A DNA stretch of 64,000 bases. Source: an uncultured Gammaproteobacteria bacterium. Its GTDB lineage: Bacteria > Pseudomonadota > Gammaproteobacteria > DRLM01. The notes under the pieces were generated by a model that saw nothing but the letters and a program-made list of their open reading frames with translations, did not search any database and was not told the DNA's origin. Shown here piece by piece: positions 1 through 64,000 of the stretch. Numbering within the stretch: position 1 is the first letter of the stretch; every line of letters starts with the position of its first letter. Made by a program: the position numbers and the translations under genes. Where the stretch lies: contig CAVSNY010000007.1 in NCBI GenBank assembly GCA_963729605.1, forward strand, positions 736,001 through 800,000. Reading direction: 5' to 3'.

Positions 1-1
1 T

Positions 2-859
2 TTGCTGATGCTGGACACCGGTGAATACGCCGCCGCGCAAGAGTGGGCGGAACGCTGGAATGCGCGGCTCGAGCGGGTGACGAGCGCCGCCCTGGCCGAA
101 CTGGAACCCGCATTGACGCCGCCCGCCGGCCCGGCGCTGTGGTGGCCCGACCTGGCCCAGGTGCGTAATCCGCGTTTATTACAGGCCCTGGTCCGCGCTT
201 TGGCTTTGAATAAACGCGTCACCCTCCACGCCGGCCTGGCCGTGACGGGTCTATTGGACGAGGGCGAGGTGGTGCGCGGCGTGCGTGCCGAGGGGCGGGA
301 GCTGCGGGCCGATGCGGTGGTGGTCGCGGCGGGGGCGTGGAGCGCGGCCTTATTGGGGCCGGTGGCCGGCGGTTGGGACATCGCTCCGGTGCGCGGGCAA
401 ATGCTGTTGTTTAAAGCCCCGCCTGACTTGGTGCGGCGCATCGTACTGGCGGATGGCCATTACCTGGTGCCGCGCCGCGACGGGCGGGTGCTGGCGGGCA
501 GTACGCTGGAATATGTCGGTTTCGATAAATCCACCACCCCGGCGGCATATCGGGATTTGCATGCGGCGGCGCTGCGATTAGTGCCGGGACTGGCGGATTG
601 CCCGGTCGAGCGGCATTGGGCGGGCCTGCGGCCTGGCAGTCCCGCGGGCGTGCCCTCGATCGGCGCCCATCCCGCGCGGCGCGGTTTGTACGTGAACGCC
701 GGCCATTTCCGCAACGGCGTGGTCACCGGTCCCGCCTCGGCGCGTTTATTGGCCGACCTATTGTTGGGGCGGCCGCCGGTGCTGGATCCGGCGCCGTTCC
801 GTCCCGGCAGTGCGGCGGAGGGGCGGGTCAGGGGCATGATTGGAACGATCGATGTTTGA
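2..859 (+). CDS. FAD-dependent oxidoreductase, glycine oxidase ThiO/DAO family (5' truncated by window edge)
   Basis: Motifs VVVAAGAWS, PVRGQM, YLVPRRDGRVLAGST, HWAGLRP, GHFRNG typical of ThiO/DadA-like oxidases; N-terminal GxGxxG lies outside the window. Confidence 0.85.
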   Translation: MLMLDTGEYAAAQEWAERWNARLERVTSAALAELEPALTPPAGPALWWPDLAQVRNPRLLQALVRALALNKRVTLHAGLAVTGLLDEGEVVRGVRAEGRELRADAVVVAAGAWSAALLGPVAGGWDIAPVRGQMLLFKAPPDLVRRIVLADGHYLVPRRDGRVLAGSTLEYVGFDKSTTPAAYRDLHAAALRLVPGLADCPVERHWAGLRPGSPAGVPSIGAHPARRGLYVNAGHFRNGVVTGPASARLLADLLLGRPPVLDPAPFRPGSAAEGRVRGMIGTIDV

Positions 860-911
860 AGGATCGACGCCGGCGCGGTAATCTATTCGCCGACTCACGT
901 GGTAGGGCATT

Positions 912-1346
912 ATGCAAAATTTTCCGTTAGATCTAGATCAAGTGCGAGTCCTGATGCGCCAGCATCACATCTCGCCGACTCAGCAGCGGGTCGAGATCGC
1001 CCGCGTGTTGTTCGCCCGTCCCCAGCATCTCTCCGCCGAGCAGGTGCTCAGCCTGGTGAATGACGGGCAGGCGCTGGTATCCAAGGCCACGGTCTACAAC
1101 ACCCTGGGCCTGTTTGCCCGCAAAGGGTTGATCCGGGAAGTGATTGTCGACCCCACCAAAGTGTTCTATGACCCCACTATCGTGCCCCACCATCATTTTT
1201 ATAACGTGGATAACGGCACCCTCATGGACATTCCCGCCGATGCCGTGGCCCTGGGTGAGTTGCCCCAACTTCCCGCCAACACCGTGGCCGAAGGCGTGGA
1301 TGTCATCATCCGCGTGCGCGAAACCGCAAGCGCCGAGAAGAGATAA
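912..1346 (+). CDS. Fur-family transcriptional regulator, Irr-like
   Basis: TQQRVEI, HLSAEQV, VSKATVYNTL helix-turn-helix and HHHF motif; no CxxC zinc-site cysteines. Confidence 0.88.
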   Translation: MQNFPLDLDQVRVLMRQHHISPTQQRVEIARVLFARPQHLSAEQVLSLVNDGQALVSKATVYNTLGLFARKGLIREVIVDPTKVFYDPTIVPHHHFYNVDNGTLMDIPADAVALGELPQLPANTVAEGVDVIIRVRETASAEKR

Positions 1347-1457
1347 ATTTAAAGTCGCGGTCCCGCAGGTTGTGTAAGTCTTTGTGTTTTATTTATACTG
1401 CCCCGCCTGCTCCGGGTCGGGACCGGCGTGTTTTTATGTAGAGTCCTTGGGAAATCA

Positions 1458-1533
<76 letters not shown>

Positions 1534-1866
1534 TCATCAAATCATAAAAAACCATAGTGCATCCTCTCCTTGAGACGCGGACTCAACAATAAGAGTGAGT
1601 CCCTCTGGTGAGTCGCGGGACGTTCAGCTTCCTCTTTTTTGCCCTTCTCTTCCAACAAAGAGCTAGCCCCTCTACTGAGTTGCGGGGTAATTCTCTTGCC
1701 GTACGCCCTCCTGCGCCGATCAGTCCGCTTGTTCGAGTTTTTTTCGGGGAAATTGCCAGAAAAATAATTACAAAAATTTCCAATTATTGTATTAAGTTCA
1801 TGCCGCCCGCCAGTGCCAAATTCAATAAAAACCTTTTTTATCAACGACATAAAATTTTTAAATCAC

Positions 1867-1882
1867 TGGCCGTGATCTTGCA
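1867..1882 (+). promoter_or_regulatory. Candidate sigma-54 promoter for the DUF4398-OmpA operon
   Basis: TGGCCGTGATCTTGCA has GG-N10-GC spacing with TTGCA at -12; preceded by an AT-rich tract (~1740-1860). Confidence 0.4.
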
Positions 1883-1999
1883 AAAGCAAGCGTGAGATAT
1901 GAAAACGCGTAGCGTATTGAATTGATATTCAAATCCATCGCTGTGCGTTCATCTTTCCAAGCCTCGGTTCACGGGCATCAACCCATGGAAGAAATACGT

Positions 2000-2416
2000 A
2001 TGAATACACTCGCAAGTTTTAATTCACATCGACCCAAAAAAGGGGTGTTGGCTACAGTCATGGCCGGCATCGTGCTCTTCATGGCGGGTTGCGCGAGTAT
2101 CCCTCCGCCGACGGATCAGCTGGCGGTGACCAAGGCGGCGGTCGCGGATGCGTCGGCCAGCGGTGCGAATGAATTCGCGCCCGTGGAACTTAAATCGGCG
2201 ATGGACAAGCTGAGCGAAGCTGAGCGCGCCATGGCCGAGAAGAAATATGCGCAAGCCAAACGTCTGGCGGAAGAAGCTCGGTTGGCCGCCAAGCTGGCGG
2301 AGACTAAAACCCATACCGCCAAGGCTCAACGGGCGGTTGAAAACGCCCAGGAATCCAATCGCATTCTCCGCGAGGAGTTGCAGCGCGCCGCCCCGGCAGC
2401 GCAGTCGGCGCCGTAA
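2000..2416 (+). CDS. DUF4398-family lipoprotein
   Basis: Lipobox MAGC; GANEFAPVELKSAMDKL helical motif; directly upstream of an OmpA-domain partner. Confidence 0.8.
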   Translation: MNTLASFNSHRPKKGVLATVMAGIVLFMAGCASIPPPTDQLAVTKAAVADASASGANEFAPVELKSAMDKLSEAERAMAEKKYAQAKRLAEEARLAAKLAETKTHTAKAQRAVENAQESNRILREELQRAAPAAQSAP

Positions 2417-2455
2417 GCGTTGTCATCGTCAGAAATGAACTTGAAGGGATATGCC

Positions 2456-3445
2456 ATGAAAAATGTTCACACCTCATTGGCGCTGGTTTGCGCCGCCGTT
2501 ATGCTGGTGGCTTGCGGGACGGCGCCGAAACATCCGGTATTAGAAGAGGCCCGCAGCGGTTACAACACGGCGCAAAGCGACCCTACTGTCACCAAGCTCG
2601 CCGCACTTGAATTACAAGAGGCGGGTAAGGCCGTGGAAAATGCCGAGCGGGCCCACGCCAAAGGCGAAGACAAAGAAGTGGTCGATCACCTGGCGCTGGT
2701 CGCCAAACAACGGGTCTTGATCGCGCAGGAAATCGCCAAGCAAAAAACCACGGAGGCGGAGGTGGCGAACGCAAATCTCGAGCGCGAAAAAGTGCGTCTC
2801 GAAATGCGCACCGCCGAGGCCGAAGCCGCCAAACAGAAGGCCGCCGCCGCCGAAGCGGCCACGCAACGGTTGAACGAACAACTGGCCGCCGCCAAAGATG
2901 AACGGGAGCGGGAGCGGGAACGGCTGAGGCTGGAGGCGCAGGCGGCCGAGGCGAAACAGCAGGCTGAACTCGCGCAGCAAAGCAGTTCGCAAAAGGAAGC
3001 GGAGCTGGAAGCGATCAATGCCAAACTTAAACAGATGGAGACGGAGCTCAACGAGCTGAATGCCAAAAAGACCGAACGCGGCATGGTGATCACCCTCGGC
3101 GATGTGCTGTTCGACACCAATAAATCTCAGCTCAAGGCGGGCGGTATTCGCAATCTGGAAAAATTGGCGGCCTTTTTCAATGAATATCCGGAGCGCAAGG
3201 CGCTCATCGAGGGCTTTACCGATAGCACCGGCGATGAGAATTACAATCAGCAGTTGTCCGAACGGCGCGCCAACGCCGTACGTACCGCCCTCGTCGAGAT
3301 GGGGATCGGCGCCGAGCGCTTATCCACCCGCGGTTACGGCGAGAATTTTCCCGTCGCGGGTAATGACACGGCCGCTGGTCGGCAAATGAACCGGCGCGTG
3401 GAAATCGTCCTTTCCGACGATCAAGGCAATGTAAAGTCGCGTTGA
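2456..3445 (+). CDS. OmpA-family lipoprotein with DUF4398 and coiled-coil region
   Basis: Lipobox LVAC; TERGMVITLGDVLFD, IEGFTDSTG, NQQLSERRA, NRRVEI OmpA C-terminal motifs. Confidence 0.9.
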   Translation: MKNVHTSLALVCAAVMLVACGTAPKHPVLEEARSGYNTAQSDPTVTKLAALELQEAGKAVENAERAHAKGEDKEVVDHLALVAKQRVLIAQEIAKQKTTEAEVANANLEREKVRLEMRTAEAEAAKQKAAAAEAATQRLNEQLAAAKDERERERERLRLEAQAAEAKQQAELAQQSSSQKEAELEAINAKLKQMETELNELNAKKTERGMVITLGDVLFDTNKSQLKAGGIRNLEKLAAFFNEYPERKALIEGFTDSTGDENYNQQLSERRANAVRTALVEMGIGAERLSTRGYGENFPVAGNDTAAGRQMNRRVEIVLSDDQGNVKSR

Positions 3446-3609
3446 TAAATTGATAAATTGATAAATTGATAAATTGATAAATTGATGAATTGATGAATTG
3501 ATGAATTGATGAATTGATGAATTGATGAATTGATGAGTTGATGAGTTGATGAGTTGATGAGTTGATGAGTTGATGAGTTGATGAGTTGATGAGTTGATGA
3601 GTTGATGAG
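3442..3609. repeat. Tandem octamer array, 21 units: (TTGATAAA)5(TTGATGAA)6(TTGATGAG)10
   Basis: Counted directly; first unit contains the TGA stop of the OmpA gene. Confidence 0.97.
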
Positions 3610-3663
3610 AAATTACGGCCTGTCTCACCATCAGAAAAGATATTCAAGCAATGGATCGGTATT

Positions 3664-3699
3664 CCCTCTCCCGCAAGCGGGAGAGGGTAAGGGTGAGGG
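3664..3699. repeat. REP-like palindrome CCCTCTCCCGCAAGCGGGAGAGGG with TAAGGGTGAGGG tail
   Basis: Perfect GC hairpin; a related degenerate copy lies at ~10866-10900. Confidence 0.7.
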
Positions 3700-3992
3700 C
3701 GTCACACAATGACCGCATCACTCCGGGCTTACCTTATTTTTCTCTCCCTCACTGGCGGTTGTGGTCCCTTGCTGCGCTTTCCCGCCCGCGGAGAGGGATG
3801 TGTCCCGGGATTCTTTCAGCGTCGGGTGGACCGCAGGTTTGGGCTACCCGGCTGTTCACGCTTCCGCAAATCGCAACAGGCCTTTCAAGCCGCCGTTAAC
3901 GGTCCGTGGAAAATAAATCATCGTCATGGGTGGCCGCACACCCCCCTGCCATTCTCAAGTCGATTTTGAGATAGGTTCTAGTTATCCCCTGA

Positions 3993-6900
3993 TCAAGGAG
4001 CTTCGCCGGCTTGCGCGACCTCGCTTTGGGCGAAGGCGCGGAGCTCACGCACGGCGACACTGAGCATGGCCAGATCGCTTTTTCCGCCGGCGCGGATGTC
4101 GGCGAACAAAGCGCGGCAATGCTCGATGCCCACCTTGTTGCGTTCCATCCAGGCGGCGACGCGTTGCTCGCTGCTTTTAATGGTTCGCGTGGTGGTCAAG
4201 GCGTCCTTGGTGAGGACGCGCAGCGCGTTATATAACTCATCCATCAAGCCGATGCGGGCACGCCGTTGCCAGATATCGCGGCGGGGCAGGGCATGCACAC
4301 TCTCCTTCAACCAATGCAATTCCAAGGCGGAATTGAGCGTGAAATACAGCTCGGCGGCGCGCGCGATCTCGCTGCCGGTCTCCATCGCCACTTCGGTCAA
4401 ATCCAGCGCGGCGTACAAGGCGTCGAGCCCGGCGACGCGCAAGGCCAGTTCCTTGGGCACCCCCAGCGCTTGCCAGTGGCGCACCTGCTTTTGCAGCGCA
4501 TGACGTTCCGCTTCTTTCGCCAAGCGAGTGAGCCGCGCGGCAAGCGTGGTGACTTGCGGCGCGTAACGCTCGATGGTGGCGGCGATGTCCAGCGGCGTGC
4601 GGCGATGGCGCAACAGCCAGAGGGTGGCGCGATCCAGCAGACGGCGGCTCTCGCTGAACAGTTCGATCTGGGTGCCGGCACTCACTTGATTATCCAAAGA
4701 CTCGACGGCCTGCCACACGGCGCGGATGTCGAAAATTTCCCGCGCGGCGGTATAGGCGCGCGCGATGTCCGCCGGATGGCGGCCGCTGGCGTCCTGCATG
4801 CGCAGCCAAAAAGTGCTGCCCATGCGATTGATCATGCCATTGGTGATCTGAGTGGCGATGATCTCGCGTTTGAGCGGGTGGTTTTCCATTTGCGCGGCGT
4901 AACGCGCACGCAGCGGCGCCGGAAAATAACTGGCCAATTCGTGGGAGAGGAAGGGGTCTTCGGCGATGTCGGCGGTGAGCAGCATTTCCGATAGCCGAAT
5001 CTTGCTGTAAGCGAGCAAGGTGGCGAGCTCGGGACGGGTGAGCCCCTCTTGGGCGTTTTCGCGTTCCGCGAGCTGTTCATCGCCGGGTAGGAATTCCAGC
5101 TTGCGTTTCAGCCGGCCTTCTTTTTCCAGGAGGCGGATCAAGCGCGCATGGTCGCCGAGCAGCAGCGGCGCGTGTTGCGCGGCGACGCTGAGCGCCTCGG
5201 ATTGCAGATAGTTGTCGCTGAGCACCAGGTCCGCCACTTCTTCGGTCATGTCGGCCAGCAGGCGGTTGCGCTGCTTGAGCGTCAGGTCGCCGTTGGCCAC
5301 CACTTGGTCGAGCAGAATTTTGATGTTCACTTCGTGATCGGAACAGCTCACGCCGCCGGAGTTGTCGATGGCGTCGGTGTTGATCAGCCCGCCGCGGCGG
5401 GCGAATTCTACTCGCGCCAATTGGGTGAAGCCGAGGTTGCCGCCTTCGCCCACCACTTTGCAGCGCAGTTCCGCGGCGTCGATGCGCAAGGCGTCGTTGG
5501 CGCGGTCGCCGACATCGGCGTGGGTCTCGCCGCTGGCTTTGATGAAAGTGCCGATGCCGCCGTTCCACAATAAATCCACCGGCGCGCGGAGTATGGCCTG
5601 GATGAGTTCGTTGGGCGCGAGCTGCGCGGCCTCGATGCCGAGCGCGCGACGCGCCGCCTCGCTTAACTGAATGAGCTTGGCGCGCCGCGAATAGACGCCG
5701 CCGCCGGCCGAGATCAGCGCCGGATTGTAATCCGACCAATTGGAGCGCGGCAGTTTGAACAAGCGCCGCCGTTCTTCCAGGCTCGCCGCGGCGTCGGGAT
5801 CGGGATCGATGAAGATGTGGAGATGATTGAAGGCGGCGATCAGGCGGATGTGCGGCGACAGCAGCATGCCGTTGCCGAACACGTCGCCGGCCATGTCGCC
5901 GATGCCCGCCACCGTAAAATCCTGGCGTTGAATGTCGCGGCGCAGTGCGCGGAAGTGCCGCTTCACGCACTCCCAGGCGCCGCGCGCGGTGATGGCCATT
6001 TTTTTGTGGTCGTAACCGCTGGAGCCGCCGGAGGCGAAGGCGTCGCCCAGCCAAAAGCCGTAATCGGCGGAAATGGCGTTGGCGATGTCGGAGAAGGTGG
6101 CCGTGCCTTTGTCGGCGGCGACCACCATATAGGGATCGTCGCCGTCGTAACGCACCACCTGCGGCGGCGGGATGAGCGCGCCCTTGACCAAATTATCGGT
6201 GAGGTCCAGCAGGCCGGAGATGAAGCTGCGGTAACAGTAGATCACTTCATCTTGGATGGCGTCACGGTCGTCGCCCGTGGGCAGCCGCTTGGGAAAGAAA
6301 CCGCCTTTGGCGCCCACCGGGACGATCACGGTGTTCTTCACCATCTGCGCCTTCATCAGACCGAGCACCTCGGTGCGGAAATCCTCGCGGCGGTCCGACC
6401 AGCGGATGCCGCCGCGCGCCACCGGTCCGCCGCGCAGGTGCACGCCTTCCACGCGCGGCGAGTAGACGAAGATCTCGAACATCGGCCGCGGCAAGGGCAG
6501 ATTGGGAATCTGCGCCGGATCGAATTTGAAGGACAGATAGGATTTGTGCTGACCGTTGGCGGCGGTCTGGTAGTAGTTGGTGCGCAGCATGGCCTGGATG
6601 AGGGCGAGGAACTGGCGCAGGATGCGGTCCTCGTCGAGATTGGCGACCGCGGACAGATGTTTTTCGAGCGCGGCGCCGATGTCGGCACCGCGCGCGATGG
6701 CGTTTTCCCGGCCGCGCGGATCGAAGCGGGTCTCGAACAATTCCACCAGCAAGGCGGCCACCCGCGGATTGTTGGCCAGGCTGTGTTCCATATAGGCCTG
6801 GCTGAAGGGCGTGCGGGTCTGCAGCAGATATTTGCAGAGGGCGCGCAACACCACCACGCCGCGCCAGGGCAGGCGCGCGGCGAGCACCAGTTGATTGAAG

Positions 6901-8858
6901 CCGTCGCTCTCCATGGCGCCGCCGCAAATTTGCGCGAAGGCGTCTTGGAAGAGGTCTTTTACTTCCATGACGTCCACGCTGTGTTGCGCGCCCACGGTCA
7001 TATCGAAATCCAATATCCAATACGGGCCGCCGGAACGGGGGGTGATTTCGTAAGGCCGCGCGCTCAATACCCGCAAGCCCATGCGCTCGAGCATGGGCAG
7101 GACGTCGGAGAGCGCCATGGGCCGCTGGTGGCCGAAGACCTTGAAACGCAGCAGCTCGCCGCCTTCCTCGAGCGGGCGGTACAAATGGGTGGCGAGCGGC
7201 TGATCGGCGCCGATGCCTTCCAGCCGTTGAATGTCGAGCACCGCGCTGCGCGGGGAAAAATCGTCGCGATAGGCGGGCGGAAAGGCGTCGCGGTAACGTT
7301 GATGGAGCCGGGTGCCGGCCTCTTCGCCGACGTGTTCGTGGAGGACGCCGCACAAGACGTCCTGCCAGGACAACATGGCCTCCACCATGCGCGCCTGCAG
7401 TTGGGCGACGTCGTAGTCGGGGACATGCTCGGGGCGGGTGCGGATGATGAAATGCACCCGCGCCAGCGGTGATTCGGAGATCTGGATGTTGAATTCCGCG
7501 CTTTGTCCGTCGAGGGCGCTCAGCAAAATATCCTGGATGCGGCGGCGCAAATCGGTGTGATAACGGTCACGCGGCACATAGACCAGCGCGGTGATGAAGC
7601 GGCCGAACAAATCCTTGCGCATGAAGAGTCCGAGGCGATGGCGTTCCTGCACTTGGAAGATGCCGGTGGCCACCTCGTACAATTCCTGTTCGGTGAACTG
7701 AAACATCTCGTCGCGCGGAAAGGTGTCGAGGATGTGGACCAGCGCCTTGCGGCCGTGGCTGGCGGGCGGGTAGCCGGCGCGGTCGACGACGTAGCGGACC
7801 TTTTTGCGGAGGATGGGGATGTCGCTGGGCCGCGCGCTGTAGGCCAGCGAGCTGTACAGGCCGAGGCAGCGCCATTCGCCGATCACCTCGCCCGCGTCGT
7901 CGTAGCGTTTTATGCCGAGATAATCGAGGTGCACCGGCCGGTGCACCGTGGAGACGCTGGTGGACTTGGTGATGATCAGCAGGGTGGGCAGGCGGGCCAG
8001 GGCCCGCAACGGCGGCGGGATCTGCGCGAAGCTCTGCGATTCGCGCGCCGGATCGTCGCTGCTGTCGCGCAATACCCCCAGGCCCGAGCCGGGGACCTGG
8101 CGCAGCACATCCTGACCTTGTTCGTTCACCAAGTCATAGGCCCGGAAGCCGATGAAGGTGAAGTGATGGTTGTTCACCCAGCGCAGGAAATGCAGCACTT
8201 CCTGCTGGTCTTCGGGGTCCACCGGCAGACTGCGCGGCTCGAGAGAGGTGATGATGGCGGCGATGCGTTCGCGCATGGCGGCCCAATCGTCGACCACCGC
8301 GCGCACGTCGCTCAAAACCCGCCGCAGTCCGTCGCGCAGCTGCTGCAATTCGGCGGCGCCGGTTTGACGGGTGATCTCGAAACGCATCACCGCCTCCGGC
8401 GCGCCGTCCGTCCCGCCGCCAAGGCGGGGCAATACGGCGCGGAGCAGCCCCGCCTCGTTACGGATCATGCGCAGCACCGGGTGCAGCGAAAAGTGCAGGG
8501 TGTAGCCCTGGCGCAGCAATTCCATGCTGAGCGAATCCACCAGAAACGGCCGGTCGTCGCACACCACCTCGACCACGGTATGGGTGGATTGCCAGCCGTG
8601 TTCTTCGTAACGGGGGTTGTAGACGTGCACCAGGTCTTCGTCGGCGCGGCGCTGGCGCGCCAGCTTCCAATGGCAAAGCGCGGCGCCGTAGAGGTCTTCC
8701 ACCGGGCGTTCCAGCAGGTCGTCGCTGTTGCCGGCCTCGTAATAAGGGCGCGCGAAATCGGCCGCCTGTTCAGCCTCCGGTGCGCCGAGCCGTTCTTGAA
8801 TGAGCGCGGCGATGCGCTCGAGCAGGGCGGTTTTATCCTGACTGGGGTTAAGGCTCAT
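3993..8858 (-). CDS. gdhB: NAD-specific glutamate dehydrogenase, large form (~1620 aa)
   Basis: RGGIRWSDRREDFRTE, KAQMVKN, VVAADKGTATFSDIAN, GIGDMAGDVFGNG, DLLWNGGIGT; ATG at 8858 with GAAGGA RBS. Confidence 0.96.
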   Translation of the reverse strand: MSLNPSQDKTALLERIAALIQERLGAPEAEQAADFARPYYEAGNSDDLLERPVEDLYGAALCHWKLARQRRADEDLVHVYNPRYEEHGWQSTHTVVEVVCDDRPFLVDSLSMELLRQGYTLHFSLHPVLRMIRNEAGLLRAVLPRLGGGTDGAPEAVMRFEITRQTGAAELQQLRDGLRRVLSDVRAVVDDWAAMRERIAAIITSLEPRSLPVDPEDQQEVLHFLRWVNNHHFTFIGFRAYDLVNEQGQDVLRQVPGSGLGVLRDSSDDPARESQSFAQIPPPLRALARLPTLLIITKSTSVSTVHRPVHLDYLGIKRYDDAGEVIGEWRCLGLYSSLAYSARPSDIPILRKKVRYVVDRAGYPPASHGRKALVHILDTFPRDEMFQFTEQELYEVATGIFQVQERHRLGLFMRKDLFGRFITALVYVPRDRYHTDLRRRIQDILLSALDGQSAEFNIQISESPLARVHFIIRTRPEHVPDYDVAQLQARMVEAMLSWQDVLCGVLHEHVGEEAGTRLHQRYRDAFPPAYRDDFSPRSAVLDIQRLEGIGADQPLATHLYRPLEEGGELLRFKVFGHQRPMALSDVLPMLERMGLRVLSARPYEITPRSGGPYWILDFDMTVGAQHSVDVMEVKDLFQDAFAQICGGAMESDGFNQLVLAARLPWRGVVVLRALCKYLLQTRTPFSQAYMEHSLANNPRVAALLVELFETRFDPRGRENAIARGADIGAALEKHLSAVANLDEDRILRQFLALIQAMLRTNYYQTAANGQHKSYLSFKFDPAQIPNLPLPRPMFEIFVYSPRVEGVHLRGGPVARGGIRWSDRREDFRTEVLGLMKAQMVKNTVIVPVGAKGGFFPKRLPTGDDRDAIQDEVIYCYRSFISGLLDLTDNLVKGALIPPPQVVRYDGDDPYMVVAADKGTATFSDIANAISADYGFWLGDAFASGGSSGYDHKKMAITARGAWECVKRHFRALRRDIQRQDFTVAGIGDMAGDVFGNGMLLSPHIRLIAAFNHLHIFIDPDPDAAASLEERRRLFKLPRSNWSDYNPALISAGGGVYSRRAKLIQLSEAARRALGIEAAQLAPNELIQAILRAPVDLLWNGGIGTFIKASGETHADVGDRANDALRIDAAELRCKVVGEGGNLGFTQLARVEFARRGGLINTDAIDNSGGVSCSDHEVNIKILLDQVVANGDLTLKQRNRLLADMTEEVADLVLSDNYLQSEALSVAAQHAPLLLGDHARLIRLLEKEGRLKRKLEFLPGDEQLAERENAQEGLTRPELATLLAYSKIRLSEMLLTADIAEDPFLSHELASYFPAPLRARYAAQMENHPLKREIIATQITNGMINRMGSTFWLRMQDASGRHPADIARAYTAAREIFDIRAVWQAVESLDNQVSAGTQIELFSESRRLLDRATLWLLRHRRTPLDIAATIERYAPQVTTLAARLTRLAKEAERHALQKQVRHWQALGVPKELALRVAGLDALYAALDLTEVAMETGSEIARAAELYFTLNSALELHWLKESVHALPRRDIWQRRARIGLMDELYNALRVLTKDALTTTRTIKSSEQRVAAWMERNKVGIEHCRALFADIRAGGKSDLAMLSVAVRELRAFAQSEVAQAGEAP

Positions 8859-9145
8859 GCGAGTTCCTTCCACACATCGGCCAAGTGTGCCTTGAACCGC
8901 GCGAATAGCCAATGAGCGCGGTCTTGCGGCGTGATGCGCCGGCCAAGATTTTCACTGTTATTTTTCGCGTGCGCCATTGCCGACGTTATCGTCATGCCGC
9001 CGCGAAAAATCAAGCGGAGCCGCCCGCCGTCGACGGCGCGGCTCGCTATTGGGGGGCGCTTTCTGAGAAAATGAGCGCCCCGGCCGCCGGCCTATGCGCG
9101 GCCGGGGCGGAATTTTTATAAACCACCGACTCAAAGGAAGCCGAT

Positions 9146-9640
9146 ATGACGCCATTAGTGGGTCTCATCATGGGTTCAAAGTCCGATTGGGACACGCTGC
9201 AACACGCCGCGGCCACCCTCGACCAACTGGGCGTGCCCTTCGAGGCGCGAGTGGTGTCGGCGCACCGCACCCCCGATCTGTTGTTCGACTACGCCGCCGG
9301 CGCGGAGGCGCGCGGCCTGGAGCTGATCATCGCCGGTGCCGGCGGCGCGGCCCATCTGCCCGGCATGGTGGCGGCCAAGACCGTGCTGCCGGTGTTGGGT
9401 GTGCCGGTGCAGTCGCAGGCCCTCAACGGCATGGACTCCCTGTTGTCCATCGTGCAGATGCCGGCGGGGGTGCCGGTGGGTACCTTGGCCATAGGCAAGG
9501 CCGGTGCGATCAACGCCGCCTTGCTGGCGGCGGGCATCCTCGGGGCCAAACATCCGAATTTTCGCGAGGCGCTGCGCCGATTCCGGCAGGACCAGACCGC
9601 CGCGGTGCTGGCCAAGCGCGATCCGCGGGAGCAGCCTTGA
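9146..9640 (+). CDS. purE: N5-CAIR mutase
   Basis: [38 protein letters not shown]. Confidence 0.98.
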
Positions 9641-10731
9641 TGCGCTTGGGTATCGTCGGCGGCGGGCAACTGGCCCGCATGCTGGCCTTGGCCGCCGCGC
9701 CGCTCGGCGTGCGCTGCCGCATCCTCGAACCCGCCGCCGATGCCTGCGCCGCGGTGGCGGCCGAGCACATCCGCGCGCCGTATGATGACGCCGCCGGTCT
9801 GCGGCATCTGGCGGAAGGCGCCGACTGCATCAGCTTCGAATTCGAAAACGTGCCGGTGGCCAGCCTGGATTATCTGGTGGACCATGCGCCGGTATTTCCC
9901 TCGCCCAAGGCGCTGGCCACCGCGCGCGATCGTTTGATCGAAAAAAACCTGTTCCGCGAGCTCGGCATACCCACCGCCGAATTTCGCGCGGTCGACAGCC
10001 GCGCCGACTTGGACGCGGCGGTCGCGGCCTTGGGCCTGCCCGCGGTGTTGAAGACCCGCACCTTGGGTTACGACGGCAAGGGCCAGGCCGTGCTGCGCGA
10101 CGCGGCGGACGCGGCGGCGGCATGGACGACACTGGGCGGTGTGCCGCTGATCCTCGAGGCCTTCGTGCCCTTCGCGCGCGAGGTGTCGGTGATCGCGGTG
10201 CGCGGGCGCGCCGGCGACAGCGCGTTTTATCCGCTCAGCGAGAACACCCATCGCGGCGGCATTCTGCATCTCTCGCTCAGTTGCGCCGATGATCGCATGC
10301 AGGCCCCGGCGCAGGATTACGCGCATCGTCTGCTCGACGCATTGGATTACGTCGGTGTGCTGGCCTTGGAGTTGTTCGAGGCCGACGGAAAATTACTGGC
10401 CAATGAATTCGCGCCGCGGGTGCACAACTCCGGGCATTGGACCATCGAGGGTGCCGAGACCAGCCAGTTTGAAAATCATCTGCGCGCGGTGCTGGGCCTG
10501 CCGCTGGGCCGCACCGAGGCGCCGGGCTGTTCGGCCATGGTGAATTTCATCGGGCGCATGCCGCCCCGCGAGGCGGTGTTGCGCCTGCCCGCCGTGCACT
10601 TGCACGATTACGGCAAAGAGCCGCGCGCCGGCCGCAAAGTCGGTCATGCCACCTTGCGCGCGGCGGACGCGGCGAGTCTGCGGGCGGCCTTGCCGGAGTT
10701 GCTCGCCTTGGCCGAGAGGGATGTGCTTTAA
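9640..10731 (+). CDS. purK: N5-CAIR synthetase
   Basis: GGGQLARM, FEFENVP, GYDGKGQ, NEFAPRVHNSGHWT, RKVGH; TGATG overlap with purE. Confidence 0.97.
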   Translation: MRLGIVGGGQLARMLALAAAPLGVRCRILEPAADACAAVAAEHIRAPYDDAAGLRHLAEGADCISFEFENVPVASLDYLVDHAPVFPSPKALATARDRLIEKNLFRELGIPTAEFRAVDSRADLDAAVAALGLPAVLKTRTLGYDGKGQAVLRDAADAAAAWTTLGGVPLILEAFVPFAREVSVIAVRGRAGDSAFYPLSENTHRGGILHLSLSCADDRMQAPAQDYAHRLLDALDYVGVLALELFEADGKLLANEFAPRVHNSGHWTIEGAETSQFENHLRAVLGLPLGRTEAPGCSAMVNFIGRMPPREAVLRLPAVHLHDYGKEPRAGRKVGHATLRAADAASLRAALPELLALAERDVL

Positions 10732-11086
10732 CGAAAATGTCGAAAAGATTTCTGGGCCGCCCAGGCGCGAAGGGCGCCAAGAAAAAATTTCTTCCATGCA
10801 CGAAAGTGTGAGCCGTCTGCCGCGAGGTGAATCAATCTTCAACCCGGCGTTTGAAACTCAAAGTTCCCAGCCCTCGGAAGGGCAGGGTTAGGGTGGGGGT
10901 AGAATGGCGGGCATTTCACCCCCATTCCAAGCTTCCCCGCAACGGGGTCGTTTGCTTCATCTCTGGATTGCCGGGTTAATGGTGGTTTCTTCAGTGCGGC
11001 AAGTACGCGCCCATGCCGGCCGATAACGTGGACAAGACATTCCATTTCGCGCGAGCGATTCATTTCATCCGCAGTCGGGAGACGAT

Positions 11087-12196
11087 ATGAAAATCGGCAT
11101 ACCCAAAGAAATCAAAGATCATGAATTCCGCGTCGGTGTGACGCCGTCCGGCGTGAAGGCGCTGGTCAAGGCGGGTCACGAGGTGTCGGTCGAACATGCG
11201 GCGGGCGCCGCCATCGGATTTTCCGATGCGTTGTATCGCGCGGCGGGCGCCGTTGTGGCGAGCCGGGACGAAATCTACGCCTGCCCGCTGATCGTGAAGG
11301 TGAAAGAGCCGCAGCCCGGCGAGTTTTCTCTGTTATGGGAAGGCCAGGTGTTGTTCACTTATCTGCATCTCGCGCCGGACCCGATACAGACCCGGGCTTT
11401 GGTTGAACGCAAGGTAGTGGCCATCGCCTACGAGACGGTGACGGACAGTCACAATAATCTGCCGCTGCTGGTGCCCATGAGCGAAGTGGCGGGACGCTTG
11501 GCGATACAGGCCGGCGCGCATGCCTTGCAGATGATCAACGGCGGTGGCGGCGTGCTGCTGGGCGGGGTGCCCGGTGTGCCGCCGGGTAAGGTGGTGATCG
11601 TCGGCGGCGGCATCGTCGGCACTCAGGCCGCGCGCATGGCGCTGGGTCTCGGCGCCGATGTGACGATACTCGATGTAAATCTGGAGCGGCTGCGCCAGCT
11701 CGACGATTTGTTCGGCCCGGCGCTCAAGACCGCTTACTCGGACAGTGATGCCGTAAGTGAGTTGACGGCGCAAGCCGATTTGGTGGTGGGCTCGGTACTC
11801 ATTCCCGGCAAGCAGGCGCCCAAGCTCATCACCCGCGAACACATCAAACACATGAAGCGCGGCGCGGTGCTGGTGGACGTGGCCATCGACCAGGGCGGCT
11901 GCGCCGAGACCTCGCGGCCGACCACCCATTCCGATCCCACCTACATCGTCGATGGCGTAGTGCATTACTGCGTCGCCAACATGCCCGGCGCGGTGGCGCA
12001 CACCGCCACCGGCGCGCTCACTCACGCCACTCTGCCTTACGTAATGCAACTCGCCAACAAGGGTTGGCGGCAAGCCTTGCGCGACAACCCCGGTTTGCGC
12101 GAAGGCTTGAATGTCTGCGCGGGGCAGGTGACCAATCGCCACGTGGCGCAGGATTTGGGGTATGAGTATGTGGGGGTGGAGCGGGTGTTGAGTTAG
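11087..12196 (+). CDS. ald: Alanine dehydrogenase
   Basis: MKIGIPKEIK, FTYLHLA, PMSEVAGR, VDVAIDQGG, HYCVANMPG. Confidence 0.97.
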   Translation: MKIGIPKEIKDHEFRVGVTPSGVKALVKAGHEVSVEHAAGAAIGFSDALYRAAGAVVASRDEIYACPLIVKVKEPQPGEFSLLWEGQVLFTYLHLAPDPIQTRALVERKVVAIAYETVTDSHNNLPLLVPMSEVAGRLAIQAGAHALQMINGGGGVLLGGVPGVPPGKVVIVGGGIVGTQAARMALGLGADVTILDVNLERLRQLDDLFGPALKTAYSDSDAVSELTAQADLVVGSVLIPGKQAPKLITREHIKHMKRGAVLVDVAIDQGGCAETSRPTTHSDPTYIVDGVVHYCVANMPGAVAHTATGALTHATLPYVMQLANKGWRQALRDNPGLREGLNVCAGQVTNRHVAQDLGYEYVGVERVLS

Positions 12197-12561
12197 CCAT
12201 CTGTTGGATAAGATCTAATGTTTCTTCTCAATGCGGCTACCATGTCTTCGCGCATCAGCGCGTAGACATGGTGAGTATCGCGAACTTCATCAATCCCGAA
12301 TGTGGCGCGGTTTGTTCGCATTTGAAGATAATTATTGATATATGAATATTGCGGCTGTTCAGCCCGCTGCTCAAGGTTACCAGCGCGCACTTGAAATTCA
12401 CATTGTCGTGGGTCTGGTCGTAATAAATGTAAGCAGGTCAGACTGAAAGTTATAAACTTGCGCATCGACTTGCCAATTAAACCATCATCGAGAAGCGCTC
12501 AGGCTTGACTTATAATTTAATGGAAGCCTATCCTCAGTTAGTCAGCGGCGGAATAATCAAC

Positions 12562-12954
12562 ATGCCACACAGTAGGCGCTATATATTTAATATCCTATTG
12601 CTGACCGTTATTGCCTTAATGATGGGATGCGCTAACAAGCCCGTCGCCGTGACAGATCTGCCTCAAAGCGAAGATGCTCATTGCCGCGAACAAGGTTTTG
12701 CCGCTGGCAACTTAGATTATTGGGCGTGCCGAGAACGCACTCATATGTTGCGCGTTATGAAGACTAAACATAGTGAAAAATGGGCTGAATGGCTTACTCT
12801 CCATGGGCGTTACTTATCGATTGTGGGCGCGGGTGGTAGCGTAGCTGGCTGCGGTGGACTCTCAGCCCTTGCGTTGAGCGGTTACGCAAACAGAGGGGGA
12901 GGTAATCCGGTCCCTTACGACTCATGGTCAGTGAATGGCTCTAGCATTTGTTAG
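12562..12954 (+). CDS. Hypothetical small lipoprotein in a lower-GC patch
   Basis: Signal peptide with MMGC lipobox and a C-x13-C pair; base composition atypical for the window. Confidence 0.45.
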   Translation: MPHSRRYIFNILLLTVIALMMGCANKPVAVTDLPQSEDAHCREQGFAAGNLDYWACRERTHMLRVMKTKHSEKWAEWLTLHGRYLSIVGAGGSVAGCGGLSALALSGYANRGGGNPVPYDSWSVNGSSIC

Positions 12955-13176
12955 CTCAGAGCGCACACGACAATATCACTCCCACTTTCTGCGATACATA
13001 TTAAGTAAACAGCTTACATAACGCATAATGTAAAGCCTCAATTAAACCATGGCATCGCGCAGAATGTTTGGTGTTGCTTTCAGCTTGCAAAATGCAGGTG
13101 TAGCTTAAGATGGATCATAAAGAAATCTGGGGTGCCTTCGTTGCATCAGACTACTCAATTTTCAAACGCGTAATTC

Positions 13177-13639
13177 GTAAGGCGCCAATAAGCGAAGCGC
13201 GCTACGTCGGATGTTGGCGTGGCCTTCAGCTCCTTGTTGTACTGAATGGAGTCTCGCCCCACGGGCGAGATACTTTCTTTTGCGCGGCCAAAAAAGTGCC
13301 CAAAGAAAAGGCCGCCCGTCGGTGATGTTTTGCACGTCGCGCGGAATTCCCTGGGCGCTTCGGGTGGAACGGGGTTTCAGAGAGGCCGGGCCTGGCTGTC
13401 TGAAAAAAGCCCATCATCCGTGGCTTCGTCCCTAGGGCCTACTCCGCGCCATTCAGCAGTGCTCGGCGCTGCGATGGGAATTTGAATCAACCCCAGTACG
13501 CTCGGCGTAAAAAAATAAATGCAGAGTGGTTAGGCCGAAGACCGTAACCCACCAGCATCGCGCAGCCACTCATCAATCATCACAGTAAGGAGCGTCTGAC
13601 GGCGCGAATTGGTAGGTTACGCTTCGCTAACGCTCTACG
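13177..13639. repeat. Cluster of REP/MITE-like intergenic elements
   Basis: Hairpin TCTCGCCC-CAC-GGGCGAGA followed by TACTTTCTTTTGCGCGGCCAAAAAAGT (~13250-13320); inverted pair of GTAG-type REP-like units at 13521-13553 and 13611-13639. Confidence 0.6.
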
Positions 13640-13647
13640 ATTTGTGC

Positions 13648-14229
13648 TCAACCCAACAAGCGCTGCGCCATCAAATCCCAGTCCACCAGTTTCCAGAAAT
13701 TTTCGAGATACGCGGCGCGGGCGTTGCGGTAGTCGATGTAATAGGCGTGTTCCCATACGTCGCAGGTGAGCAGGGGTTTGTCGCCGCGCACGATGGGGGT
13801 GTCGGCGTTGCTGGTGTTTTCTATCACCAAGCGGTTGTCGCTTTTTTTCACCAGCCAGGTCCAGCCGGAACCGAAGTTGCCGAGCGCGGCTTGGGTGAAT
13901 TGTTTTTTGAATTCCTCGACGCTGCCGAAGTGTTTTTTGACCGCCATCGACACCGGACCGATCGGTTCGGCCATCGCGCCGGGGGTGAGGCAGGTCCAGT
14001 AGAAATTGTGGTTCCACACCTGGGCGGCGTTGTTGAAGAGCGGCCCTGTGGCTTGCTTGACGATGGCCTCCAGCGTCATATTCTCGAATTCGGTACCCGC
14101 CACCAGTTTGTTGAGATTGTCTACGTAGGTGCGGTGATGTTTGTCGTAGTGATATTCGAGGGTTTCGGCGGAGAGATACGGCGCCAGCGCGTCTTTGGCG
14201 TAAGACAACGCGGGGAGTTGGAAGGCCAT
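13648..14229 (-). CDS. sodB: Fe superoxide dismutase
   Basis: HYDKHH, FNNAAQVWNH, FGSGW, DVWEHAYY; the AAQ motif favours Fe over Mn. Confidence 0.95.
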   Translation of the reverse strand: MAFQLPALSYAKDALAPYLSAETLEYHYDKHHRTYVDNLNKLVAGTEFENMTLEAIVKQATGPLFNNAAQVWNHNFYWTCLTPGAMAEPIGPVSMAVKKHFGSVEEFKKQFTQAALGNFGSGWTWLVKKSDNRLVIENTSNADTPIVRGDKPLLTCDVWEHAYYIDYRNARAAYLENFWKLVDWDLMAQRLLG

Positions 14230-14316
14230 GGGGATAATCCTTGTTATGAAAAAGGTGGGGCTTAATTTAACAAGTCCCGGATGTCGCGAAAATAACACAG
14301 GGAAGGGGGGTAGTAA

Positions 14317-15075
14317 ATGAAGCGGGATCGCGGGCGGTGGGTGTGGGCGGCTTGCTTGATATTGTGGGCGCCGATCGGTGGGGCGGAGGAGGCTTTGCTC
14401 GCGGTGGCCAGCAATTTCACCGGCACGGCGCGGGAACTGGTCGCGGATTTCGCGGCGGACGGCGGCCACCGATTGCAAATCAGCAGCGGTTCCACCGGCG
14501 TGTTGTATGCGCAGGTCGGCAACGGCGCGCCCTTCGATATTTTTCTCGCGGCGAATGACAGCGAACCCGCGCGTTTAGTGAAGGAGGGCCGCGCCGTGGC
14601 GCCGTCTTTTACGTATGCGATCGGGCGTTTGGTCGTGTGGAGCGCCGACGCCGAATTGATTCGCGGCGACTGCGCGGAGGTGCTGGCCCGGCTTGATGCG
14701 CGGCATGTCAGTTTGGCCAATCCCCGGCTGGCGCCGTATGGCGCGGCGGCGATGGCGGCGCTCACGCGGCTGGGTTTGCGGGAACGGTATGCGCCACGCT
14801 TGGTGATGGGTGAAAACGTGGCGCAGGCATTTCAATACATCGCGACCGGTAACGCGGCCTTCGGTTTCGTCGCGCGGGCGCAACTCGTCGGCTTGCCGGC
14901 CGCGCGGGCGGGCAGTTATTGCGAGGTGGACCCGGCGCTGCATCCGCCTATCTTGCAGCAGGCGGTGTTGCTCAAACGCGGTGTGGGCAAGCCGGCGGCC
15001 GAGGGATTCGTAAAGTATTTACGCGGGCCGCGCGCCGCGACGATCATCCGGCGCGCGGGTTACGATTTGCCTTGA
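14317..15075 (+). CDS. modA: Molybdate ABC transporter substrate-binding protein
   Basis: AVASNF, SSGSTG, GAPFDIFLAAN, ANPRLAPYG, GENVAQA. Confidence 0.92.
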   Translation: MKRDRGRWVWAACLILWAPIGGAEEALLAVASNFTGTARELVADFAADGGHRLQISSGSTGVLYAQVGNGAPFDIFLAANDSEPARLVKEGRAVAPSFTYAIGRLVVWSADAELIRGDCAEVLARLDARHVSLANPRLAPYGAAAMAALTRLGLRERYAPRLVMGENVAQAFQYIATGNAAFGFVARAQLVGLPAARAGSYCEVDPALHPPILQQAVLLKRGVGKPAAEGFVKYLRGPRAATIIRRAGYDLP

Positions 15076-15088
15076 CGTGTTTTTTTAA

Positions 15089-15242
15089 GGAGGCGCTGAA
15101 TAATTCCTTCCGGGAATTTTCAGGGCGCGGGAAGTGATAAAGGTGATTGTTGCCGCCCTTCATTTTTTAACGGCTAACCCCATTGAAAAAAATGGCGGCA
15201 CCGCCCTGTGTCGCAAGCGTCTTTAAATAAATCGGCCGTTCC
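15089..15242. mobile_element. MITE family A copy 1 (IS5-like ends, TTAA direct repeats)
   Basis: Imperfect terminal inverted repeats GGAGGCGCTGAATAATTC / TAAATAAATCGGCCGTTCC, TTAA at 15085-88 and 15243-46; homologous copy at 48917-49062. Confidence 0.75.
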
Positions 15243-15722
15243 TTAACACCCCGCGTTCCGAGGGTGGGATGACCAGTCCTGCGAGCGGGAAAGTTGTTGC
15301 GCGGTCATGTCCCGTTCCAAGGCGTCGCGGTAGGCGAGGGCCAGGCGGTGGCCCTGGGCGGCGGCCAGGCTGTACCAGAGGTGGGCATAGTCGGGATAGG
15401 CCGGCATGGACATGGGGCGGTTTTTGGTGGCGCGGAAACCGTACAGCTGGCCGAGCTGGAATTGCGCGCCGGCATGACCGTTGAGCGCGGCCTTGCAGAA
15501 CCAGCCGCGGGCGACGGTTTCGGTGTGGCCGGGACCGAAGCCGCAACAATAAGAGAGGCCCAGTTGATATTGGGCTTCGCTGTCGCCCTGCTCCGCGCGT
15601 TGCTGCAAGTCGGCGCGTTTGAGCTGTTCGACGTCGAACTGGGCGCTTTTGCCGCCGCCGAAGTACGAACAGCCGCCGAGGAGTGCGCCGATCAACAGCA
15701 GTATGAGGGTGCGTGCAGGCAT
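15243..15722 (-). CDS. Sel1-repeat lipoprotein
   Basis: Lipobox LGGC; AEQGDSEAQYQLG, AALNGHAGAQFQLG, WYSLAAAQG Sel1 repeats. Confidence 0.85.
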   Translation of the reverse strand: MPARTLILLLIGALLGGCSYFGGGKSAQFDVEQLKRADLQQRAEQGDSEAQYQLGLSYCCGFGPGHTETVARGWFCKAALNGHAGAQFQLGQLYGFRATKNRPMSMPAYPDYAHLWYSLAAAQGHRLALAYRDALERDMTAQQLSRSQDWSSHPRNAGC

Positions 15723-15854
15723 GGCCGGTCTCCCGTGGTGATGCGCCACAGCCTAGCATAGCGGCCACGCTTCCGGTAATGCCGCGCGGCGCTTAAGATA
15801 CACGCTCGCTGAACCGGGGCCATCACCGCCCTTTTTGCAGACCGGGAGACGATC

Positions 15855-16871
15855 ATCAGTTACGCTTTATTACGTCCTTTCTTATTTCGGCTCGACGCCG
15901 AGACCGCTCATCACTGGACCCTCGCCGCGCTGAAGGGCGCGCATCGTCTGCATCTGCTCGGCGCCGGCGGTGTGCCGGCGTCGCCGCGTCGCGTGATGGG
16001 CCTGGATTTCCCCAACCCGGTGGGGCTGGCGGCCGGGCTGGATAAAAACGGCGATTACATCGACGCCTTGGCCGCGCTGGGCTTCGGCTTCATCGAGGTC
16101 GGCACGGTGACGCCCCGCCCGCAGCCCGGCAATCCGCGGCCGCGCTTATTCCGCCTGCCCGAGGCGCGGGCCATCATCAATCGCATGGGTTTCAATAATC
16201 AAGGCGTCGATTATCTGCTGGCGAAGGTGCGGCAGGCCCGTTACCGCGGCGTGCTCGGCATCAACCTCGGCAAGAACGCCGACACGCCGGTGGAGCGGGC
16301 GGCGGACGATTACCTCATCGGTCTGCGCAAGGTATATACGGCGGCCAGTTATGTGACGGTGAACATCTCCTCGCCCAACACCGCCAATCTGCGCAGCCTG
16401 CAGGAGGGCGCCGCCCTCACCGCCTTGCTGGGCCGCTTGAAACAGGAGCAGCGGGTGCTGGCCGAGCAGCACCAAAAATACGTGCCGCTCGCCGTGAAGA
16501 TCGCCCCCGACCTCGGCGCCGAGGCGGTGGCGGAGATGGCGGCGGTGATCCGCGAGTCGGGCATCGACGCGGTGATCGCCACCAACACCACCCTGGCGCG
16601 CGAGGCGGTGGCGCAGCTGCCCCACGGTGGGGAAACCGGCGGTTTGAGCGGCGCGCCGCTCACCCGGCGCGCCACCGAGGTGGTGAGCCAATTGCACGCC
16701 GTGTTGCGGGACACGGTGCCCATCATCGCCGCGGGCGGTATCATGGACGGCGCCGACGCCGTGGCCAAGCTGCGGGCCGGCGCGTCGCTGGTGCAGGTCT
16801 ACAGCGGCCTGATTTACCGCGGTCCGGCCTTGGTGCGGGAGGTGGCCGCCGCCCTGGCCCAGGTTCCCTGA
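15855..16871 (+). CDS. pyrD: Quinone-dependent dihydroorotate dehydrogenase (class 2); start probably non-canonical ATC at 15852 or 15855
   Basis: [52 protein letters not shown]; the conserved N-terminal [17 protein letters not shown] lies in frame upstream of the GTG at 15972. Confidence 0.95.
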
Positions 16872-16932
16872 GCGGGCGTGGGTTGCGGACGTCGTGCGCG
16901 CGGATTAGCGTAGACGCTTAAAGGTCACGGCA

Positions 16933-17373
16933 ATGGAGAAGGCAGTGAAAAAAGAATCCTGGTTTGGACAAAAAGGCCGCCGCAGCGTCGATAAGGTGAA
17001 GGATTTCGGCACCTTGATCGGCGCGGATTCCACCTTCAGCGGTACGCTGCGCGGCAAGGACAATTACGCGATATACGGCACGGTGGAAGGGGATTGCGAG
17101 CTGGAGGGGGCCTTGATGCTCGGCCCCGGCGGCCGCTGGAAGGGCAATATCAGCGCCGCCGTGGTGTTTATCGCCGGCGAGGTGGAGGGCAATGTCGCCG
17201 CGCGGGAGAAACTGGAGATCGCCCCCGGCGCGCGGGTGCGGGGCAATTTGAGCAGCGGCTCCATCGCCATCGCCGACGGCGCGGTGTTCGAGGGCGAGGT
17301 GAAAATGCCCAAACCCGAGGAGGTCACCCGTTTCGCCGAGCGGCGCGGCGGCGCTGAACCCGCCGGCGAGTGA
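16933..17373 (+). CDS. Bactofilin (polymer-forming cytoskeletal protein)
   Basis: TLIGADSTFSGTL, GTVEGD, IAGEVEGNV, GAVFEG beta-helix repeats. Confidence 0.9.
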   Translation: MEKAVKKESWFGQKGRRSVDKVKDFGTLIGADSTFSGTLRGKDNYAIYGTVEGDCELEGALMLGPGGRWKGNISAAVVFIAGEVEGNVAAREKLEIAPGARVRGNLSSGSIAIADGAVFEGEVKMPKPEEVTRFAERRGGAEPAGE

Positions 17374-17398
17374 GGGTCAACCAGTCCGGCGGAGCGGG

Positions 17399-17755
17399 TC
17401 AGTCGCCGTTGAGACCGAGATGGGTGCTCCGGCCCTGCTGTTCCGCGCAGCGGTAAAACACCCCCACCGCATAGTCGTGGGGGTTGCCGTTCCACAAATA
17501 GGCGCCCCAAATGACTTTTAACAAATAGGTGGAATACTGTTCATGGAGGACCACGGCCAGCGGGTTTTTCGAGGCCAGTTCCAGGGCGTTCTCCGCCGGC
17601 ACGCCCAATCTCGAATTGATAACGGAATCAAATCCCACCATGGCATGTCCATAGCAGAGTTGCGCGTCCAGGTCGCGCGGCAGGCCGTCGAAGGCGGAGG
17701 CCGCCGGGCTGGCCGCGGCGAGGACGCAAATCAGTGATAACATCGGATATTTCAT
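17399..17755 (-). CDS. Hypothetical secreted protein
   Basis: GGAGGG RBS, Sec signal ending ASA, two cysteines in the mature part. Confidence 0.65.
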   Translation of the reverse strand: MKYPMLSLICVLAAASPAASAFDGLPRDLDAQLCYGHAMVGFDSVINSRLGVPAENALELASKNPLAVVLHEQYSTYLLKVIWGAYLWNGNPHDYAVGVFYRCAEQQGRSTHLGLNGD

Positions 17756-17987
17756 GACTGAACCCTCCGCCGCGCGGAACGGGGTACGGACCGGGCGGCT
17801 GCGAGTGAAAGGCGAGGCTGGGATCTCCACCCTCTTAATTTGGTAGCGGCCACGGCGGGGAAGGTTTAAAGAATGGAGGGGTGACACGCCGGGCTGGATT
17901 GGAAATCGTTGCGCGCCGCGTAGCTCTCTAAAGATAATGTCCCCCATCCCCCAATGTGTATGTGCAGTACGAGACCTTCTGAATAAT

Positions 17988-19814
17988 ATGACTGACGAAC
18001 TACCTATCCGGTTTCAAATCCTCCCCATTCAGCCGGGCGCCCACCTTTTCGAAGTGACCTGTGAAATCGCCGATCCCGATCCGGCGGGGCAAGAATTTTC
18101 CCTGCCGGCGTGGATACCCGGCAGCTACATGCTGCGCGAGTTCGCCAAGAGCGTGGTGCAAGTCTGGGCCAGCGCCCAGGATCAACCGGTGGCGGTGCGC
18201 AAACTCGACAAAAGCACCTGGCGGTGCGCCCCCTGCGACGGGCCGCTCATCCTGCGTTATCAGGTCTACGCCTGGGATTTGTCGGTGCGCGGCGCCCACC
18301 TCGACACCACCCATGGTTATTTCAACGGCACCAGCGTGTTCATCAAAGTGGCGGGCAAGGAACACCGCCGCCACCTCGTCGATATCCGGCCGCCGTCGGG
18401 CGAGGCCTATCGCGATTGGCGGGTGGCCACCGCCTTGCCGCGCGAGAGCGCCCATCCCTACGGTTTCGGTCTTTATCAGGCCGCCGATTACGAAGAGCTG
18501 ATCGACCATCCCGTCGAGATGGGTACCTTCACTCTCGCGACCTTTTATGCCTGCGGATATCCCCACGACGTGGTGCTCAGCGGCCGTCATCGCGCCGACC
18601 TGGACCGGCTCTGCCAAGACCTCACCGCGATCTGCGAATATCAGATCCGCTTTTTCGGCGAGCCGCCGCCCATGGAGCGTTACGTGTTTTTGATCACGGT
18701 CGTGGGCAACGGCTACGGCGGCCTGGAACATCGCGCCTCGTGCAGCCTGTTATGCAGCCGCGACGATTTGCCGCGCGCCGGCCGGCGCGACATCGGCGAA
18801 AAATACCGCGCCTTGCTCGGCCTGTGCAGCCACGAATATTTCCATACCTGGAACATCAAGCGCATCAAACCCGCGGTATTCGCCGCGCCGGATCTGGCGG
18901 TGGAAAACTACACCCGCCAGCTGTGGGCCTTCGAAGGCATCACCAGTTATTACCAGAACCTCGCCCTGTTGCGCTGCGGTCTGATCACGCCTGAAGAGTT
19001 TCTCGAGCTGCTGGCGCAGATGGCGACCCGGGTATGGCGGGCCGCCGGCCGTTTCAAGCAGACCTTGGAAGAGTCCAGCTTCGACGCCTGGATCAAACTC
19101 TATAAACAAGACGACAACTCCCCCAATGCCCTCATCAGTTATTACACCAAGGGCGCGCTGGTGGCCCTGGCCCTCGACCTGTTGATCCGCCGCGATACCC
19201 GCAACGCCCGCAGCCTCGACGACGTGATGCGCGCCTTGTGGAAACGCTACGGCGAGACCGGTGAAGGGGTGCCGGAGGACGGCGTGGAACGCCTCGCCGA
19301 AGAAATATCCGGCCTGGATTTGCGCGCCTTTTTCGAGCGGGCGCTGCGCAGCACCGAGGAATTGCCGCTGGCGGATCTGCTGGCCCAGTTCGGCGTGAAG
19401 ATGGAGGTACGGCCGGCGGAATCCGCCGCCGACGTCGGCGGCCGCGCCGCCAAGATTTCGGCGGATGCACTGGCCGGCCGCGCGGTATTGGCCGTGCGTC
19501 TGGCGGAGAACGGCGGCGACGCGAAATTGCAATACGTCTACGACGGCGGCGCCGCGCAACAGGCCGGCCTGTCGCCGGGCGATGTGCTGGTGGCGGTGGA
19601 CGGTCTGCGGGTGACCCGCACCAATTTGGAATCCTTGCTCACGGCCTATGCGCCCGGCGAGAGTGTGAGTGTGCACGCCTTTCGCCGCGACGAACTCATG
19701 AATTTCAGCGTCACGCTGCGCGCCGCGCCCGCCGATACCTGCGTGTTCAGTTTGCTGGAGAAGGCCGACGGCGCGGTGCGCGCGCAGCGGGCGTCATGGT
19801 TGGGTGCGACCTGA
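17988..19814 (+). CDS. M61 glycyl aminopeptidase family protein with C-terminal PDZ domain
   Basis: LPAWIPGSY, GGLEH, HEYFHTWN, WAFEGITSYY, SYYTKG, AGLSPGDVLVAVDG. Confidence 0.93.
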   Translation: MTDELPIRFQILPIQPGAHLFEVTCEIADPDPAGQEFSLPAWIPGSYMLREFAKSVVQVWASAQDQPVAVRKLDKSTWRCAPCDGPLILRYQVYAWDLSVRGAHLDTTHGYFNGTSVFIKVAGKEHRRHLVDIRPPSGEAYRDWRVATALPRESAHPYGFGLYQAADYEELIDHPVEMGTFTLATFYACGYPHDVVLSGRHRADLDRLCQDLTAICEYQIRFFGEPPPMERYVFLITVVGNGYGGLEHRASCSLLCSRDDLPRAGRRDIGEKYRALLGLCSHEYFHTWNIKRIKPAVFAAPDLAVENYTRQLWAFEGITSYYQNLALLRCGLITPEEFLELLAQMATRVWRAAGRFKQTLEESSFDAWIKLYKQDDNSPNALISYYTKGALVALALDLLIRRDTRNARSLDDVMRALWKRYGETGEGVPEDGVERLAEEISGLDLRAFFERALRSTEELPLADLLAQFGVKMEVRPAESAADVGGRAAKISADALAGRAVLAVRLAENGGDAKLQYVYDGGAAQQAGLSPGDVLVAVDGLRVTRTNLESLLTAYAPGESVSVHAFRRDELMNFSVTLRAAPADTCVFSLLEKADGAVRAQRASWLGAT

Positions 19815-19911
19815 TCCGTTCGTAGTGCGGGCTTGCATCCCGGACGCAAACTGCGTAGCTTACCAGGCCTGGAAATTAAGTCGTTTTTTAGTTAAAAATA
19901 GGGGATATCGC

Positions 19912-20511
19912 ATGTCAGTTCTAGTCACCAAACCGGCGCCGGACTTCGTGGCGCAAGCCGTCATGGGCGACGGCAGCATCAAGGCCGATTTCAGATTGTC
20001 CGACCTGCGCGGCAAATACGTCGTGCTGTTTTTCTGGCCGCTGGATTTCACCTTCGTCTGTCCCACCGAGATCATCGCCCACGACAAACGCGCCGCGAAA
20101 TTCCGCGAACGCGGCGTCGAGCTGGTCGGCGTCTCCATCGATTCGCAATTCACCCATGCCGCTTGGCGCAACACCCCGGTGGACAAGGGCGGCATCGGTC
20201 CCGTGAGTTTTCCGATGGTGGCCGACGTCAAACACGAGATCACCCGCGCCTATGGCATCGAACATCCGGATGGCGTCGCGCTGCGCGGCTCGTTCCTCAT
20301 CGACCGTGACGGCATCGTGCAGCACCAGGTGGTGAACAACCTGCCGCTGGGCCGCGAAGTGGATGAGATGCTGCGCATGGTCGACGCCCTGCAGTTCGTC
20401 GAGGAACACGGCGAAGTCTGTCCCGCCGGCTGGCAGAAGGGCGACGCGGCGATGAAGCCCGACGCCAAAGGCGTAGCCGATTACCTGGCCAAACACGCCA
20501 AGGAGTTGTAA
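19912..20511 (+). CDS. 2-Cys peroxiredoxin (AhpC/TSA)
   Basis: FFWPLDFTFVCPTE and GEVCPAGW motifs. Confidence 0.96.
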   Translation: MSVLVTKPAPDFVAQAVMGDGSIKADFRLSDLRGKYVVLFFWPLDFTFVCPTEIIAHDKRAAKFRERGVELVGVSIDSQFTHAAWRNTPVDKGGIGPVSFPMVADVKHEITRAYGIEHPDGVALRGSFLIDRDGIVQHQVVNNLPLGREVDEMLRMVDALQFVEEHGEVCPAGWQKGDAAMKPDAKGVADYLAKHAKEL

Positions 20512-20561
20512 ACGTTGCGCGCGTGATCGCGTGAATTTGTAAATTTTATAATTCGATTATC

Positions 20562-20590
20562 ACGCCCATCCATGGATGGGCGTTTTTTTT
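20562..20590 (+). terminator. Rho-independent terminator after the peroxiredoxin gene
   Basis: ACGCCCATCC-AT-GGATGGGCGT palindrome followed by a T8 run. Confidence 0.85.
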
Positions 20591-20871
20591 GAAAACTTCC
20601 GCTCTATCCTCTACAATCGATGGCGATGTGATTTTTTCCAAGTCTCAAGTCGCATCCATGTTCAATGCTTCCGCATGGGAGCTCAACAGTTCCGCAAGCG
20701 CTTATTCTGAAGTTTTTTAACCCGCCGGCCCGGTCTGAGAGTTGCGAAGACCTTGCGCTACGGCGGTCCCTTTTAAATCTCGATTCAAACGGCAAAGCCC
20801 AAGGCTAGGCCCGTCACCCTTAAAGCGATTGTTCGCTTTTGTCCTCCGTCATCAATCGAAAGGAATCATCG

Positions 20872-23076
20872 ATGAACATCACCAAACCCAAGAAGACGAA
20901 AAGCAAAGACGTCCAAAAGCCGACCACCGCCAAGGTGAATGATCTGGCGCAAGACACCACGGACGCCACTGACGCCTATCTCACCACCAACCAGGGCGTG
21001 CGCATCAACGATAATCAGAATTCACTCAAGACCGGCGAGCGCGGCCCGACCCTGCTGGAGGATTTCATCTTCCGCGAAAAAATCACTCACTTCGATCATG
21101 AGCGCATTCCCGAGCGCATCGTGCACGCGCGCGGTGCCGCGGCGCACGGTTACTTCCAGGTCTATCAGTCGATGGCGCAATACACCAAGGCCAAGTTTCT
21201 GCAGGACCCCGCGGTAAAGACGCCGGTGTTCGTGCGCTTCTCCACCGTCGCGGGTTCGCGCGGTTCCACCGATCTGGCCCGCGACGTGCGCGGTTTCGCC
21301 GTCAAGTTTTATACTGAAGAAGGTGTTTACGATCTGGTCGGCAACAACATTCCGGTATTTTTTATCCAGGACGCCATCAAGTTTCCCGACCTAGTCCACG
21401 CCGTCAAACCGGAGCAGCACAACGAAATTCCGCAGGCGGCGTCGGCGCACGATACCTTCTGGGATTTCATTTCCTTGATGCCGGAAGCCATGCACATGAT
21501 CATGTGGGTGATGTCGGACCGGGCGATCCCACGTAGCTACCGTATGATGGAAGGCTTCGGCGTCCACACCTTCCGTTTCATCAATGAAAAGGGCAAAGGG
21601 TGTTTCGTCAAATTCCATTGGAAGCCGTTGCTCGGCGTGCACTCGGTGTTGTGGGACGAGGCGATCAAGATTTCCGGCAACGACCCGGATTTTCATCGCC
21701 GCGATTTATGGGAAGCGATCGAAAACGGCGATTATCCCGAATTCGAATTCGGCGTGCAGATCGTCGAGGAAAAGGACGAACACAAATTCGGCTTCGATCT
21801 GCTCGATCCCACCAAAATTATTCCCGAGGAGCTGGTGCCGGTGCAGCGCATCGGCAAGCTCACGCTCAACCGCAATCCCGACAACTTTTTCGCCGAGACC
21901 GAGCAGGTGGCTTTTCATCCCGGCCACATCGTTCCCGGTATCGATTTCACCAACGACCCCCTGCTGCAAGGGCGATTGTTCTCCTATCTCGACACGCAAT
22001 TGAAGCGCCTGGGCGGCCCTAACTTTCACGAAATTCCGATCAACCGCCCGACCGTGCCGGTGCATAACAATCAGCGCGACGGCCATATGCGGCAGACCAT
22101 CAACAAAGGCCGTGTCGCCTATGAACCCAATACCTTGGCCGGCGGCTGTCCGTTTCAGGCAATGAGGAGCGAGGGCGGTTTTGTAAGCCACGCCGAGCGC
22201 ATCGACGCCAATAAGGTGCGGGCGCGCAGCGAGAGTTTCTTCGACCACTTCAGCCAGGCGGCCTTATTCTTCAACAGCCAATCGGCGCCGGAGCAGAACC
22301 ACATCGTCAATGCCCTGCGTTTTGAATTGGGCAAAGTGGAAACGGTAGCGATCCGCGAACGCATGGTTTATATGCTGGCCCAAGTCGACAAGACATTGGC
22401 GAACCGGGTTGGGGAAGGTCTGGGCATTGGCGTGCCGGCCGGCGTCGAGGGACCGCTCAATCAAAGTATCCCGGCGGACGGCGACCCCAAAAAATTTCAG
22501 CCCAAGCGCGTCGCCAAAAACATCGGCGTTTCACCGGTGCTGAGCATGGCCGCCACACCGAAGGATACTATCAAGACCCGCAAAGTGGCGGTGCTGGCGG
22601 CGGACGGCTTCGACGCCGCGGCCCTGGCCGCCGTCAAGCAGGAATTGATGAAGGCCGGTGCGCAAGTCAAATTGATCGCGCCGCGGCTCGGCCAGCTGAA
22701 AGGCGGCAACGGCGAAGAAGTGAAAATCGATTTCAGTTTTCTCACCTGCGCATCGGTATTATTCGATGCCGTCTATGTGCCGGGCGGTGAACGCAGCATC
22801 GAGACACTGAAGGGCACGCCCAAGGCGCTGCACTTCATCAATGAGGCCTTCAAGCATTGCAAGGCGATTGCGGTCACCGGCGCGGCGGTGGATTTGCTGC
22901 AGGCGACGTATCTCGCCGACAAGATTCCCGACGCGAGTCGCAAAGGTGTGACCTTGGATGAAGGTGTGGTGATCAGCCGCGATGCGCCGCCGGCCAAGGT
23001 CGCGGCGGAATTCATCGGGGCCATCGCGCAACACCGGCACTGGAGCCGCGAACAGCACGACCACGTGCCGGCTTGA
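20872..23076 (+). CDS. katE: Large-subunit catalase HPII
   Basis: FDHERIPERIVHARG, RFSTVAGSRGS, RLFSYLDTQ, C-terminal DJ-1/GATase-like domain (FDAVYVPGG). Confidence 0.96.
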   Translation: MNITKPKKTKSKDVQKPTTAKVNDLAQDTTDATDAYLTTNQGVRINDNQNSLKTGERGPTLLEDFIFREKITHFDHERIPERIVHARGAAAHGYFQVYQSMAQYTKAKFLQDPAVKTPVFVRFSTVAGSRGSTDLARDVRGFAVKFYTEEGVYDLVGNNIPVFFIQDAIKFPDLVHAVKPEQHNEIPQAASAHDTFWDFISLMPEAMHMIMWVMSDRAIPRSYRMMEGFGVHTFRFINEKGKGCFVKFHWKPLLGVHSVLWDEAIKISGNDPDFHRRDLWEAIENGDYPEFEFGVQIVEEKDEHKFGFDLLDPTKIIPEELVPVQRIGKLTLNRNPDNFFAETEQVAFHPGHIVPGIDFTNDPLLQGRLFSYLDTQLKRLGGPNFHEIPINRPTVPVHNNQRDGHMRQTINKGRVAYEPNTLAGGCPFQAMRSEGGFVSHAERIDANKVRARSESFFDHFSQAALFFNSQSAPEQNHIVNALRFELGKVETVAIRERMVYMLAQVDKTLANRVGEGLGIGVPAGVEGPLNQSIPADGDPKKFQPKRVAKNIGVSPVLSMAATPKDTIKTRKVAVLAADGFDAAALAAVKQELMKAGAQVKLIAPRLGQLKGGNGEEVKIDFSFLTCASVLFDAVYVPGGERSIETLKGTPKALHFINEAFKHCKAIAVTGAAVDLLQATYLADKIPDASRKGVTLDEGVVISRDAPPAKVAAEFIGAIAQHRHWSREQHDHVPA

Positions 23077-23102
23077 TGCGGCGCGCCGAGTTCAGCCGCC
23101 GG

Positions 23103-24770
23103 TTAAGACGCTGACCGGCGGCTGAACGATTCGGGGCGCCATGGATCGTCTTGGGCCGTGTCCGCCGCCGCGCCGCGCCGGATGATCTCCACCGCCTGCT
23201 CCACCGCCTGCTGCAATTGCGGCGTGGCCGCCGTGTGTTCGCGATCTTTGCCGTAACAAAGCCGCTGCACGGCGTGCACCGTCGCGCGTAGCGCGGTGTC
23301 GCCGCCGTTGCGTTGTTCCCAGTTGCGTAAACCCAGCTCGAGGCTGGCGCTGCCGAAGGCGGCGAGCAGGCGCGCTTGCAACGGATGCGGCGCGTGCGCG
23401 GGTTTGATCGCCGCGCCGTGCTGCGCTGGTTTGACCGGCGCGGCCGTTTTGCTCGGCGCGCGGCTTCGCCACCACAGCGCGGCGGTGGCCAGCCACAGCA
23501 GCGCGAAAAACGCCGTGCCGATCTGCCAGCCGCGCGTATCCACACTGAGACCGGACGTGCTGAATGAAGACGGCTCGTTTGCCGCGCGGTCGGCGGCGGC
23601 CATCACCGGCGCCGCGGCGGCCCGCGCATCGCCGCCGATTTCAAGACGCGGCCCCGCCAGTTCGGCGACATCCAGTACGCCGCGTTCGGTATCGAAATAC
23701 GGTACGCGCACCGGCGGCAGGTCGATGCCGCCGGCATTTTGCGGCAGCGCGGAGAAACTGTAACGCACGGCGGTGGTCACGCCGTCGGCGCCGACTTCGC
23801 TCTCGCGCTGGGCCCGATCCGCGTAAAGTTTGACGGGATCGGGCACGGCCGGCAGCGGCAGATTATCGGGCAAGGCGAAACGGCTGAAGGCGCCGCTGAC
23901 CGTCACCGTCCAGGTGCTGAATTGATTGACCGCGGGGGCCGGTGTCGGCGGGGTCTGCGTGAGTTGCGGCATACCGACGATTAAATTTTCGTCCACCGTT
24001 GCGGGCAGGGCTTGCACCTGCACGGTCGCCGGTTGATGGGGCAGGCGCAGTTTGCGGTCGGCGGCGGTAACGATCCACACGTCGGGCAGCACGATTTTCA
24101 GCGCACCGCTCTCTTTGGGAAAAATTGCCCAGGCGGTGCGCATCACTTGATAAGGCGCGCCGTTGACGATTTCTTCGCGCTGGCTTTGCGGCAGTTCTCG
24201 GTGTTCCAATAGTTCGATGCGGGTCGGCTCGGTGTCGATGTATTCGCCGAGGCTGGCGCTCTTGAGCGGCACGCGGTGATAGACGTCGAGCCAGGCCACC
24301 AGATGTTCGCGTTGCCAGACTTGCGATTTGCTCACGCCGCCGCGGCTGAAGACCTCGGGCAAGGCATCGGGGGCGAGACTGCTCACTTGAATTCTGAGCG
24401 GCGCGCTACTGAGGCCATCGATATGAAAGGCGGGCAAGGTGAAACTGCCGCCGCGGCGCGCAAACAATTCCACGCTGAGTTCGGAGGTGGAGCGGCCGCG
24501 GCCGAGATCGACGTTGTAGCGGTGGGCGACTTGCGGTTTGCCGACGTCGAAGTCCTTGGCCAGCACGCTCAAGTCGATGTTGGGCGCCACGCCCTCGGCG
24601 CGCAAACGGGTCTCGCTGTTGATCAGCGTCAACGTCAGCGTCACCGGTTCGCCCAAGGCGACCGCGTTGCGGTCGATGCGCGCGGTGAACTCGGCGGCGG
24701 CCGAGACCGTGCTGAACAAGAGGCTCAACAAGCCGCACACCCATCGCCGCCGGTACTGCGTCATCACCAC
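23103..24770 (-). CDS. BatD-family protein
   Basis: Signal peptide, ARIDRNAVALGEPVTLTL, LPPVRVPYFD, C-terminal TM segment; last gene of the MoxR-VWA operon. Confidence 0.8.
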   Translation of the reverse strand: MVMTQYRRRWVCGLLSLLFSTVSAAAEFTARIDRNAVALGEPVTLTLTLINSETRLRAEGVAPNIDLSVLAKDFDVGKPQVAHRYNVDLGRGRSTSELSVELFARRGGSFTLPAFHIDGLSSAPLRIQVSSLAPDALPEVFSRGGVSKSQVWQREHLVAWLDVYHRVPLKSASLGEYIDTEPTRIELLEHRELPQSQREEIVNGAPYQVMRTAWAIFPKESGALKIVLPDVWIVTAADRKLRLPHQPATVQVQALPATVDENLIVGMPQLTQTPPTPAPAVNQFSTWTVTVSGAFSRFALPDNLPLPAVPDPVKLYADRAQRESEVGADGVTTAVRYSFSALPQNAGGIDLPPVRVPYFDTERGVLDVAELAGPRLEIGGDARAAAAPVMAAADRAANEPSSFSTSGLSVDTRGWQIGTAFFALLWLATAALWWRSRAPSKTAAPVKPAQHGAAIKPAHAPHPLQARLLAAFGSASLELGLRNWEQRNGGDTALRATVHAVQRLCYGKDREHTAATPQLQQAVEQAVEIIRRGAAADTAQDDPWRPESFSRRSAS

Positions 24771-26548
24771 GGTTTACCCTCCATCATCTTCACGTGCGAC
24801 CCCAAATCGTCTTCGCGGAAACGCCAGCGCAAAAATTCCGCGTTGTTGTCGCGCAAGGCGTCCAGTTCGATCGGAGTGCCGCCTAGTCCAGCACCGGCCT
24901 CGCGCCATAAGGCCAAGGTTTTTTCGAGGCGCGCCGCATCGGTTGCCGTGGACTGTTGAGGCTCGCGCAGCGCTTGCGCGGCGTTGGCGCGTGCGCGCTG
25001 TTGGCGCGGATCACCCGCGGGCGCCGACCCGGCGGCGCTGCCGCTGTCCAACGCGTCGCCGCGACCGGAGGGTGTGCTCTCCGCGCGTTCGCTGCCCTCA
25101 CCGCCCAGATTCGCGGCCGCTTGCTCCGCGTCTTTGCGTTCGCGCTGACCGCGCCGTGCGTCGAGGAATTGGTTGACCAGACTGAGGTTGAGCGCGGCCT
25201 GCGATAAATTGGGTTTCAAGCGCAGCGCCGCTTGATAACGTTCACTCGCCTGTTTGAAACGTTCGAGCCGCGCCAGGGCATTGCCGGCGTTGTAAAGCGC
25301 GTGGGCTTTTTCATCGGCGTTTTCCGTTTGGCGCGCGGCCTTTTCAAAGGCGGCGAGGGCGGCGGTCCAGTCCTGCGCGCGATAAGCGGCGGTGCCCTCG
25401 CCCAGCCAGCCGCGGTAGTTTTTCACTTGGCCATAGAGTTTTTGCGCTTGGGCGTAGTCGCGTTTTTGCAGCGCGTCATAGGCGTCACGTTCGGTCCATG
25501 GCGCCGCTTCGCCGGACGGCGGCGCGATGATGAGCAACGGCAGGATCAGCATCGCCAGTGCCTCGCGGCGGCGCGCGCCAGCCCACAAAAATAAGACGAG
25601 ACTGGCAACCAGCGGCGCGATGTAGAGCGGCACGCTCTCCACCGCGGCGGCCGGCGAGGCCAAGCGCCCGGCGTGGGTGGCGGCGCGCAAGGCGGCGATG
25701 AGTTCGCGCCATTCGCTATTATCCTCGCGCAGCTCGACGTAATGGCCGCCGCCGTCACGCGCCAATTGCTGGAGGCGCGCGCGGTCGAGACGCGACATCA
25801 CCACCTGATCGTCGTAACGCATGAAATGACCGGCCAGGTCGGGCACCGGTCCGCCGCTGGCCGTGCCGGCGCCGACGGTGAACAGCGGAATACCCTGGCC
25901 GCGCAAGCGTGCCGCGGCGGAGGCGGCTTCGGCGTCGTGAAATTCGCCGTCGCTGATCAGCAGCGCGGCGCGGCTGTCGCGCGGGCTGTTTGCCAGCAAT
26001 TGGCCGGCGATCTCGGTGGCGCGCTCGAGATTGGAACCGGCTTTGGCGGTGAGGCCGGGGTCGAGCAAGTCGACGAATTGCAAAAAGGCGTCGCGGTCGG
26101 CGGTGAGCGGCAGCGCCGGGTACGCATTCGCGGAAAACACCACCAGGCCGAGCCGGTCGCCGCCGAGCTGGGCGATCAAATCGCGCACCTCGTGTTTGAC
26201 CCGCGCCAGCCGGCTGGGCGCGAGATCGGCCACCGCCATCGACGGCGAAATATCGATGATCACCGCCAGGTCGATGCCGCGGGTTTCGGCGGGTGCGGCG
26301 GCGCGGCTCCAATACGGACCGGCCACCGCCACCGCGGCGAGTAGCCAGGCGATGAGAAATAGCTTGCCGGGACCGGCGCCGACGCTGGGTCCCACCAGCA
26401 AGCCGCGCAATAAATGCGGGTCGGCGTAGGCGGCGAGCCGCGCCGGCGGACGTGCGCGGCGGCGCCAGTATTGCAGCAGCCAGGGTAGCGCGGCCAGCGC
26501 CAGCCAGGCCGGTTCGCGCCAATGCAGCCCGTTCAACCAGTCCATCAT
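24764..26548 (-). CDS. VWA + TPR protein (BatB/BatC-like)
   Basis: MIDAS DISPSM, PSRLARVK, PLTAD, LISDGE; TPRs ALYNAGNALARL; ATGA overlap with the upstream gene. Confidence 0.88.
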   Translation of the reverse strand: MMDWLNGLHWREPAWLALAALPWLLQYWRRRARPPARLAAYADPHLLRGLLVGPSVGAGPGKLFLIAWLLAAVAVAGPYWSRAAAPAETRGIDLAVIIDISPSMAVADLAPSRLARVKHEVRDLIAQLGGDRLGLVVFSANAYPALPLTADRDAFLQFVDLLDPGLTAKAGSNLERATEIAGQLLANSPRDSRAALLISDGEFHDAEAASAAARLRGQGIPLFTVGAGTASGGPVPDLAGHFMRYDDQVVMSRLDRARLQQLARDGGGHYVELREDNSEWRELIAALRAATHAGRLASPAAAVESVPLYIAPLVASLVLFLWAGARRREALAMLILPLLIIAPPSGEAAPWTERDAYDALQKRDYAQAQKLYGQVKNYRGWLGEGTAAYRAQDWTAALAAFEKAARQTENADEKAHALYNAGNALARLERFKQASERYQAALRLKPNLSQAALNLSLVNQFLDARRGQRERKDAEQAAANLGGEGSERAESTPSGRGDALDSGSAAGSAPAGDPRQQRARANAAQALREPQQSTATDAARLEKTLALWREAGAGLGGTPIELDALRDNNAEFLRWRFREDDLGSHVKMMEGKPW

Positions 26549-27537
26549 GACGGCAACACCCCGCCGGCGCGGCGGCGCTGGCCGGCGAGCAGGAGCAGCA
26601 GGCCGGCCAGCAGCGGCAGCCAATAGACCTCGTGGGGCGTGCCGAGCCGGGCCAGTTTGACGTTGACGGTTTCGAGGGCGTCGATGTCTTTGACGATTTG
26701 CTGCAGCGCGCCGCCGTCGCGCGCCCGGTAAAAACGCCCGCCGCTTTCTTCGGCGAGCTGTTTCAACAAGGTTTCGTCGATGGGCAGTTCCGCGAGGCCG
26801 AGGCGATTATTGGGGCCGCTGGGAAACGGCACCCGGCCGTCCCTGCCCACCGCCACGGCGTAAATGCGCACGTGATATTGGCGGGCCAGCGCCAGCGCGC
26901 GCGAGGGGGTGATGCCGCCGGTGGTGTTGGCGCCGTCGGTGAACAGCAGCACGATGCGCGCGGCGGGCGGCCGTTCGCGCAGGCGTTTCACCGCCAGCGC
27001 CACCGCGTCGCCGAGCGCGGTCTTTTCGCCGGCGATGCCGTGTTCGACTTCGCGCAACAGATTGCGCACCAAATCCAAGTCGTGGGTGACCGGGCTGAGG
27101 GTGAGCGCCTCGCCGGCGAACACGATCAAGCCGGCGCGGTCGCCTTGGCGTTGCGCGAGCAATTCATCGACGGTGTTTTTGACGACGGTGAGGCGGTCGG
27201 TGGGACGCTGGTCGATGACGAAATCCTGGGCGCGCATCGAGCCGGAGATGTCGATGGCGAGCATGAAATCCCGCGCCGGGTATTCGCCGGGCAACAAGTC
27301 GATCCACTGCGGCCGGGCGAGGGCCAGCACCAGCAGGCTGCACGCCGTCAGCCACCACCACGGCCAGCGGCGCGGGCGCGGCGGCGCGGCGGCCGCGAGC
27401 TGCGCGAGCAAGGCGGCGTGCGGATGAAACAAGGCGGCGCGCGGCGCCGGCCGCCCCGGCCAGCGGCGCAGCGCCCACCACGCCAGCCACGGCAGCGGCA
27501 AGGCCAACAGCCAGCCGGCGGCGGCGAACTCAAACAT
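26545..27537 (-). CDS. VWA domain protein (BatA-like)
   Basis: LALARPQW, DISGSM, GDRAGLIVF, TALGDA, LFTDG. Confidence 0.9.
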   Translation of the reverse strand: MFEFAAAGWLLALPLPWLAWWALRRWPGRPAPRAALFHPHAALLAQLAAAAPPRPRRWPWWWLTACSLLVLALARPQWIDLLPGEYPARDFMLAIDISGSMRAQDFVIDQRPTDRLTVVKNTVDELLAQRQGDRAGLIVFAGEALTLSPVTHDLDLVRNLLREVEHGIAGEKTALGDAVALAVKRLRERPPAARIVLLFTDGANTTGGITPSRALALARQYHVRIYAVAVGRDGRVPFPSGPNNRLGLAELPIDETLLKQLAEESGGRFYRARDGGALQQIVKDIDALETVNVKLARLGTPHEVYWLPLLAGLLLLLAGQRRRAGGVLPS

Positions 27538-28003
27538 GCGGGGTCTCCGCCGTCAGCCAGCGGTGGGCGCGTTCGAAGAGCTCCGGCGGCAGCGGCCGCT
27601 CGCGTTGCCGCCGGTAGCGTTGGCGGTCGAGTTGTTGCAGTGTGTCGCGCCACAAGGACGCGTCGTCGATCGTGGCGGGCGGATTGTCGTCCGAGAGTTG
27701 CGCGAGACCCAGCCCGCGCCGCAGCACGGTGGCGAGACGGTACGCCGCGTCGCGGTCGTCGATTTGTTTCGCCTCCCACGCCGAGCGTAACGCACTCAAA
27801 GCGGCCAGCGCGTCACCGCGGAGATCGCCGCTGGGCGCGGTGCGCCGACGCCGGCGAGCGACCCGCCAGGCGACCAGCGCGATTATCGCGATGAACGCGA
27901 TGAACGCGAACGCGGCGAGCAGCCATAACCACCACGGCGTCGCGGCGGGCGGCGCGGGCGGGATGATGTCGGCGAGGCGTTGGAGGGTGTCGTCGCCGTT
28001 CAT
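27530..28003 (-). CDS. DUF4381-like membrane protein
   Basis: LADIIPPAP-WW then TM helix and basic cluster; usual position between DUF58 and VWA genes. Confidence 0.75.
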   Translation of the reverse strand: MNGDDTLQRLADIIPPAPPAATPWWLWLLAAFAFIAFIAIIALVAWRVARRRRRTAPSGDLRGDALAALSALRSAWEAKQIDDRDAAYRLATVLRRGLGLAQLSDDNPPATIDDASLWRDTLQQLDRQRYRRQRERPLPPELFERAHRWLTAETPHV

Positions 28004-28887
28004 AAGGCCTCGCGCATCTGGCTGAACGCGTCGCGGTGTGTGTAAACGGTTTGCAGGCGGATGCCGGTGTTATCGCAGAGGCGGCGCAGCGCGGCCGCGC
28101 GTTCCGCCATCGCGGCGGCGTAACGTTCGCGCAGGACTTTGTCGCCGGTGTCGATGAGATGGATGTGGCCGTTGCCCGCCGTCAAGCGCAAGCGGCCGGC
28201 GTCGGGCAAGTGTTCTTCCGCCGGATCGATGATTTGAAAGAAGATGACTTCGCACTGAGCCGCCAGGCGCCACAACTGCGCGCGCTGGCCGTCGTCCACG
28301 CCGAGCAGGTCGCTGATCACGCAGACGGTGGTGCCGCGGCTGACGTTGTGGCGCAAATCGCCCCACACCGCCGGCCAGTCGGCGGCGTCGCGCGGATCGG
28401 CGCCCGGCGCGGCGCAGGCGGCGCGCAGCATCGGCAGAATGCCGTCCAAACGGCGGGCGGCGGCGTAGGCGCGTTCGCGGCGGCCGTCGAGCACCAGGCC
28501 GGCGACCTGTTCCTGTTGCGCGAGCGCGGAGAAGGCGAGGATCGCCGCGACCCGCGCCGCGGTGGCGGCCTTGGTTTCGACACGGGTGCCGAAGTGCATG
28601 GCGGGACCGCGGTCGATGAGCAGATACAGCAGGCGCTGCCGTTCCTCGCGGAACACCTTGGTCATGGGACGGCCGCTGCGGGCGGTGGCGCGCCAATCCA
28701 TGTGCCGCACGTCATCGCCGGCCTGATAGGCGCGCAAATCGTCCAGCTCCATCCCGCGCCCGCGAAAGATCGAGCGCGCCGCGCCCGACCACGGACTCGC
28801 CACCGCGCGCCGCGGCGCGTGACGGCGCAGCAGGGTTTGCCGTTGCAGCTGTTCGAGTTCGGCGAGGGTGAGAAGGGGGGTGTCCAT
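28000..28887 (-). CDS. DUF58 protein
   Basis: RGRGMELDDLRAYQAGDDVRHMDWRATAR, KVFREER, ISD. Confidence 0.92.
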   Translation of the reverse strand: MDTPLLTLAELEQLQRQTLLRRHAPRRAVASPWSGAARSIFRGRGMELDDLRAYQAGDDVRHMDWRATARSGRPMTKVFREERQRLLYLLIDRGPAMHFGTRVETKAATAARVAAILAFSALAQQEQVAGLVLDGRRERAYAAARRLDGILPMLRAACAAPGADPRDAADWPAVWGDLRHNVSRGTTVCVISDLLGVDDGQRAQLWRLAAQCEVIFFQIIDPAEEHLPDAGRLRLTAGNGHIHLIDTGDKVLRERYAAAMAERAAALRRLCDNTGIRLQTVYTHRDAFSQMREAL

Positions 28888-28937
28888 GGTCGATAGCAAA
28901 ATGCGTGGGCCTTCCAGGATTCGCAGGGTCAGTCATT

Positions 28938-29097
28938 GTAGCCTGGGTTGAGCGGGGTGAAACCCGGGGCGCACCGTCCGAGAGCCGCCAACCGGTTTCG
29001 CAAAAAACACTCAACGCAGGCTGCGCGGGTTTACATATTTTCCTCAGAAAATATTAAGCCATGCTCCGCGGTTTTTGGTGCATGGAATGCACCCTAC
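28938..29097. repeat. Inverted pair of GTAG-type REP-like elements inside the moxR-DUF58 spacer
   Basis: GTAGCCTGGGTTGAGCGGGGTGAAACCCGGGG (28938-28969) and, on the minus strand, GTAGGGTGCATTCCATGCACC (29077-29097). Confidence 0.6.
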
Positions 29098-29111
29098 ATT
29101 TTGTTTGTTCG

Positions 29112-30083
<972 letters not shown>

Positions 30084-30228
30084 GTTTGTTCGCTGGCTTA
30101 TAAAAATTATGGCGGGTTATGATACCGCATTATTTTGTCCGCCGGTTCCGGCGGGTGCACCTTTATAGGCGCGGGTTTGCGCGGTGCGCCGCGGTTTCGG
30201 CGCGGGCGATCAACTAACGGGGATGGGA

Positions 30229-31053
30229 ATGACGGAGCGTAATCAAGGCTGGTTATTGGTCGTGCCGGTGTTGGCGGTCGTGGCGTTGGCGGCCGCCGCG
30301 GCGTGGTGGGCGGGCGCGGCGCGCCATGCGAGCGGTGAGCGCGATGCGCAGGCCGGCCGGCCGCAGAGCATCACTAATAGCGTCGGCATCGAACTGGTGG
30401 CGATCCCCGGCGGCAGCTTCAGCATGGGCAGCGCGCCCGGTCAGGGTGCCGCCGACGAGATGCCGGCGCGCACCGTGCAGGTGGCGCCGTTTTATCTCAG
30501 TAAATACGAGGTGACCCAGGCCCAGTTCCAAGCGGTGATGGGCTACAATCCCAGCGCCTTTGCCAATCCGCAACGGCCGGTGGATCAGGTGACCTGGCTG
30601 GAGGCGCAGTCCTTCATCGAGGCGCTGAACCGCGCCGAGAACACCCCGCTTTATCGCCTGCCTTCCGAGGCGGAATGGGAATACGCCGCCCGCGCCGGCA
30701 GCGACGCGCCGTGGTTTTTCGGCAACGACAGCGGCAGGCTGGATCGTTACGCCTGGTTCGGCCGGAGTGGCGACGTCGGTACCCGGCCGGTGGGCCGCGG
30801 CGCGCCCAATCCCTGGGGCTTGTACGACATCTACGGCAATGTCTGGGAGTGGGTGCAGGATTGCTGGCACGAAGATTACGCCGCCGCGCCGCCGACCGGC
30901 GGGGTGTGGTCGGGCGGCGATTGCGGCCTGCGCATGTTGCGCGGCGGCGGCTGGAACAGCCCCGCCGATTTCGCCCGCTCGGCGGTGCGCGGCAGTTACG
31001 CGCCGCATTTGAACGATGCCGCCAACGGCTTTCGCCTGGCGCGTTCCCGCTAG
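30229..31053 (+). CDS. Membrane-anchored FGE-sulfatase (SUMF1) fold protein
   Basis: IPGGSFSMG, KYEVTQAQF, RLPSEAEWEYAAR, PNPWGLYDIYGNVWEW, RGGGW, GFRL; N-terminal TM segment. Confidence 0.9.
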   Translation: MTERNQGWLLVVPVLAVVALAAAAAWWAGAARHASGERDAQAGRPQSITNSVGIELVAIPGGSFSMGSAPGQGAADEMPARTVQVAPFYLSKYEVTQAQFQAVMGYNPSAFANPQRPVDQVTWLEAQSFIEALNRAENTPLYRLPSEAEWEYAARAGSDAPWFFGNDSGRLDRYAWFGRSGDVGTRPVGRGAPNPWGLYDIYGNVWEWVQDCWHEDYAAAPPTGGVWSGGDCGLRMLRGGGWNSPADFARSAVRGSYAPHLNDAANGFRLARSR

Positions 31054-31128
31054 CGTGCGAGGGTGGGACAGTTGCCGGGCGGCTTGCTATACTCAGCGGC
31101 TATTTTGAGTCAGGGGCTTGGCCGGGGA

Positions 31129-31746
31129 ATGTTGGAGGTCGTCGATCTCGCTTGTGAGCGCGGTGAGCGCCGTCTGTTTCAGGGACTTAACTTTTCGCTG
31201 AAGACGGGCGAGCTGCTGTATGTGCATGGCCAAAACGGCAGCGGCAAGACCACGTTATTGCGCACCCTGTGCGGCTTGGCCTGGCCCGCCGCGGGGGAGG
31301 TGCGCTGGGACGGCACGGAGATCCGCCGCCTGGGCGACGAATACCACGGCAAGATGCTTTATATAGGTCATCTCAACGGGGTGAAGGACGATTTCACCGC
31401 CTTTGAGAATCTGCGGGTGACGGGGCGGCTGGCGGGTTACGCGGACAGCGAGGAACGGGCCCTCGCCGCCTTGCGGCGCATGGAGTTGACGGCTTGTGCC
31501 GAGTTGCCGGGCAAGGTTTTATCGCAAGGACAGCGGCGGCGGCTCGCCTTGGCGCGTTTGTTGTTGGGCGACAGCCGGTTGTGGATTTTAGACGAGCCGT
31601 TCAGTGCCCTGGACGTCAAATCCGTCGAGGGCATTCAGACTGTGTTAAGCGAACATCTCGATAATGGCGGCATGGTGGTGTTGACCACGCATCAGGAGGT
31701 GGAGATTACGTCCCGTCGCGCGCGGCATATCCACTTGAGCGCCTAA
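31129..31746 (+). CDS. ccmA: Heme export ABC ATPase
   Basis: GQNGSGKTT, LSQGQRRR, WILDEPF, LTTHQ; first gene of the ccm operon. Confidence 0.95.
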   Translation: MLEVVDLACERGERRLFQGLNFSLKTGELLYVHGQNGSGKTTLLRTLCGLAWPAAGEVRWDGTEIRRLGDEYHGKMLYIGHLNGVKDDFTAFENLRVTGRLAGYADSEERALAALRRMELTACAELPGKVLSQGQRRRLALARLLLGDSRLWILDEPFSALDVKSVEGIQTVLSEHLDNGGMVVLTTHQEVEITSRRARHIHLSA

Positions 31747-31756
31747 GGAATCGAGT

Positions 31757-32425
31757 ATGTGGGCAGCCCTGCGATGTGTGGTGATGCGCGACCTGACCTT
31801 GGCCATGCGCCGGCGCGCCGATGTGCTCACCACGTTGTTTTTCTTCGTGATCGTGGTGAGCCTGTTCCCACTCGGGGTGGGCCCGGAGATGGATACCCTG
31901 CGCCTGATGGGGCCGGGGGTGGTGTGGGTGGCGGCGCTGCTGGCGTCCATGTTGTCGCTGGGGCGTTTGTTCTCCGGCGATTACATCGACGGTACCTTGG
32001 AACACCTGGTGCTGGCGCCGCAGCCGTTGACGGTGCTGGTGCTGGGCAAGATCGCAGCCCATTGGCTGGTCAGCGGCCTGCCGCTGGTGTTGATCGCGCC
32101 GCTGCTGGGGATACAGTACGGGCTGTCGGCGGACGCGCTGTGGGTGCTGGTGTTGTCGCTGATTCTGGGTACCCCGGTGCTGAGCCTGATCGGCGCGGTG
32201 GGCGCGGCGCTCACCCTCGGTCTGCGCGGCGGCGGGGTGTTGGTGTCGTTGCTGGTGTTGCCGCTATACATCCCGGTGCTGATATTCGGGGCGGGGGCGG
32301 TGGAGGCGCAGGTGACGGGCTTGGGGCCGCAGGCGCATTTGTCCTTGCTGGGCGCGTTTTTGATGCCGGCGCTGGTGTTCGCACCGTGGGCCGCCGGTTG
32401 GGCATTGCGGATTTCACTGGAATAA
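31757..32425 (+). CDS. ccmB: Heme exporter permease
   Basis: LFPLGVGP, GVVWVAALLA, DYIDGTLE, LVLPLYIPVLIFG. Confidence 0.96.
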   Translation: MWAALRCVVMRDLTLAMRRRADVLTTLFFFVIVVSLFPLGVGPEMDTLRLMGPGVVWVAALLASMLSLGRLFSGDYIDGTLEHLVLAPQPLTVLVLGKIAAHWLVSGLPLVLIAPLLGIQYGLSADALWVLVLSLILGTPVLSLIGAVGAALTLGLRGGGVLVSLLVLPLYIPVLIFGAGAVEAQVTGLGPQAHLSLLGAFLMPALVFAPWAAGWALRISLE

Positions 32426-32440
32426 GGGGCGGGGTGTTCG

Positions 32441-33187
32441 GTGGCGGTAGGGCAGATCAACTGGTTCAAATTTTCGTCGCCGGCGACGTTTTATCCGCTG
32501 GCCGGCAAGCTCTTGCCTTATTTCACGGTGCTGGCCGTGGTTTTGACGGCCGTCGGTTTATACCTGGGTTTTTTCGTCGCCCCCACCGATTATAAACAGG
32601 GCGAGGGTTATCGAATCATTTTCATCCATGTGCCCGCCGCCTGGATGTCCATGTTGATTTACGTGGTGATGGCGGTGTATGCCGGGATGGGATTGGTATT
32701 CAATACCCGGCTGTCCTCCCTGATGGCCTCGGCGCTCGCGCCCACCGGCGCCTTGTTCACTTTTCTCGCCTTATGGACCGGCGCCTTATGGGGCAAGCCG
32801 ATGTGGGGGACCTGGTGGGTGTGGGACGCGCGGCTCACGTCGGAATTGATCCTGTTGTTTTTATACATTGGTTTCATGTCCTTGAAGGCGGCCATCGACG
32901 ATCCGCGCCGCGCCGCGCGCGCCAGCGGTTTGCTGGCGATCATCGGCGTGATCAATATCCCCATCATTTATAAATCGGTGGAGTGGTGGAATACCCTTCA
33001 TCAAGGCGCCACCATCAAGGCCAGCGGTACGTCGATGGAAACCACCATGTTGACCGCCATGCTGGTGATGACCTTCGCGATGTGGATGTATACCGTCGCG
33101 GTGGTGCTGGCGCGGGTGCGTTGCGAGATTTTGGAAGCGGAGCGCGACACCGAATGGGTGGCGGCGGAGTTGAGTAAATCACGATGA
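32441..33187 (+). CDS. ccmC: Heme exporter protein C
   Basis: IHVPAAW, WGKPMWGTWWVWDARLTS, WWNTLHQ. Confidence 0.97.
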   Translation: MAVGQINWFKFSSPATFYPLAGKLLPYFTVLAVVLTAVGLYLGFFVAPTDYKQGEGYRIIFIHVPAAWMSMLIYVVMAVYAGMGLVFNTRLSSLMASALAPTGALFTFLALWTGALWGKPMWGTWWVWDARLTSELILLFLYIGFMSLKAAIDDPRRAARASGLLAIIGVINIPIIYKSVEWWNTLHQGATIKASGTSMETTMLTAMLVMTFAMWMYTVAVVLARVRCEILEAERDTEWVAAELSKSR

Positions 33188-33366
33188 ATTGGGGCAGTGC
33201 GGGCGAGTTCTTCGCCATGGGCGGTTACGCCTTTTACGTATGGGGTTCCTTTGGGGTCGCCGCCTTGTTTTTATTGGTGGAGGTGATCATGGTCAGGCGC
33301 CGTAAGCGAACTATTATCCAGCGCCTGGGTCGTAGGAGGCGGATGCAAGCAGAGGTGAAACAATAA
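33184..33366 (+). CDS. ccmD: Heme exporter protein D
   Basis: FFAMGGYAFYVWGSFG, small TM protein between ccmC and ccmE. Confidence 0.93.
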   Translation: MNWGSAGEFFAMGGYAFYVWGSFGVAALFLLVEVIMVRRRKRTIIQRLGRRRRMQAEVKQ

Positions 33367-33842
33367 TGAAGCCCAGACATAAGCGGCTGGCATTTATTTT
33401 GGTAGGGCTAGCGGGCCTGGGGGTGGCGGCGACTTTGGTATTGAACGCCTTGAAGAGCAACCTGCAATTGTTTTATAGCCCCAGCGAGTTAGTGGCGGGC
33501 GCCGCGCCCAAAGAGCGCACTTTCCGCCTGGGCGGTTTGGTGGAAGAGGGAAGCATCAAACGGGAAAATGACGGGCTCACGGTGAATTTCGTGCTGACCG
33601 ACCGCGCCGAAAACGTCAATGTGATTTTCAAGGGGATATTGCCTGATCTCTTCAAAGAGGGGGAAGGCGCGGTGGCCTTGGGTAAGATCAACGATGACGG
33701 GGTGTTCATGGCGGAGGAAGTGCTGGCCAAGCACGACGAAACCTATATGCCGCCGGAAGTGGCCCAGGCCTTGGAGCAAGCGAAAAAAGCTCAGCCGGCG
33801 ACCGCGGTGCCTATCAATACCAATGGGGGGAGGGACATCTAA
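33366..33842 (+). CDS. ccmE: Heme chaperone
   Basis: RLGGLVEEGS, GILPDLFKEG, VLAKHDETYMPPE. Confidence 0.97.
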   Translation: MKPRHKRLAFILVGLAGLGVAATLVLNALKSNLQLFYSPSELVAGAAPKERTFRLGGLVEEGSIKRENDGLTVNFVLTDRAENVNVIFKGILPDLFKEGEGAVALGKINDDGVFMAEEVLAKHDETYMPPEVAQALEQAKKAQPATAVPINTNGGRDI

Positions 33843-35902
33843 TGGTGCCGGAGATTGGACATTTCGCGCTGATTATCGCTTTATGCATGGCCTTGGTGCA
33901 GGGCAGTTTGCCGATCATCGGCGCCGCGCGCGGAATACCGCGCTGGATGGCCTTGGCCCGGCCGTTGGCGCAAGGCATGTTCGTCTTTGTCGCCGTCGCC
34001 TTCGCCTGTCTCACCTATTCGTTTATTCAAAATGATTTCTCCGTGCTCTATGTGGCGTCGCACTCTAATTCGGCTCTGCCGCTGCAATACCGTATCGCCG
34101 GCGTATGGGGCGGTCATGAAGGTTCCCTGTTGCTGTGGATTTTGATGCTGACCGGCTGGATGCTGGCGGTCAGTATGTTCAGCCGTCATTTGCCCGATGA
34201 AATGGCGGCCCGGGTATTGGGCGTAATGGGCCTGGTGACGGTCGGTTTCCTGGCCTTTACGCTGTTCACCTCCAATCCCTTCGCCCGTTTGTTGCCCGCC
34301 GCGCTCGACGGCCGGGATTTGAATCCGCTGCTGCAAGACTTCGGTTTGATCATCCATCCGCCGATGTTGTACATGGGTTATGTCGGTTTCTCGGTGGCCT
34401 TCGCCTTCGCCATCGCCGCGTTGCTGGGCGGCAGGCTCGACGCCACCTGGGCGCGCTGGTCGCGCCCGTGGACCACGGTGGCCTGGATGTTCCTCACCAT
34501 CGGTATCGCGCTCGGCAGCTGGTGGGCCTATTACGAATTGGGCTGGGGCGGCTGGTGGTTCTGGGACCCGGTCGAGAACGCCTCGTTCATGCCTTGGTTG
34601 GTCGGCACGGCGCTGATCCATTCGCTCGCCGTCACCGAAAAACGCGGCAGCTTCAAGAGCTGGACCGTGCTGCTGGCGATCACGGCGTTTTCGCTGAGCC
34701 TGCTCGGCACCTTCCTCGTCCGATCGGGTGTGTTGACCTCGGTGCATTCCTTCGCCAACGACCCCGAGCGCGGCATGTTCATCCTGATTTTCCTGGTGAT
34801 CGTAGTCGGCGGTTCCCTGGCGCTGTTCGCATGGCGCGCGCCCAAGGTCGGTTTGGGCGGGCGTTTCGAGATGTTGTCGCGCGAGACCATGCTGCTCGCC
34901 AATAACGTGCTGTTCGTGGTCGCCGCCGGCACGGTGTTGATCGGCACCTTGGCGCCGCTGGTGGTGGACGCCATGGCCTCGCTCGGCGTCATCGCGCCGA
35001 CCAATAAGATCTCGGTGGGGGCGCCGTATTTCGACGCGGTATTTATTCCCATCATGGCCGCCGTGGTGTTTTTCATGGGGGTGGGGCCGGTCGCCAAATG
35101 GAAACAAACCACCGTGCCCGAGCTGGGACGGCGGATACGCTGGGCCGCGGCGGTCGCGATCGTCATGGCGATCATTACGCCTTTCGTGATGGGGCACTGG
35201 TCGTGGCTGGTCAGCCTGGGCGCGTTGATGGCCTTCTGGATCGTCGCCACCGTGCTGCTGAGTCTGCGCGACCGCTTGAGCCGGACCCCCGGCGACAAGC
35301 CGTGGCCGGTGCGCCTGGTGAATCTGCCCACCAGTTACCTCGGCATGCAGCTCGCGCATTTCGGGGTGGCGGTGTTCATCCTCGGTGTGATGGGGGTGAG
35401 CGGTTACGAGGAAGGCAAAGACGTGCGCATGGAGATCGGCGATACGGTCGAAGTGTCGGGCTATACCTTCCGTTTCGACGGCGTGATCAATGCCAAAGGC
35501 GCGAACTACGAGGCGCAACGCGGTCTGATCACGGTATTCAAGGGTGAGAAGCCGCTGATGCAGCTCCATCCCGAGAAGCGGGTCTATCGCGTGCAAAAAG
35601 ATGTCATGACCGAAGCGGCTATCGACAGCGGCTTTTTCCGCCACTTGTTCGTGGCGCTGGGTGAGCCGGTGGGCAACGGCGCCTGGAGCGTCCGGGTTTA
35701 TTACAAACCCTTGATCAACTGGATCTGGGGCGGCTGCGGCTTGATGGCCTTGGGCGGCTTGCTCGCGATCAGCGACCGCCGCTACCGCGCCTTGGCGCGC
35801 AAGCAGCGTCAGATGGCCGAGGCGGGCGAAGGGGAAGGCGACGCCTCCGATGCACCGGCCCCGGCCGGCGGTTTCTTGCGCGGTTCGGAGGTGAAGTCCT
35901 GA
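33842..35902 (+). CDS. ccmF: Cytochrome c heme lyase subunit
   Basis: WGGHEGSLLLW, HPPMLYMGY, WAYYELGWGGWWFWDPVENAS, SVHSFA. Confidence 0.97.
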   Translation: MVPEIGHFALIIALCMALVQGSLPIIGAARGIPRWMALARPLAQGMFVFVAVAFACLTYSFIQNDFSVLYVASHSNSALPLQYRIAGVWGGHEGSLLLWILMLTGWMLAVSMFSRHLPDEMAARVLGVMGLVTVGFLAFTLFTSNPFARLLPAALDGRDLNPLLQDFGLIIHPPMLYMGYVGFSVAFAFAIAALLGGRLDATWARWSRPWTTVAWMFLTIGIALGSWWAYYELGWGGWWFWDPVENASFMPWLVGTALIHSLAVTEKRGSFKSWTVLLAITAFSLSLLGTFLVRSGVLTSVHSFANDPERGMFILIFLVIVVGGSLALFAWRAPKVGLGGRFEMLSRETMLLANNVLFVVAAGTVLIGTLAPLVVDAMASLGVIAPTNKISVGAPYFDAVFIPIMAAVVFFMGVGPVAKWKQTTVPELGRRIRWAAAVAIVMAIITPFVMGHWSWLVSLGALMAFWIVATVLLSLRDRLSRTPGDKPWPVRLVNLPTSYLGMQLAHFGVAVFILGVMGVSGYEEGKDVRMEIGDTVEVSGYTFRFDGVINAKGANYEAQRGLITVFKGEKPLMQLHPEKRVYRVQKDVMTEAAIDSGFFRHLFVALGEPVGNGAWSVRVYYKPLINWIWGGCGLMALGGLLAISDRRYRALARKQRQMAEAGEGEGDASDAPAPAGGFLRGSEVKS

Positions 35903-36426
35903 TGGGTCGGTTTCTAATCCCCCTCGGGGTGTTCGGTTTGTTGGCGGTGTTCCTATTTATCGGGCTCAGTCTCAAGCCCAGTGAGATCCCTTCGCCCTTG
36001 CTCGATAAAGCGGCGCCGGCGTTCGCGTTGCCGCAATTGCATGAACCGGACGAAAACTTCACGCCCGCCGATCTGCGCGGCCAGGTCTGGCTGTTCAACG
36101 TGTGGGCTTCTTGGTGTGTGTCCTGCCGCGACGAGCACCCGTTGTTGTTGGATCTCGCGCGTACGGGCGAGGTGCCGATCTACGGCCTCAATTACAAGGA
36201 TCAACGCCAGGACGCCGTGCGCTGGCTGCAACAGCTCGGCAATCCCTATATCGCGAGCGCCTACGACCTCGAGGGCCAAGTGGGGATCGATTACGGGGTC
36301 TATGGCGTGCCGGAAACCTACGTGATCGATCGCGAAGGGGTGATCCGCCACAAACACATCGGTCCCATTACGCTGAAAGTTTTGACCGATGAAATTCTCC
36401 CCATCGTAAGGAAGCTCAAAGGATGA
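35902..36426 (+). CDS. ccmG: Thiol:disulfide interchange protein DsbE/CcmG
   Basis: NVWASWCVSCRDEHP, GLNYKD, GVYGVPET. Confidence 0.96.
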   Translation: MGRFLIPLGVFGLLAVFLFIGLSLKPSEIPSPLLDKAAPAFALPQLHEPDENFTPADLRGQVWLFNVWASWCVSCRDEHPLLLDLARTGEVPIYGLNYKDQRQDAVRWLQQLGNPYIASAYDLEGQVGIDYGVYGVPETYVIDREGVIRHKHIGPITLKVLTDEILPIVRKLKG

Positions 36427-36905
36427 AGCGGCTGGTATTGGTTTGGCTGCTGCTGGTCGGCGGCATGACGGCGGGTGTGGCCGCGGCCAAAGAAGCGGTG
36501 CCGGTGATGGGCGACGCCGTCATGCAGGCGCGGGTGATGAAACTCTCCGCCGAATTGCGCTGCCTGGTGTGCCAGGGGCAATCCTTGGCGGATTCCCACT
36601 CCGATTTCGCCATCGACATGCGCAACAAGATCATGGCGCTCATGAATGAGGGGATGAGCGATCGGGAAGTGAAAGCGTATCTGGTCGATCGCTACGGCGA
36701 ATTCATTTTGTATAAACCGCCCTTCTCCGGCATTACCACCATGGTGTGGCTGGGTCCGCTGGCGTTGTTCGCCATAGGCTCGGGGATATTGTTCTTCAAC
36801 CTCAAGCGGCGGCGTAAGACCGTGGCCGAGGCCACCTTGTCGCCGGAAGAACTGAATCGGGTACACAGCCTGTTAAATAAAGAGCCAGGGGATAAACACG
36901 CATGA
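36423..36905 (+). CDS. ccmH: Cytochrome c biogenesis protein CcmH
   Basis: ELRCLVCQGQSLADS, RYGEFILYKP. Confidence 0.95.
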   Translation: MKRLVLVWLLLVGGMTAGVAAAKEAVPVMGDAVMQARVMKLSAELRCLVCQGQSLADSHSDFAIDMRNKIMALMNEGMSDREVKAYLVDRYGEFILYKPPFSGITTMVWLGPLALFAIGSGILFFNLKRRRKTVAEATLSPEELNRVHSLLNKEPGDKHA

Positions 36906-38146
36906 TGATTTTTTCCGTGGTCGCGGCGCTGTTGCTTGCCGCGGCGTTGTTGTTCATCGTCCCTTCGTTATGGCGCCGGCACGGCCGTCAAGGCGTGCAA
37001 CGCGACCGTTCCAATCTGGAAATATACAAGGATCAGCTCGCCGAGCTGGAGGTCGATCTCAACGCCGGTACCTTGAGTCAAGAACAATTCGAGCATGGCC
37101 GGTTGGAGTTGGAGCGGCGTTTATTGGACGATGTCGCGCAGCAGCCCGCGCCGCCGGTGGTCGACGATAAAGACGCGGGACGCGGCGCGGCGGTGAGCCT
37201 GGCTTTGTTCGTCCCCCTGCTCGCGGTGTTGATCTATCTCATTCAGGGTGCGCCCGATGGCATTTCGCCGGAAAAGACGGCAGCCATGGTTGCGGGAAAT
37301 GGCGAACAACCCAGCCATGAAATCACCATGGACCAAATCCAGAACATGGTGGCGAAGCTGGCCGAACGCATGGAAACCAATCCCAACGATATCGAAGGCT
37401 GGTTGATGTTGGGCCGCTCCTATAGCGCCTTGGGACGTTACGCCGAGGCCGGCGCCGCGCTGGAAAGAGCGGTGGCCTTGCAGCCGGATAACGCCGACCT
37501 GCTGGTGGATTACGCCGACGTGCTCGCCATGGCCAGCGGTGAAACCCTGGAAGGCAAACCCGCCGAGTTGATCGCGCGGGCCTTGAGTCTCGATCCCAAT
37601 AATCAAAAGGGCTTGTGGCTTGCGGGGACCGCGGCCTTCGATCGGGGTGATTACAACCGCGCCATCGGTTATTGGGAACACTTGCTGGGGCAATTGCCGC
37701 CCGGTTCGCAAGAGGCCCAGGCCATGATCAATAATATCGCCGAGGCCCGCGCTCAGCGTGGGCAAGGCGGACCGGCGACGGCCGCCACGCCGGCGGCGGA
37801 ACAGATGGAGATCCAGGGTACCGTGCGCCTCAAACCGGAACTGGCGGGACGCGCCGCGCCCACCGATACGGTGTTCGTGTTCGCCCGCGCCGTGCAGGGG
37901 CCGCGCATGCCGCTGGCCATCCTGCGGGTGCAGGTCAAGGATCTGCCGCTGCAATTCAATTTGAACGATTCCCAGGCCGTGACGCCGATGGCGCGTTTGT
38001 CCGGTTATACCGAGGTGGCGGTGGGCGCCCGCATCTCCAAGAGCGGCAACGCCATGCCGGAGAGCGGCGACTTGGAAGGCATCGTCAATGCCGTGCAGGT
38101 GGGCAGCAGCGGCATCAACGTGATGATCGATACGGTCGTGCCTTGA
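36902..38146 (+). CDS. ccmI: Cytochrome c biogenesis protein CcmI/CycH
   Basis: YKDQLAEL, ELERRLL, TPRs (GWLMLGRSY), C-terminal GPRMPLA / ARISKSG domain. Confidence 0.93.
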   Translation: MMIFSVVAALLLAAALLFIVPSLWRRHGRQGVQRDRSNLEIYKDQLAELEVDLNAGTLSQEQFEHGRLELERRLLDDVAQQPAPPVVDDKDAGRGAAVSLALFVPLLAVLIYLIQGAPDGISPEKTAAMVAGNGEQPSHEITMDQIQNMVAKLAERMETNPNDIEGWLMLGRSYSALGRYAEAGAALERAVALQPDNADLLVDYADVLAMASGETLEGKPAELIARALSLDPNNQKGLWLAGTAAFDRGDYNRAIGYWEHLLGQLPPGSQEAQAMINNIAEARAQRGQGGPATAATPAAEQMEIQGTVRLKPELAGRAAPTDTVFVFARAVQGPRMPLAILRVQVKDLPLQFNLNDSQAVTPMARLSGYTEVAVGARISKSGNAMPESGDLEGIVNAVQVGSSGINVMIDTVVP

Positions 38147-38213
38147 CCGGTGGAGCACGGCCGGCGGTTTCCGCCATGGAGAGTAATGGCCTATGATCCT
38201 GAAAAAGCGGTTG

Positions 38214-38339
38214 ACCACGGAGGGCGCGGAGTTCTCGGAGAAAAAAATCGGGGACTTCACGCTTGGATCGAACCCGCTCGACGGGGGAGTTCGCCCAATG
38301 CCCATTCTGACGTTCCGCGTCCTCCGTGATTTCCGTGGT
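38214..38339. repeat. Inverted-repeat element with 9-nt periodic arms
   Basis: ACCACGGAG-GGCGCGGAG-TTCTCGGAG ... TTCCGCGTC-CTCCGTGAT-TTCCGTGGT. Confidence 0.6.
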
Positions 38340-38368
38340 TGGTATCCGCGGTTTTTAGGATGAAGGGG

Positions 38369-38920
38369 ATGAAGACCCGCCAGTGGGTTACGGGCTTGCT
38401 GGTCGTCTTGTTGATCGCGGGCTGCGGCAAGGCGGCGGCGCCGACCGATAAAATGATACTCGGCGAGCCTTTTCCATCCCTCCAGGTGACGACTCTGGAT
38501 GGTGAGGTGTTGCCCCTGACGGCGGCGCGCGGCAAGCTGGTGGTGCTGAATATCTGGGCGACTTGGTGCGGCCCCTGCCGGAAAGAACTGCCGAGTCTGC
38601 AGCGTTTGAGCCAGGCCTTGGATGCGCGGCGTTTCGAGGTGCTGGGCGTGGCCCTCGACGAAGACGCGCATATCGTGCGCGAGTACCTCATCGATAAGGG
38701 CGTGATCTATCCCAATTGGTTGGACCCGGCCTTCAAGGTGGCGGATGACGTGCTGGGCATCACCGCCTATCCCTACACCTTTTTCATCAGCCCCGAGGGC
38801 CGCTTGTTGGGCCGGGTGGTCGGCATCGCGGAATGGGACGATCCCAAAGTGATCCAGGCCTTGGAAGCGGCGTATCGCGGCGATACCTCCGGCTTGGCCG
38901 GTTTGTCCCGTCATTCGTGA
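38369..38920 (+). CDS. TlpA/ResA-family disulfide reductase lipoprotein
   Basis: Lipobox IAGC; NIWATWCGPCRKELP; AYPYTFFI. Confidence 0.92.
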   Translation: MKTRQWVTGLLVVLLIAGCGKAAAPTDKMILGEPFPSLQVTTLDGEVLPLTAARGKLVVLNIWATWCGPCRKELPSLQRLSQALDARRFEVLGVALDEDAHIVREYLIDKGVIYPNWLDPAFKVADDVLGITAYPYTFFISPEGRLLGRVVGIAEWDDPKVIQALEAAYRGDTSGLAGLSRHS

Positions 38921-39044
38921 ATTGGCGCGATACCGCCGACACGCCGCGCTGTTGTACGGTACCGTCTTCTCAGTCCCGGCGCCGCTTGTTACTATTGCGC
39001 ACCGCCGCGGTGCTCACTGGGACAATAACCTTGAGGATGACACT

Positions 39045-39377
39045 ATGAACACCTTGTTTCGCAGCACACGCCGCAGCGCGATCGCGGCCATGGCGATCGC
39101 CTTGTGCATCGGCGGATGGACCGGTGTCGCGCAGGCGGCGGATCCCAAGAACGGCGCCACCTTGTATAACCAACATTGCGTCAACTGCCATGGCCAGCGC
39201 GGCGTGCCGGTGATGCCCGGCGTGCCCGACTTCTCCCGCCGCGAACGGCTGATGCAATCGGACCTGGATTTGATCAAGGCCATTTCCCGCGGCAAAGGCA
39301 TGATGCCCGCTTATCAAGGCCTGCTCAGTGAAAACGACATCCTGGATGTCATCTCCCATTTAAGAAACCTGCGGTGA
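39045..39377 (+). CDS. Monoheme class I cytochrome c (c6-like)
   Basis: GAGGA RBS, signal peptide ending AQA, CVNCH, distal GKGMMPAY. Confidence 0.92.
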   Translation: MNTLFRSTRRSAIAAMAIALCIGGWTGVAQAADPKNGATLYNQHCVNCHGQRGVPVMPGVPDFSRRERLMQSDLDLIKAISRGKGMMPAYQGLLSENDILDVISHLRNLR

Positions 39378-40504
39378 AGATCGGTTTCGGCATGCGCTGG
39401 GCCTTGGCCGCGCTGAGCGTGTTGCTCAGCGGCGGTTGCAGTTCCTCGGAAAAGGGCGGCGAATTTTCCGCGAAATCCGCCCTCGCCAACCGCGTCCCGC
39501 TCGCGGTGTTGGAATCGTTCGGGGTGGGCGACGACGTCTACGTCCGTTCCCTCGCCGTCGATCGCGCCGCCAACAGTGTGTGGGTCGGCACCTCGGTCGG
39601 GGTGCATGAAGTCGATTTGACCAGCCGCGATCCGCGCCAGACCTTCACCCGCAAGGAAGGCCTCGCCAACGAATACGTGTTCGCGATCCTGGTGGATGGC
39701 CAGGGCAATAAATGGTTCGGCACCAACGGCGGCGGGGTGTCCCGTTACCGCGACGGCCAATGGCAGACTTATTTTCCCATGCACGGCCTGGCCGATTACT
39801 GGGTGTACTCCTTCGCCGAGCAGCCGGGCGGCACCTTGTGGATCGGCACCTGGGCCGGCGTCAACCGTTTGGACACGGCGGACGGCAAGTTCACCACCTA
39901 CGTCAAAGAGCTGGTCAACGAATGGGTGTATGGCGCCGCGGTGGACGCCCGGCAGCGGGTGTGGTTCGGTACCGAGGGCGGCGTGTCGATGTTCGACGGC
40001 AAGGAGTGGCGGAGCTGGACTCATGCCGACGGGCTGGGCGCGCCCAACACCGACAATCTCCCCATCAGCCTGAACACCGGGCTCGGCACCCGTTCCCGGC
40101 ACGACTTGAACGTGCTGGCGGAGGGCGAGCCCAGCTACAACCCCAATTACGTCTTTTCGATGAAAGTGGCGGCGGACAACGCCGTATGGGCCGGCACCTG
40201 GGGCGGCGGGGTCGGCCGCTACGACGGCAAGGCCTGGAAAAATTACACCACTCAGGACGGCTTGGCGGGTAATATCGTCTTCAGCATCGCCCAGGCGCCG
40301 GACGGCGCGATGTGGTTCGGCACCAATCAGGGCGTGTCCCGTTTCGACGGTAAACACTGGCAGACCTTGCGGCGCGGCGACGGTTTGTTCGCCGACAGCG
40401 TTTACGCGGTGGCGGTGGCCCCAAACGGCGAGGCTTGGGTGGGCACCCGGCGCGGGGTGTCGCGCATCGGTCCCGCCAGCGCTAAAGAGGTAATCGACAA
40501 GTGA
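39374..40504 (+). CDS. Stand-alone two-component-regulator-type beta-propeller lipoprotein
   Basis: Repeated GLxxxxV...DxxGxxWFGTxGG blades; lipobox SGGC. Confidence 0.85.
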   Translation: MKIGFGMRWALAALSVLLSGGCSSSEKGGEFSAKSALANRVPLAVLESFGVGDDVYVRSLAVDRAANSVWVGTSVGVHEVDLTSRDPRQTFTRKEGLANEYVFAILVDGQGNKWFGTNGGGVSRYRDGQWQTYFPMHGLADYWVYSFAEQPGGTLWIGTWAGVNRLDTADGKFTTYVKELVNEWVYGAAVDARQRVWFGTEGGVSMFDGKEWRSWTHADGLGAPNTDNLPISLNTGLGTRSRHDLNVLAEGEPSYNPNYVFSMKVAADNAVWAGTWGGGVGRYDGKAWKNYTTQDGLAGNIVFSIAQAPDGAMWFGTNQGVSRFDGKHWQTLRRGDGLFADSVYAVAVAPNGEAWVGTRRGVSRIGPASAKEVIDK

Positions 40505-41727
40505 AGATCGGTGTTACGGGAATCGCGATCGGCCTGATCGCCGTAAGCGGCGCGCTGGTGGCGGCCTATCAATTCGGCACTCAGCGCCAGTCAGACGGTT
40601 TGAATGCCGGCGCGGCGGGTTTGGCGCAGCGTGCCGCCGCGCCCGGCGGTGTCATGCCGGCCAATCACCCCGCGACGGCGGGCGTCGGCGGATCCGTCGG
40701 CGACAATAAATTCGCCCACTTCCGGGTCGGCAACCGCAATGTGAAGAGTATTTACGCCGACGGCGGCGTGGTGTGGATCGGCACCTCGGGCGGGGTGATC
40801 CGCTATGATGTCGCGACGGATAAACACCAGCTGTTCGACAATCAACTGACCGGCCTGCTCTCCAACGGGATATTTCATGTCAGCCGGGTCGGCCGACGAA
40901 TGGTGGTGGGCACTTACGGCGGTGGTCTGTCGGTGTTCGATCCGGCCAAGGACGCCTGGCGCAACTACAATATCCCCGACGGTTTGGCCGACCAGTTCGT
41001 CTACGACGTGCAGCAGGTGCGCAACGGTGATGTGTGGATCGCCACCTGGTCCGGCGTCAACCGGGTGCGCGGCGGGGCCTTCGAAGATCCCAGCCAATGG
41101 GAAACCTTTACCGTTGAGAACACCGGCGGCGGTCTGCCCAATCCCTGGGTCTATGCCCTGGACGAAGGCAAGAACGGCGAGATGTGGTTCGCCACGGAAT
41201 ACGGCCTGGCCCGCTACCAGAACGGCAAGTGGGACCATTGGCAACACGCCGACGGTTTGGGCGCGCCCTACGAGCAGGTCAAAGAGGCCATCCAATTCAC
41301 CAGCGATCCCGGCCAGTCGTCGTCCCACCACGCCCAGCAGAAAGTCGAGCAGGGCTTGCAGGACGTCAACGTGGCCTATAATCCCAATTACATCATCTCC
41401 CTGGCGGTGACCGACGATGGAGTCGTGTGGTGCGGTACCTGGGGCGGCGGCTTGGCCCGTTTCGACGGCAAAACCTGGCGTAACTTCACCACCCAAGACG
41501 GCCTCCCCGCCAATCACATTTTCATGTTGTACAAGGGACCGGACGGCCAGTTGTGGGCCGGTACCAGCCGGGGTTTGGCGCGGCTCAATACGGACGGCAA
41601 GGGATTTACGGTGCTGACGACCCGTGACGGATTGTTCGCGGATAATGTCTTTTCCATGGCCCATGCCCAGGACGGCAGTGTATGGGTAGGGAGTTTTGGC
41701 GGCGTGGCCCGGCTCAACGGCTTATAG
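40501..41727 (+). CDS. Second stand-alone beta-propeller protein (paralogue)
   Basis: Same blade repeats (WIGTSGG, WCGTWGGG, DGLFADNVFS); N-terminal hydrophobic anchor and MPANHP linker. Confidence 0.85.
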   Translation: MKIGVTGIAIGLIAVSGALVAAYQFGTQRQSDGLNAGAAGLAQRAAAPGGVMPANHPATAGVGGSVGDNKFAHFRVGNRNVKSIYADGGVVWIGTSGGVIRYDVATDKHQLFDNQLTGLLSNGIFHVSRVGRRMVVGTYGGGLSVFDPAKDAWRNYNIPDGLADQFVYDVQQVRNGDVWIATWSGVNRVRGGAFEDPSQWETFTVENTGGGLPNPWVYALDEGKNGEMWFATEYGLARYQNGKWDHWQHADGLGAPYEQVKEAIQFTSDPGQSSSHHAQQKVEQGLQDVNVAYNPNYIISLAVTDDGVVWCGTWGGGLARFDGKTWRNFTTQDGLPANHIFMLYKGPDGQLWAGTSRGLARLNTDGKGFTVLTTRDGLFADNVFSMAHAQDGSVWVGSFGGVARLNGL

Positions 41728-41964
41728 CGTCTCATCTCTCTGCCTGAGCGACGCTAGCCTGGGGTTTTTCCTGGGTTTTTAGTCCAGTTCCGCGAAATGC
41801 TGCCGATAACCCTGTGGGGCTTATACCGGCCCCGCAGAGAGACATATGCCACAAACACTGGGTGTGTATCATCATTTTTCCGCTCCGAATGCGGCTTGTT
41901 CTCGTCCTTTGCGAAGCCGGGGTAAGCAGGTATTTGTCGGCTTGCCGGCGACCGGGATGCGGTC

Positions 41965-44436
41965 ATGAGGAGTCTCGGTACCCGCTTGGCCCTGGTGATC
42001 TCGGCGGTGTTGTCGCTGCTGGTCTTGTTCGCCGGCATGTGGCTGGAGCGGCAAGTCACCGAGACCATGCGCGCCGAAGAGGTGCGCCAGGCCAAATTGC
42101 ACGCCGGTACCTTGCTGGGCAGTTTGCAGACCTTGATGCTGAACGGCCAGGGCACGCTGGCCCGTTCCTGGCTGGACCGCATGCACGGTGAAGCCGGCAT
42201 CGTAGATATCGAGGTGCTGCGCCGGGACGGCGTGGAGGCCTTCACCGATTTGTCCACGGTGAAGGCCGTGAATGAGTATCTGGGCTACCCGCGTTTTCAG
42301 CGGGAACCTTCACTATCCCGCCATGGCCCTGACGTCAACAAGCCCGCCTTCAAACAGGCCTTGCAGGGCGAGTTGTCGGTGGATTGGGCCACGCCCGGCC
42401 AGATGTCTTTATACATGCCCATCGAGAGGCGCGGGGAATGTATCGCCTGTCATGGTTATGAAGATGATCCCATGCGCGGCGTCTTGAAGCTGGCCTTGTC
42501 CACCGTGGCGGCGGAAAACCGCATCGACGCCATGCGTCATCGGGTGTGGGTGATGTCCGCCGGCCTGGTGTTGCTGCTGGGCGTGGCGATGTGGGTGGCC
42601 TTGCGGGTCAGCGTGCTGGGGCCGATCGCCCATTTGCGCGATGCGATCAAACGGGTGGGCGAAGGCGACCGCGACGCCAAGCTGCCGGTCGGACGCCGCG
42701 ATGAGGTAGGCGAGGTGTCCGAGGTCTTCAACCGCATGCAGGACCAGTTGGTGGCAAGCGAGGTGCGGATCCGCGCCGTCATGGACAACGTGCTGGACGC
42801 CATCATCACCTTCGATGGAAAAGGTACGATCGAGTCGGCCAATCAGGCGGTGCGCAATGTGTTCGCATGCAGTCCCGAGGAACTGCTCGGCCAGAATCTC
42901 AAGATGTTGATGCCGGAACCTTACCGCGGCGAATACGAGCGCTTTCTGGCCCATTACATCGAAAGCGGCGAGCCGCGCATCCTCGGCGTGGGCCGCGAGG
43001 TGATGGGCCAGCGCAAGGGCGGCGGCATCTTCCCCATGGATTTGGCGGTGAGCGAGATGTGGGTGCACGGCCGGCGTTATTTCATCGGCATCATCCGCGA
43101 CATCACCGAACGCAAAGAGCAGATGGCGGCCATCGAATATCAGGCACTGCACGACGCCTTGACCGATTTGCCCAATCGCTCCCTGCTCTCCGATCGCCTG
43201 CACCAGGCGATCCTCAACGCGATCCGCGACAAGACGCCCCTGGCCTTGATCATCATGGATCTCGACCACTTCAAAGAGATCAACGATACCCTCGGCCATC
43301 ACAACGGCGACTTGATTTTGAAACAGGTGGCGACCCGGGTGCGCGGCGTGTTGCGTGAATCGGACACCGTGGCCCGCCTCGGCGGCGACGAGTTCGCGGT
43401 GCTGTTGCCCACCGCGGATTTGATCGACGCCACCCGCATCGCCAAGAAAATTCTGAGCGCCCTCGACCAGCCCTTCGATCTGGAAGGACAGTCCTTCCAC
43501 GTCGGCGGCAGCCTGGGCATCGCGCTGCTGCCCGAACACGGCCGCGACGGCACGGCGCTGATGAAGCGCGCCGACGTCGCGATGTACGAGGCCAAGCGCG
43601 GCAAGACCGGTTTCGCTTTATACGATCCTTCCAAGGATCAACACAGCCTGCGCAATCTGTCCTTGATGGGCGATTTGCGCTCCGCCATCGAACAAAACCA
43701 GTTGGTGCTTTACTATCAACCCAAGGTCAATATGCAGACCGGGCGGGTCAGCGGCGTGGAGGCCCTGGTACGCTGGCAACACCCGCAACATGGCTTGATG
43801 TATCCCGACGACTTCATCCCGCTCGCCGAGCAGGCGGGTTTGATCCGCCAGGTGACCTTGTGGGTGTTGGAAAAGGCCCTGGCCCAACACACCGATTGGT
43901 TGCAGATGGGTATCGACTTGAGCATGGCGGTGAACCTGTCGGCGCGTAACCTGCAGGACAATGTCTTCCCCGACGAGGTGGGCGCCCTGCTGCGCGGTTA
44001 TCACCATACGCAATTGTCGCGACTGCGTTTCGAGATCACCGAAACCGCGATGATGGCCGACCCCGGCCGCGCGGCGGAGATACTCAACGCCCTCGGCGCC
44101 ATGGGTATCCGGTTGTCGATCGACGATTTCGGCACCGGCTATTCCTCCTTGGCGTACCTCAAGCAATTGCCGGTGGCGGAATTGAAGATCGACAAGTCCT
44201 TCGTGCTGGGCATGAGCACCGACGACAACGACGCGGTGATCGTGCGTTCCACCATCGACCTCGCCCATAACATCGGCATGCGGGTGGTGGCGGAAGGTGT
44301 CGAGGATAAAAAGACCTACGACATGTTGGCCACGCTGGGTTGCGACGTGGTGCAGGGTTATTTCATCAGCCGGCCGGTGACGCCCGAGGAATTATTGCGC
44401 TGGTTGCAGAATCCGCCCTGGGGCCTGCAGGTATAA
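41965..44436 (+). CDS. Membrane c-di-GMP enzyme: periplasmic CxxCH sensor - HAMP - PAS - GGDEF - EAL
   Basis: Two TM helices flanking CIACH; RRDEVGEV HAMP; PAS ending RDITERK; RESD I-site with RLGGDEF; VEALVRW, IDDFGTGYSSL, LKIDKSF, VAEGVE. Confidence 0.93.
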   Translation: MRSLGTRLALVISAVLSLLVLFAGMWLERQVTETMRAEEVRQAKLHAGTLLGSLQTLMLNGQGTLARSWLDRMHGEAGIVDIEVLRRDGVEAFTDLSTVKAVNEYLGYPRFQREPSLSRHGPDVNKPAFKQALQGELSVDWATPGQMSLYMPIERRGECIACHGYEDDPMRGVLKLALSTVAAENRIDAMRHRVWVMSAGLVLLLGVAMWVALRVSVLGPIAHLRDAIKRVGEGDRDAKLPVGRRDEVGEVSEVFNRMQDQLVASEVRIRAVMDNVLDAIITFDGKGTIESANQAVRNVFACSPEELLGQNLKMLMPEPYRGEYERFLAHYIESGEPRILGVGREVMGQRKGGGIFPMDLAVSEMWVHGRRYFIGIIRDITERKEQMAAIEYQALHDALTDLPNRSLLSDRLHQAILNAIRDKTPLALIIMDLDHFKEINDTLGHHNGDLILKQVATRVRGVLRESDTVARLGGDEFAVLLPTADLIDATRIAKKILSALDQPFDLEGQSFHVGGSLGIALLPEHGRDGTALMKRADVAMYEAKRGKTGFALYDPSKDQHSLRNLSLMGDLRSAIEQNQLVLYYQPKVNMQTGRVSGVEALVRWQHPQHGLMYPDDFIPLAEQAGLIRQVTLWVLEKALAQHTDWLQMGIDLSMAVNLSARNLQDNVFPDEVGALLRGYHHTQLSRLRFEITETAMMADPGRAAEILNALGAMGIRLSIDDFGTGYSSLAYLKQLPVAELKIDKSFVLGMSTDDNDAVIVRSTIDLAHNIGMRVVAEGVEDKKTYDMLATLGCDVVQGYFISRPVTPEELLRWLQNPPWGLQV

Positions 44437-44673
44437 TCCCGGCGGGCGCCATTCCCGCTGCTCGCGGCGTAGAGATACAACAAGGGTTAACGAAGATTGC
44501 GCTATACGAGGCGATACCTCGTAGCGTGCGCCGCACGGAAAGGCGGCTTACGCGCGCACGGCGCACATTGTGGCTGGCGCCATTACTATAATCTCCCACC
44601 CGTGTGATTCTCCCTTTGATCTGGCGCGGGGAGAACGCAGCGAGGGTAGCTTCCCGTGCGCAGTCAGGCCCCT

Positions 44674-45816
44674 TTAACGCGCCGGCGCGGTCGGCGCCGT
44701 GGTTGCCCAATCGTCGGGCGCGCGGCGCACCGGCCGGAAGATATCGATCTTGCGAAAATATTGATCGGCTATATATACCCGCCCCGTTTCGTCCACCGCC
44801 ACCCCGGCTGGCAAATAAAATTTGCCCGGCTTGCTGCTCTCGTCCCGATTGCCGATGTGCATCAGGATCTGGCCTTGCGGGTTGAAGAGCTGGACATTGC
44901 CGAAGGCGGCGTCGGCCACGTAAATGGTACCTTCGGCGTCGGTGGCGATGCCTTTGGGTCGGGCGAATTGGCCGGGGAAACGCCCCACTTCGCCGAAGGC
45001 GAGGCGAAAACTCCCGTCGGCCGCGAAGCCCTGCACCCGGAAATTGCCGCCGTCCACCACGTACACGCTGCCGTCCGCGGCGGTGGCGGCCTGCAACGGC
45101 AGATTGAATTGGCCGTTGCCGGTGCCGCGGGTGCCGATGGTTTGCAGCAAGGCACCGCTGCGCGGATCGAGCACATGGACGTGATGCTGCTCGCTGTCCA
45201 CCCCGCCCACATCCACCACGTAAAGCCGCTGGCCGTCCGGGCTGAGGGCGACCCCCGAGGGCCGGCGCAGCTCGGCGTCGCTGCCGAGGACGCGGAGGTG
45301 CTTGCCGCCGGCGTCGTAGACCTGCACCCGCCGCGCGCTGACGTCGGCGACGTAGATTTCGTTATCGGGCGACAAGGTGATGCCGATGGGTTTTTGCAGC
45401 CGGCCCGGCTCGCTTTGGCCGAACTGGAGGAAGCGCTTGCCGGCGATGTCGAACAACAACACCGCGCTTTGCGCGGTGTCGGTGACGTAGACCCGCCCGC
45501 CGCGGGCGGCGACGCCGTAGGGTTTCACCAGGCCTTTGACTTCCTCGCCGCGGCCGGTGGCGAGTTCGCGCCAGCGGGCGAAGCCGCTCAACTGCTCGAC
45601 GTCTTCGTTGATGCGCAGGGTGCGTTCGTAGATGAAACGCGCCTCGTCGGGCGGCGGCGGATAGACGGGCGGTTCAAGCCGCGGGGCGGGCGGGGCGCTG
45701 GCGCAGCCGGTCAACAGGCCCAGCACGCATAACGCGACCAGACCCGGCTTTAGGGCGCCTCTAAAAACCCGCTGAAACCGCGATGGCGGTGTTGGAAACG
45801 TGCTCAAAATACTCAT
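44674..45816 (-). CDS. NHL-repeat (6-bladed beta-propeller) lipoprotein
   Basis: Lipobox LTGC; VYPPPPDEARF; repeats LVKPYGVA, LQKPIGI, LRRPSGVA, FNLP, FARPKGIA, FYLPAGVA. Confidence 0.9.
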   Translation of the reverse strand: MSILSTFPTPPSRFQRVFRGALKPGLVALCVLGLLTGCASAPPAPRLEPPVYPPPPDEARFIYERTLRINEDVEQLSGFARWRELATGRGEEVKGLVKPYGVAARGGRVYVTDTAQSAVLLFDIAGKRFLQFGQSEPGRLQKPIGITLSPDNEIYVADVSARRVQVYDAGGKHLRVLGSDAELRRPSGVALSPDGQRLYVVDVGGVDSEQHHVHVLDPRSGALLQTIGTRGTGNGQFNLPLQAATAADGSVYVVDGGNFRVQGFAADGSFRLAFGEVGRFPGQFARPKGIATDAEGTIYVADAAFGNVQLFNPQGQILMHIGNRDESSKPGKFYLPAGVAVDETGRVYIADQYFRKIDIFRPVRRAPDDWATTAPTAPAR

Positions 45817-45891
45817 GACTCCGTGTGCAGCGCGCTTTTTCGCCCATTTCCGCCTTGCCTTCGCGCCTTGATCGAATTTTTAGAGGCGCCC
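45753..45891. mobile_element. MITE family B (139 bp, perfect 15-bp TIR, TTTA target duplication)
   Basis: GGGCGCCTCTAAAAA (45753-67) / TTTTTAGAGGCGCCC (45877-91); TTTA at 45749-52 and 45892-95. Confidence 0.88.
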
Positions 45892-45892
45892 T

Positions 45893-46690
45893 TTATTTGA
45901 TATGGCATGTTTCACACAGGCGATCGGCGCGGGTGCGCAGCAGGAGCGTCACGTCGGGATCGTGGACGTTGTGGCAGGTGGCGCACTCGACTTTGCCGTC
46001 ATAAAGTTTGATGCCGTTGTCGAAACCGTAGGGGCTGTCGGGCGTGCGAAAATCCTGGTCGTTGTTGTTGAGGCCGGCATAGGTCATCGAGATGGCGTGG
46101 TCGTTGGTGAGATCGGTGCCGATGTGTTTGATGGCGATGCTGTGCGCCACCCGGCCGTCATGGCATTTGCCGCAGCTCATTAAATCGTTGCCGCCGTTGA
46201 GGCGCAAATGCAGCGCCGCGTCCTCGCTGCTCTGCCAGCCGTCGGGTTTGAACACCGTCATGTCCACGCCCATGGTGCCGTCGTGGCAGGACAGGCACAG
46301 CAGGCTGATCGGGCTGGGCGTGCGCACCTTGTTGTCGAGGGTGCGGGTATCGTAGATGTCATAGGCGCCGGTGGCGGGGACGAAACGATTCCAGCCCGGA
46401 ATGCCGCCTTGTCCGGCGCTGTCCTGCTCGGGCCGTTCGGGGGGCAGATGGCAATAGACGCAGGAGTTGCCGTAATCGGAGAAGGCCACTCCGGGCATGG
46501 CCACCACGCCGGCGCGCTGGTTGAGTCCGGTGAAGTCGTGTTTGGTGCCGAGCAGGGTGCCGGCCAGGGCATTCGCGCCGAGCAGCAGCGCGGCGATGAT
46601 GGCCGCGGCGCCGGCGATACGGGTGGCTGACGAGGCGCGCTCATGCGAACGCATCGGTGCGGGTGCGCTGTGCTGTGCTGGGCGTGTCAC
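45893..46690 (-). CDS. Pentaheme cytochrome c, OmcE-like motif order
   Basis: Signal peptide; TKHDF, CVYCH, WNR, CLSCHDG, CGKCH, GTDLTNDHAI, VECATCHNVHDP, LCETCHIK; start GTG 46690 or ATG 46654. Confidence 0.88.
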   Translation of the reverse strand: MTRPAQHSAPAPMRSHERASSATRIAGAAAIIAALLLGANALAGTLLGTKHDFTGLNQRAGVVAMPGVAFSDYGNSCVYCHLPPERPEQDSAGQGGIPGWNRFVPATGAYDIYDTRTLDNKVRTPSPISLLCLSCHDGTMGVDMTVFKPDGWQSSEDAALHLRLNGGNDLMSCGKCHDGRVAHSIAIKHIGTDLTNDHAISMTYAGLNNNDQDFRTPDSPYGFDNGIKLYDGKVECATCHNVHDPDVTLLLRTRADRLCETCHIK

Positions 46691-46877
46691 TGCGTGCAGA
46701 ACCTTTCCGCTTGATTTTGGCCGGGAACGGCAGTCTAGTTATGACTGGTCCAAGAGTAGCGCAATTCATTTATTTGCGCCACAATGATGCCCGCCCCGGA
46801 GAATATATGCCCGCCGCTGCGGCGGTCCGGGTCATATGCGAATGTCTTAACCCAGCGGAACATCCGACAGCCTCACG

Positions 46878-47924
46878 ATGACTATGCGCGCCGCGGCCTT
46901 CGCCGCCCTTACAGTCTTGACCGTGCTGATCGCCACCCCGGCCTCCGCCGCGGTGGACGGCGCGGCGGTGTACGTCGAGCATTGCCAGGTCTGCCACGGC
47001 GACAAAGGCGACGGCAATACCCGCGTGCGGCGGGGTTTGACGCCGCCGCCGCGCGACTTCACCAGCGCGCGGGCGCGCCAGGAGTTGAGCCGCGAGCGCA
47101 TGATCAATTCGATTGCCCACGGCCGGCCCGGCACCGCCATGGTGGGATTCGGTCAGCGCCTGTCGGAAGAGGAGATCGCCGCGGTGGCCGATCACATCCG
47201 CGCCAGTTTCATGACCGCCCGTGACGGCAAGGCCGAGCCCCGTCCTGCCAAACTGGTGTTGGGCGAACAATTGTACGTGCGCAATTGCGCCGTGTGTCAC
47301 GGCGACAAGGGCAGTGGCGCGATGTGGACCCAGTCGAGCCTCAACCCGGCGCCGCGGGACTTCACCTCGCCGGCGACCCGCGAGGAATTGAGCCGCGAGC
47401 GGATGATCAACTCGGTGACCTTCGGCCGGCCCGGTACGGCGATGATGTCCTTCAGCAAACGGCTTTCTCCCGCCGAGATCGAGACGGTGGTCGACTATGT
47501 GCGCGCCACCTTCTTTTTGAAGGAGCCCGCCCTGCCGCCCGAGCACGCGCAGCGGGTCCAGGCCGACATGGCGCAGCCCTTTCCCAACGGTTTGCGCGGC
47601 GACGCCGCTTGGGGACGGGAGTTTTACGAACACAATTGTTTCACCTGCCACGGCAAGGAAGGCGACGGCAAAGGGCCGCGCTCGAAATTCATCAATCCCA
47701 AGCCGCGTAATTTCCTCGAAACCGATTCACGCGCGCGGTTGAACCGGCCCGCCCTGTTCGACGCGGTGCGCGACGGGCTGCGCGGCACGGTGATGCCGGC
47801 CTGGGGCAAGGTGCTCAGCGAACAGGAGATCGCCAACGTGGCGGAATATGTGTTCACCGCCTTCGTCCATCCGGCCGCCGCCTCCGCCCCCCCGGCGGAT
47901 AAAAAAAAACTGAACGCCCCGTAG
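46878..47924 (+). CDS. Tri-heme cytochrome c (three class I His/Met domains); N-terminal half of a possible hexaheme fusion
   Basis: Signal peptide; CQVCH, CAVCH, CFTCH each followed by PxPRxF and GxxGTxM. Confidence 0.92.
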   Translation: MTMRAAAFAALTVLTVLIATPASAAVDGAAVYVEHCQVCHGDKGDGNTRVRRGLTPPPRDFTSARARQELSRERMINSIAHGRPGTAMVGFGQRLSEEEIAAVADHIRASFMTARDGKAEPRPAKLVLGEQLYVRNCAVCHGDKGSGAMWTQSSLNPAPRDFTSPATREELSRERMINSVTFGRPGTAMMSFSKRLSPAEIETVVDYVRATFFLKEPALPPEHAQRVQADMAQPFPNGLRGDAAWGREFYEHNCFTCHGKEGDGKGPRSKFINPKPRNFLETDSRARLNRPALFDAVRDGLRGTVMPAWGKVLSEQEIANVAEYVFTAFVHPAAASAPPADKKKLNAP

Positions 47925-48868
47925 CCGCCAGCGCCGCGCAAATCGCCCGCGGCAAGCAGGTCTATAACGAACGCTGTTATTTCTGTCACGGCTACAACGG
48001 CGACGCCAAGACCTTGGCCGCCAGCTATCTGTCACCTCCGCCGCGGGATTTCACCAAGAGCGATCCCGCCAGGCTGAGCCGGGAAAAAATGATCGCCGCC
48101 GTACGCGACGGCCGGCCCGGCACGGCCATGAAAAGTTTCTCGACGCTGTTGAACGAGCAGGATATCGCCGCCGTGGTGGACTTCGTCCGTGCCACCTTCA
48201 TCGACCAGCGCGGTATCAACACTTATTACCATACCGTTGAAAACGGCTGGCCCGATCATCAACGCTACGCGGCGGCCTTTCCGTTCGCCTTGGGCGAGAT
48301 CGCGCTGGACACGCCGTGGGAGGAATTGACCCCGGCCCAGCAGGCGGGCAAACGTTTGTTCATGTCGAGTTGCATCAGTTGCCACGACCGGGCGCGGGTC
48401 AACGACGAAGGCGTGGTGTGGGACCCGCGCTCGGTGTCGTTTCCGCGCGGGGGCTACCGGCATGATGTCGAGCAGGATAAAAAAGTGGACGCGGTGAGCG
48501 GGGCGACACCCTACGCCAAACACGATAAGCCGCCCAAGCTGGAAAAGGCCACGGCGCAGGAGCGGCGCGGCGAACAGTTGTTTCAGGCCAATTGCGCGTT
48601 CTGTCACGCCGCGGACGGCACGGCGCGCAATTGGATCGGACGGTTTCTCGAGCCCCATCCCCGCGACCTCACCGACGCCGCGGCCATGAAGGGGATGGGG
48701 CGGGCGGAAATCAAAGAGGCGATCCGCGAGGGTGTGCCGGGCACGCCGATGTCGGCGTGGAAGCATGTGCTGCCGGATCAGGACATCGACGCCATCGTCG
48801 CCTATATCGTTCGGGTCTTTCATCCGCTGCCGGCGGTTCCCGATCGGCCTCCCGCCCCCCGGCCTTGA
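47903..48868 (+). CDS. Tri-heme cytochrome c C-terminal module in the -1 frame, lacking its own start and signal peptide
   Basis: Frame open from 47903 (after TAA 47900-02); CYFCH at 47975-89 precedes the first canonical start (TTG 48014); also CISCH and CAFCH. Confidence 0.85.
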   Translation, partial: KKTERPVAASAAQIARGKQVYNERCYFCHGYNGDAKTLAASYLSPPPRDFTKSDPARLSREKMIAAVRDGRPGTAMKSFSTLLNEQDIAAVVDFVRATFIDQRGINTYYHTVENGWPDHQRYAAAFPFALGEIALDTPWEELTPAQQAGKRLFMSSCISCHDRARVNDEGVVWDPRSVSFPRGGYRHDVEQDKKVDAVSGATPYAKHDKPPKLEKATAQERRGEQLFQANCAFCHAADGTARNWIGRFLEPHPRDLTDAAAMKGMGRAEIKEAIREGVPGTPMSAWKHVLPDQDIDAIVAYIVRVFHPLPAVPDRPPAPRP

Positions 48869-48916
48869 TATTCGCGCTTTCGCTTTGCGGCCGCGATCCT
48901 TATCATCGGTATTTAA

Positions 48917-49062
48917 GGACGCGCTGGATAATTACACCTGGAATTTTCAGAGCAAGGGCAGCAAGAAGGCGATTTTCGCCGCCTTTCATGTTCAACGGTT
49001 AACACCCATGAACAGGCGGCACATTCATCTGCCGCAGGCCCTTTGAATAAATCAGCGGTTCC
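48917..49062. mobile_element. MITE family A copy 2 (TTAA direct repeats)
   Basis: GGACGCGCTGGATAATTAC ... GAATAAATCAGCGGTTCC, TTAA at 48913-16 and 49063-66; internal blocks shared with 15089-15242. Confidence 0.75.
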
Positions 49063-49103
49063 TTAAGCTTATCGGATTGAATGACCAGCGAGGCGGTTGA
49101 GAC

Positions 49104-64000: not shown

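Follow-up and report, generated by a model that had tools for sequence, protein, structure and literature searches.

The 64,000-nucleotide stretch of DNA analysed here (the window), from an uncultured gammaproteobacterium, encodes a pentahaem c-type cytochrome (45893–46690, minus strand; 265 aa from the GTG at 46690) which, judged by sequence and by predicted fold, is a true homologue of OmcE. Beside it lies the gene of a six-bladed NHL beta-propeller lipoprotein of 380 aa (44674–45816, minus strand). The reading that we prefer, and to which we give about an even chance, is that the pentahaem cytochrome acts as an outer-membrane or periplasmic electron relay that is held by its NHL partner and serves extracellular electron uptake.

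The pentahaem gene has GGAAAGG about 10 nt upstream of its GTG, and an ATG at codon 13 is an alternative start that would give a product of 253 aa. The protein carries a Sec signal peptide, and this Sec-type signal is the only indication of location that can be read from the sequence. Cleavage is predicted at ALA/GT, and the histidine of TKHD sits in the mature N-terminus. The motifs follow in the order TKHDF (residues 49–53), CVYCH (77–81), WNR (100–102), ISLLCLSCHDG (128–138), CGKCH (173–177), GTDLTNDHAI (191–200), VECATCHNVHDP (234–245), LLLR (249–252) and LCETCHIK (258–265). The number of CxxCH motifs was found to be five, which sets the protein apart from the tetrahaem subunit by which the OmcE nanowire is defined. 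An earlier reading of this DNA from its letters (the sequence-only reading) had given the same motif order with an extra CGKCH after haem 2, and this was confirmed by the open reading frame and by the alignment to OmcE. In the phmmer alignment, OmcE (7tfs_A) has a gap opposite the CGKCH...H stretch, so the fifth haem represents an insertion after haem 2.

The same reading had noted a likeness to tetrahaem OmcE and had proposed comparisons of sequence and structure as a check, and both returned significant similarity. The pentahaem cytochrome matched 7tfs_A over the full length (E 7.7e-15, query 32–265 against chain 11–232) and 9yuq_N with E 9e-12. When AlphaFold2 was run with 32 close homologues the pLDDT was 41.4, and an 86-row diverse alignment was used instead, with which the model reached a pLDDT of 88.7 and a pTM of 0.84. 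A Foldseek search with this model returned 7TFS as the sole significant PDB match (E 5.9e-7, TM 0.53/0.58), the next match having E 4.5. Similarly, VIA comparison of the model with 7TFS gave Z 12.6 and an rmsd of 3.3 Å for 176 aligned residues, the next chain having Z 2.4. The VIA alignment to the OmcE filament subunit begins at model residue 7, so that the model has an N-terminal arm like that of OmcE. Complex prediction with two mature copies and four haems gave an ipSAE of 0.00 in both runs, made without controls, and is given no weight here.

Compared with OmcE of Geobacter sulfurreducens (7TFS) and Desulfuromonas soudanensis (9YUQ), the window protein has in common the fold and full-length homology, the succession in which the four core CxxCH motifs and the histidines of TKHD, NDH and C..CH-x-V-H occur along the chain, and a beta-propeller lipoprotein gene alongside. 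It differs in carrying five haems where OmcE has four, in having lost the distal histidine of CH-x-P-H and gained His161 and His183, and in that the window contains no large barrel, second propeller or big multihaem cytochrome in cis. Its host is not a metal reducer but a gammaproteobacterium that fixes CO2 and is akin to organisms capable of electron uptake.

The homologues found for the pentahaem cytochrome number 444, the best 120 of which are 58–100% identical to it; with the conserved adjacency to an NHL gene described below, this is far more than chance would produce. The five CxxCH motifs and five further histidines (H51, H161, H183, H198 and H243) were found to be invariant in all 32 close homologues and in all 14 members of the window clade, the N-terminal TKHD histidine among them. 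The clade conserves exactly ten histidines for its five haems and none in excess, H189 being a histidine in only 7 of the 14 members, and bis-His ligation of all five haems is probable. The four core CxxCH columns are common to 91/91 aligned four- and five-haem relatives, the window protein included. By the criterion of section 7 of the mBio 2026 paper discussed below, three of the four other conserved ligand histidines are kept, namely those of TKHD, NDH and C..CH-x-V-H. The fourth, the distal histidine of CH-x-P-H, is present in 45 of 47 four-haem relatives and in all 26 other five-haem relatives that carry the extra haem at the same position; the window clade, in contrast, lacks CH-x-P-H and has the invariant His183. 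Missing axial histidines had been named beforehand as the finding that would speak against the likeness to OmcE; the ten invariant histidines, TKHD included, were all found, but the CH-x-P-H histidine is replaced by Pro in 13/14 clade members and by Glu in 1/14. The gained His183 probably substitutes for the lost distal ligand. The window clade stands separate from the other five-haem proteins in the tree (SH-aLRT 100), and the loss of CH-x-P-H together with the gain of His183 in this clade is what the present analysis adds.

Many five-haem cytochromes are enzymes or electron donors to enzymes. The pentahaem cytochrome could in principle be a periplasmic multihaem enzyme, for instance one that reduces or oxidises a small nitrogen or sulfur compound at the added, exposed haem as its active site. 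With five invariant distal histidines for five haems, however, no coordination site stays open, and a catalytic role of the extra haem was rejected on this ligand count. When catalytic families were sought in Pfam and NCBIfam, the pentahaem protein returned only generic multihaem motifs below the cut-offs, and its fold matched that of OmcE alone. We consider an enzymatic function very improbable.

Proteins of this architecture have been described in section 9 of Petersen et al. (mBio, 2026; PMC13712944) as “5-heme OmcE-like proteins”, of similar length to OmcE with one extra CxxCH, found mostly in uncultured bacteria and with the extra haem at one preferred place. The window protein (265 aa) fits this description, and 40 of the 44 five-haem proteins have the fifth CxxCH at its alignment column. 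The same section puts forward a family of five-haem nanowires in which the additional haem is exposed, and five-haem relatives are modelled there as wires. The pentahaem cytochrome could be a subunit of a five-haem “leaky” OmcE-type nanowire, a head-to-tail polymer in which a histidine of the neighbour completes a haem, the NHL protein is the assembly factor and the fibre exits via a UetC-like barrel encoded elsewhere. The published family argues for such a wire, as do the OmcE fold and sequence homology, the four core haem motifs and three of four distal histidines retained (that of TKHD among them) and the N-terminal arm modelled as in OmcE, even though one defining distal histidine is lost. 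The exact number of ten conserved histidines for five haems also fits an OmcE-type subunit whose haem is completed by a neighbour, by an argument made in the discussion of PMC13712944. The evidence gathered for a relay fits a secreted polymer too, and the histidine count is compatible with a wire but not diagnostic of one; on the whole, the wire is regarded here as a possible but less probable reading, and the genomic context bears on it as set out below.

The NHL gene lies 76 nt downstream of the pentahaem gene, with GGAG preceding its ATG. Its product matched Pfam NHL (E 1.3e-30, four repeats), has a canonical lipobox (LLTG/C, with Ala at +2) and could be aligned for the greater part of the chain with six-bladed NHL propellers of known structure (PDB 6d69_A, E 2.7e-51). 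The downstream NHL lipoprotein of the sequence-only reading was thus verified by the Pfam match, lipobox and spacing. For the co-transcription that it had also claimed, a terminator-like site was sought on the minus strand and none was found, from which we infer that the two genes are co-transcribed. Run X19, an RNA library, contains one fragment of 255 nt that falls on the pentahaem gene with 1 difference and another of 261 nt that falls on the NHL gene with 4 differences; DNA carry-over may account for them, and assembled contigs are no proof of transcription. One contig of X13 skips 45746–45890. The survey of gene neighbourhoods that had been suggested supported a dedicated partner: the cytochrome and NHL genes are adjacent in all 14 clade members at distances of 0–156 bp, and in 72 of 81 loci an NHL match and an OmcE-like gene are no more than 500 bp apart. 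The genome of the window contains three OmcE-like cytochrome modules with three NHL propellers beside them.

The pair is part of a longer conserved block. System I cytochrome c maturation genes (ccmA, B, C, E, F ... I/H; 31063–38146, plus strand) lie directly upstream of the cluster, and are followed on the plus strand by genes for a TlpA/ResA-like thioredoxin (38339–38920) and a monohaem class-I cytochrome (38922–39377), together spanning 38339–39377, and by two overlapping Reg_prop beta-propeller genes (39374–40504 and 40501–41727; Pfam Reg_prop E 9.3e-25 and 5.4e-24) that are conserved in the loci of relatives. Next is a membrane sensor enzyme (41965–44436, plus strand) having a periplasmic domain with one CxxCH (CIACH) and then HAMP-PAS-GGDEF-EAL. 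Beyond the NHL and pentahaem genes, a divergent intergenic region of 187 bp (46691–46877) separates the pentahaem operon from the class-I cytochrome genes and presumably holds promoters for both directions; a sigma-70 consensus scan of 44300–47000 found no site. The class-I genes begin with a trihaem cytochrome (ORF1; 46878–47924, plus strand) with a signal peptide, three CxxCH motifs and three stretches matching Pfam Cytochrome_CBB3 (E 1.6e-42). The overall order of ccm, thioredoxin, monohaem c, two Reg_prop, haem-GGDEF-EAL, NHL, pentahaem, class-I cytochromes and argC recurs in 13 close loci (L001–L013), with the divergent layout of the pentahaem and class-I cytochromes kept. One of these loci is from a Candidatus Tenderia sp. 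MAG (L005), in which the pentahaem cytochrome is 75% identical to that of the window.

Section 11 of a 2022 preprint on Tenderiales (10.1101/2022.05.06.490989) describes a “secondary c-type cytochrome cluster” after the type-I ccm genes, consisting of nine orthogroups: thioredoxin, CcoP-like cytochrome, periplasmic proteins with sensor domains (two), haem c-di-GMP phosphodiesterase, NHL protein, pentahaem cytochrome and trihaem cytochromes (two). All nine types are present in the window (31063–48868) in the same order, as compared by the description of the cluster and not by the sequences under its ALP accessions, so that the two blocks agree in content and position. OmcE has zero occurrences in the preprint, which does not link the pentahaem to it. 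A literature search for the presumed pentahaem locus tags and accessions found only this preprint, and no data on the pentahaem appear in main-text passages of the Tenderia metatranscriptome paper (PMC5371394).

The preprint places the haem c-di-GMP enzyme and the two sensor-domain proteins together as regulatory, and the haem-bearing HAMP-PAS-GGDEF-EAL enzyme and the two Reg_prop genes share the conserved block of the window. This raises a mainly sensory function, in which the redox state of the pentahaem cytochrome, sensed at the envelope, would be passed to the haem-GGDEF-EAL enzyme and the Reg_prop proteins and from there to c-di-GMP and attachment to electron-donating solids. However, the sensor gene converges on the pentahaem–NHL pair and is not co-transcribed with it, and in four loci that keep the pair (L001, L010, L011 and L012) there was no full-length sensor-gene match among those listed. 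A second five-haem cytochrome follows the NHL gene in L008–L012, and in L011 two other propeller genes come after it. Five closely packed haems arranged as in OmcE are, moreover, typical of conduction and not of sensing. We therefore hold a sensory function to be unlikely.

The second trihaem class-I frame (ORF2; 47903–48868, plus strand) is in the -1 frame of ORF1, and a run of nine A's at the overlap of the two (47901–47909, plus strand) is a candidate recoding site. The first haem motif of ORF2 (CYFCH) lies upstream of any ATG, GTG or TTG, and ORF2 has no signal peptide of its own; as read from these frames, a misreading of the A-run, by -1 ribosomal frameshift or transcriptional slippage, would be needed to join the two into a hexahaem product. 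The preprint, in contrast, names the two trihaems as separate proteins. The possibility that the nine A's are an assembly error was rejected because the same layout is present in 12 other genomes and three other metagenome studies have contigs in which the run is of identical length. RNA folding of 47885–47990, around and downstream of the run, was no better than that of shuffled sequences (z 0.77), and a stimulatory hairpin is unsupported.

The sequence-only reading had seen no porin or secretion gene near the pair, and this held for the window cluster, in which neither profile matches nor tblastn with two divergent barrel queries found a barrel gene. The same two queries found none in the 13 close loci (0/13), a search of weak reach that is weak evidence because barrels diverge fast. 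The genome has one barrel-like gene only, in a locus on another contig (C6) that encodes a UetA-like tetrahaem cytochrome (9yuq, E 7.8e-28), a 622-aa protein without a Pfam match as the putative barrel, two c7 trihaems, two NHL proteins, an 895-aa multihaem protein and ResB/CcsA. By gene content, this is a complete Uet/OmcE-type cluster; unlike in the Tenderiales secondary cluster, it is on a separate contig and not a few tens of kb away. The pentahaem–NHL unit is paralogous to a unit of UetA with UetH/UetI (NHL): the pentahaem cytochrome shares 28% identity with the UetA-like protein of C6 (E 7e-24), and the window NHL protein shares 35% with the UetI-like NHL lipoprotein encoded there (E 6e-48). 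The UetA-like protein, a tetrahaem cytochrome that retains CH-T-P-H, is nearer to solved OmcE and adjoins the 622-aa putative barrel.

Across 61 genomes, OmcE-like genes and the barrel were present in the same 15. An orthologue of the pentahaem cytochrome (at least 72% identity) was found in 13 of these 15 and in none of the 46 genomes without a barrel, counts that are not independent because the relatives are kin. The finding that among these genomes the pentahaem is present only alongside a Uet/OmcE-type outer-membrane cluster is also added by this analysis. In four genomes (G004, G008, G009 and G045) the pentahaem and uet clusters lie 24–45 kb apart on one contig. In a Rubrivivax MAG (L057), a barrel, a PPIase, a tetrahaem–NHL pair, class-I cytochromes and an NHL–five-haem pair are found in one locus.

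This confinement to barrel-bearing genomes is in keeping with a wire as well, and export of the pentahaem cytochrome in trans through the single UetC-like barrel is conceivable. PMC13712944, however, takes a large barrel encoded nearby as the mark of wire-capable homologues, and none was found in the neighbourhood in 14/14 clade members. A tetrahaem cytochrome of the OmcE type, and closer to OmcE, is already encoded beside the barrel of the genome, and the pentahaem gene has around it ccm genes and genes for sensors and periplasmic class-I cytochromes. A more specific version, somewhat more doubtful again, is a “leaky” wire for electron uptake in aerobic CO2-fixing Tenderia-like bacteria, in which the exposed extra haem would pass electrons sideways to the class-I tri/hexahaem cytochromes, the wire's own NHL protein would assemble it, the single Uet barrel would be shared, and the relocated distal histidine, His183 instead of that of CH-x-P-H, would change the wiring of the haem between the side haem and the main chain.

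The setting of periplasmic class-I cytochromes and ccm genes, with no barrel in cis, fits a periplasmic location of the pentahaem cytochrome, as proposed by the relay reading and allowed for by the sequence-only one. In the relay reading, a secreted five-haem cytochrome of OmcE fold, which keeps the four-haem chain and has the extra haem between core haems 2 and 3, would be produced along with an NHL beta-propeller lipoprotein dedicated to it, and the Tenderia-like secondary c-type cytochrome cluster in which the pair lies would be accessory to the Uet/OmcE-type outer-membrane conduit. The NHL lipoprotein would hold or assemble the cytochrome either on the periplasmic side of the outer membrane or on the cell surface. 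The pentahaem cytochrome would then relay electrons between the Uet conduit and the divergently transcribed, high-potential class-I tri/hexahaem cytochromes, which in turn would feed a terminal oxidase, and the extra haem, predicted to be solvent-exposed, would be a likely docking or branch point. The whole route would amount to extracellular electron uptake by a CO2-fixing lithoautotroph. The location of the pentahaem, the direction of electron flow and the contact with the NHL protein are presumed in this scheme. The genome has two RuBisCO large-subunit genes above the family cut-off, and a CcoN-like oxidase match that falls below its family cut-off (233 against 583 bits).

The five-haem OmcE-like variant and the gene cluster are both already in print, in sections of PMC13712944 and 10.1101/2022.05.06.490989, respectively, and the discovery is modest for that reason. 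The present analysis links these two descriptions, which do not cite each other: the 2022 preprint is without OmcE, and the terms Tenderia, uet and electron uptake have zero occurrences each in the 2026 paper. DNA nearly identical to that of the window was found in 18 runs of 11 studies (a share of 0.39–0.64 of the sampled words), from wetland, biofilter, sludge, soil, rock, groundwater, mud, freshwater and bioreactor metagenomes. Wires of the OmcE type are known from work on metal-reducing Desulfuromonadia, and here a five-haem version of the protein is found in the conserved electron-uptake gene set of Tenderia-like lithoautotrophs. The cytochrome and its NHL protein, with no barrel in cis, offer a compact two-gene system for asking what the ubiquitous NHL partner does, and the system also bears on whether the fifth haem may serve as a side exit and whether relatives of OmcE may work without forming wires.

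The pentahaem gene (45893–46690, minus strand) encodes a 265-aa protein with five CxxCH motifs (CVYCH, CLSCH, CGKCH, CATCH and CETCH), and all the flanking motifs that the sequence-only reading had named around them were found in the order it gave. Nothing more specific than general multihaem signatures came from Pfam and NCBIfam (Paired_CXXCH_1, E = 4.1e-10). The NHL beta-propeller lipoprotein claimed to lie downstream was confirmed as a 380-aa product encoded 76 nt away on the same strand (44674–45816). Pfam recognised four NHL repeats in it (E = 1.3e-30), its lipobox (LLTG↓C) is canonical, and a GGAG stands upstream of its ATG. Most of its length matched six-bladed NHL propellers in the PDB (6d69_A, E = 2.7e-51). 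The two genes are likely co-transcribed, because no minus-strand terminator-like site was found between or after them. A metagenome contig of a related strain (X13) skips 143 nt, window 45746–45890, which is the spacer and the first 23 codons of the annotated NHL gene; translation of the NHL protein may begin at a site further downstream than the ATG at 45816.

The resemblance to the nanowire cytochrome OmcE held when sequence and structure were compared. Compared with every PDB chain by phmmer, the pentahaem gave three matches, two of them nanowire subunits: OmcE of G. sulfurreducens (7tfs_A, E = 7.7e-15, query 32–265 against chain 11–232) and 9yuq_N (E = 9e-12), labelled "putative multiheme cytochrome c", a chain consistent with the D. 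soudanensis OmcE bundle of Petersen et al (mBio 2026, PMC13712944). The third CxxCH and the next His stand opposite a gap in OmcE, as expected from the claim that CGKCH had been inserted after haem 2. Structure prediction from the 32 close homologues gave a pLDDT of 41.4, and that of the mature protein from 86 diverse homologues gave 88.7 (pTM 0.84). With Foldseek, 7TFS was the sole significant PDB match (E = 5.9e-7, probability 1.00, TM 0.53/0.58, 210 columns, 31% identity; runner-up E = 4.5), and VIA-align superposed model residues 7–221 on 7TFS with Z = 12.6 and an rmsd of 3.3 Å over 176 residues (runner-up chain Z = 2.4). The pentahaem is a genuine OmcE homologue.

A word-indexed search with the pentahaem returned 444 homologues, the best 120 of which were 58–100% identical. 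An exhaustive search of 1.84 billion representatives gave 2775 matches with E ≤ 1e-3, of which 630 reached E ≤ 1e-10 and 17 reached E ≤ 1e-30. Among species-representative genomes, 567 of 599 candidate stretches encoded relatives, the best 80 spanning many phyla. The five-haem kind has already been described, and the window's gene is another member. Section 9 of PMC13712944 describes numerous OmcE-like sequences, chiefly from uncultured bacteria, in which one CxxCH has been added. It predicts a conserved insulated four-haem chain with a more exposed fifth haem that favours one position, and suggests that these proteins form an uncharacterised family of nanowires intermediate between OmcE and OmcZ; neither Tenderia nor uet is mentioned in that paper. 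A 2025 preprint also names OmcE among families having gained a haem motif.

The distribution of haem motifs and ligands was followed in an alignment of 91 four- or five-haem proteins, taken from the OmcE-like ORFs of 80 related loci and the window. Four core CxxCH columns were common to all 91, and the extra motif of the 44 five-haem proteins fell in the window's column in 40, in a second column in three and in a third in one. The 47 four-haem proteins mostly kept the distal histidines of OmcE (TKH in 46, CH-x-P-H in 45, NDH and C..CH-x-V-H in all 47). All four were kept in the 26 other five-haem proteins with the extra motif in the window's column, 24 of which added an equivalent of His161. 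In the 14 members of the window's clade the CH-x-P-H histidine was lost throughout (Pro in 13, Glu in one), and both His161 and a new His183 were present in 14/14. The five CxxCH together with H51, H161, H183, H198 and H243 were invariant in the 32 close homologues (57–94% identical); H189 was near-invariant in the same set and was His in just 7/14 of the clade. The clade has exactly ten conserved histidines for five haems, which therefore predicts five bis-His haems with one relocated ligand, His183 probably substituting for the lost CH-x-P-H histidine. When the insert columns were removed before tree building, the clade formed a single long-stemmed branch (SH-aLRT 100) amid four- and five-haem relatives, and the extra-haem state required at least five changes. 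The relocated ligand, as a mark of the Tenderia-type clade, is a modest addition of the present analysis. Loci L008–L012 carry a second, longer five-haem OmcE-like paralogue (open frame of 334–357 aa, near 12000–13060 in each) after the NHL gene; it keeps CH-x-P-H and groups with betaproteobacterial five-haem proteins.

The propeller partner was found to be a general companion of these cytochromes. Of the 91 four- and five-haem genes, 65 had an NHL match no more than 500 bp away and 75 had one no more than 2.5 kb away; this was also true of 34 of 36 eleven-haem relatives. At least one such pair was present in 72 of 81 loci, some loci being cut by contig ends. The pentahaem–NHL distance was 0–156 bp in 14/14 of the clade, and the window's genome has three OmcE-like modules with three NHL propellers alongside.

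The surrounding block was conserved too. On the plus strand, ccmA–I, a TlpA/ResA-like thioredoxin, a monohaem cytochrome, two overlapping Reg_prop genes and a HAMP-PAS-GGDEF-EAL membrane enzyme (41965–44436) lead towards the convergent NHL gene. The periplasmic domain of the enzyme (about residues 26–195) has a single CxxCH (CIACH), making it a putative c-type-haem sensor for c-di-GMP turnover. Divergent from the pentahaem lie class-I cytochrome genes, with argC beyond. This order recurred in L001–L013 (pentahaems 56–79% identical), one of them from a Candidatus Tenderia sp. MAG and all from uncultured Gammaproteobacteria. Between the second five-haem paralogue and the Reg_prop genes, L011 has genes for PD40 and Kelch propellers. 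The ccm genes are preceded by a bat-type operon for aerotolerance or adhesion (BatD, TPR-VWA, VWA and DUF58; 23103–28899, minus strand), an arrangement that a 2022 preprint (10.1101/2022.05.06.490989) describes for Ca. Tenderia electrophaga. The window's block matches the "secondary c-type cytochrome cluster" of the same preprint, which Tenderiales share with one neighbouring group and which encodes a pentahaem, an NHL protein, two trihaems, a CcoP-like cytochrome, a thioredoxin, a haem c-di-GMP phosphodiesterase and two proteins with sensor domains; the preprint does not mention OmcE. In a Nitrospiria MAG (L014:7023-10699), homologues of Reg_prop (53%) and the class-I cytochrome lie close to a gene for a five-haem OmcE-like protein of 42% identity; parts of the module therefore occur beyond Gammaproteobacteria.

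The class-I cytochrome genes look like one recoded gene. ORF1 (46878–47924, plus strand) encodes a trihaem protein with a signal peptide and three CxxCH, and the trihaem ORF2, in its −1 frame, is open from 47903, the pair ending at 48868. A third haem motif of ORF2, CYFCH, the first to occur in its frame, lies upstream of its first ATG, GTG or TTG (48014), and no signal peptide was found in it. The overlap (GAT AAA AAA AAA CTG) holds nine A's at 47901–47909. A close homologue of ORF2 is encoded in 13 other loci; the junction has nine A's in 10 of these and ten in two (L009 and L013, with a +1 frame relation in L009), and the two ORFs are in frame in none. L057, from Rubrivivax, alone lacks the run, and its ORF2 starts at an ATG of its own and encodes a signal peptide. 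An assembly error is unlikely because contigs of three other metagenome studies cross the run gap-free at the same length (X1, 47301–48765; X5, 47300–47970; X13, 46515–48240). Ribosomal −1 frameshifting on the run is possible; since no downstream hairpin stood out on RNA folding against shuffles (z = 0.77), transcriptional slippage is favoured. Such recoding would yield the trihaem plus a 3+3 hexahaem fusion. Literature matches listed for slippage and c-type cytochromes contained no cytochrome term.

A complete uet/OmcE-type cluster was found elsewhere in the genome (contig C6, L084:5022-18333), all on the minus strand. Its 272-aa UetA-like tetrahaem keeps CH-T-P-H and matches the solved OmcE chains more closely than does the pentahaem (9yuq, E = 7.8e-28; 7tfs, E = 4.9e-24). 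The cluster further encodes an 895-aa multihaem cytochrome with an OmcE-like head, two c7-type trihaems, a 539-aa protein, two NHL proteins, ResB, CcsA and a 622-aa putative barrel without a Pfam match, single-copy in the genome. The cluster matches the uetA–J/ccsBA layout of 10.1101/2022.05.06.490989, which terms UetC, the counterpart of the 622-aa protein, a beta-barrel. Its UetI-like NHL protein and that of the window share 35% identity (E = 6e-48). In the window's genome and 60 relatives, which are kin and so give non-independent counts, OmcE-like genes and the barrel homologue occupied the identical 15 of 61 genomes, and a pentahaem orthologue (at least 72% identity) occurred in 13 of these 15 and in 0/46 others; G002 and G010, which are 99% and 84% complete, gave no match to this query. 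Pentahaem and uet genes share a contig, 24–45 kb apart, in G004, G008, G009 and G045, and the Rubrivivax MAG joins the barrel, PPIase, tetrahaem–NHL pair, two class-I cytochromes, NHL–five-haem pair and ccmF in a single locus. This strict co-occurrence with the predicted Uet conduit in the searched genomes is a second modest addition.

On sequence grounds, the pentahaem–NHL pair is best described as a duplicated cytochrome–propeller unit of a Uet/OmcE-type system. The proposal of a nanowire-type cytochrome with an assembly partner was partly supported, for OmcE homology and the dedicated propeller. Wire formation is possible: the N-terminal His is invariant, the ligand count holds no conserved spare His, and the putative barrel could serve in trans. 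In the OmcE nanowire, one histidine crosses to the adjacent subunit. According to PMC13712944, wire-capable homologues are recognised by nearby genes for a large barrel and a propeller lipoprotein (section 7), and the minimal OmcE cluster combines OmcE and a large barrel with a pair of multihaem cytochromes and a pair of propeller lipoproteins (section 8). The Nitrospirota locus L017 has the full set around its five-haem homologue (five-haem, NHL, further cytochrome, SurA-like PPIase, 670-aa protein without a Pfam match, NHL and 1104-aa multihaem). In Tenderia-like bacteria the pair sits among periplasmic high-potential class-I cytochromes, maturation genes and sensors, and not beside the barrel, so the favoured role is that of an electron relay, either periplasmic or at the outer membrane. 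In such a relay the NHL lipoprotein, whose +2 Ala would direct it to the outer membrane if the E. coli rule applies, would hold or assemble the pentahaem, and electrons would pass from the Uet conduit through it to class-I cytochromes and an oxidase. The lifestyle fits the relay: the genome has two RuBisCO large-subunit genes and a CcoN-like gene (scoring under the family cut-off), and the named relative, Ca. Tenderia, is a cathode-oxidising autotroph.

What the first reader, a model, noticed from the sequence alone, without database searches (positions are those of the whole stretch)
46878..48868. Multiheme cytochrome split at an A9 run: candidate slippage/-1 frameshift switch between a tri-heme and a 663-aa hexa-heme protein
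Seen: ORF1 ends GAT AAA AAA AAA CTG AAC GCC CCG TAG (A9 at 47901-47909). The -1 frame is closed by TAA at 47900-02 and then reads KKTERPVAASAAQIARGKQVYNERCYFCHG... to 48868. Its first heme motif (CYFCH, 47975-89) lies upstream of any ATG/GTG/TTG and it has no signal peptide, so it could not be exported to Ccm by itself. The frame change is confined to 47903-47921, which contains the A9, and falls in an Ala/Pro linker between complete domains, so both products would be intact. Known: A9 runs support RNA polymerase slippage (Thermus thermophilus dnaX), and A AAA AAA allows -1 tRNA re-pairing. Inference: one locus makes 3-heme and 6-heme isoforms, or phase-varies between them. A homopolymer sequencing error is the main alternative.
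Basis: partly seen in the sequence, partly recalled or inferred. Interest (0 to 1): 0.85.

Follow-up and report, generated by a model that had tools for sequence, protein, structure and literature searches.

The report
Conserved A9 recoding site joins cytochromes
A run of nine adenines that is kept in dozens of related bacteria lets one gene make both a three-heme cytochrome and, after a one-base frame change, a six-heme cytochrome, which adds an electron-transfer protein to the short list of bacterial cell genes that use programmed frame changes.

Summary
ORF1 (46878-47924) has a signal peptide and 3 CxxCH motifs. It ends 4 codons after an A9 run (47901-47909). The -1 frame is open from 47903 to 48868 and has 3 more CxxCH motifs, but no start codon before the first of them and no signal peptide.

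- **Conservation:** 32 distinct related loci (all Gammaproteobacteria) have the same layout. ORF2 is always in the -1 frame. The run is A9 in 29, A8 in 2 and A10 in 1. Flanking bases are essentially unconserved.
- **Independent assemblies:** contigs of two other strains also read A9.
- **Relatives without the run:** they are separate genes whose ORF2 has its own start and signal peptide (49 loci), in-frame 5-6-heme fusions (14 proteins), or a sister group of 5 loci with an in-phase G_GGA_AAG frameshift heptamer.

I conclude that this is programmed -1 recoding that gives a tri-heme and a 663-aa hexa-heme product. RNA polymerase slippage on the A9 is the most likely mechanism, and ribosomal -1 frameshifting on A_AAA_AAA is the main rival. 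No RNA or protein data could be examined. I found no report of recoding in a bacterial c-type cytochrome. It is a new member of a known kind.

The parts
46878..47924 (+). ORF1 (0 frame): 348-aa tri-heme class I c-type cytochrome with an N-terminal Sec-type signal peptide. This is the product of unslipped expression.
   Evidence: 3 PF13442 stretches (E 1.6e-42); CxxCH at 46983-97, 47286-300, 47637-51
46878..46949 (+). Predicted signal peptide (MTMRAAAFAALTVLTVLIATPASA, A-x-A site). It is the only export signal in the locus.
   Evidence: sequence. The cleavage site is inferred from the A-S-A pattern; no signal-peptide program was run.
47900..47902 (+). TAA that closes the -1 frame just before the run
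47901..47909 (+). A9 run read AAA AAA AAA (KKK) in the 0 frame. It is the slippery site for RNA polymerase (A9 to A10 in the mRNA) and contains the in-phase heptamer A_AAA_AAA.
   Evidence: Conserved in 32 distinct loci (A9 in 29, A8 in 2, A10 in 1) while the most common base in flanking columns reaches only 29-77%. One of only 3 A/T9 runs in the genome.
47922..47924 (+). 0-frame stop (TAG), 4 codons after the run
   Evidence: In 31 A-run loci the 0-frame stop follows after a median of 3 codons, range 1-18.
47903..48868 (+). ORF2 frame (-1): 321 open codons and three more heme domains. It has no start codon before heme 1 and no signal peptide, so it can only be expressed as a C-terminal extension of ORF1 (663-aa hexa-heme product).
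   Evidence: CxxCH at 47975-89, 48371-85, 48593-607; first start codon is TTG at 48014; maximum 10-aa hydropathy between run and heme 1 is 1.18, against a median of 2.54 in stand-alone ORF2 genes
45893..46690 (-). Divergently transcribed 265-aa cytochrome with five CxxCH motifs. It is a conserved neighbour and probably belongs to the same electron-transfer module.
   Evidence: A minus-strand ORF of 261-270 aa with 5 CxxCH sits in the same position in L025, L033 and L040.
44674..45816 (-). NHL-repeat beta-propeller protein with a lipoprotein-like N-terminus, downstream of the five-heme gene
   Evidence: PF01436, E 1.3e-30

Best explanation
The locus is one gene with a programmed -1 recoding site. 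Transcription and standard translation give a secreted tri-heme cytochrome (ORF1, 348 aa). On a fraction of transcripts, RNA polymerase slips on the nine T:A pairs and adds one A (A10 in the mRNA). Ordinary translation then runs from ORF1 into the -1 frame and gives a 663-aa hexa-heme cytochrome that uses ORF1's signal peptide for export and heme attachment. Transcripts that lose one A (A8) terminate at once (AAC TGA) and also give a tri-heme form. So the A9 sets a ratio of short to long isoform.

Shown here: the anatomy, the deep conservation of the run and of the -1 relation, the absence of an independent start or export signal for ORF2, and the existence of natural in-frame fusions and of separate-gene versions.

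Inferred: that RNA polymerase rather than the ribosome makes the shift, the size of the shifted fraction, and that both isoforms are needed.

I put recoding by either mechanism at about 0.85, and RNA polymerase slippage as the main mechanism at about 0.6.
For: 1. **Conservation of the run.** Of 91 loci examined, 35 (32 after dropping 3 duplicates) have an A8-A10 run between domain 3 and heme 4, with ORF2 always in the -1 frame. The run is A9 in 29 of the 32. L102 adds one more.
2. **The run is an island of invariance.** Flanking columns from -30 to +30 have a most common base at only 29-77%. Lys codons elsewhere in these genes are 42% AAA (265 AAA, 364 AAG).
3. **ORF2 is under selection.** It keeps all 3 CxxCH in 90 of 91 loci at 58-92% identity within the family.
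4. **ORF2 has no export signal in A-run loci.** Hydropathy maxima have a median of 0.57 in 32 A-run loci against 2.54 (minimum 1.94) in 49 loci where ORF2 has its own start.
5. **Natural in-frame 5-6-heme fusions exist.** They are P0001-P0014. In the model of P0007 the junction 'LKKTE' (residues 323-327) overlaps the low-confidence inter-domain linker at residues 324-329.
6. **A sister clade uses a different signal.** It has no A run but has G_GGA_AAG in phase in 7 of 8 loci, with GGAG (GGGG in L070) 13-14 nt upstream. Synonymous changes preserve the -1 frame peptide EVGGYQH. This heptamer is named among the three most efficient in E. coli (PMC4066793, passages read).
7. **A9 is real in DNA.** Contigs of two other strains (9 and 17 substitutions, 0 gaps) keep it.
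8. **Arguments for the polymerase rather than the ribosome.**
   - The full nine As are kept although a heptamer needs only seven.
   - No conserved RNA structure lies upstream or downstream (mean z -0.10 and -0.45 in 31 loci).
   - Heptamers without stimulators shift at about 0.3% in E. coli (PMC4066793).
   - Magnesium chelatase cassettes gave 63%, 40% and 10% frameshift product; the paper counts their runs as 11, 9 and 7 As. The paper says homopolymers of 8 or more are typical of transcriptional realignment (PMC3711429, passages read).
   - Genome-wide, A/T runs drop from 83 (length 8) to 3 (length 9) to 0.
Against: - No RNA or protein evidence was obtained. Only assembled contigs were available. 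The two true RNA runs did not cover the junction, and the contig of the run labelled 'RNA?' reads A9, which is expected for a majority species or for DNA.
- Every A run also contains an in-phase -1 heptamer (A_AAA_AAA, A_AAA_AAC or A_AAA_AAG), so sequence alone cannot exclude ribosomal frameshifting.
- 29 of 32 runs are in phase 0 and none is in phase 2. Phase should not matter for polymerase slippage, though shared descent and the KKK coding can explain this.
- The sister clade clearly uses a ribosomal-type signal.
- All A-run genomes are metagenome-assembled. Related loci are kin, so the 32 are far fewer independent events. The tree needs 9 changes of the A-run label, of which only 4 are forced by well-supported branches.
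Confidence: 0.62

Rival explanations
1. The same two-isoform gene, but the shift is made by the ribosome. This would be tandem -1 slippage of two Lys-tRNAs on A_AAA_AAA (47903-47909), as in E. coli dnaX or IS elements, with homogeneous A9 mRNA.
For: An in-phase X_XXY_YYZ heptamer is present in all 32 A-run loci, including the A8 ones (A_AAA_AAC in L011, A_AAA_AAG in L032). The direction is always -1. A sister clade uses the classical heptamer G_GGA_AAG with an upstream GGAG. A 0-frame stop follows within a median of 3 codons.
Against: No conserved downstream or upstream structure was found. GGAG-like stimulators are not conserved upstream of the A runs (flanks). Unstimulated heptamers shift at about 0.3% in E. 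coli (PMC4066793). The first two As of the run are not needed for a heptamer, yet they are invariant in the 29 phase-0 loci. The genome has both tRNA-Lys(UUU) and tRNA-Lys(CUU).
Confidence: 0.22
2. Phase variation: replication slippage switches the chromosomal run between A9 (tri-heme only) and A10 (hexa-heme) in subpopulations.
For: Homopolymers of this length are also slippery for DNA polymerase (PMC3711429). Some in-frame fused relatives have KKK at the junction (P0004, P0008-10, P0012, P0013).
Against: Run length is A9 in 29 of 32 loci and the split state is found in all 32. All 5 sequences of the window's own genus or species read A9 (G000, G001, G003, and the contigs of X1 and X18). The one in-frame locus whose DNA I saw (L101) also has A9, not A10. 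The heptamer clade has the same -1 split with no homopolymer. Contigs drop rare variants, so minor A10 alleles cannot be excluded.
Confidence: 0.06
3. Artefact or decay: either a homopolymer sequencing error (true A10, one ordinary ORF), or a frameshift that killed the gene and left ORF2 as a pseudogene remnant.
For: Homopolymer miscalls and frameshifted pseudogenes are common, and a single genome cannot tell them apart from recoding.
Against: The same length and frame appear in 32 distinct loci from many assemblers and studies (record names), and in 2 independent contigs of other strains. The heptamer clade has the same split with no homopolymer. ORF2 stays open with 3 intact CxxCH motifs in 90 of 91 loci, at identities down to 58% within the family and lower beyond it.
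Confidence: 0.04

Closest known systems
Citrobacter rodentium tssM1 (and Yersinia pseudotuberculosis tssM): transcriptional frameshifting on a poly-A tract (PMC4256274, abstract read)
   Same: A cellular, non-mobile gene is interrupted just after a run of As. RNA polymerase adds As, so a short and a full-length form with extra C-terminal domains are both made. In tssM1 both forms and their ratio are required.
   Different: The tssM1 run is A11, against A9 here. The protein family is unrelated (T6SS membrane protein against periplasmic c-type cytochrome). Here slippage is inferred and not measured. Here the site is conserved across at least 32 genomes in many lineages and coexists with fused, split and heptamer versions.
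dnaX tau/gamma: Thermus thermophilus A9 transcriptional slippage and E. coli A_AAA_AAG -1 ribosomal frameshifting (as described in PMC5009743 and PMC3711429, passages read)
   Same: One gene family reaches the same two-product outcome with either a homopolymer (polymerase) or a heptamer with an upstream Shine-Dalgarno-like element (ribosome) in different lineages. In the in-frame locus L101 an A9 with nearby stops in both other frames mirrors the Thermus layout.
   Different: In dnaX the shifted product is the shorter one. In the window the shifted product is the longer one. The gene is not related, and there is no experimental ratio here.
Magnesium chelatase -1 frameshift cluster (Antonov et al. 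2013, PMC3711429, passages read)
   Same: A conserved poly-A run joins two ORFs of a cellular enzyme in several genera. Reporter cassettes gave 63%, 40% and 10% frameshift product for runs the paper counts as 11, 9 and 7 As. This is the best available estimate of what an A9 can do.
   Different: It is a different protein. The mechanism (transcription or translation) was not resolved there either, as far as the passages I read show.
IS element orfA-orfB recoding (IS3/IS1 heptamers; IS elements that use transcriptional slippage; PMC5009743, PMC4066793)
   Same: Two overlapping ORFs with the second in the -1 frame, a fused product made by A-rich slippery sites, and G_GGA_AAG among the efficient motifs.
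   Different: This is not a mobile element. The products are secreted redox proteins. No stem-loop or pseudoknot is conserved at the A9.

Membership tests
Programmed transcriptional realignment (RNA polymerase slippage) site | Homopolymer of about 8-9 or more A or T at the frame junction | tested here: met
   A9 at 47901-47909. [quoted passage not shown]
Programmed transcriptional realignment (RNA polymerase slippage) site | The slippery run is under purifying selection among orthologues while its surroundings vary | tested here: met
   29 of 32 distinct loci have A9, 2 have A8 and 1 has A10. Flanking columns have a most common base at 29-77%.
Programmed transcriptional realignment (RNA polymerase slippage) site | mRNA population is heterogeneous in run length while the DNA is homogeneous | not testable with these tools
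   Only assembled contigs were served. The RNA runs X19 and X20 do not cover the junction. The contig of X18 ('RNA?') reads A9.
Programmed transcriptional realignment (RNA polymerase slippage) site | The trans-frame protein product is detected | not testable with these tools
   No proteomic data were available.
-1 programmed ribosomal frameshift cassette | X_XXY_YYZ heptamer in phase with the 0 frame | tested here: met
   A_AAA_AAA at 47903-47909. In-phase heptamers are present in all 32 A-run loci. G_GGA_AAG is in phase in 7 of 8 loci of the sister clade.
-1 programmed ribosomal frameshift cassette | Stimulatory element (downstream stem-loop or pseudoknot, or upstream Shine-Dalgarno-like sequence) at the proper spacing | tested here: not met
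   For the A-run loci, the mean z of folding energy is -0.45 downstream and -0.10 upstream in 31 loci (mononucleotide shuffles), and there is no conserved GGAG. The heptamer clade does have GGAG (GGGG in L070) 13-14 nt upstream. A non-conserved or unusual stimulator cannot be excluded.
Class I c-type cytochrome domains (Pfam PF13442 / PF00034) | CxxCH heme-binding motif within a domain that scores above the Pfam gathering threshold | tested here: met
   ORF1 scores 144 bits against a cut-off of 27, with 3 stretches. ORF2 scores 110 bits with 2 stretches, plus a third CxxCH in a middle region without a class I match.
Class I c-type cytochrome domains (Pfam PF13442 / PF00034) | Membership of a named, curated cytochrome family (CcoP, c6, SoxX, and so on) | tested here: not met
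   All NCBIfam hits are below their cut-offs; the best is ccoP at 96 bits against 180. PDB sequence hits are domain-level only, E 2e-14 at best.
Phase-variable contingency locus | Tract length differs between strains or close relatives, with both ON and OFF alleles seen | tested here: not met
   5 of 5 sequences of the same genus or species read A9. All 32 A-run loci are in the split state. Minor alleles are invisible in contigs.

The most novel reading that the evidence does not exclude
The selected trait may be the two-isoform output itself, not merely rescue of a frameshift. The cell would need a fixed ratio of tri-heme to hexa-heme cytochrome, as with the two TssM1 forms or tau and gamma. 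This one gene family would have exchanged four interchangeable ways of co-expressing the two halves: in-frame fusion, an A9 polymerase slip site, a G_GGA_AAG ribosomal heptamer with an upstream GGAG, and overlapping separate genes that each have a signal peptide. Some loci would be caught in transition. L029 and L032 carry both an A run and the heptamer. L101 keeps an A9 in an already in-frame gene, where slippage would instead produce the short form. That would make this family a natural series showing recoding as an intermediate in gene fusion or fission, and showing a slip site moving between polymerase and ribosome.
Probability: 0.3. Interest if true: 0.8.

Novelty: new member of a known kind. 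Interest (0 to 1): 0.68.

Why it matters
- **A rare class of case.** Programmed frame changes in bacterial chromosomal (non-mobile, non-phage) genes are few: dnaX, prfB, the Shigella type III secretion genes, tssM and magnesium chelatase (PMC5009743, PMC3711429, PMC4256274), plus copA and csoS2, which I add from recall. This would add a respiratory or redox protein, widely conserved in sulfur-cycle-type Gammaproteobacteria.
- **Built-in natural controls.** The family contains fused, separate and heptamer versions. That makes two questions testable: does the mechanism matter, or only the product ratio?
- **Annotation.** Gene callers will start ORF2 at TTG 48014, giving 284 aa that lack heme 1 and any export signal, or will flag a pseudogene. 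Heme counts and electron-transfer inventories for these genomes are then wrong. The fix is to annotate one gene with two products.

Tried and rejected
- **RNA evidence.** The one run search gave only assembled contigs. After laying 4 runs, the two metatranscriptome runs X19 and X20 did not cover the junction, so RNA heterogeneity could not be tested. This is no evidence either way.
- **Population variants.** A pattern scan of metagenome contigs for the window's junction with 8-11 As returned 2 stretches. Both are unrelated chance matches. Nothing was learned.
- **RNA structure.** I looked for a hairpin just upstream of the run (as in stem-loop-stimulated slippage) or downstream of it (as in ribosomal frameshifting). 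The window has a weak upstream hairpin (z -1.6), but nothing is conserved across 31 loci.
- **Promoter and terminator scan of 46500-49200.** No promoter-like site was found, and terminator-like sites were at the chance level (5 against 2.8 +/- 1.7).
- **Named cytochrome family.** None was reached in NCBIfam or the PDB.
- **L010 (G009).** It lacks the junction because part of domain 3 and part of domain 4 seem to be joined by a deletion in another frame. I treated it as a broken or mis-assembled copy and left it out of counts and tree.
- **P0015-P0018.** They were left out of the 'fused' set. P0015 and P0017 are long calls whose N-terminal halves look like out-of-frame translation in front of a normal signal peptide plus ORF2. 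P0016 is a different architecture. P0018 is a weak hit.
- **Rows left out of the tree.** The tree omitted L021-L023 (duplicates of L002, L003, L005), L010 and L094 (cut at heme 1).
- **Literature.** Searches found no report of recoding in a bacterial c-type cytochrome. PMC5009743 mentions cytochromes only for mitochondrial genes. PMC3711429 and PMC4066793 contain no 'cytochrome'. Their supplementary cluster tables, and Sharma et al. 2011 (not in the library), could list such a cluster, and I could not see them.
Full report
**1. The observation**

The sequence is as described.
- ORF1 (46878-47924, 348 aa) begins with a typical Sec signal peptide and carries three CxxCH motifs.
- It reads GAT AAA AAA AAA CTG AAC GCC CCG TAG across an A9 run at 47901-47909.
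- The -1 frame is closed by TAA at 47900-02. It is then open for 321 codons to 48868, with three more CxxCH motifs.
- Its first possible start codon (TTG at 48014) lies after the first of these motifs (47975-89), and the stretch before that motif is not hydrophobic.
- Pfam finds class I cytochrome c domains on both sides. Domain 3 ends at ORF1 residue 325, and the next domain starts at about ORF2 residue 7. The junction therefore lies in a linker.
- One added A, or a -1 ribosome slip, gives the same 663-aa six-heme protein (344 + 319 residues). One lost A gives AAC TGA, an immediate stop.

**2. It is not an error**

The genome search placed the window at C7:736001-800000 of a 3.48-Mb genome. 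It found a strong orthologue of ORF2 in 10 of the 11 other genomes of the same family; G002 had only weak hits.
- In the 11 loci, counting the window's own, the junction is T-A9 in 9 and A8 in one (L011). It is missing in one (L010), where a deletion joins domains 3 and 4.
- ORF2 is in the -1 frame in all ten loci that have a run.
- Contigs from two other samples cover the junction with 9 and 17 substitutions and no gap. Two further strains therefore also have A9.
- The genome has only three A/T runs of length 9 and none longer, after 83 of length 8. Of the other two, one is a T9 (sense strand) inside a small membrane-protein ORF and one is intergenic.

**3. The wider family**

A scan of 185,579 species-representative genomes with ORF2 confirmed 112 relatives and kept 80. 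Together with the 11 above, 91 loci were analysed by script.
- In none is ORF2's open frame a six-heme fusion. It holds exactly 3 CxxCH in 90 loci and 2 in L010.

The loci fall into three classes.

*Class A: A run, 35 loci (32 distinct, all labelled Gammaproteobacteria or lineages within it).*
- An A8-A10 run lies between domain 3 and heme 4. It is A9 in 29, A8 in L011 and L032, and A10 in L072.
- It is read AAA AAA AAA in 29 and is shifted by one base in L030, L032 and L072.
- ORF2 is always -1, and the 0-frame stop follows after a median of 3 codons.
- Flanking columns are unconserved (most common base 29-77%).
- Lys codons elsewhere in these genes are only 42% AAA.

*Class B: separate genes, 49 loci (mostly Betaproteobacteria such as Aromatoleum, Rubrivivax, Piscinibacter and Sulfuritalea, plus 6 gammaproteobacterial loci).*
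- There is no run.
- ORF2 has its own ATG, GTG or TTG followed by a signal peptide or lipobox.
- By my reading, the start overlaps ORF1's stop as ATGA, GTGA or TTGA in 25 of the 49.

*Class C: heptamer, 5 loci (L036, L050, L051, L054, L070).*
- There is no run, no start codon and no signal peptide.
- A long overlap contains G_GGA_AAG in the correct phase, with GGAG (GGGG in L070) 13-14 nt upstream.
- Downstream, differences between loci are synonymous in the -1 frame (peptide EVGGYQH).
- Their closest relatives, L029 and L032, carry both an A run and this heptamer. L041 has only the A run.

Hydropathy separates the classes cleanly. The maximum 10-residue mean before heme 4 has a median of 0.57 in class A and ranges 0.81-1.30 in class C. 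In class B its median is 2.54 and its minimum 1.94. A recoding signal is thus present exactly where ORF2 cannot be made or exported on its own.

**4. Fused forms exist**

Searching 5.8 billion proteins for longer relatives gave 14 in-frame proteins of 567-785 aa with 5-6 hemes.
- Six have KKK at the junction (P0013 reads ADKKKLNGETV...) and P0007 reads LKKTE.
- The DNA of P0010 (L101) shows an in-frame A9 at the junction, with stops 1 and 6 codons after the run in the other two frames. There the default product is the six-heme form, and slippage would give the three-heme form. That genome also has a second A9 inside ORF2 and several A7 runs nearby, so the weight of this case is limited.
- An AlphaFold model of P0007 has mean pLDDT 72.9 and pTM 0.29. 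It shows well-predicted helical domains separated by low-confidence linkers. One linker (residues 324-329) overlaps the LKKTE junction at 323-327.

**5. Tree**

A quick IQ-TREE of the ORF2 part was built for 100 rows. It is unrooted and has SH-aLRT support only.
- Class B needs 2 changes, and 43 of its rows form one clade.
- Class A needs 9 changes, of which 4 are forced by starred branches.
- Fused forms need 6 changes.
- Class C needs 1 change and sits beside L029, L032 and L041.
- A-run loci therefore span most of the depth of the tree. The order of events needs a root.

**6. Mechanism**

Recoding by some means is strongly supported. The argument for RNA polymerase slippage has four parts.
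- The whole nine-base run is invariant although a heptamer needs seven.
- No stimulatory structure is conserved.
- Unstimulated heptamers shift at about 0.3% in E. coli (PMC4066793).
- Poly-A cassettes that the paper counts as 11, 9 and 7 As gave 63%, 40% and 10% frameshift product (PMC3711429).

The argument for the ribosome has two parts.
- Every run contains an in-phase heptamer, and 29 of 32 runs share one phase.
- Class C plainly uses a ribosomal signal.

Both mechanisms may contribute. The genome encodes tRNA-Lys with both UUU and CUU anticodons. Phase variation fits poorly, because run length and the split state are nearly invariant.

**7. What the protein is**

It is a chain of class I c-type cytochrome domains that reaches no curated family cut-off.
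- It sits next to a divergently transcribed five-heme cytochrome and an NHL-repeat protein. This neighbourhood recurs in L025, L033 and L040, and in reduced form in L042 and L047.
- argC follows it.
- I infer a periplasmic electron-transfer module. Its partners and substrate are unknown.

**8. Novelty**

Four literature searches and the passages read in PMC5009743, PMC3711429 and PMC4066793 gave no bacterial c-type cytochrome with recoding. Supplementary tables were closed, and Sharma et al. 2011 is not held in the library.
- The closest analogues are tssM1 (A11, both forms needed; PMC4256274 abstract), dnaX and magnesium chelatase.
- I rate this a new member of a known kind. Its unusually rich comparative series (fusion, A9, heptamer, separate genes) is the most interesting part.

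**9. Limits**

- There are no raw reads, no RNA coverage of the junction and no protein data.
- All A-run genomes are metagenome-assembled.
- The loci are related and so not independent.
- Folding controls used mononucleotide shuffles.
- The signal peptide and the start codons of class B were judged by a simple hydropathy script, not by a dedicated predictor.

Noticed in passing
window 44674-46690 (- strand); L025, L033, L040, L042, L047: A divergently transcribed cytochrome with five CxxCH motifs (265 aa) and an NHL-repeat lipoprotein-like gene lie next to the recoded gene. The same arrangement recurs in distant relatives, including loci where ORF1 and ORF2 are separate genes. This suggests one conserved electron-transfer module of unknown function.
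   Followed up: partly
L010 (G009:C30:62230-66015), about 1495-1850: In this relative the end of domain 3 is joined directly to the middle of domain 4 in another frame, with no junction, no A run, and only 2 CxxCH in the ORF2 frame. It looks like a deletion between the homologous domains or an assembly collapse.
   Followed up: partly
L029 and L032, about 2771-2836: These two loci carry both an A9 or A8 run and, about 50 nt downstream, an in-phase G_GGA_AAG heptamer that is followed within 0-1 codons by the 0-frame stop. That gives two successive chances to enter the same -1 frame.
   Followed up: partly
L101 1660-1668 and 1982-1990: An in-frame fused six-heme gene keeps an A9 at the junction and has a second A9 inside the ORF2 part (SQKKTRY). 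The locus also has several A7 runs.
   Followed up: partly
G000 C7:67513-67521 and C6:118045-118053 (outside the window): These are the only other length-9 A/T runs in the genome. One is a T9 (sense strand) inside a small hydrophobic ORF (…AAGFFLVKG…). The other is intergenic, upstream of a gene that starts with a signal peptide.
   Followed up: partly
31 A-run loci, 0-frame stop after the run: The 0-frame stop is TAG in 21 of 31 loci. This is probably a by-product of a conserved (V/L)-A in the -1 frame (GTA GCC or CTA GCC).
   Followed up: no
L098: The record is labelled as a Chitinophaga pinensis MAG, but its ORF2 sits inside the Piscinibacter clade next to L093. The contig is probably mis-binned or the record mislabelled.
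   Followed up: no
window 48014-48868: A mechanical ORF call starts ORF2 at TTG 48014 (284 aa). It loses heme 1 and has no export signal. Automatic annotation of this locus is therefore likely to be wrong in most of these genomes.
   Followed up: yes
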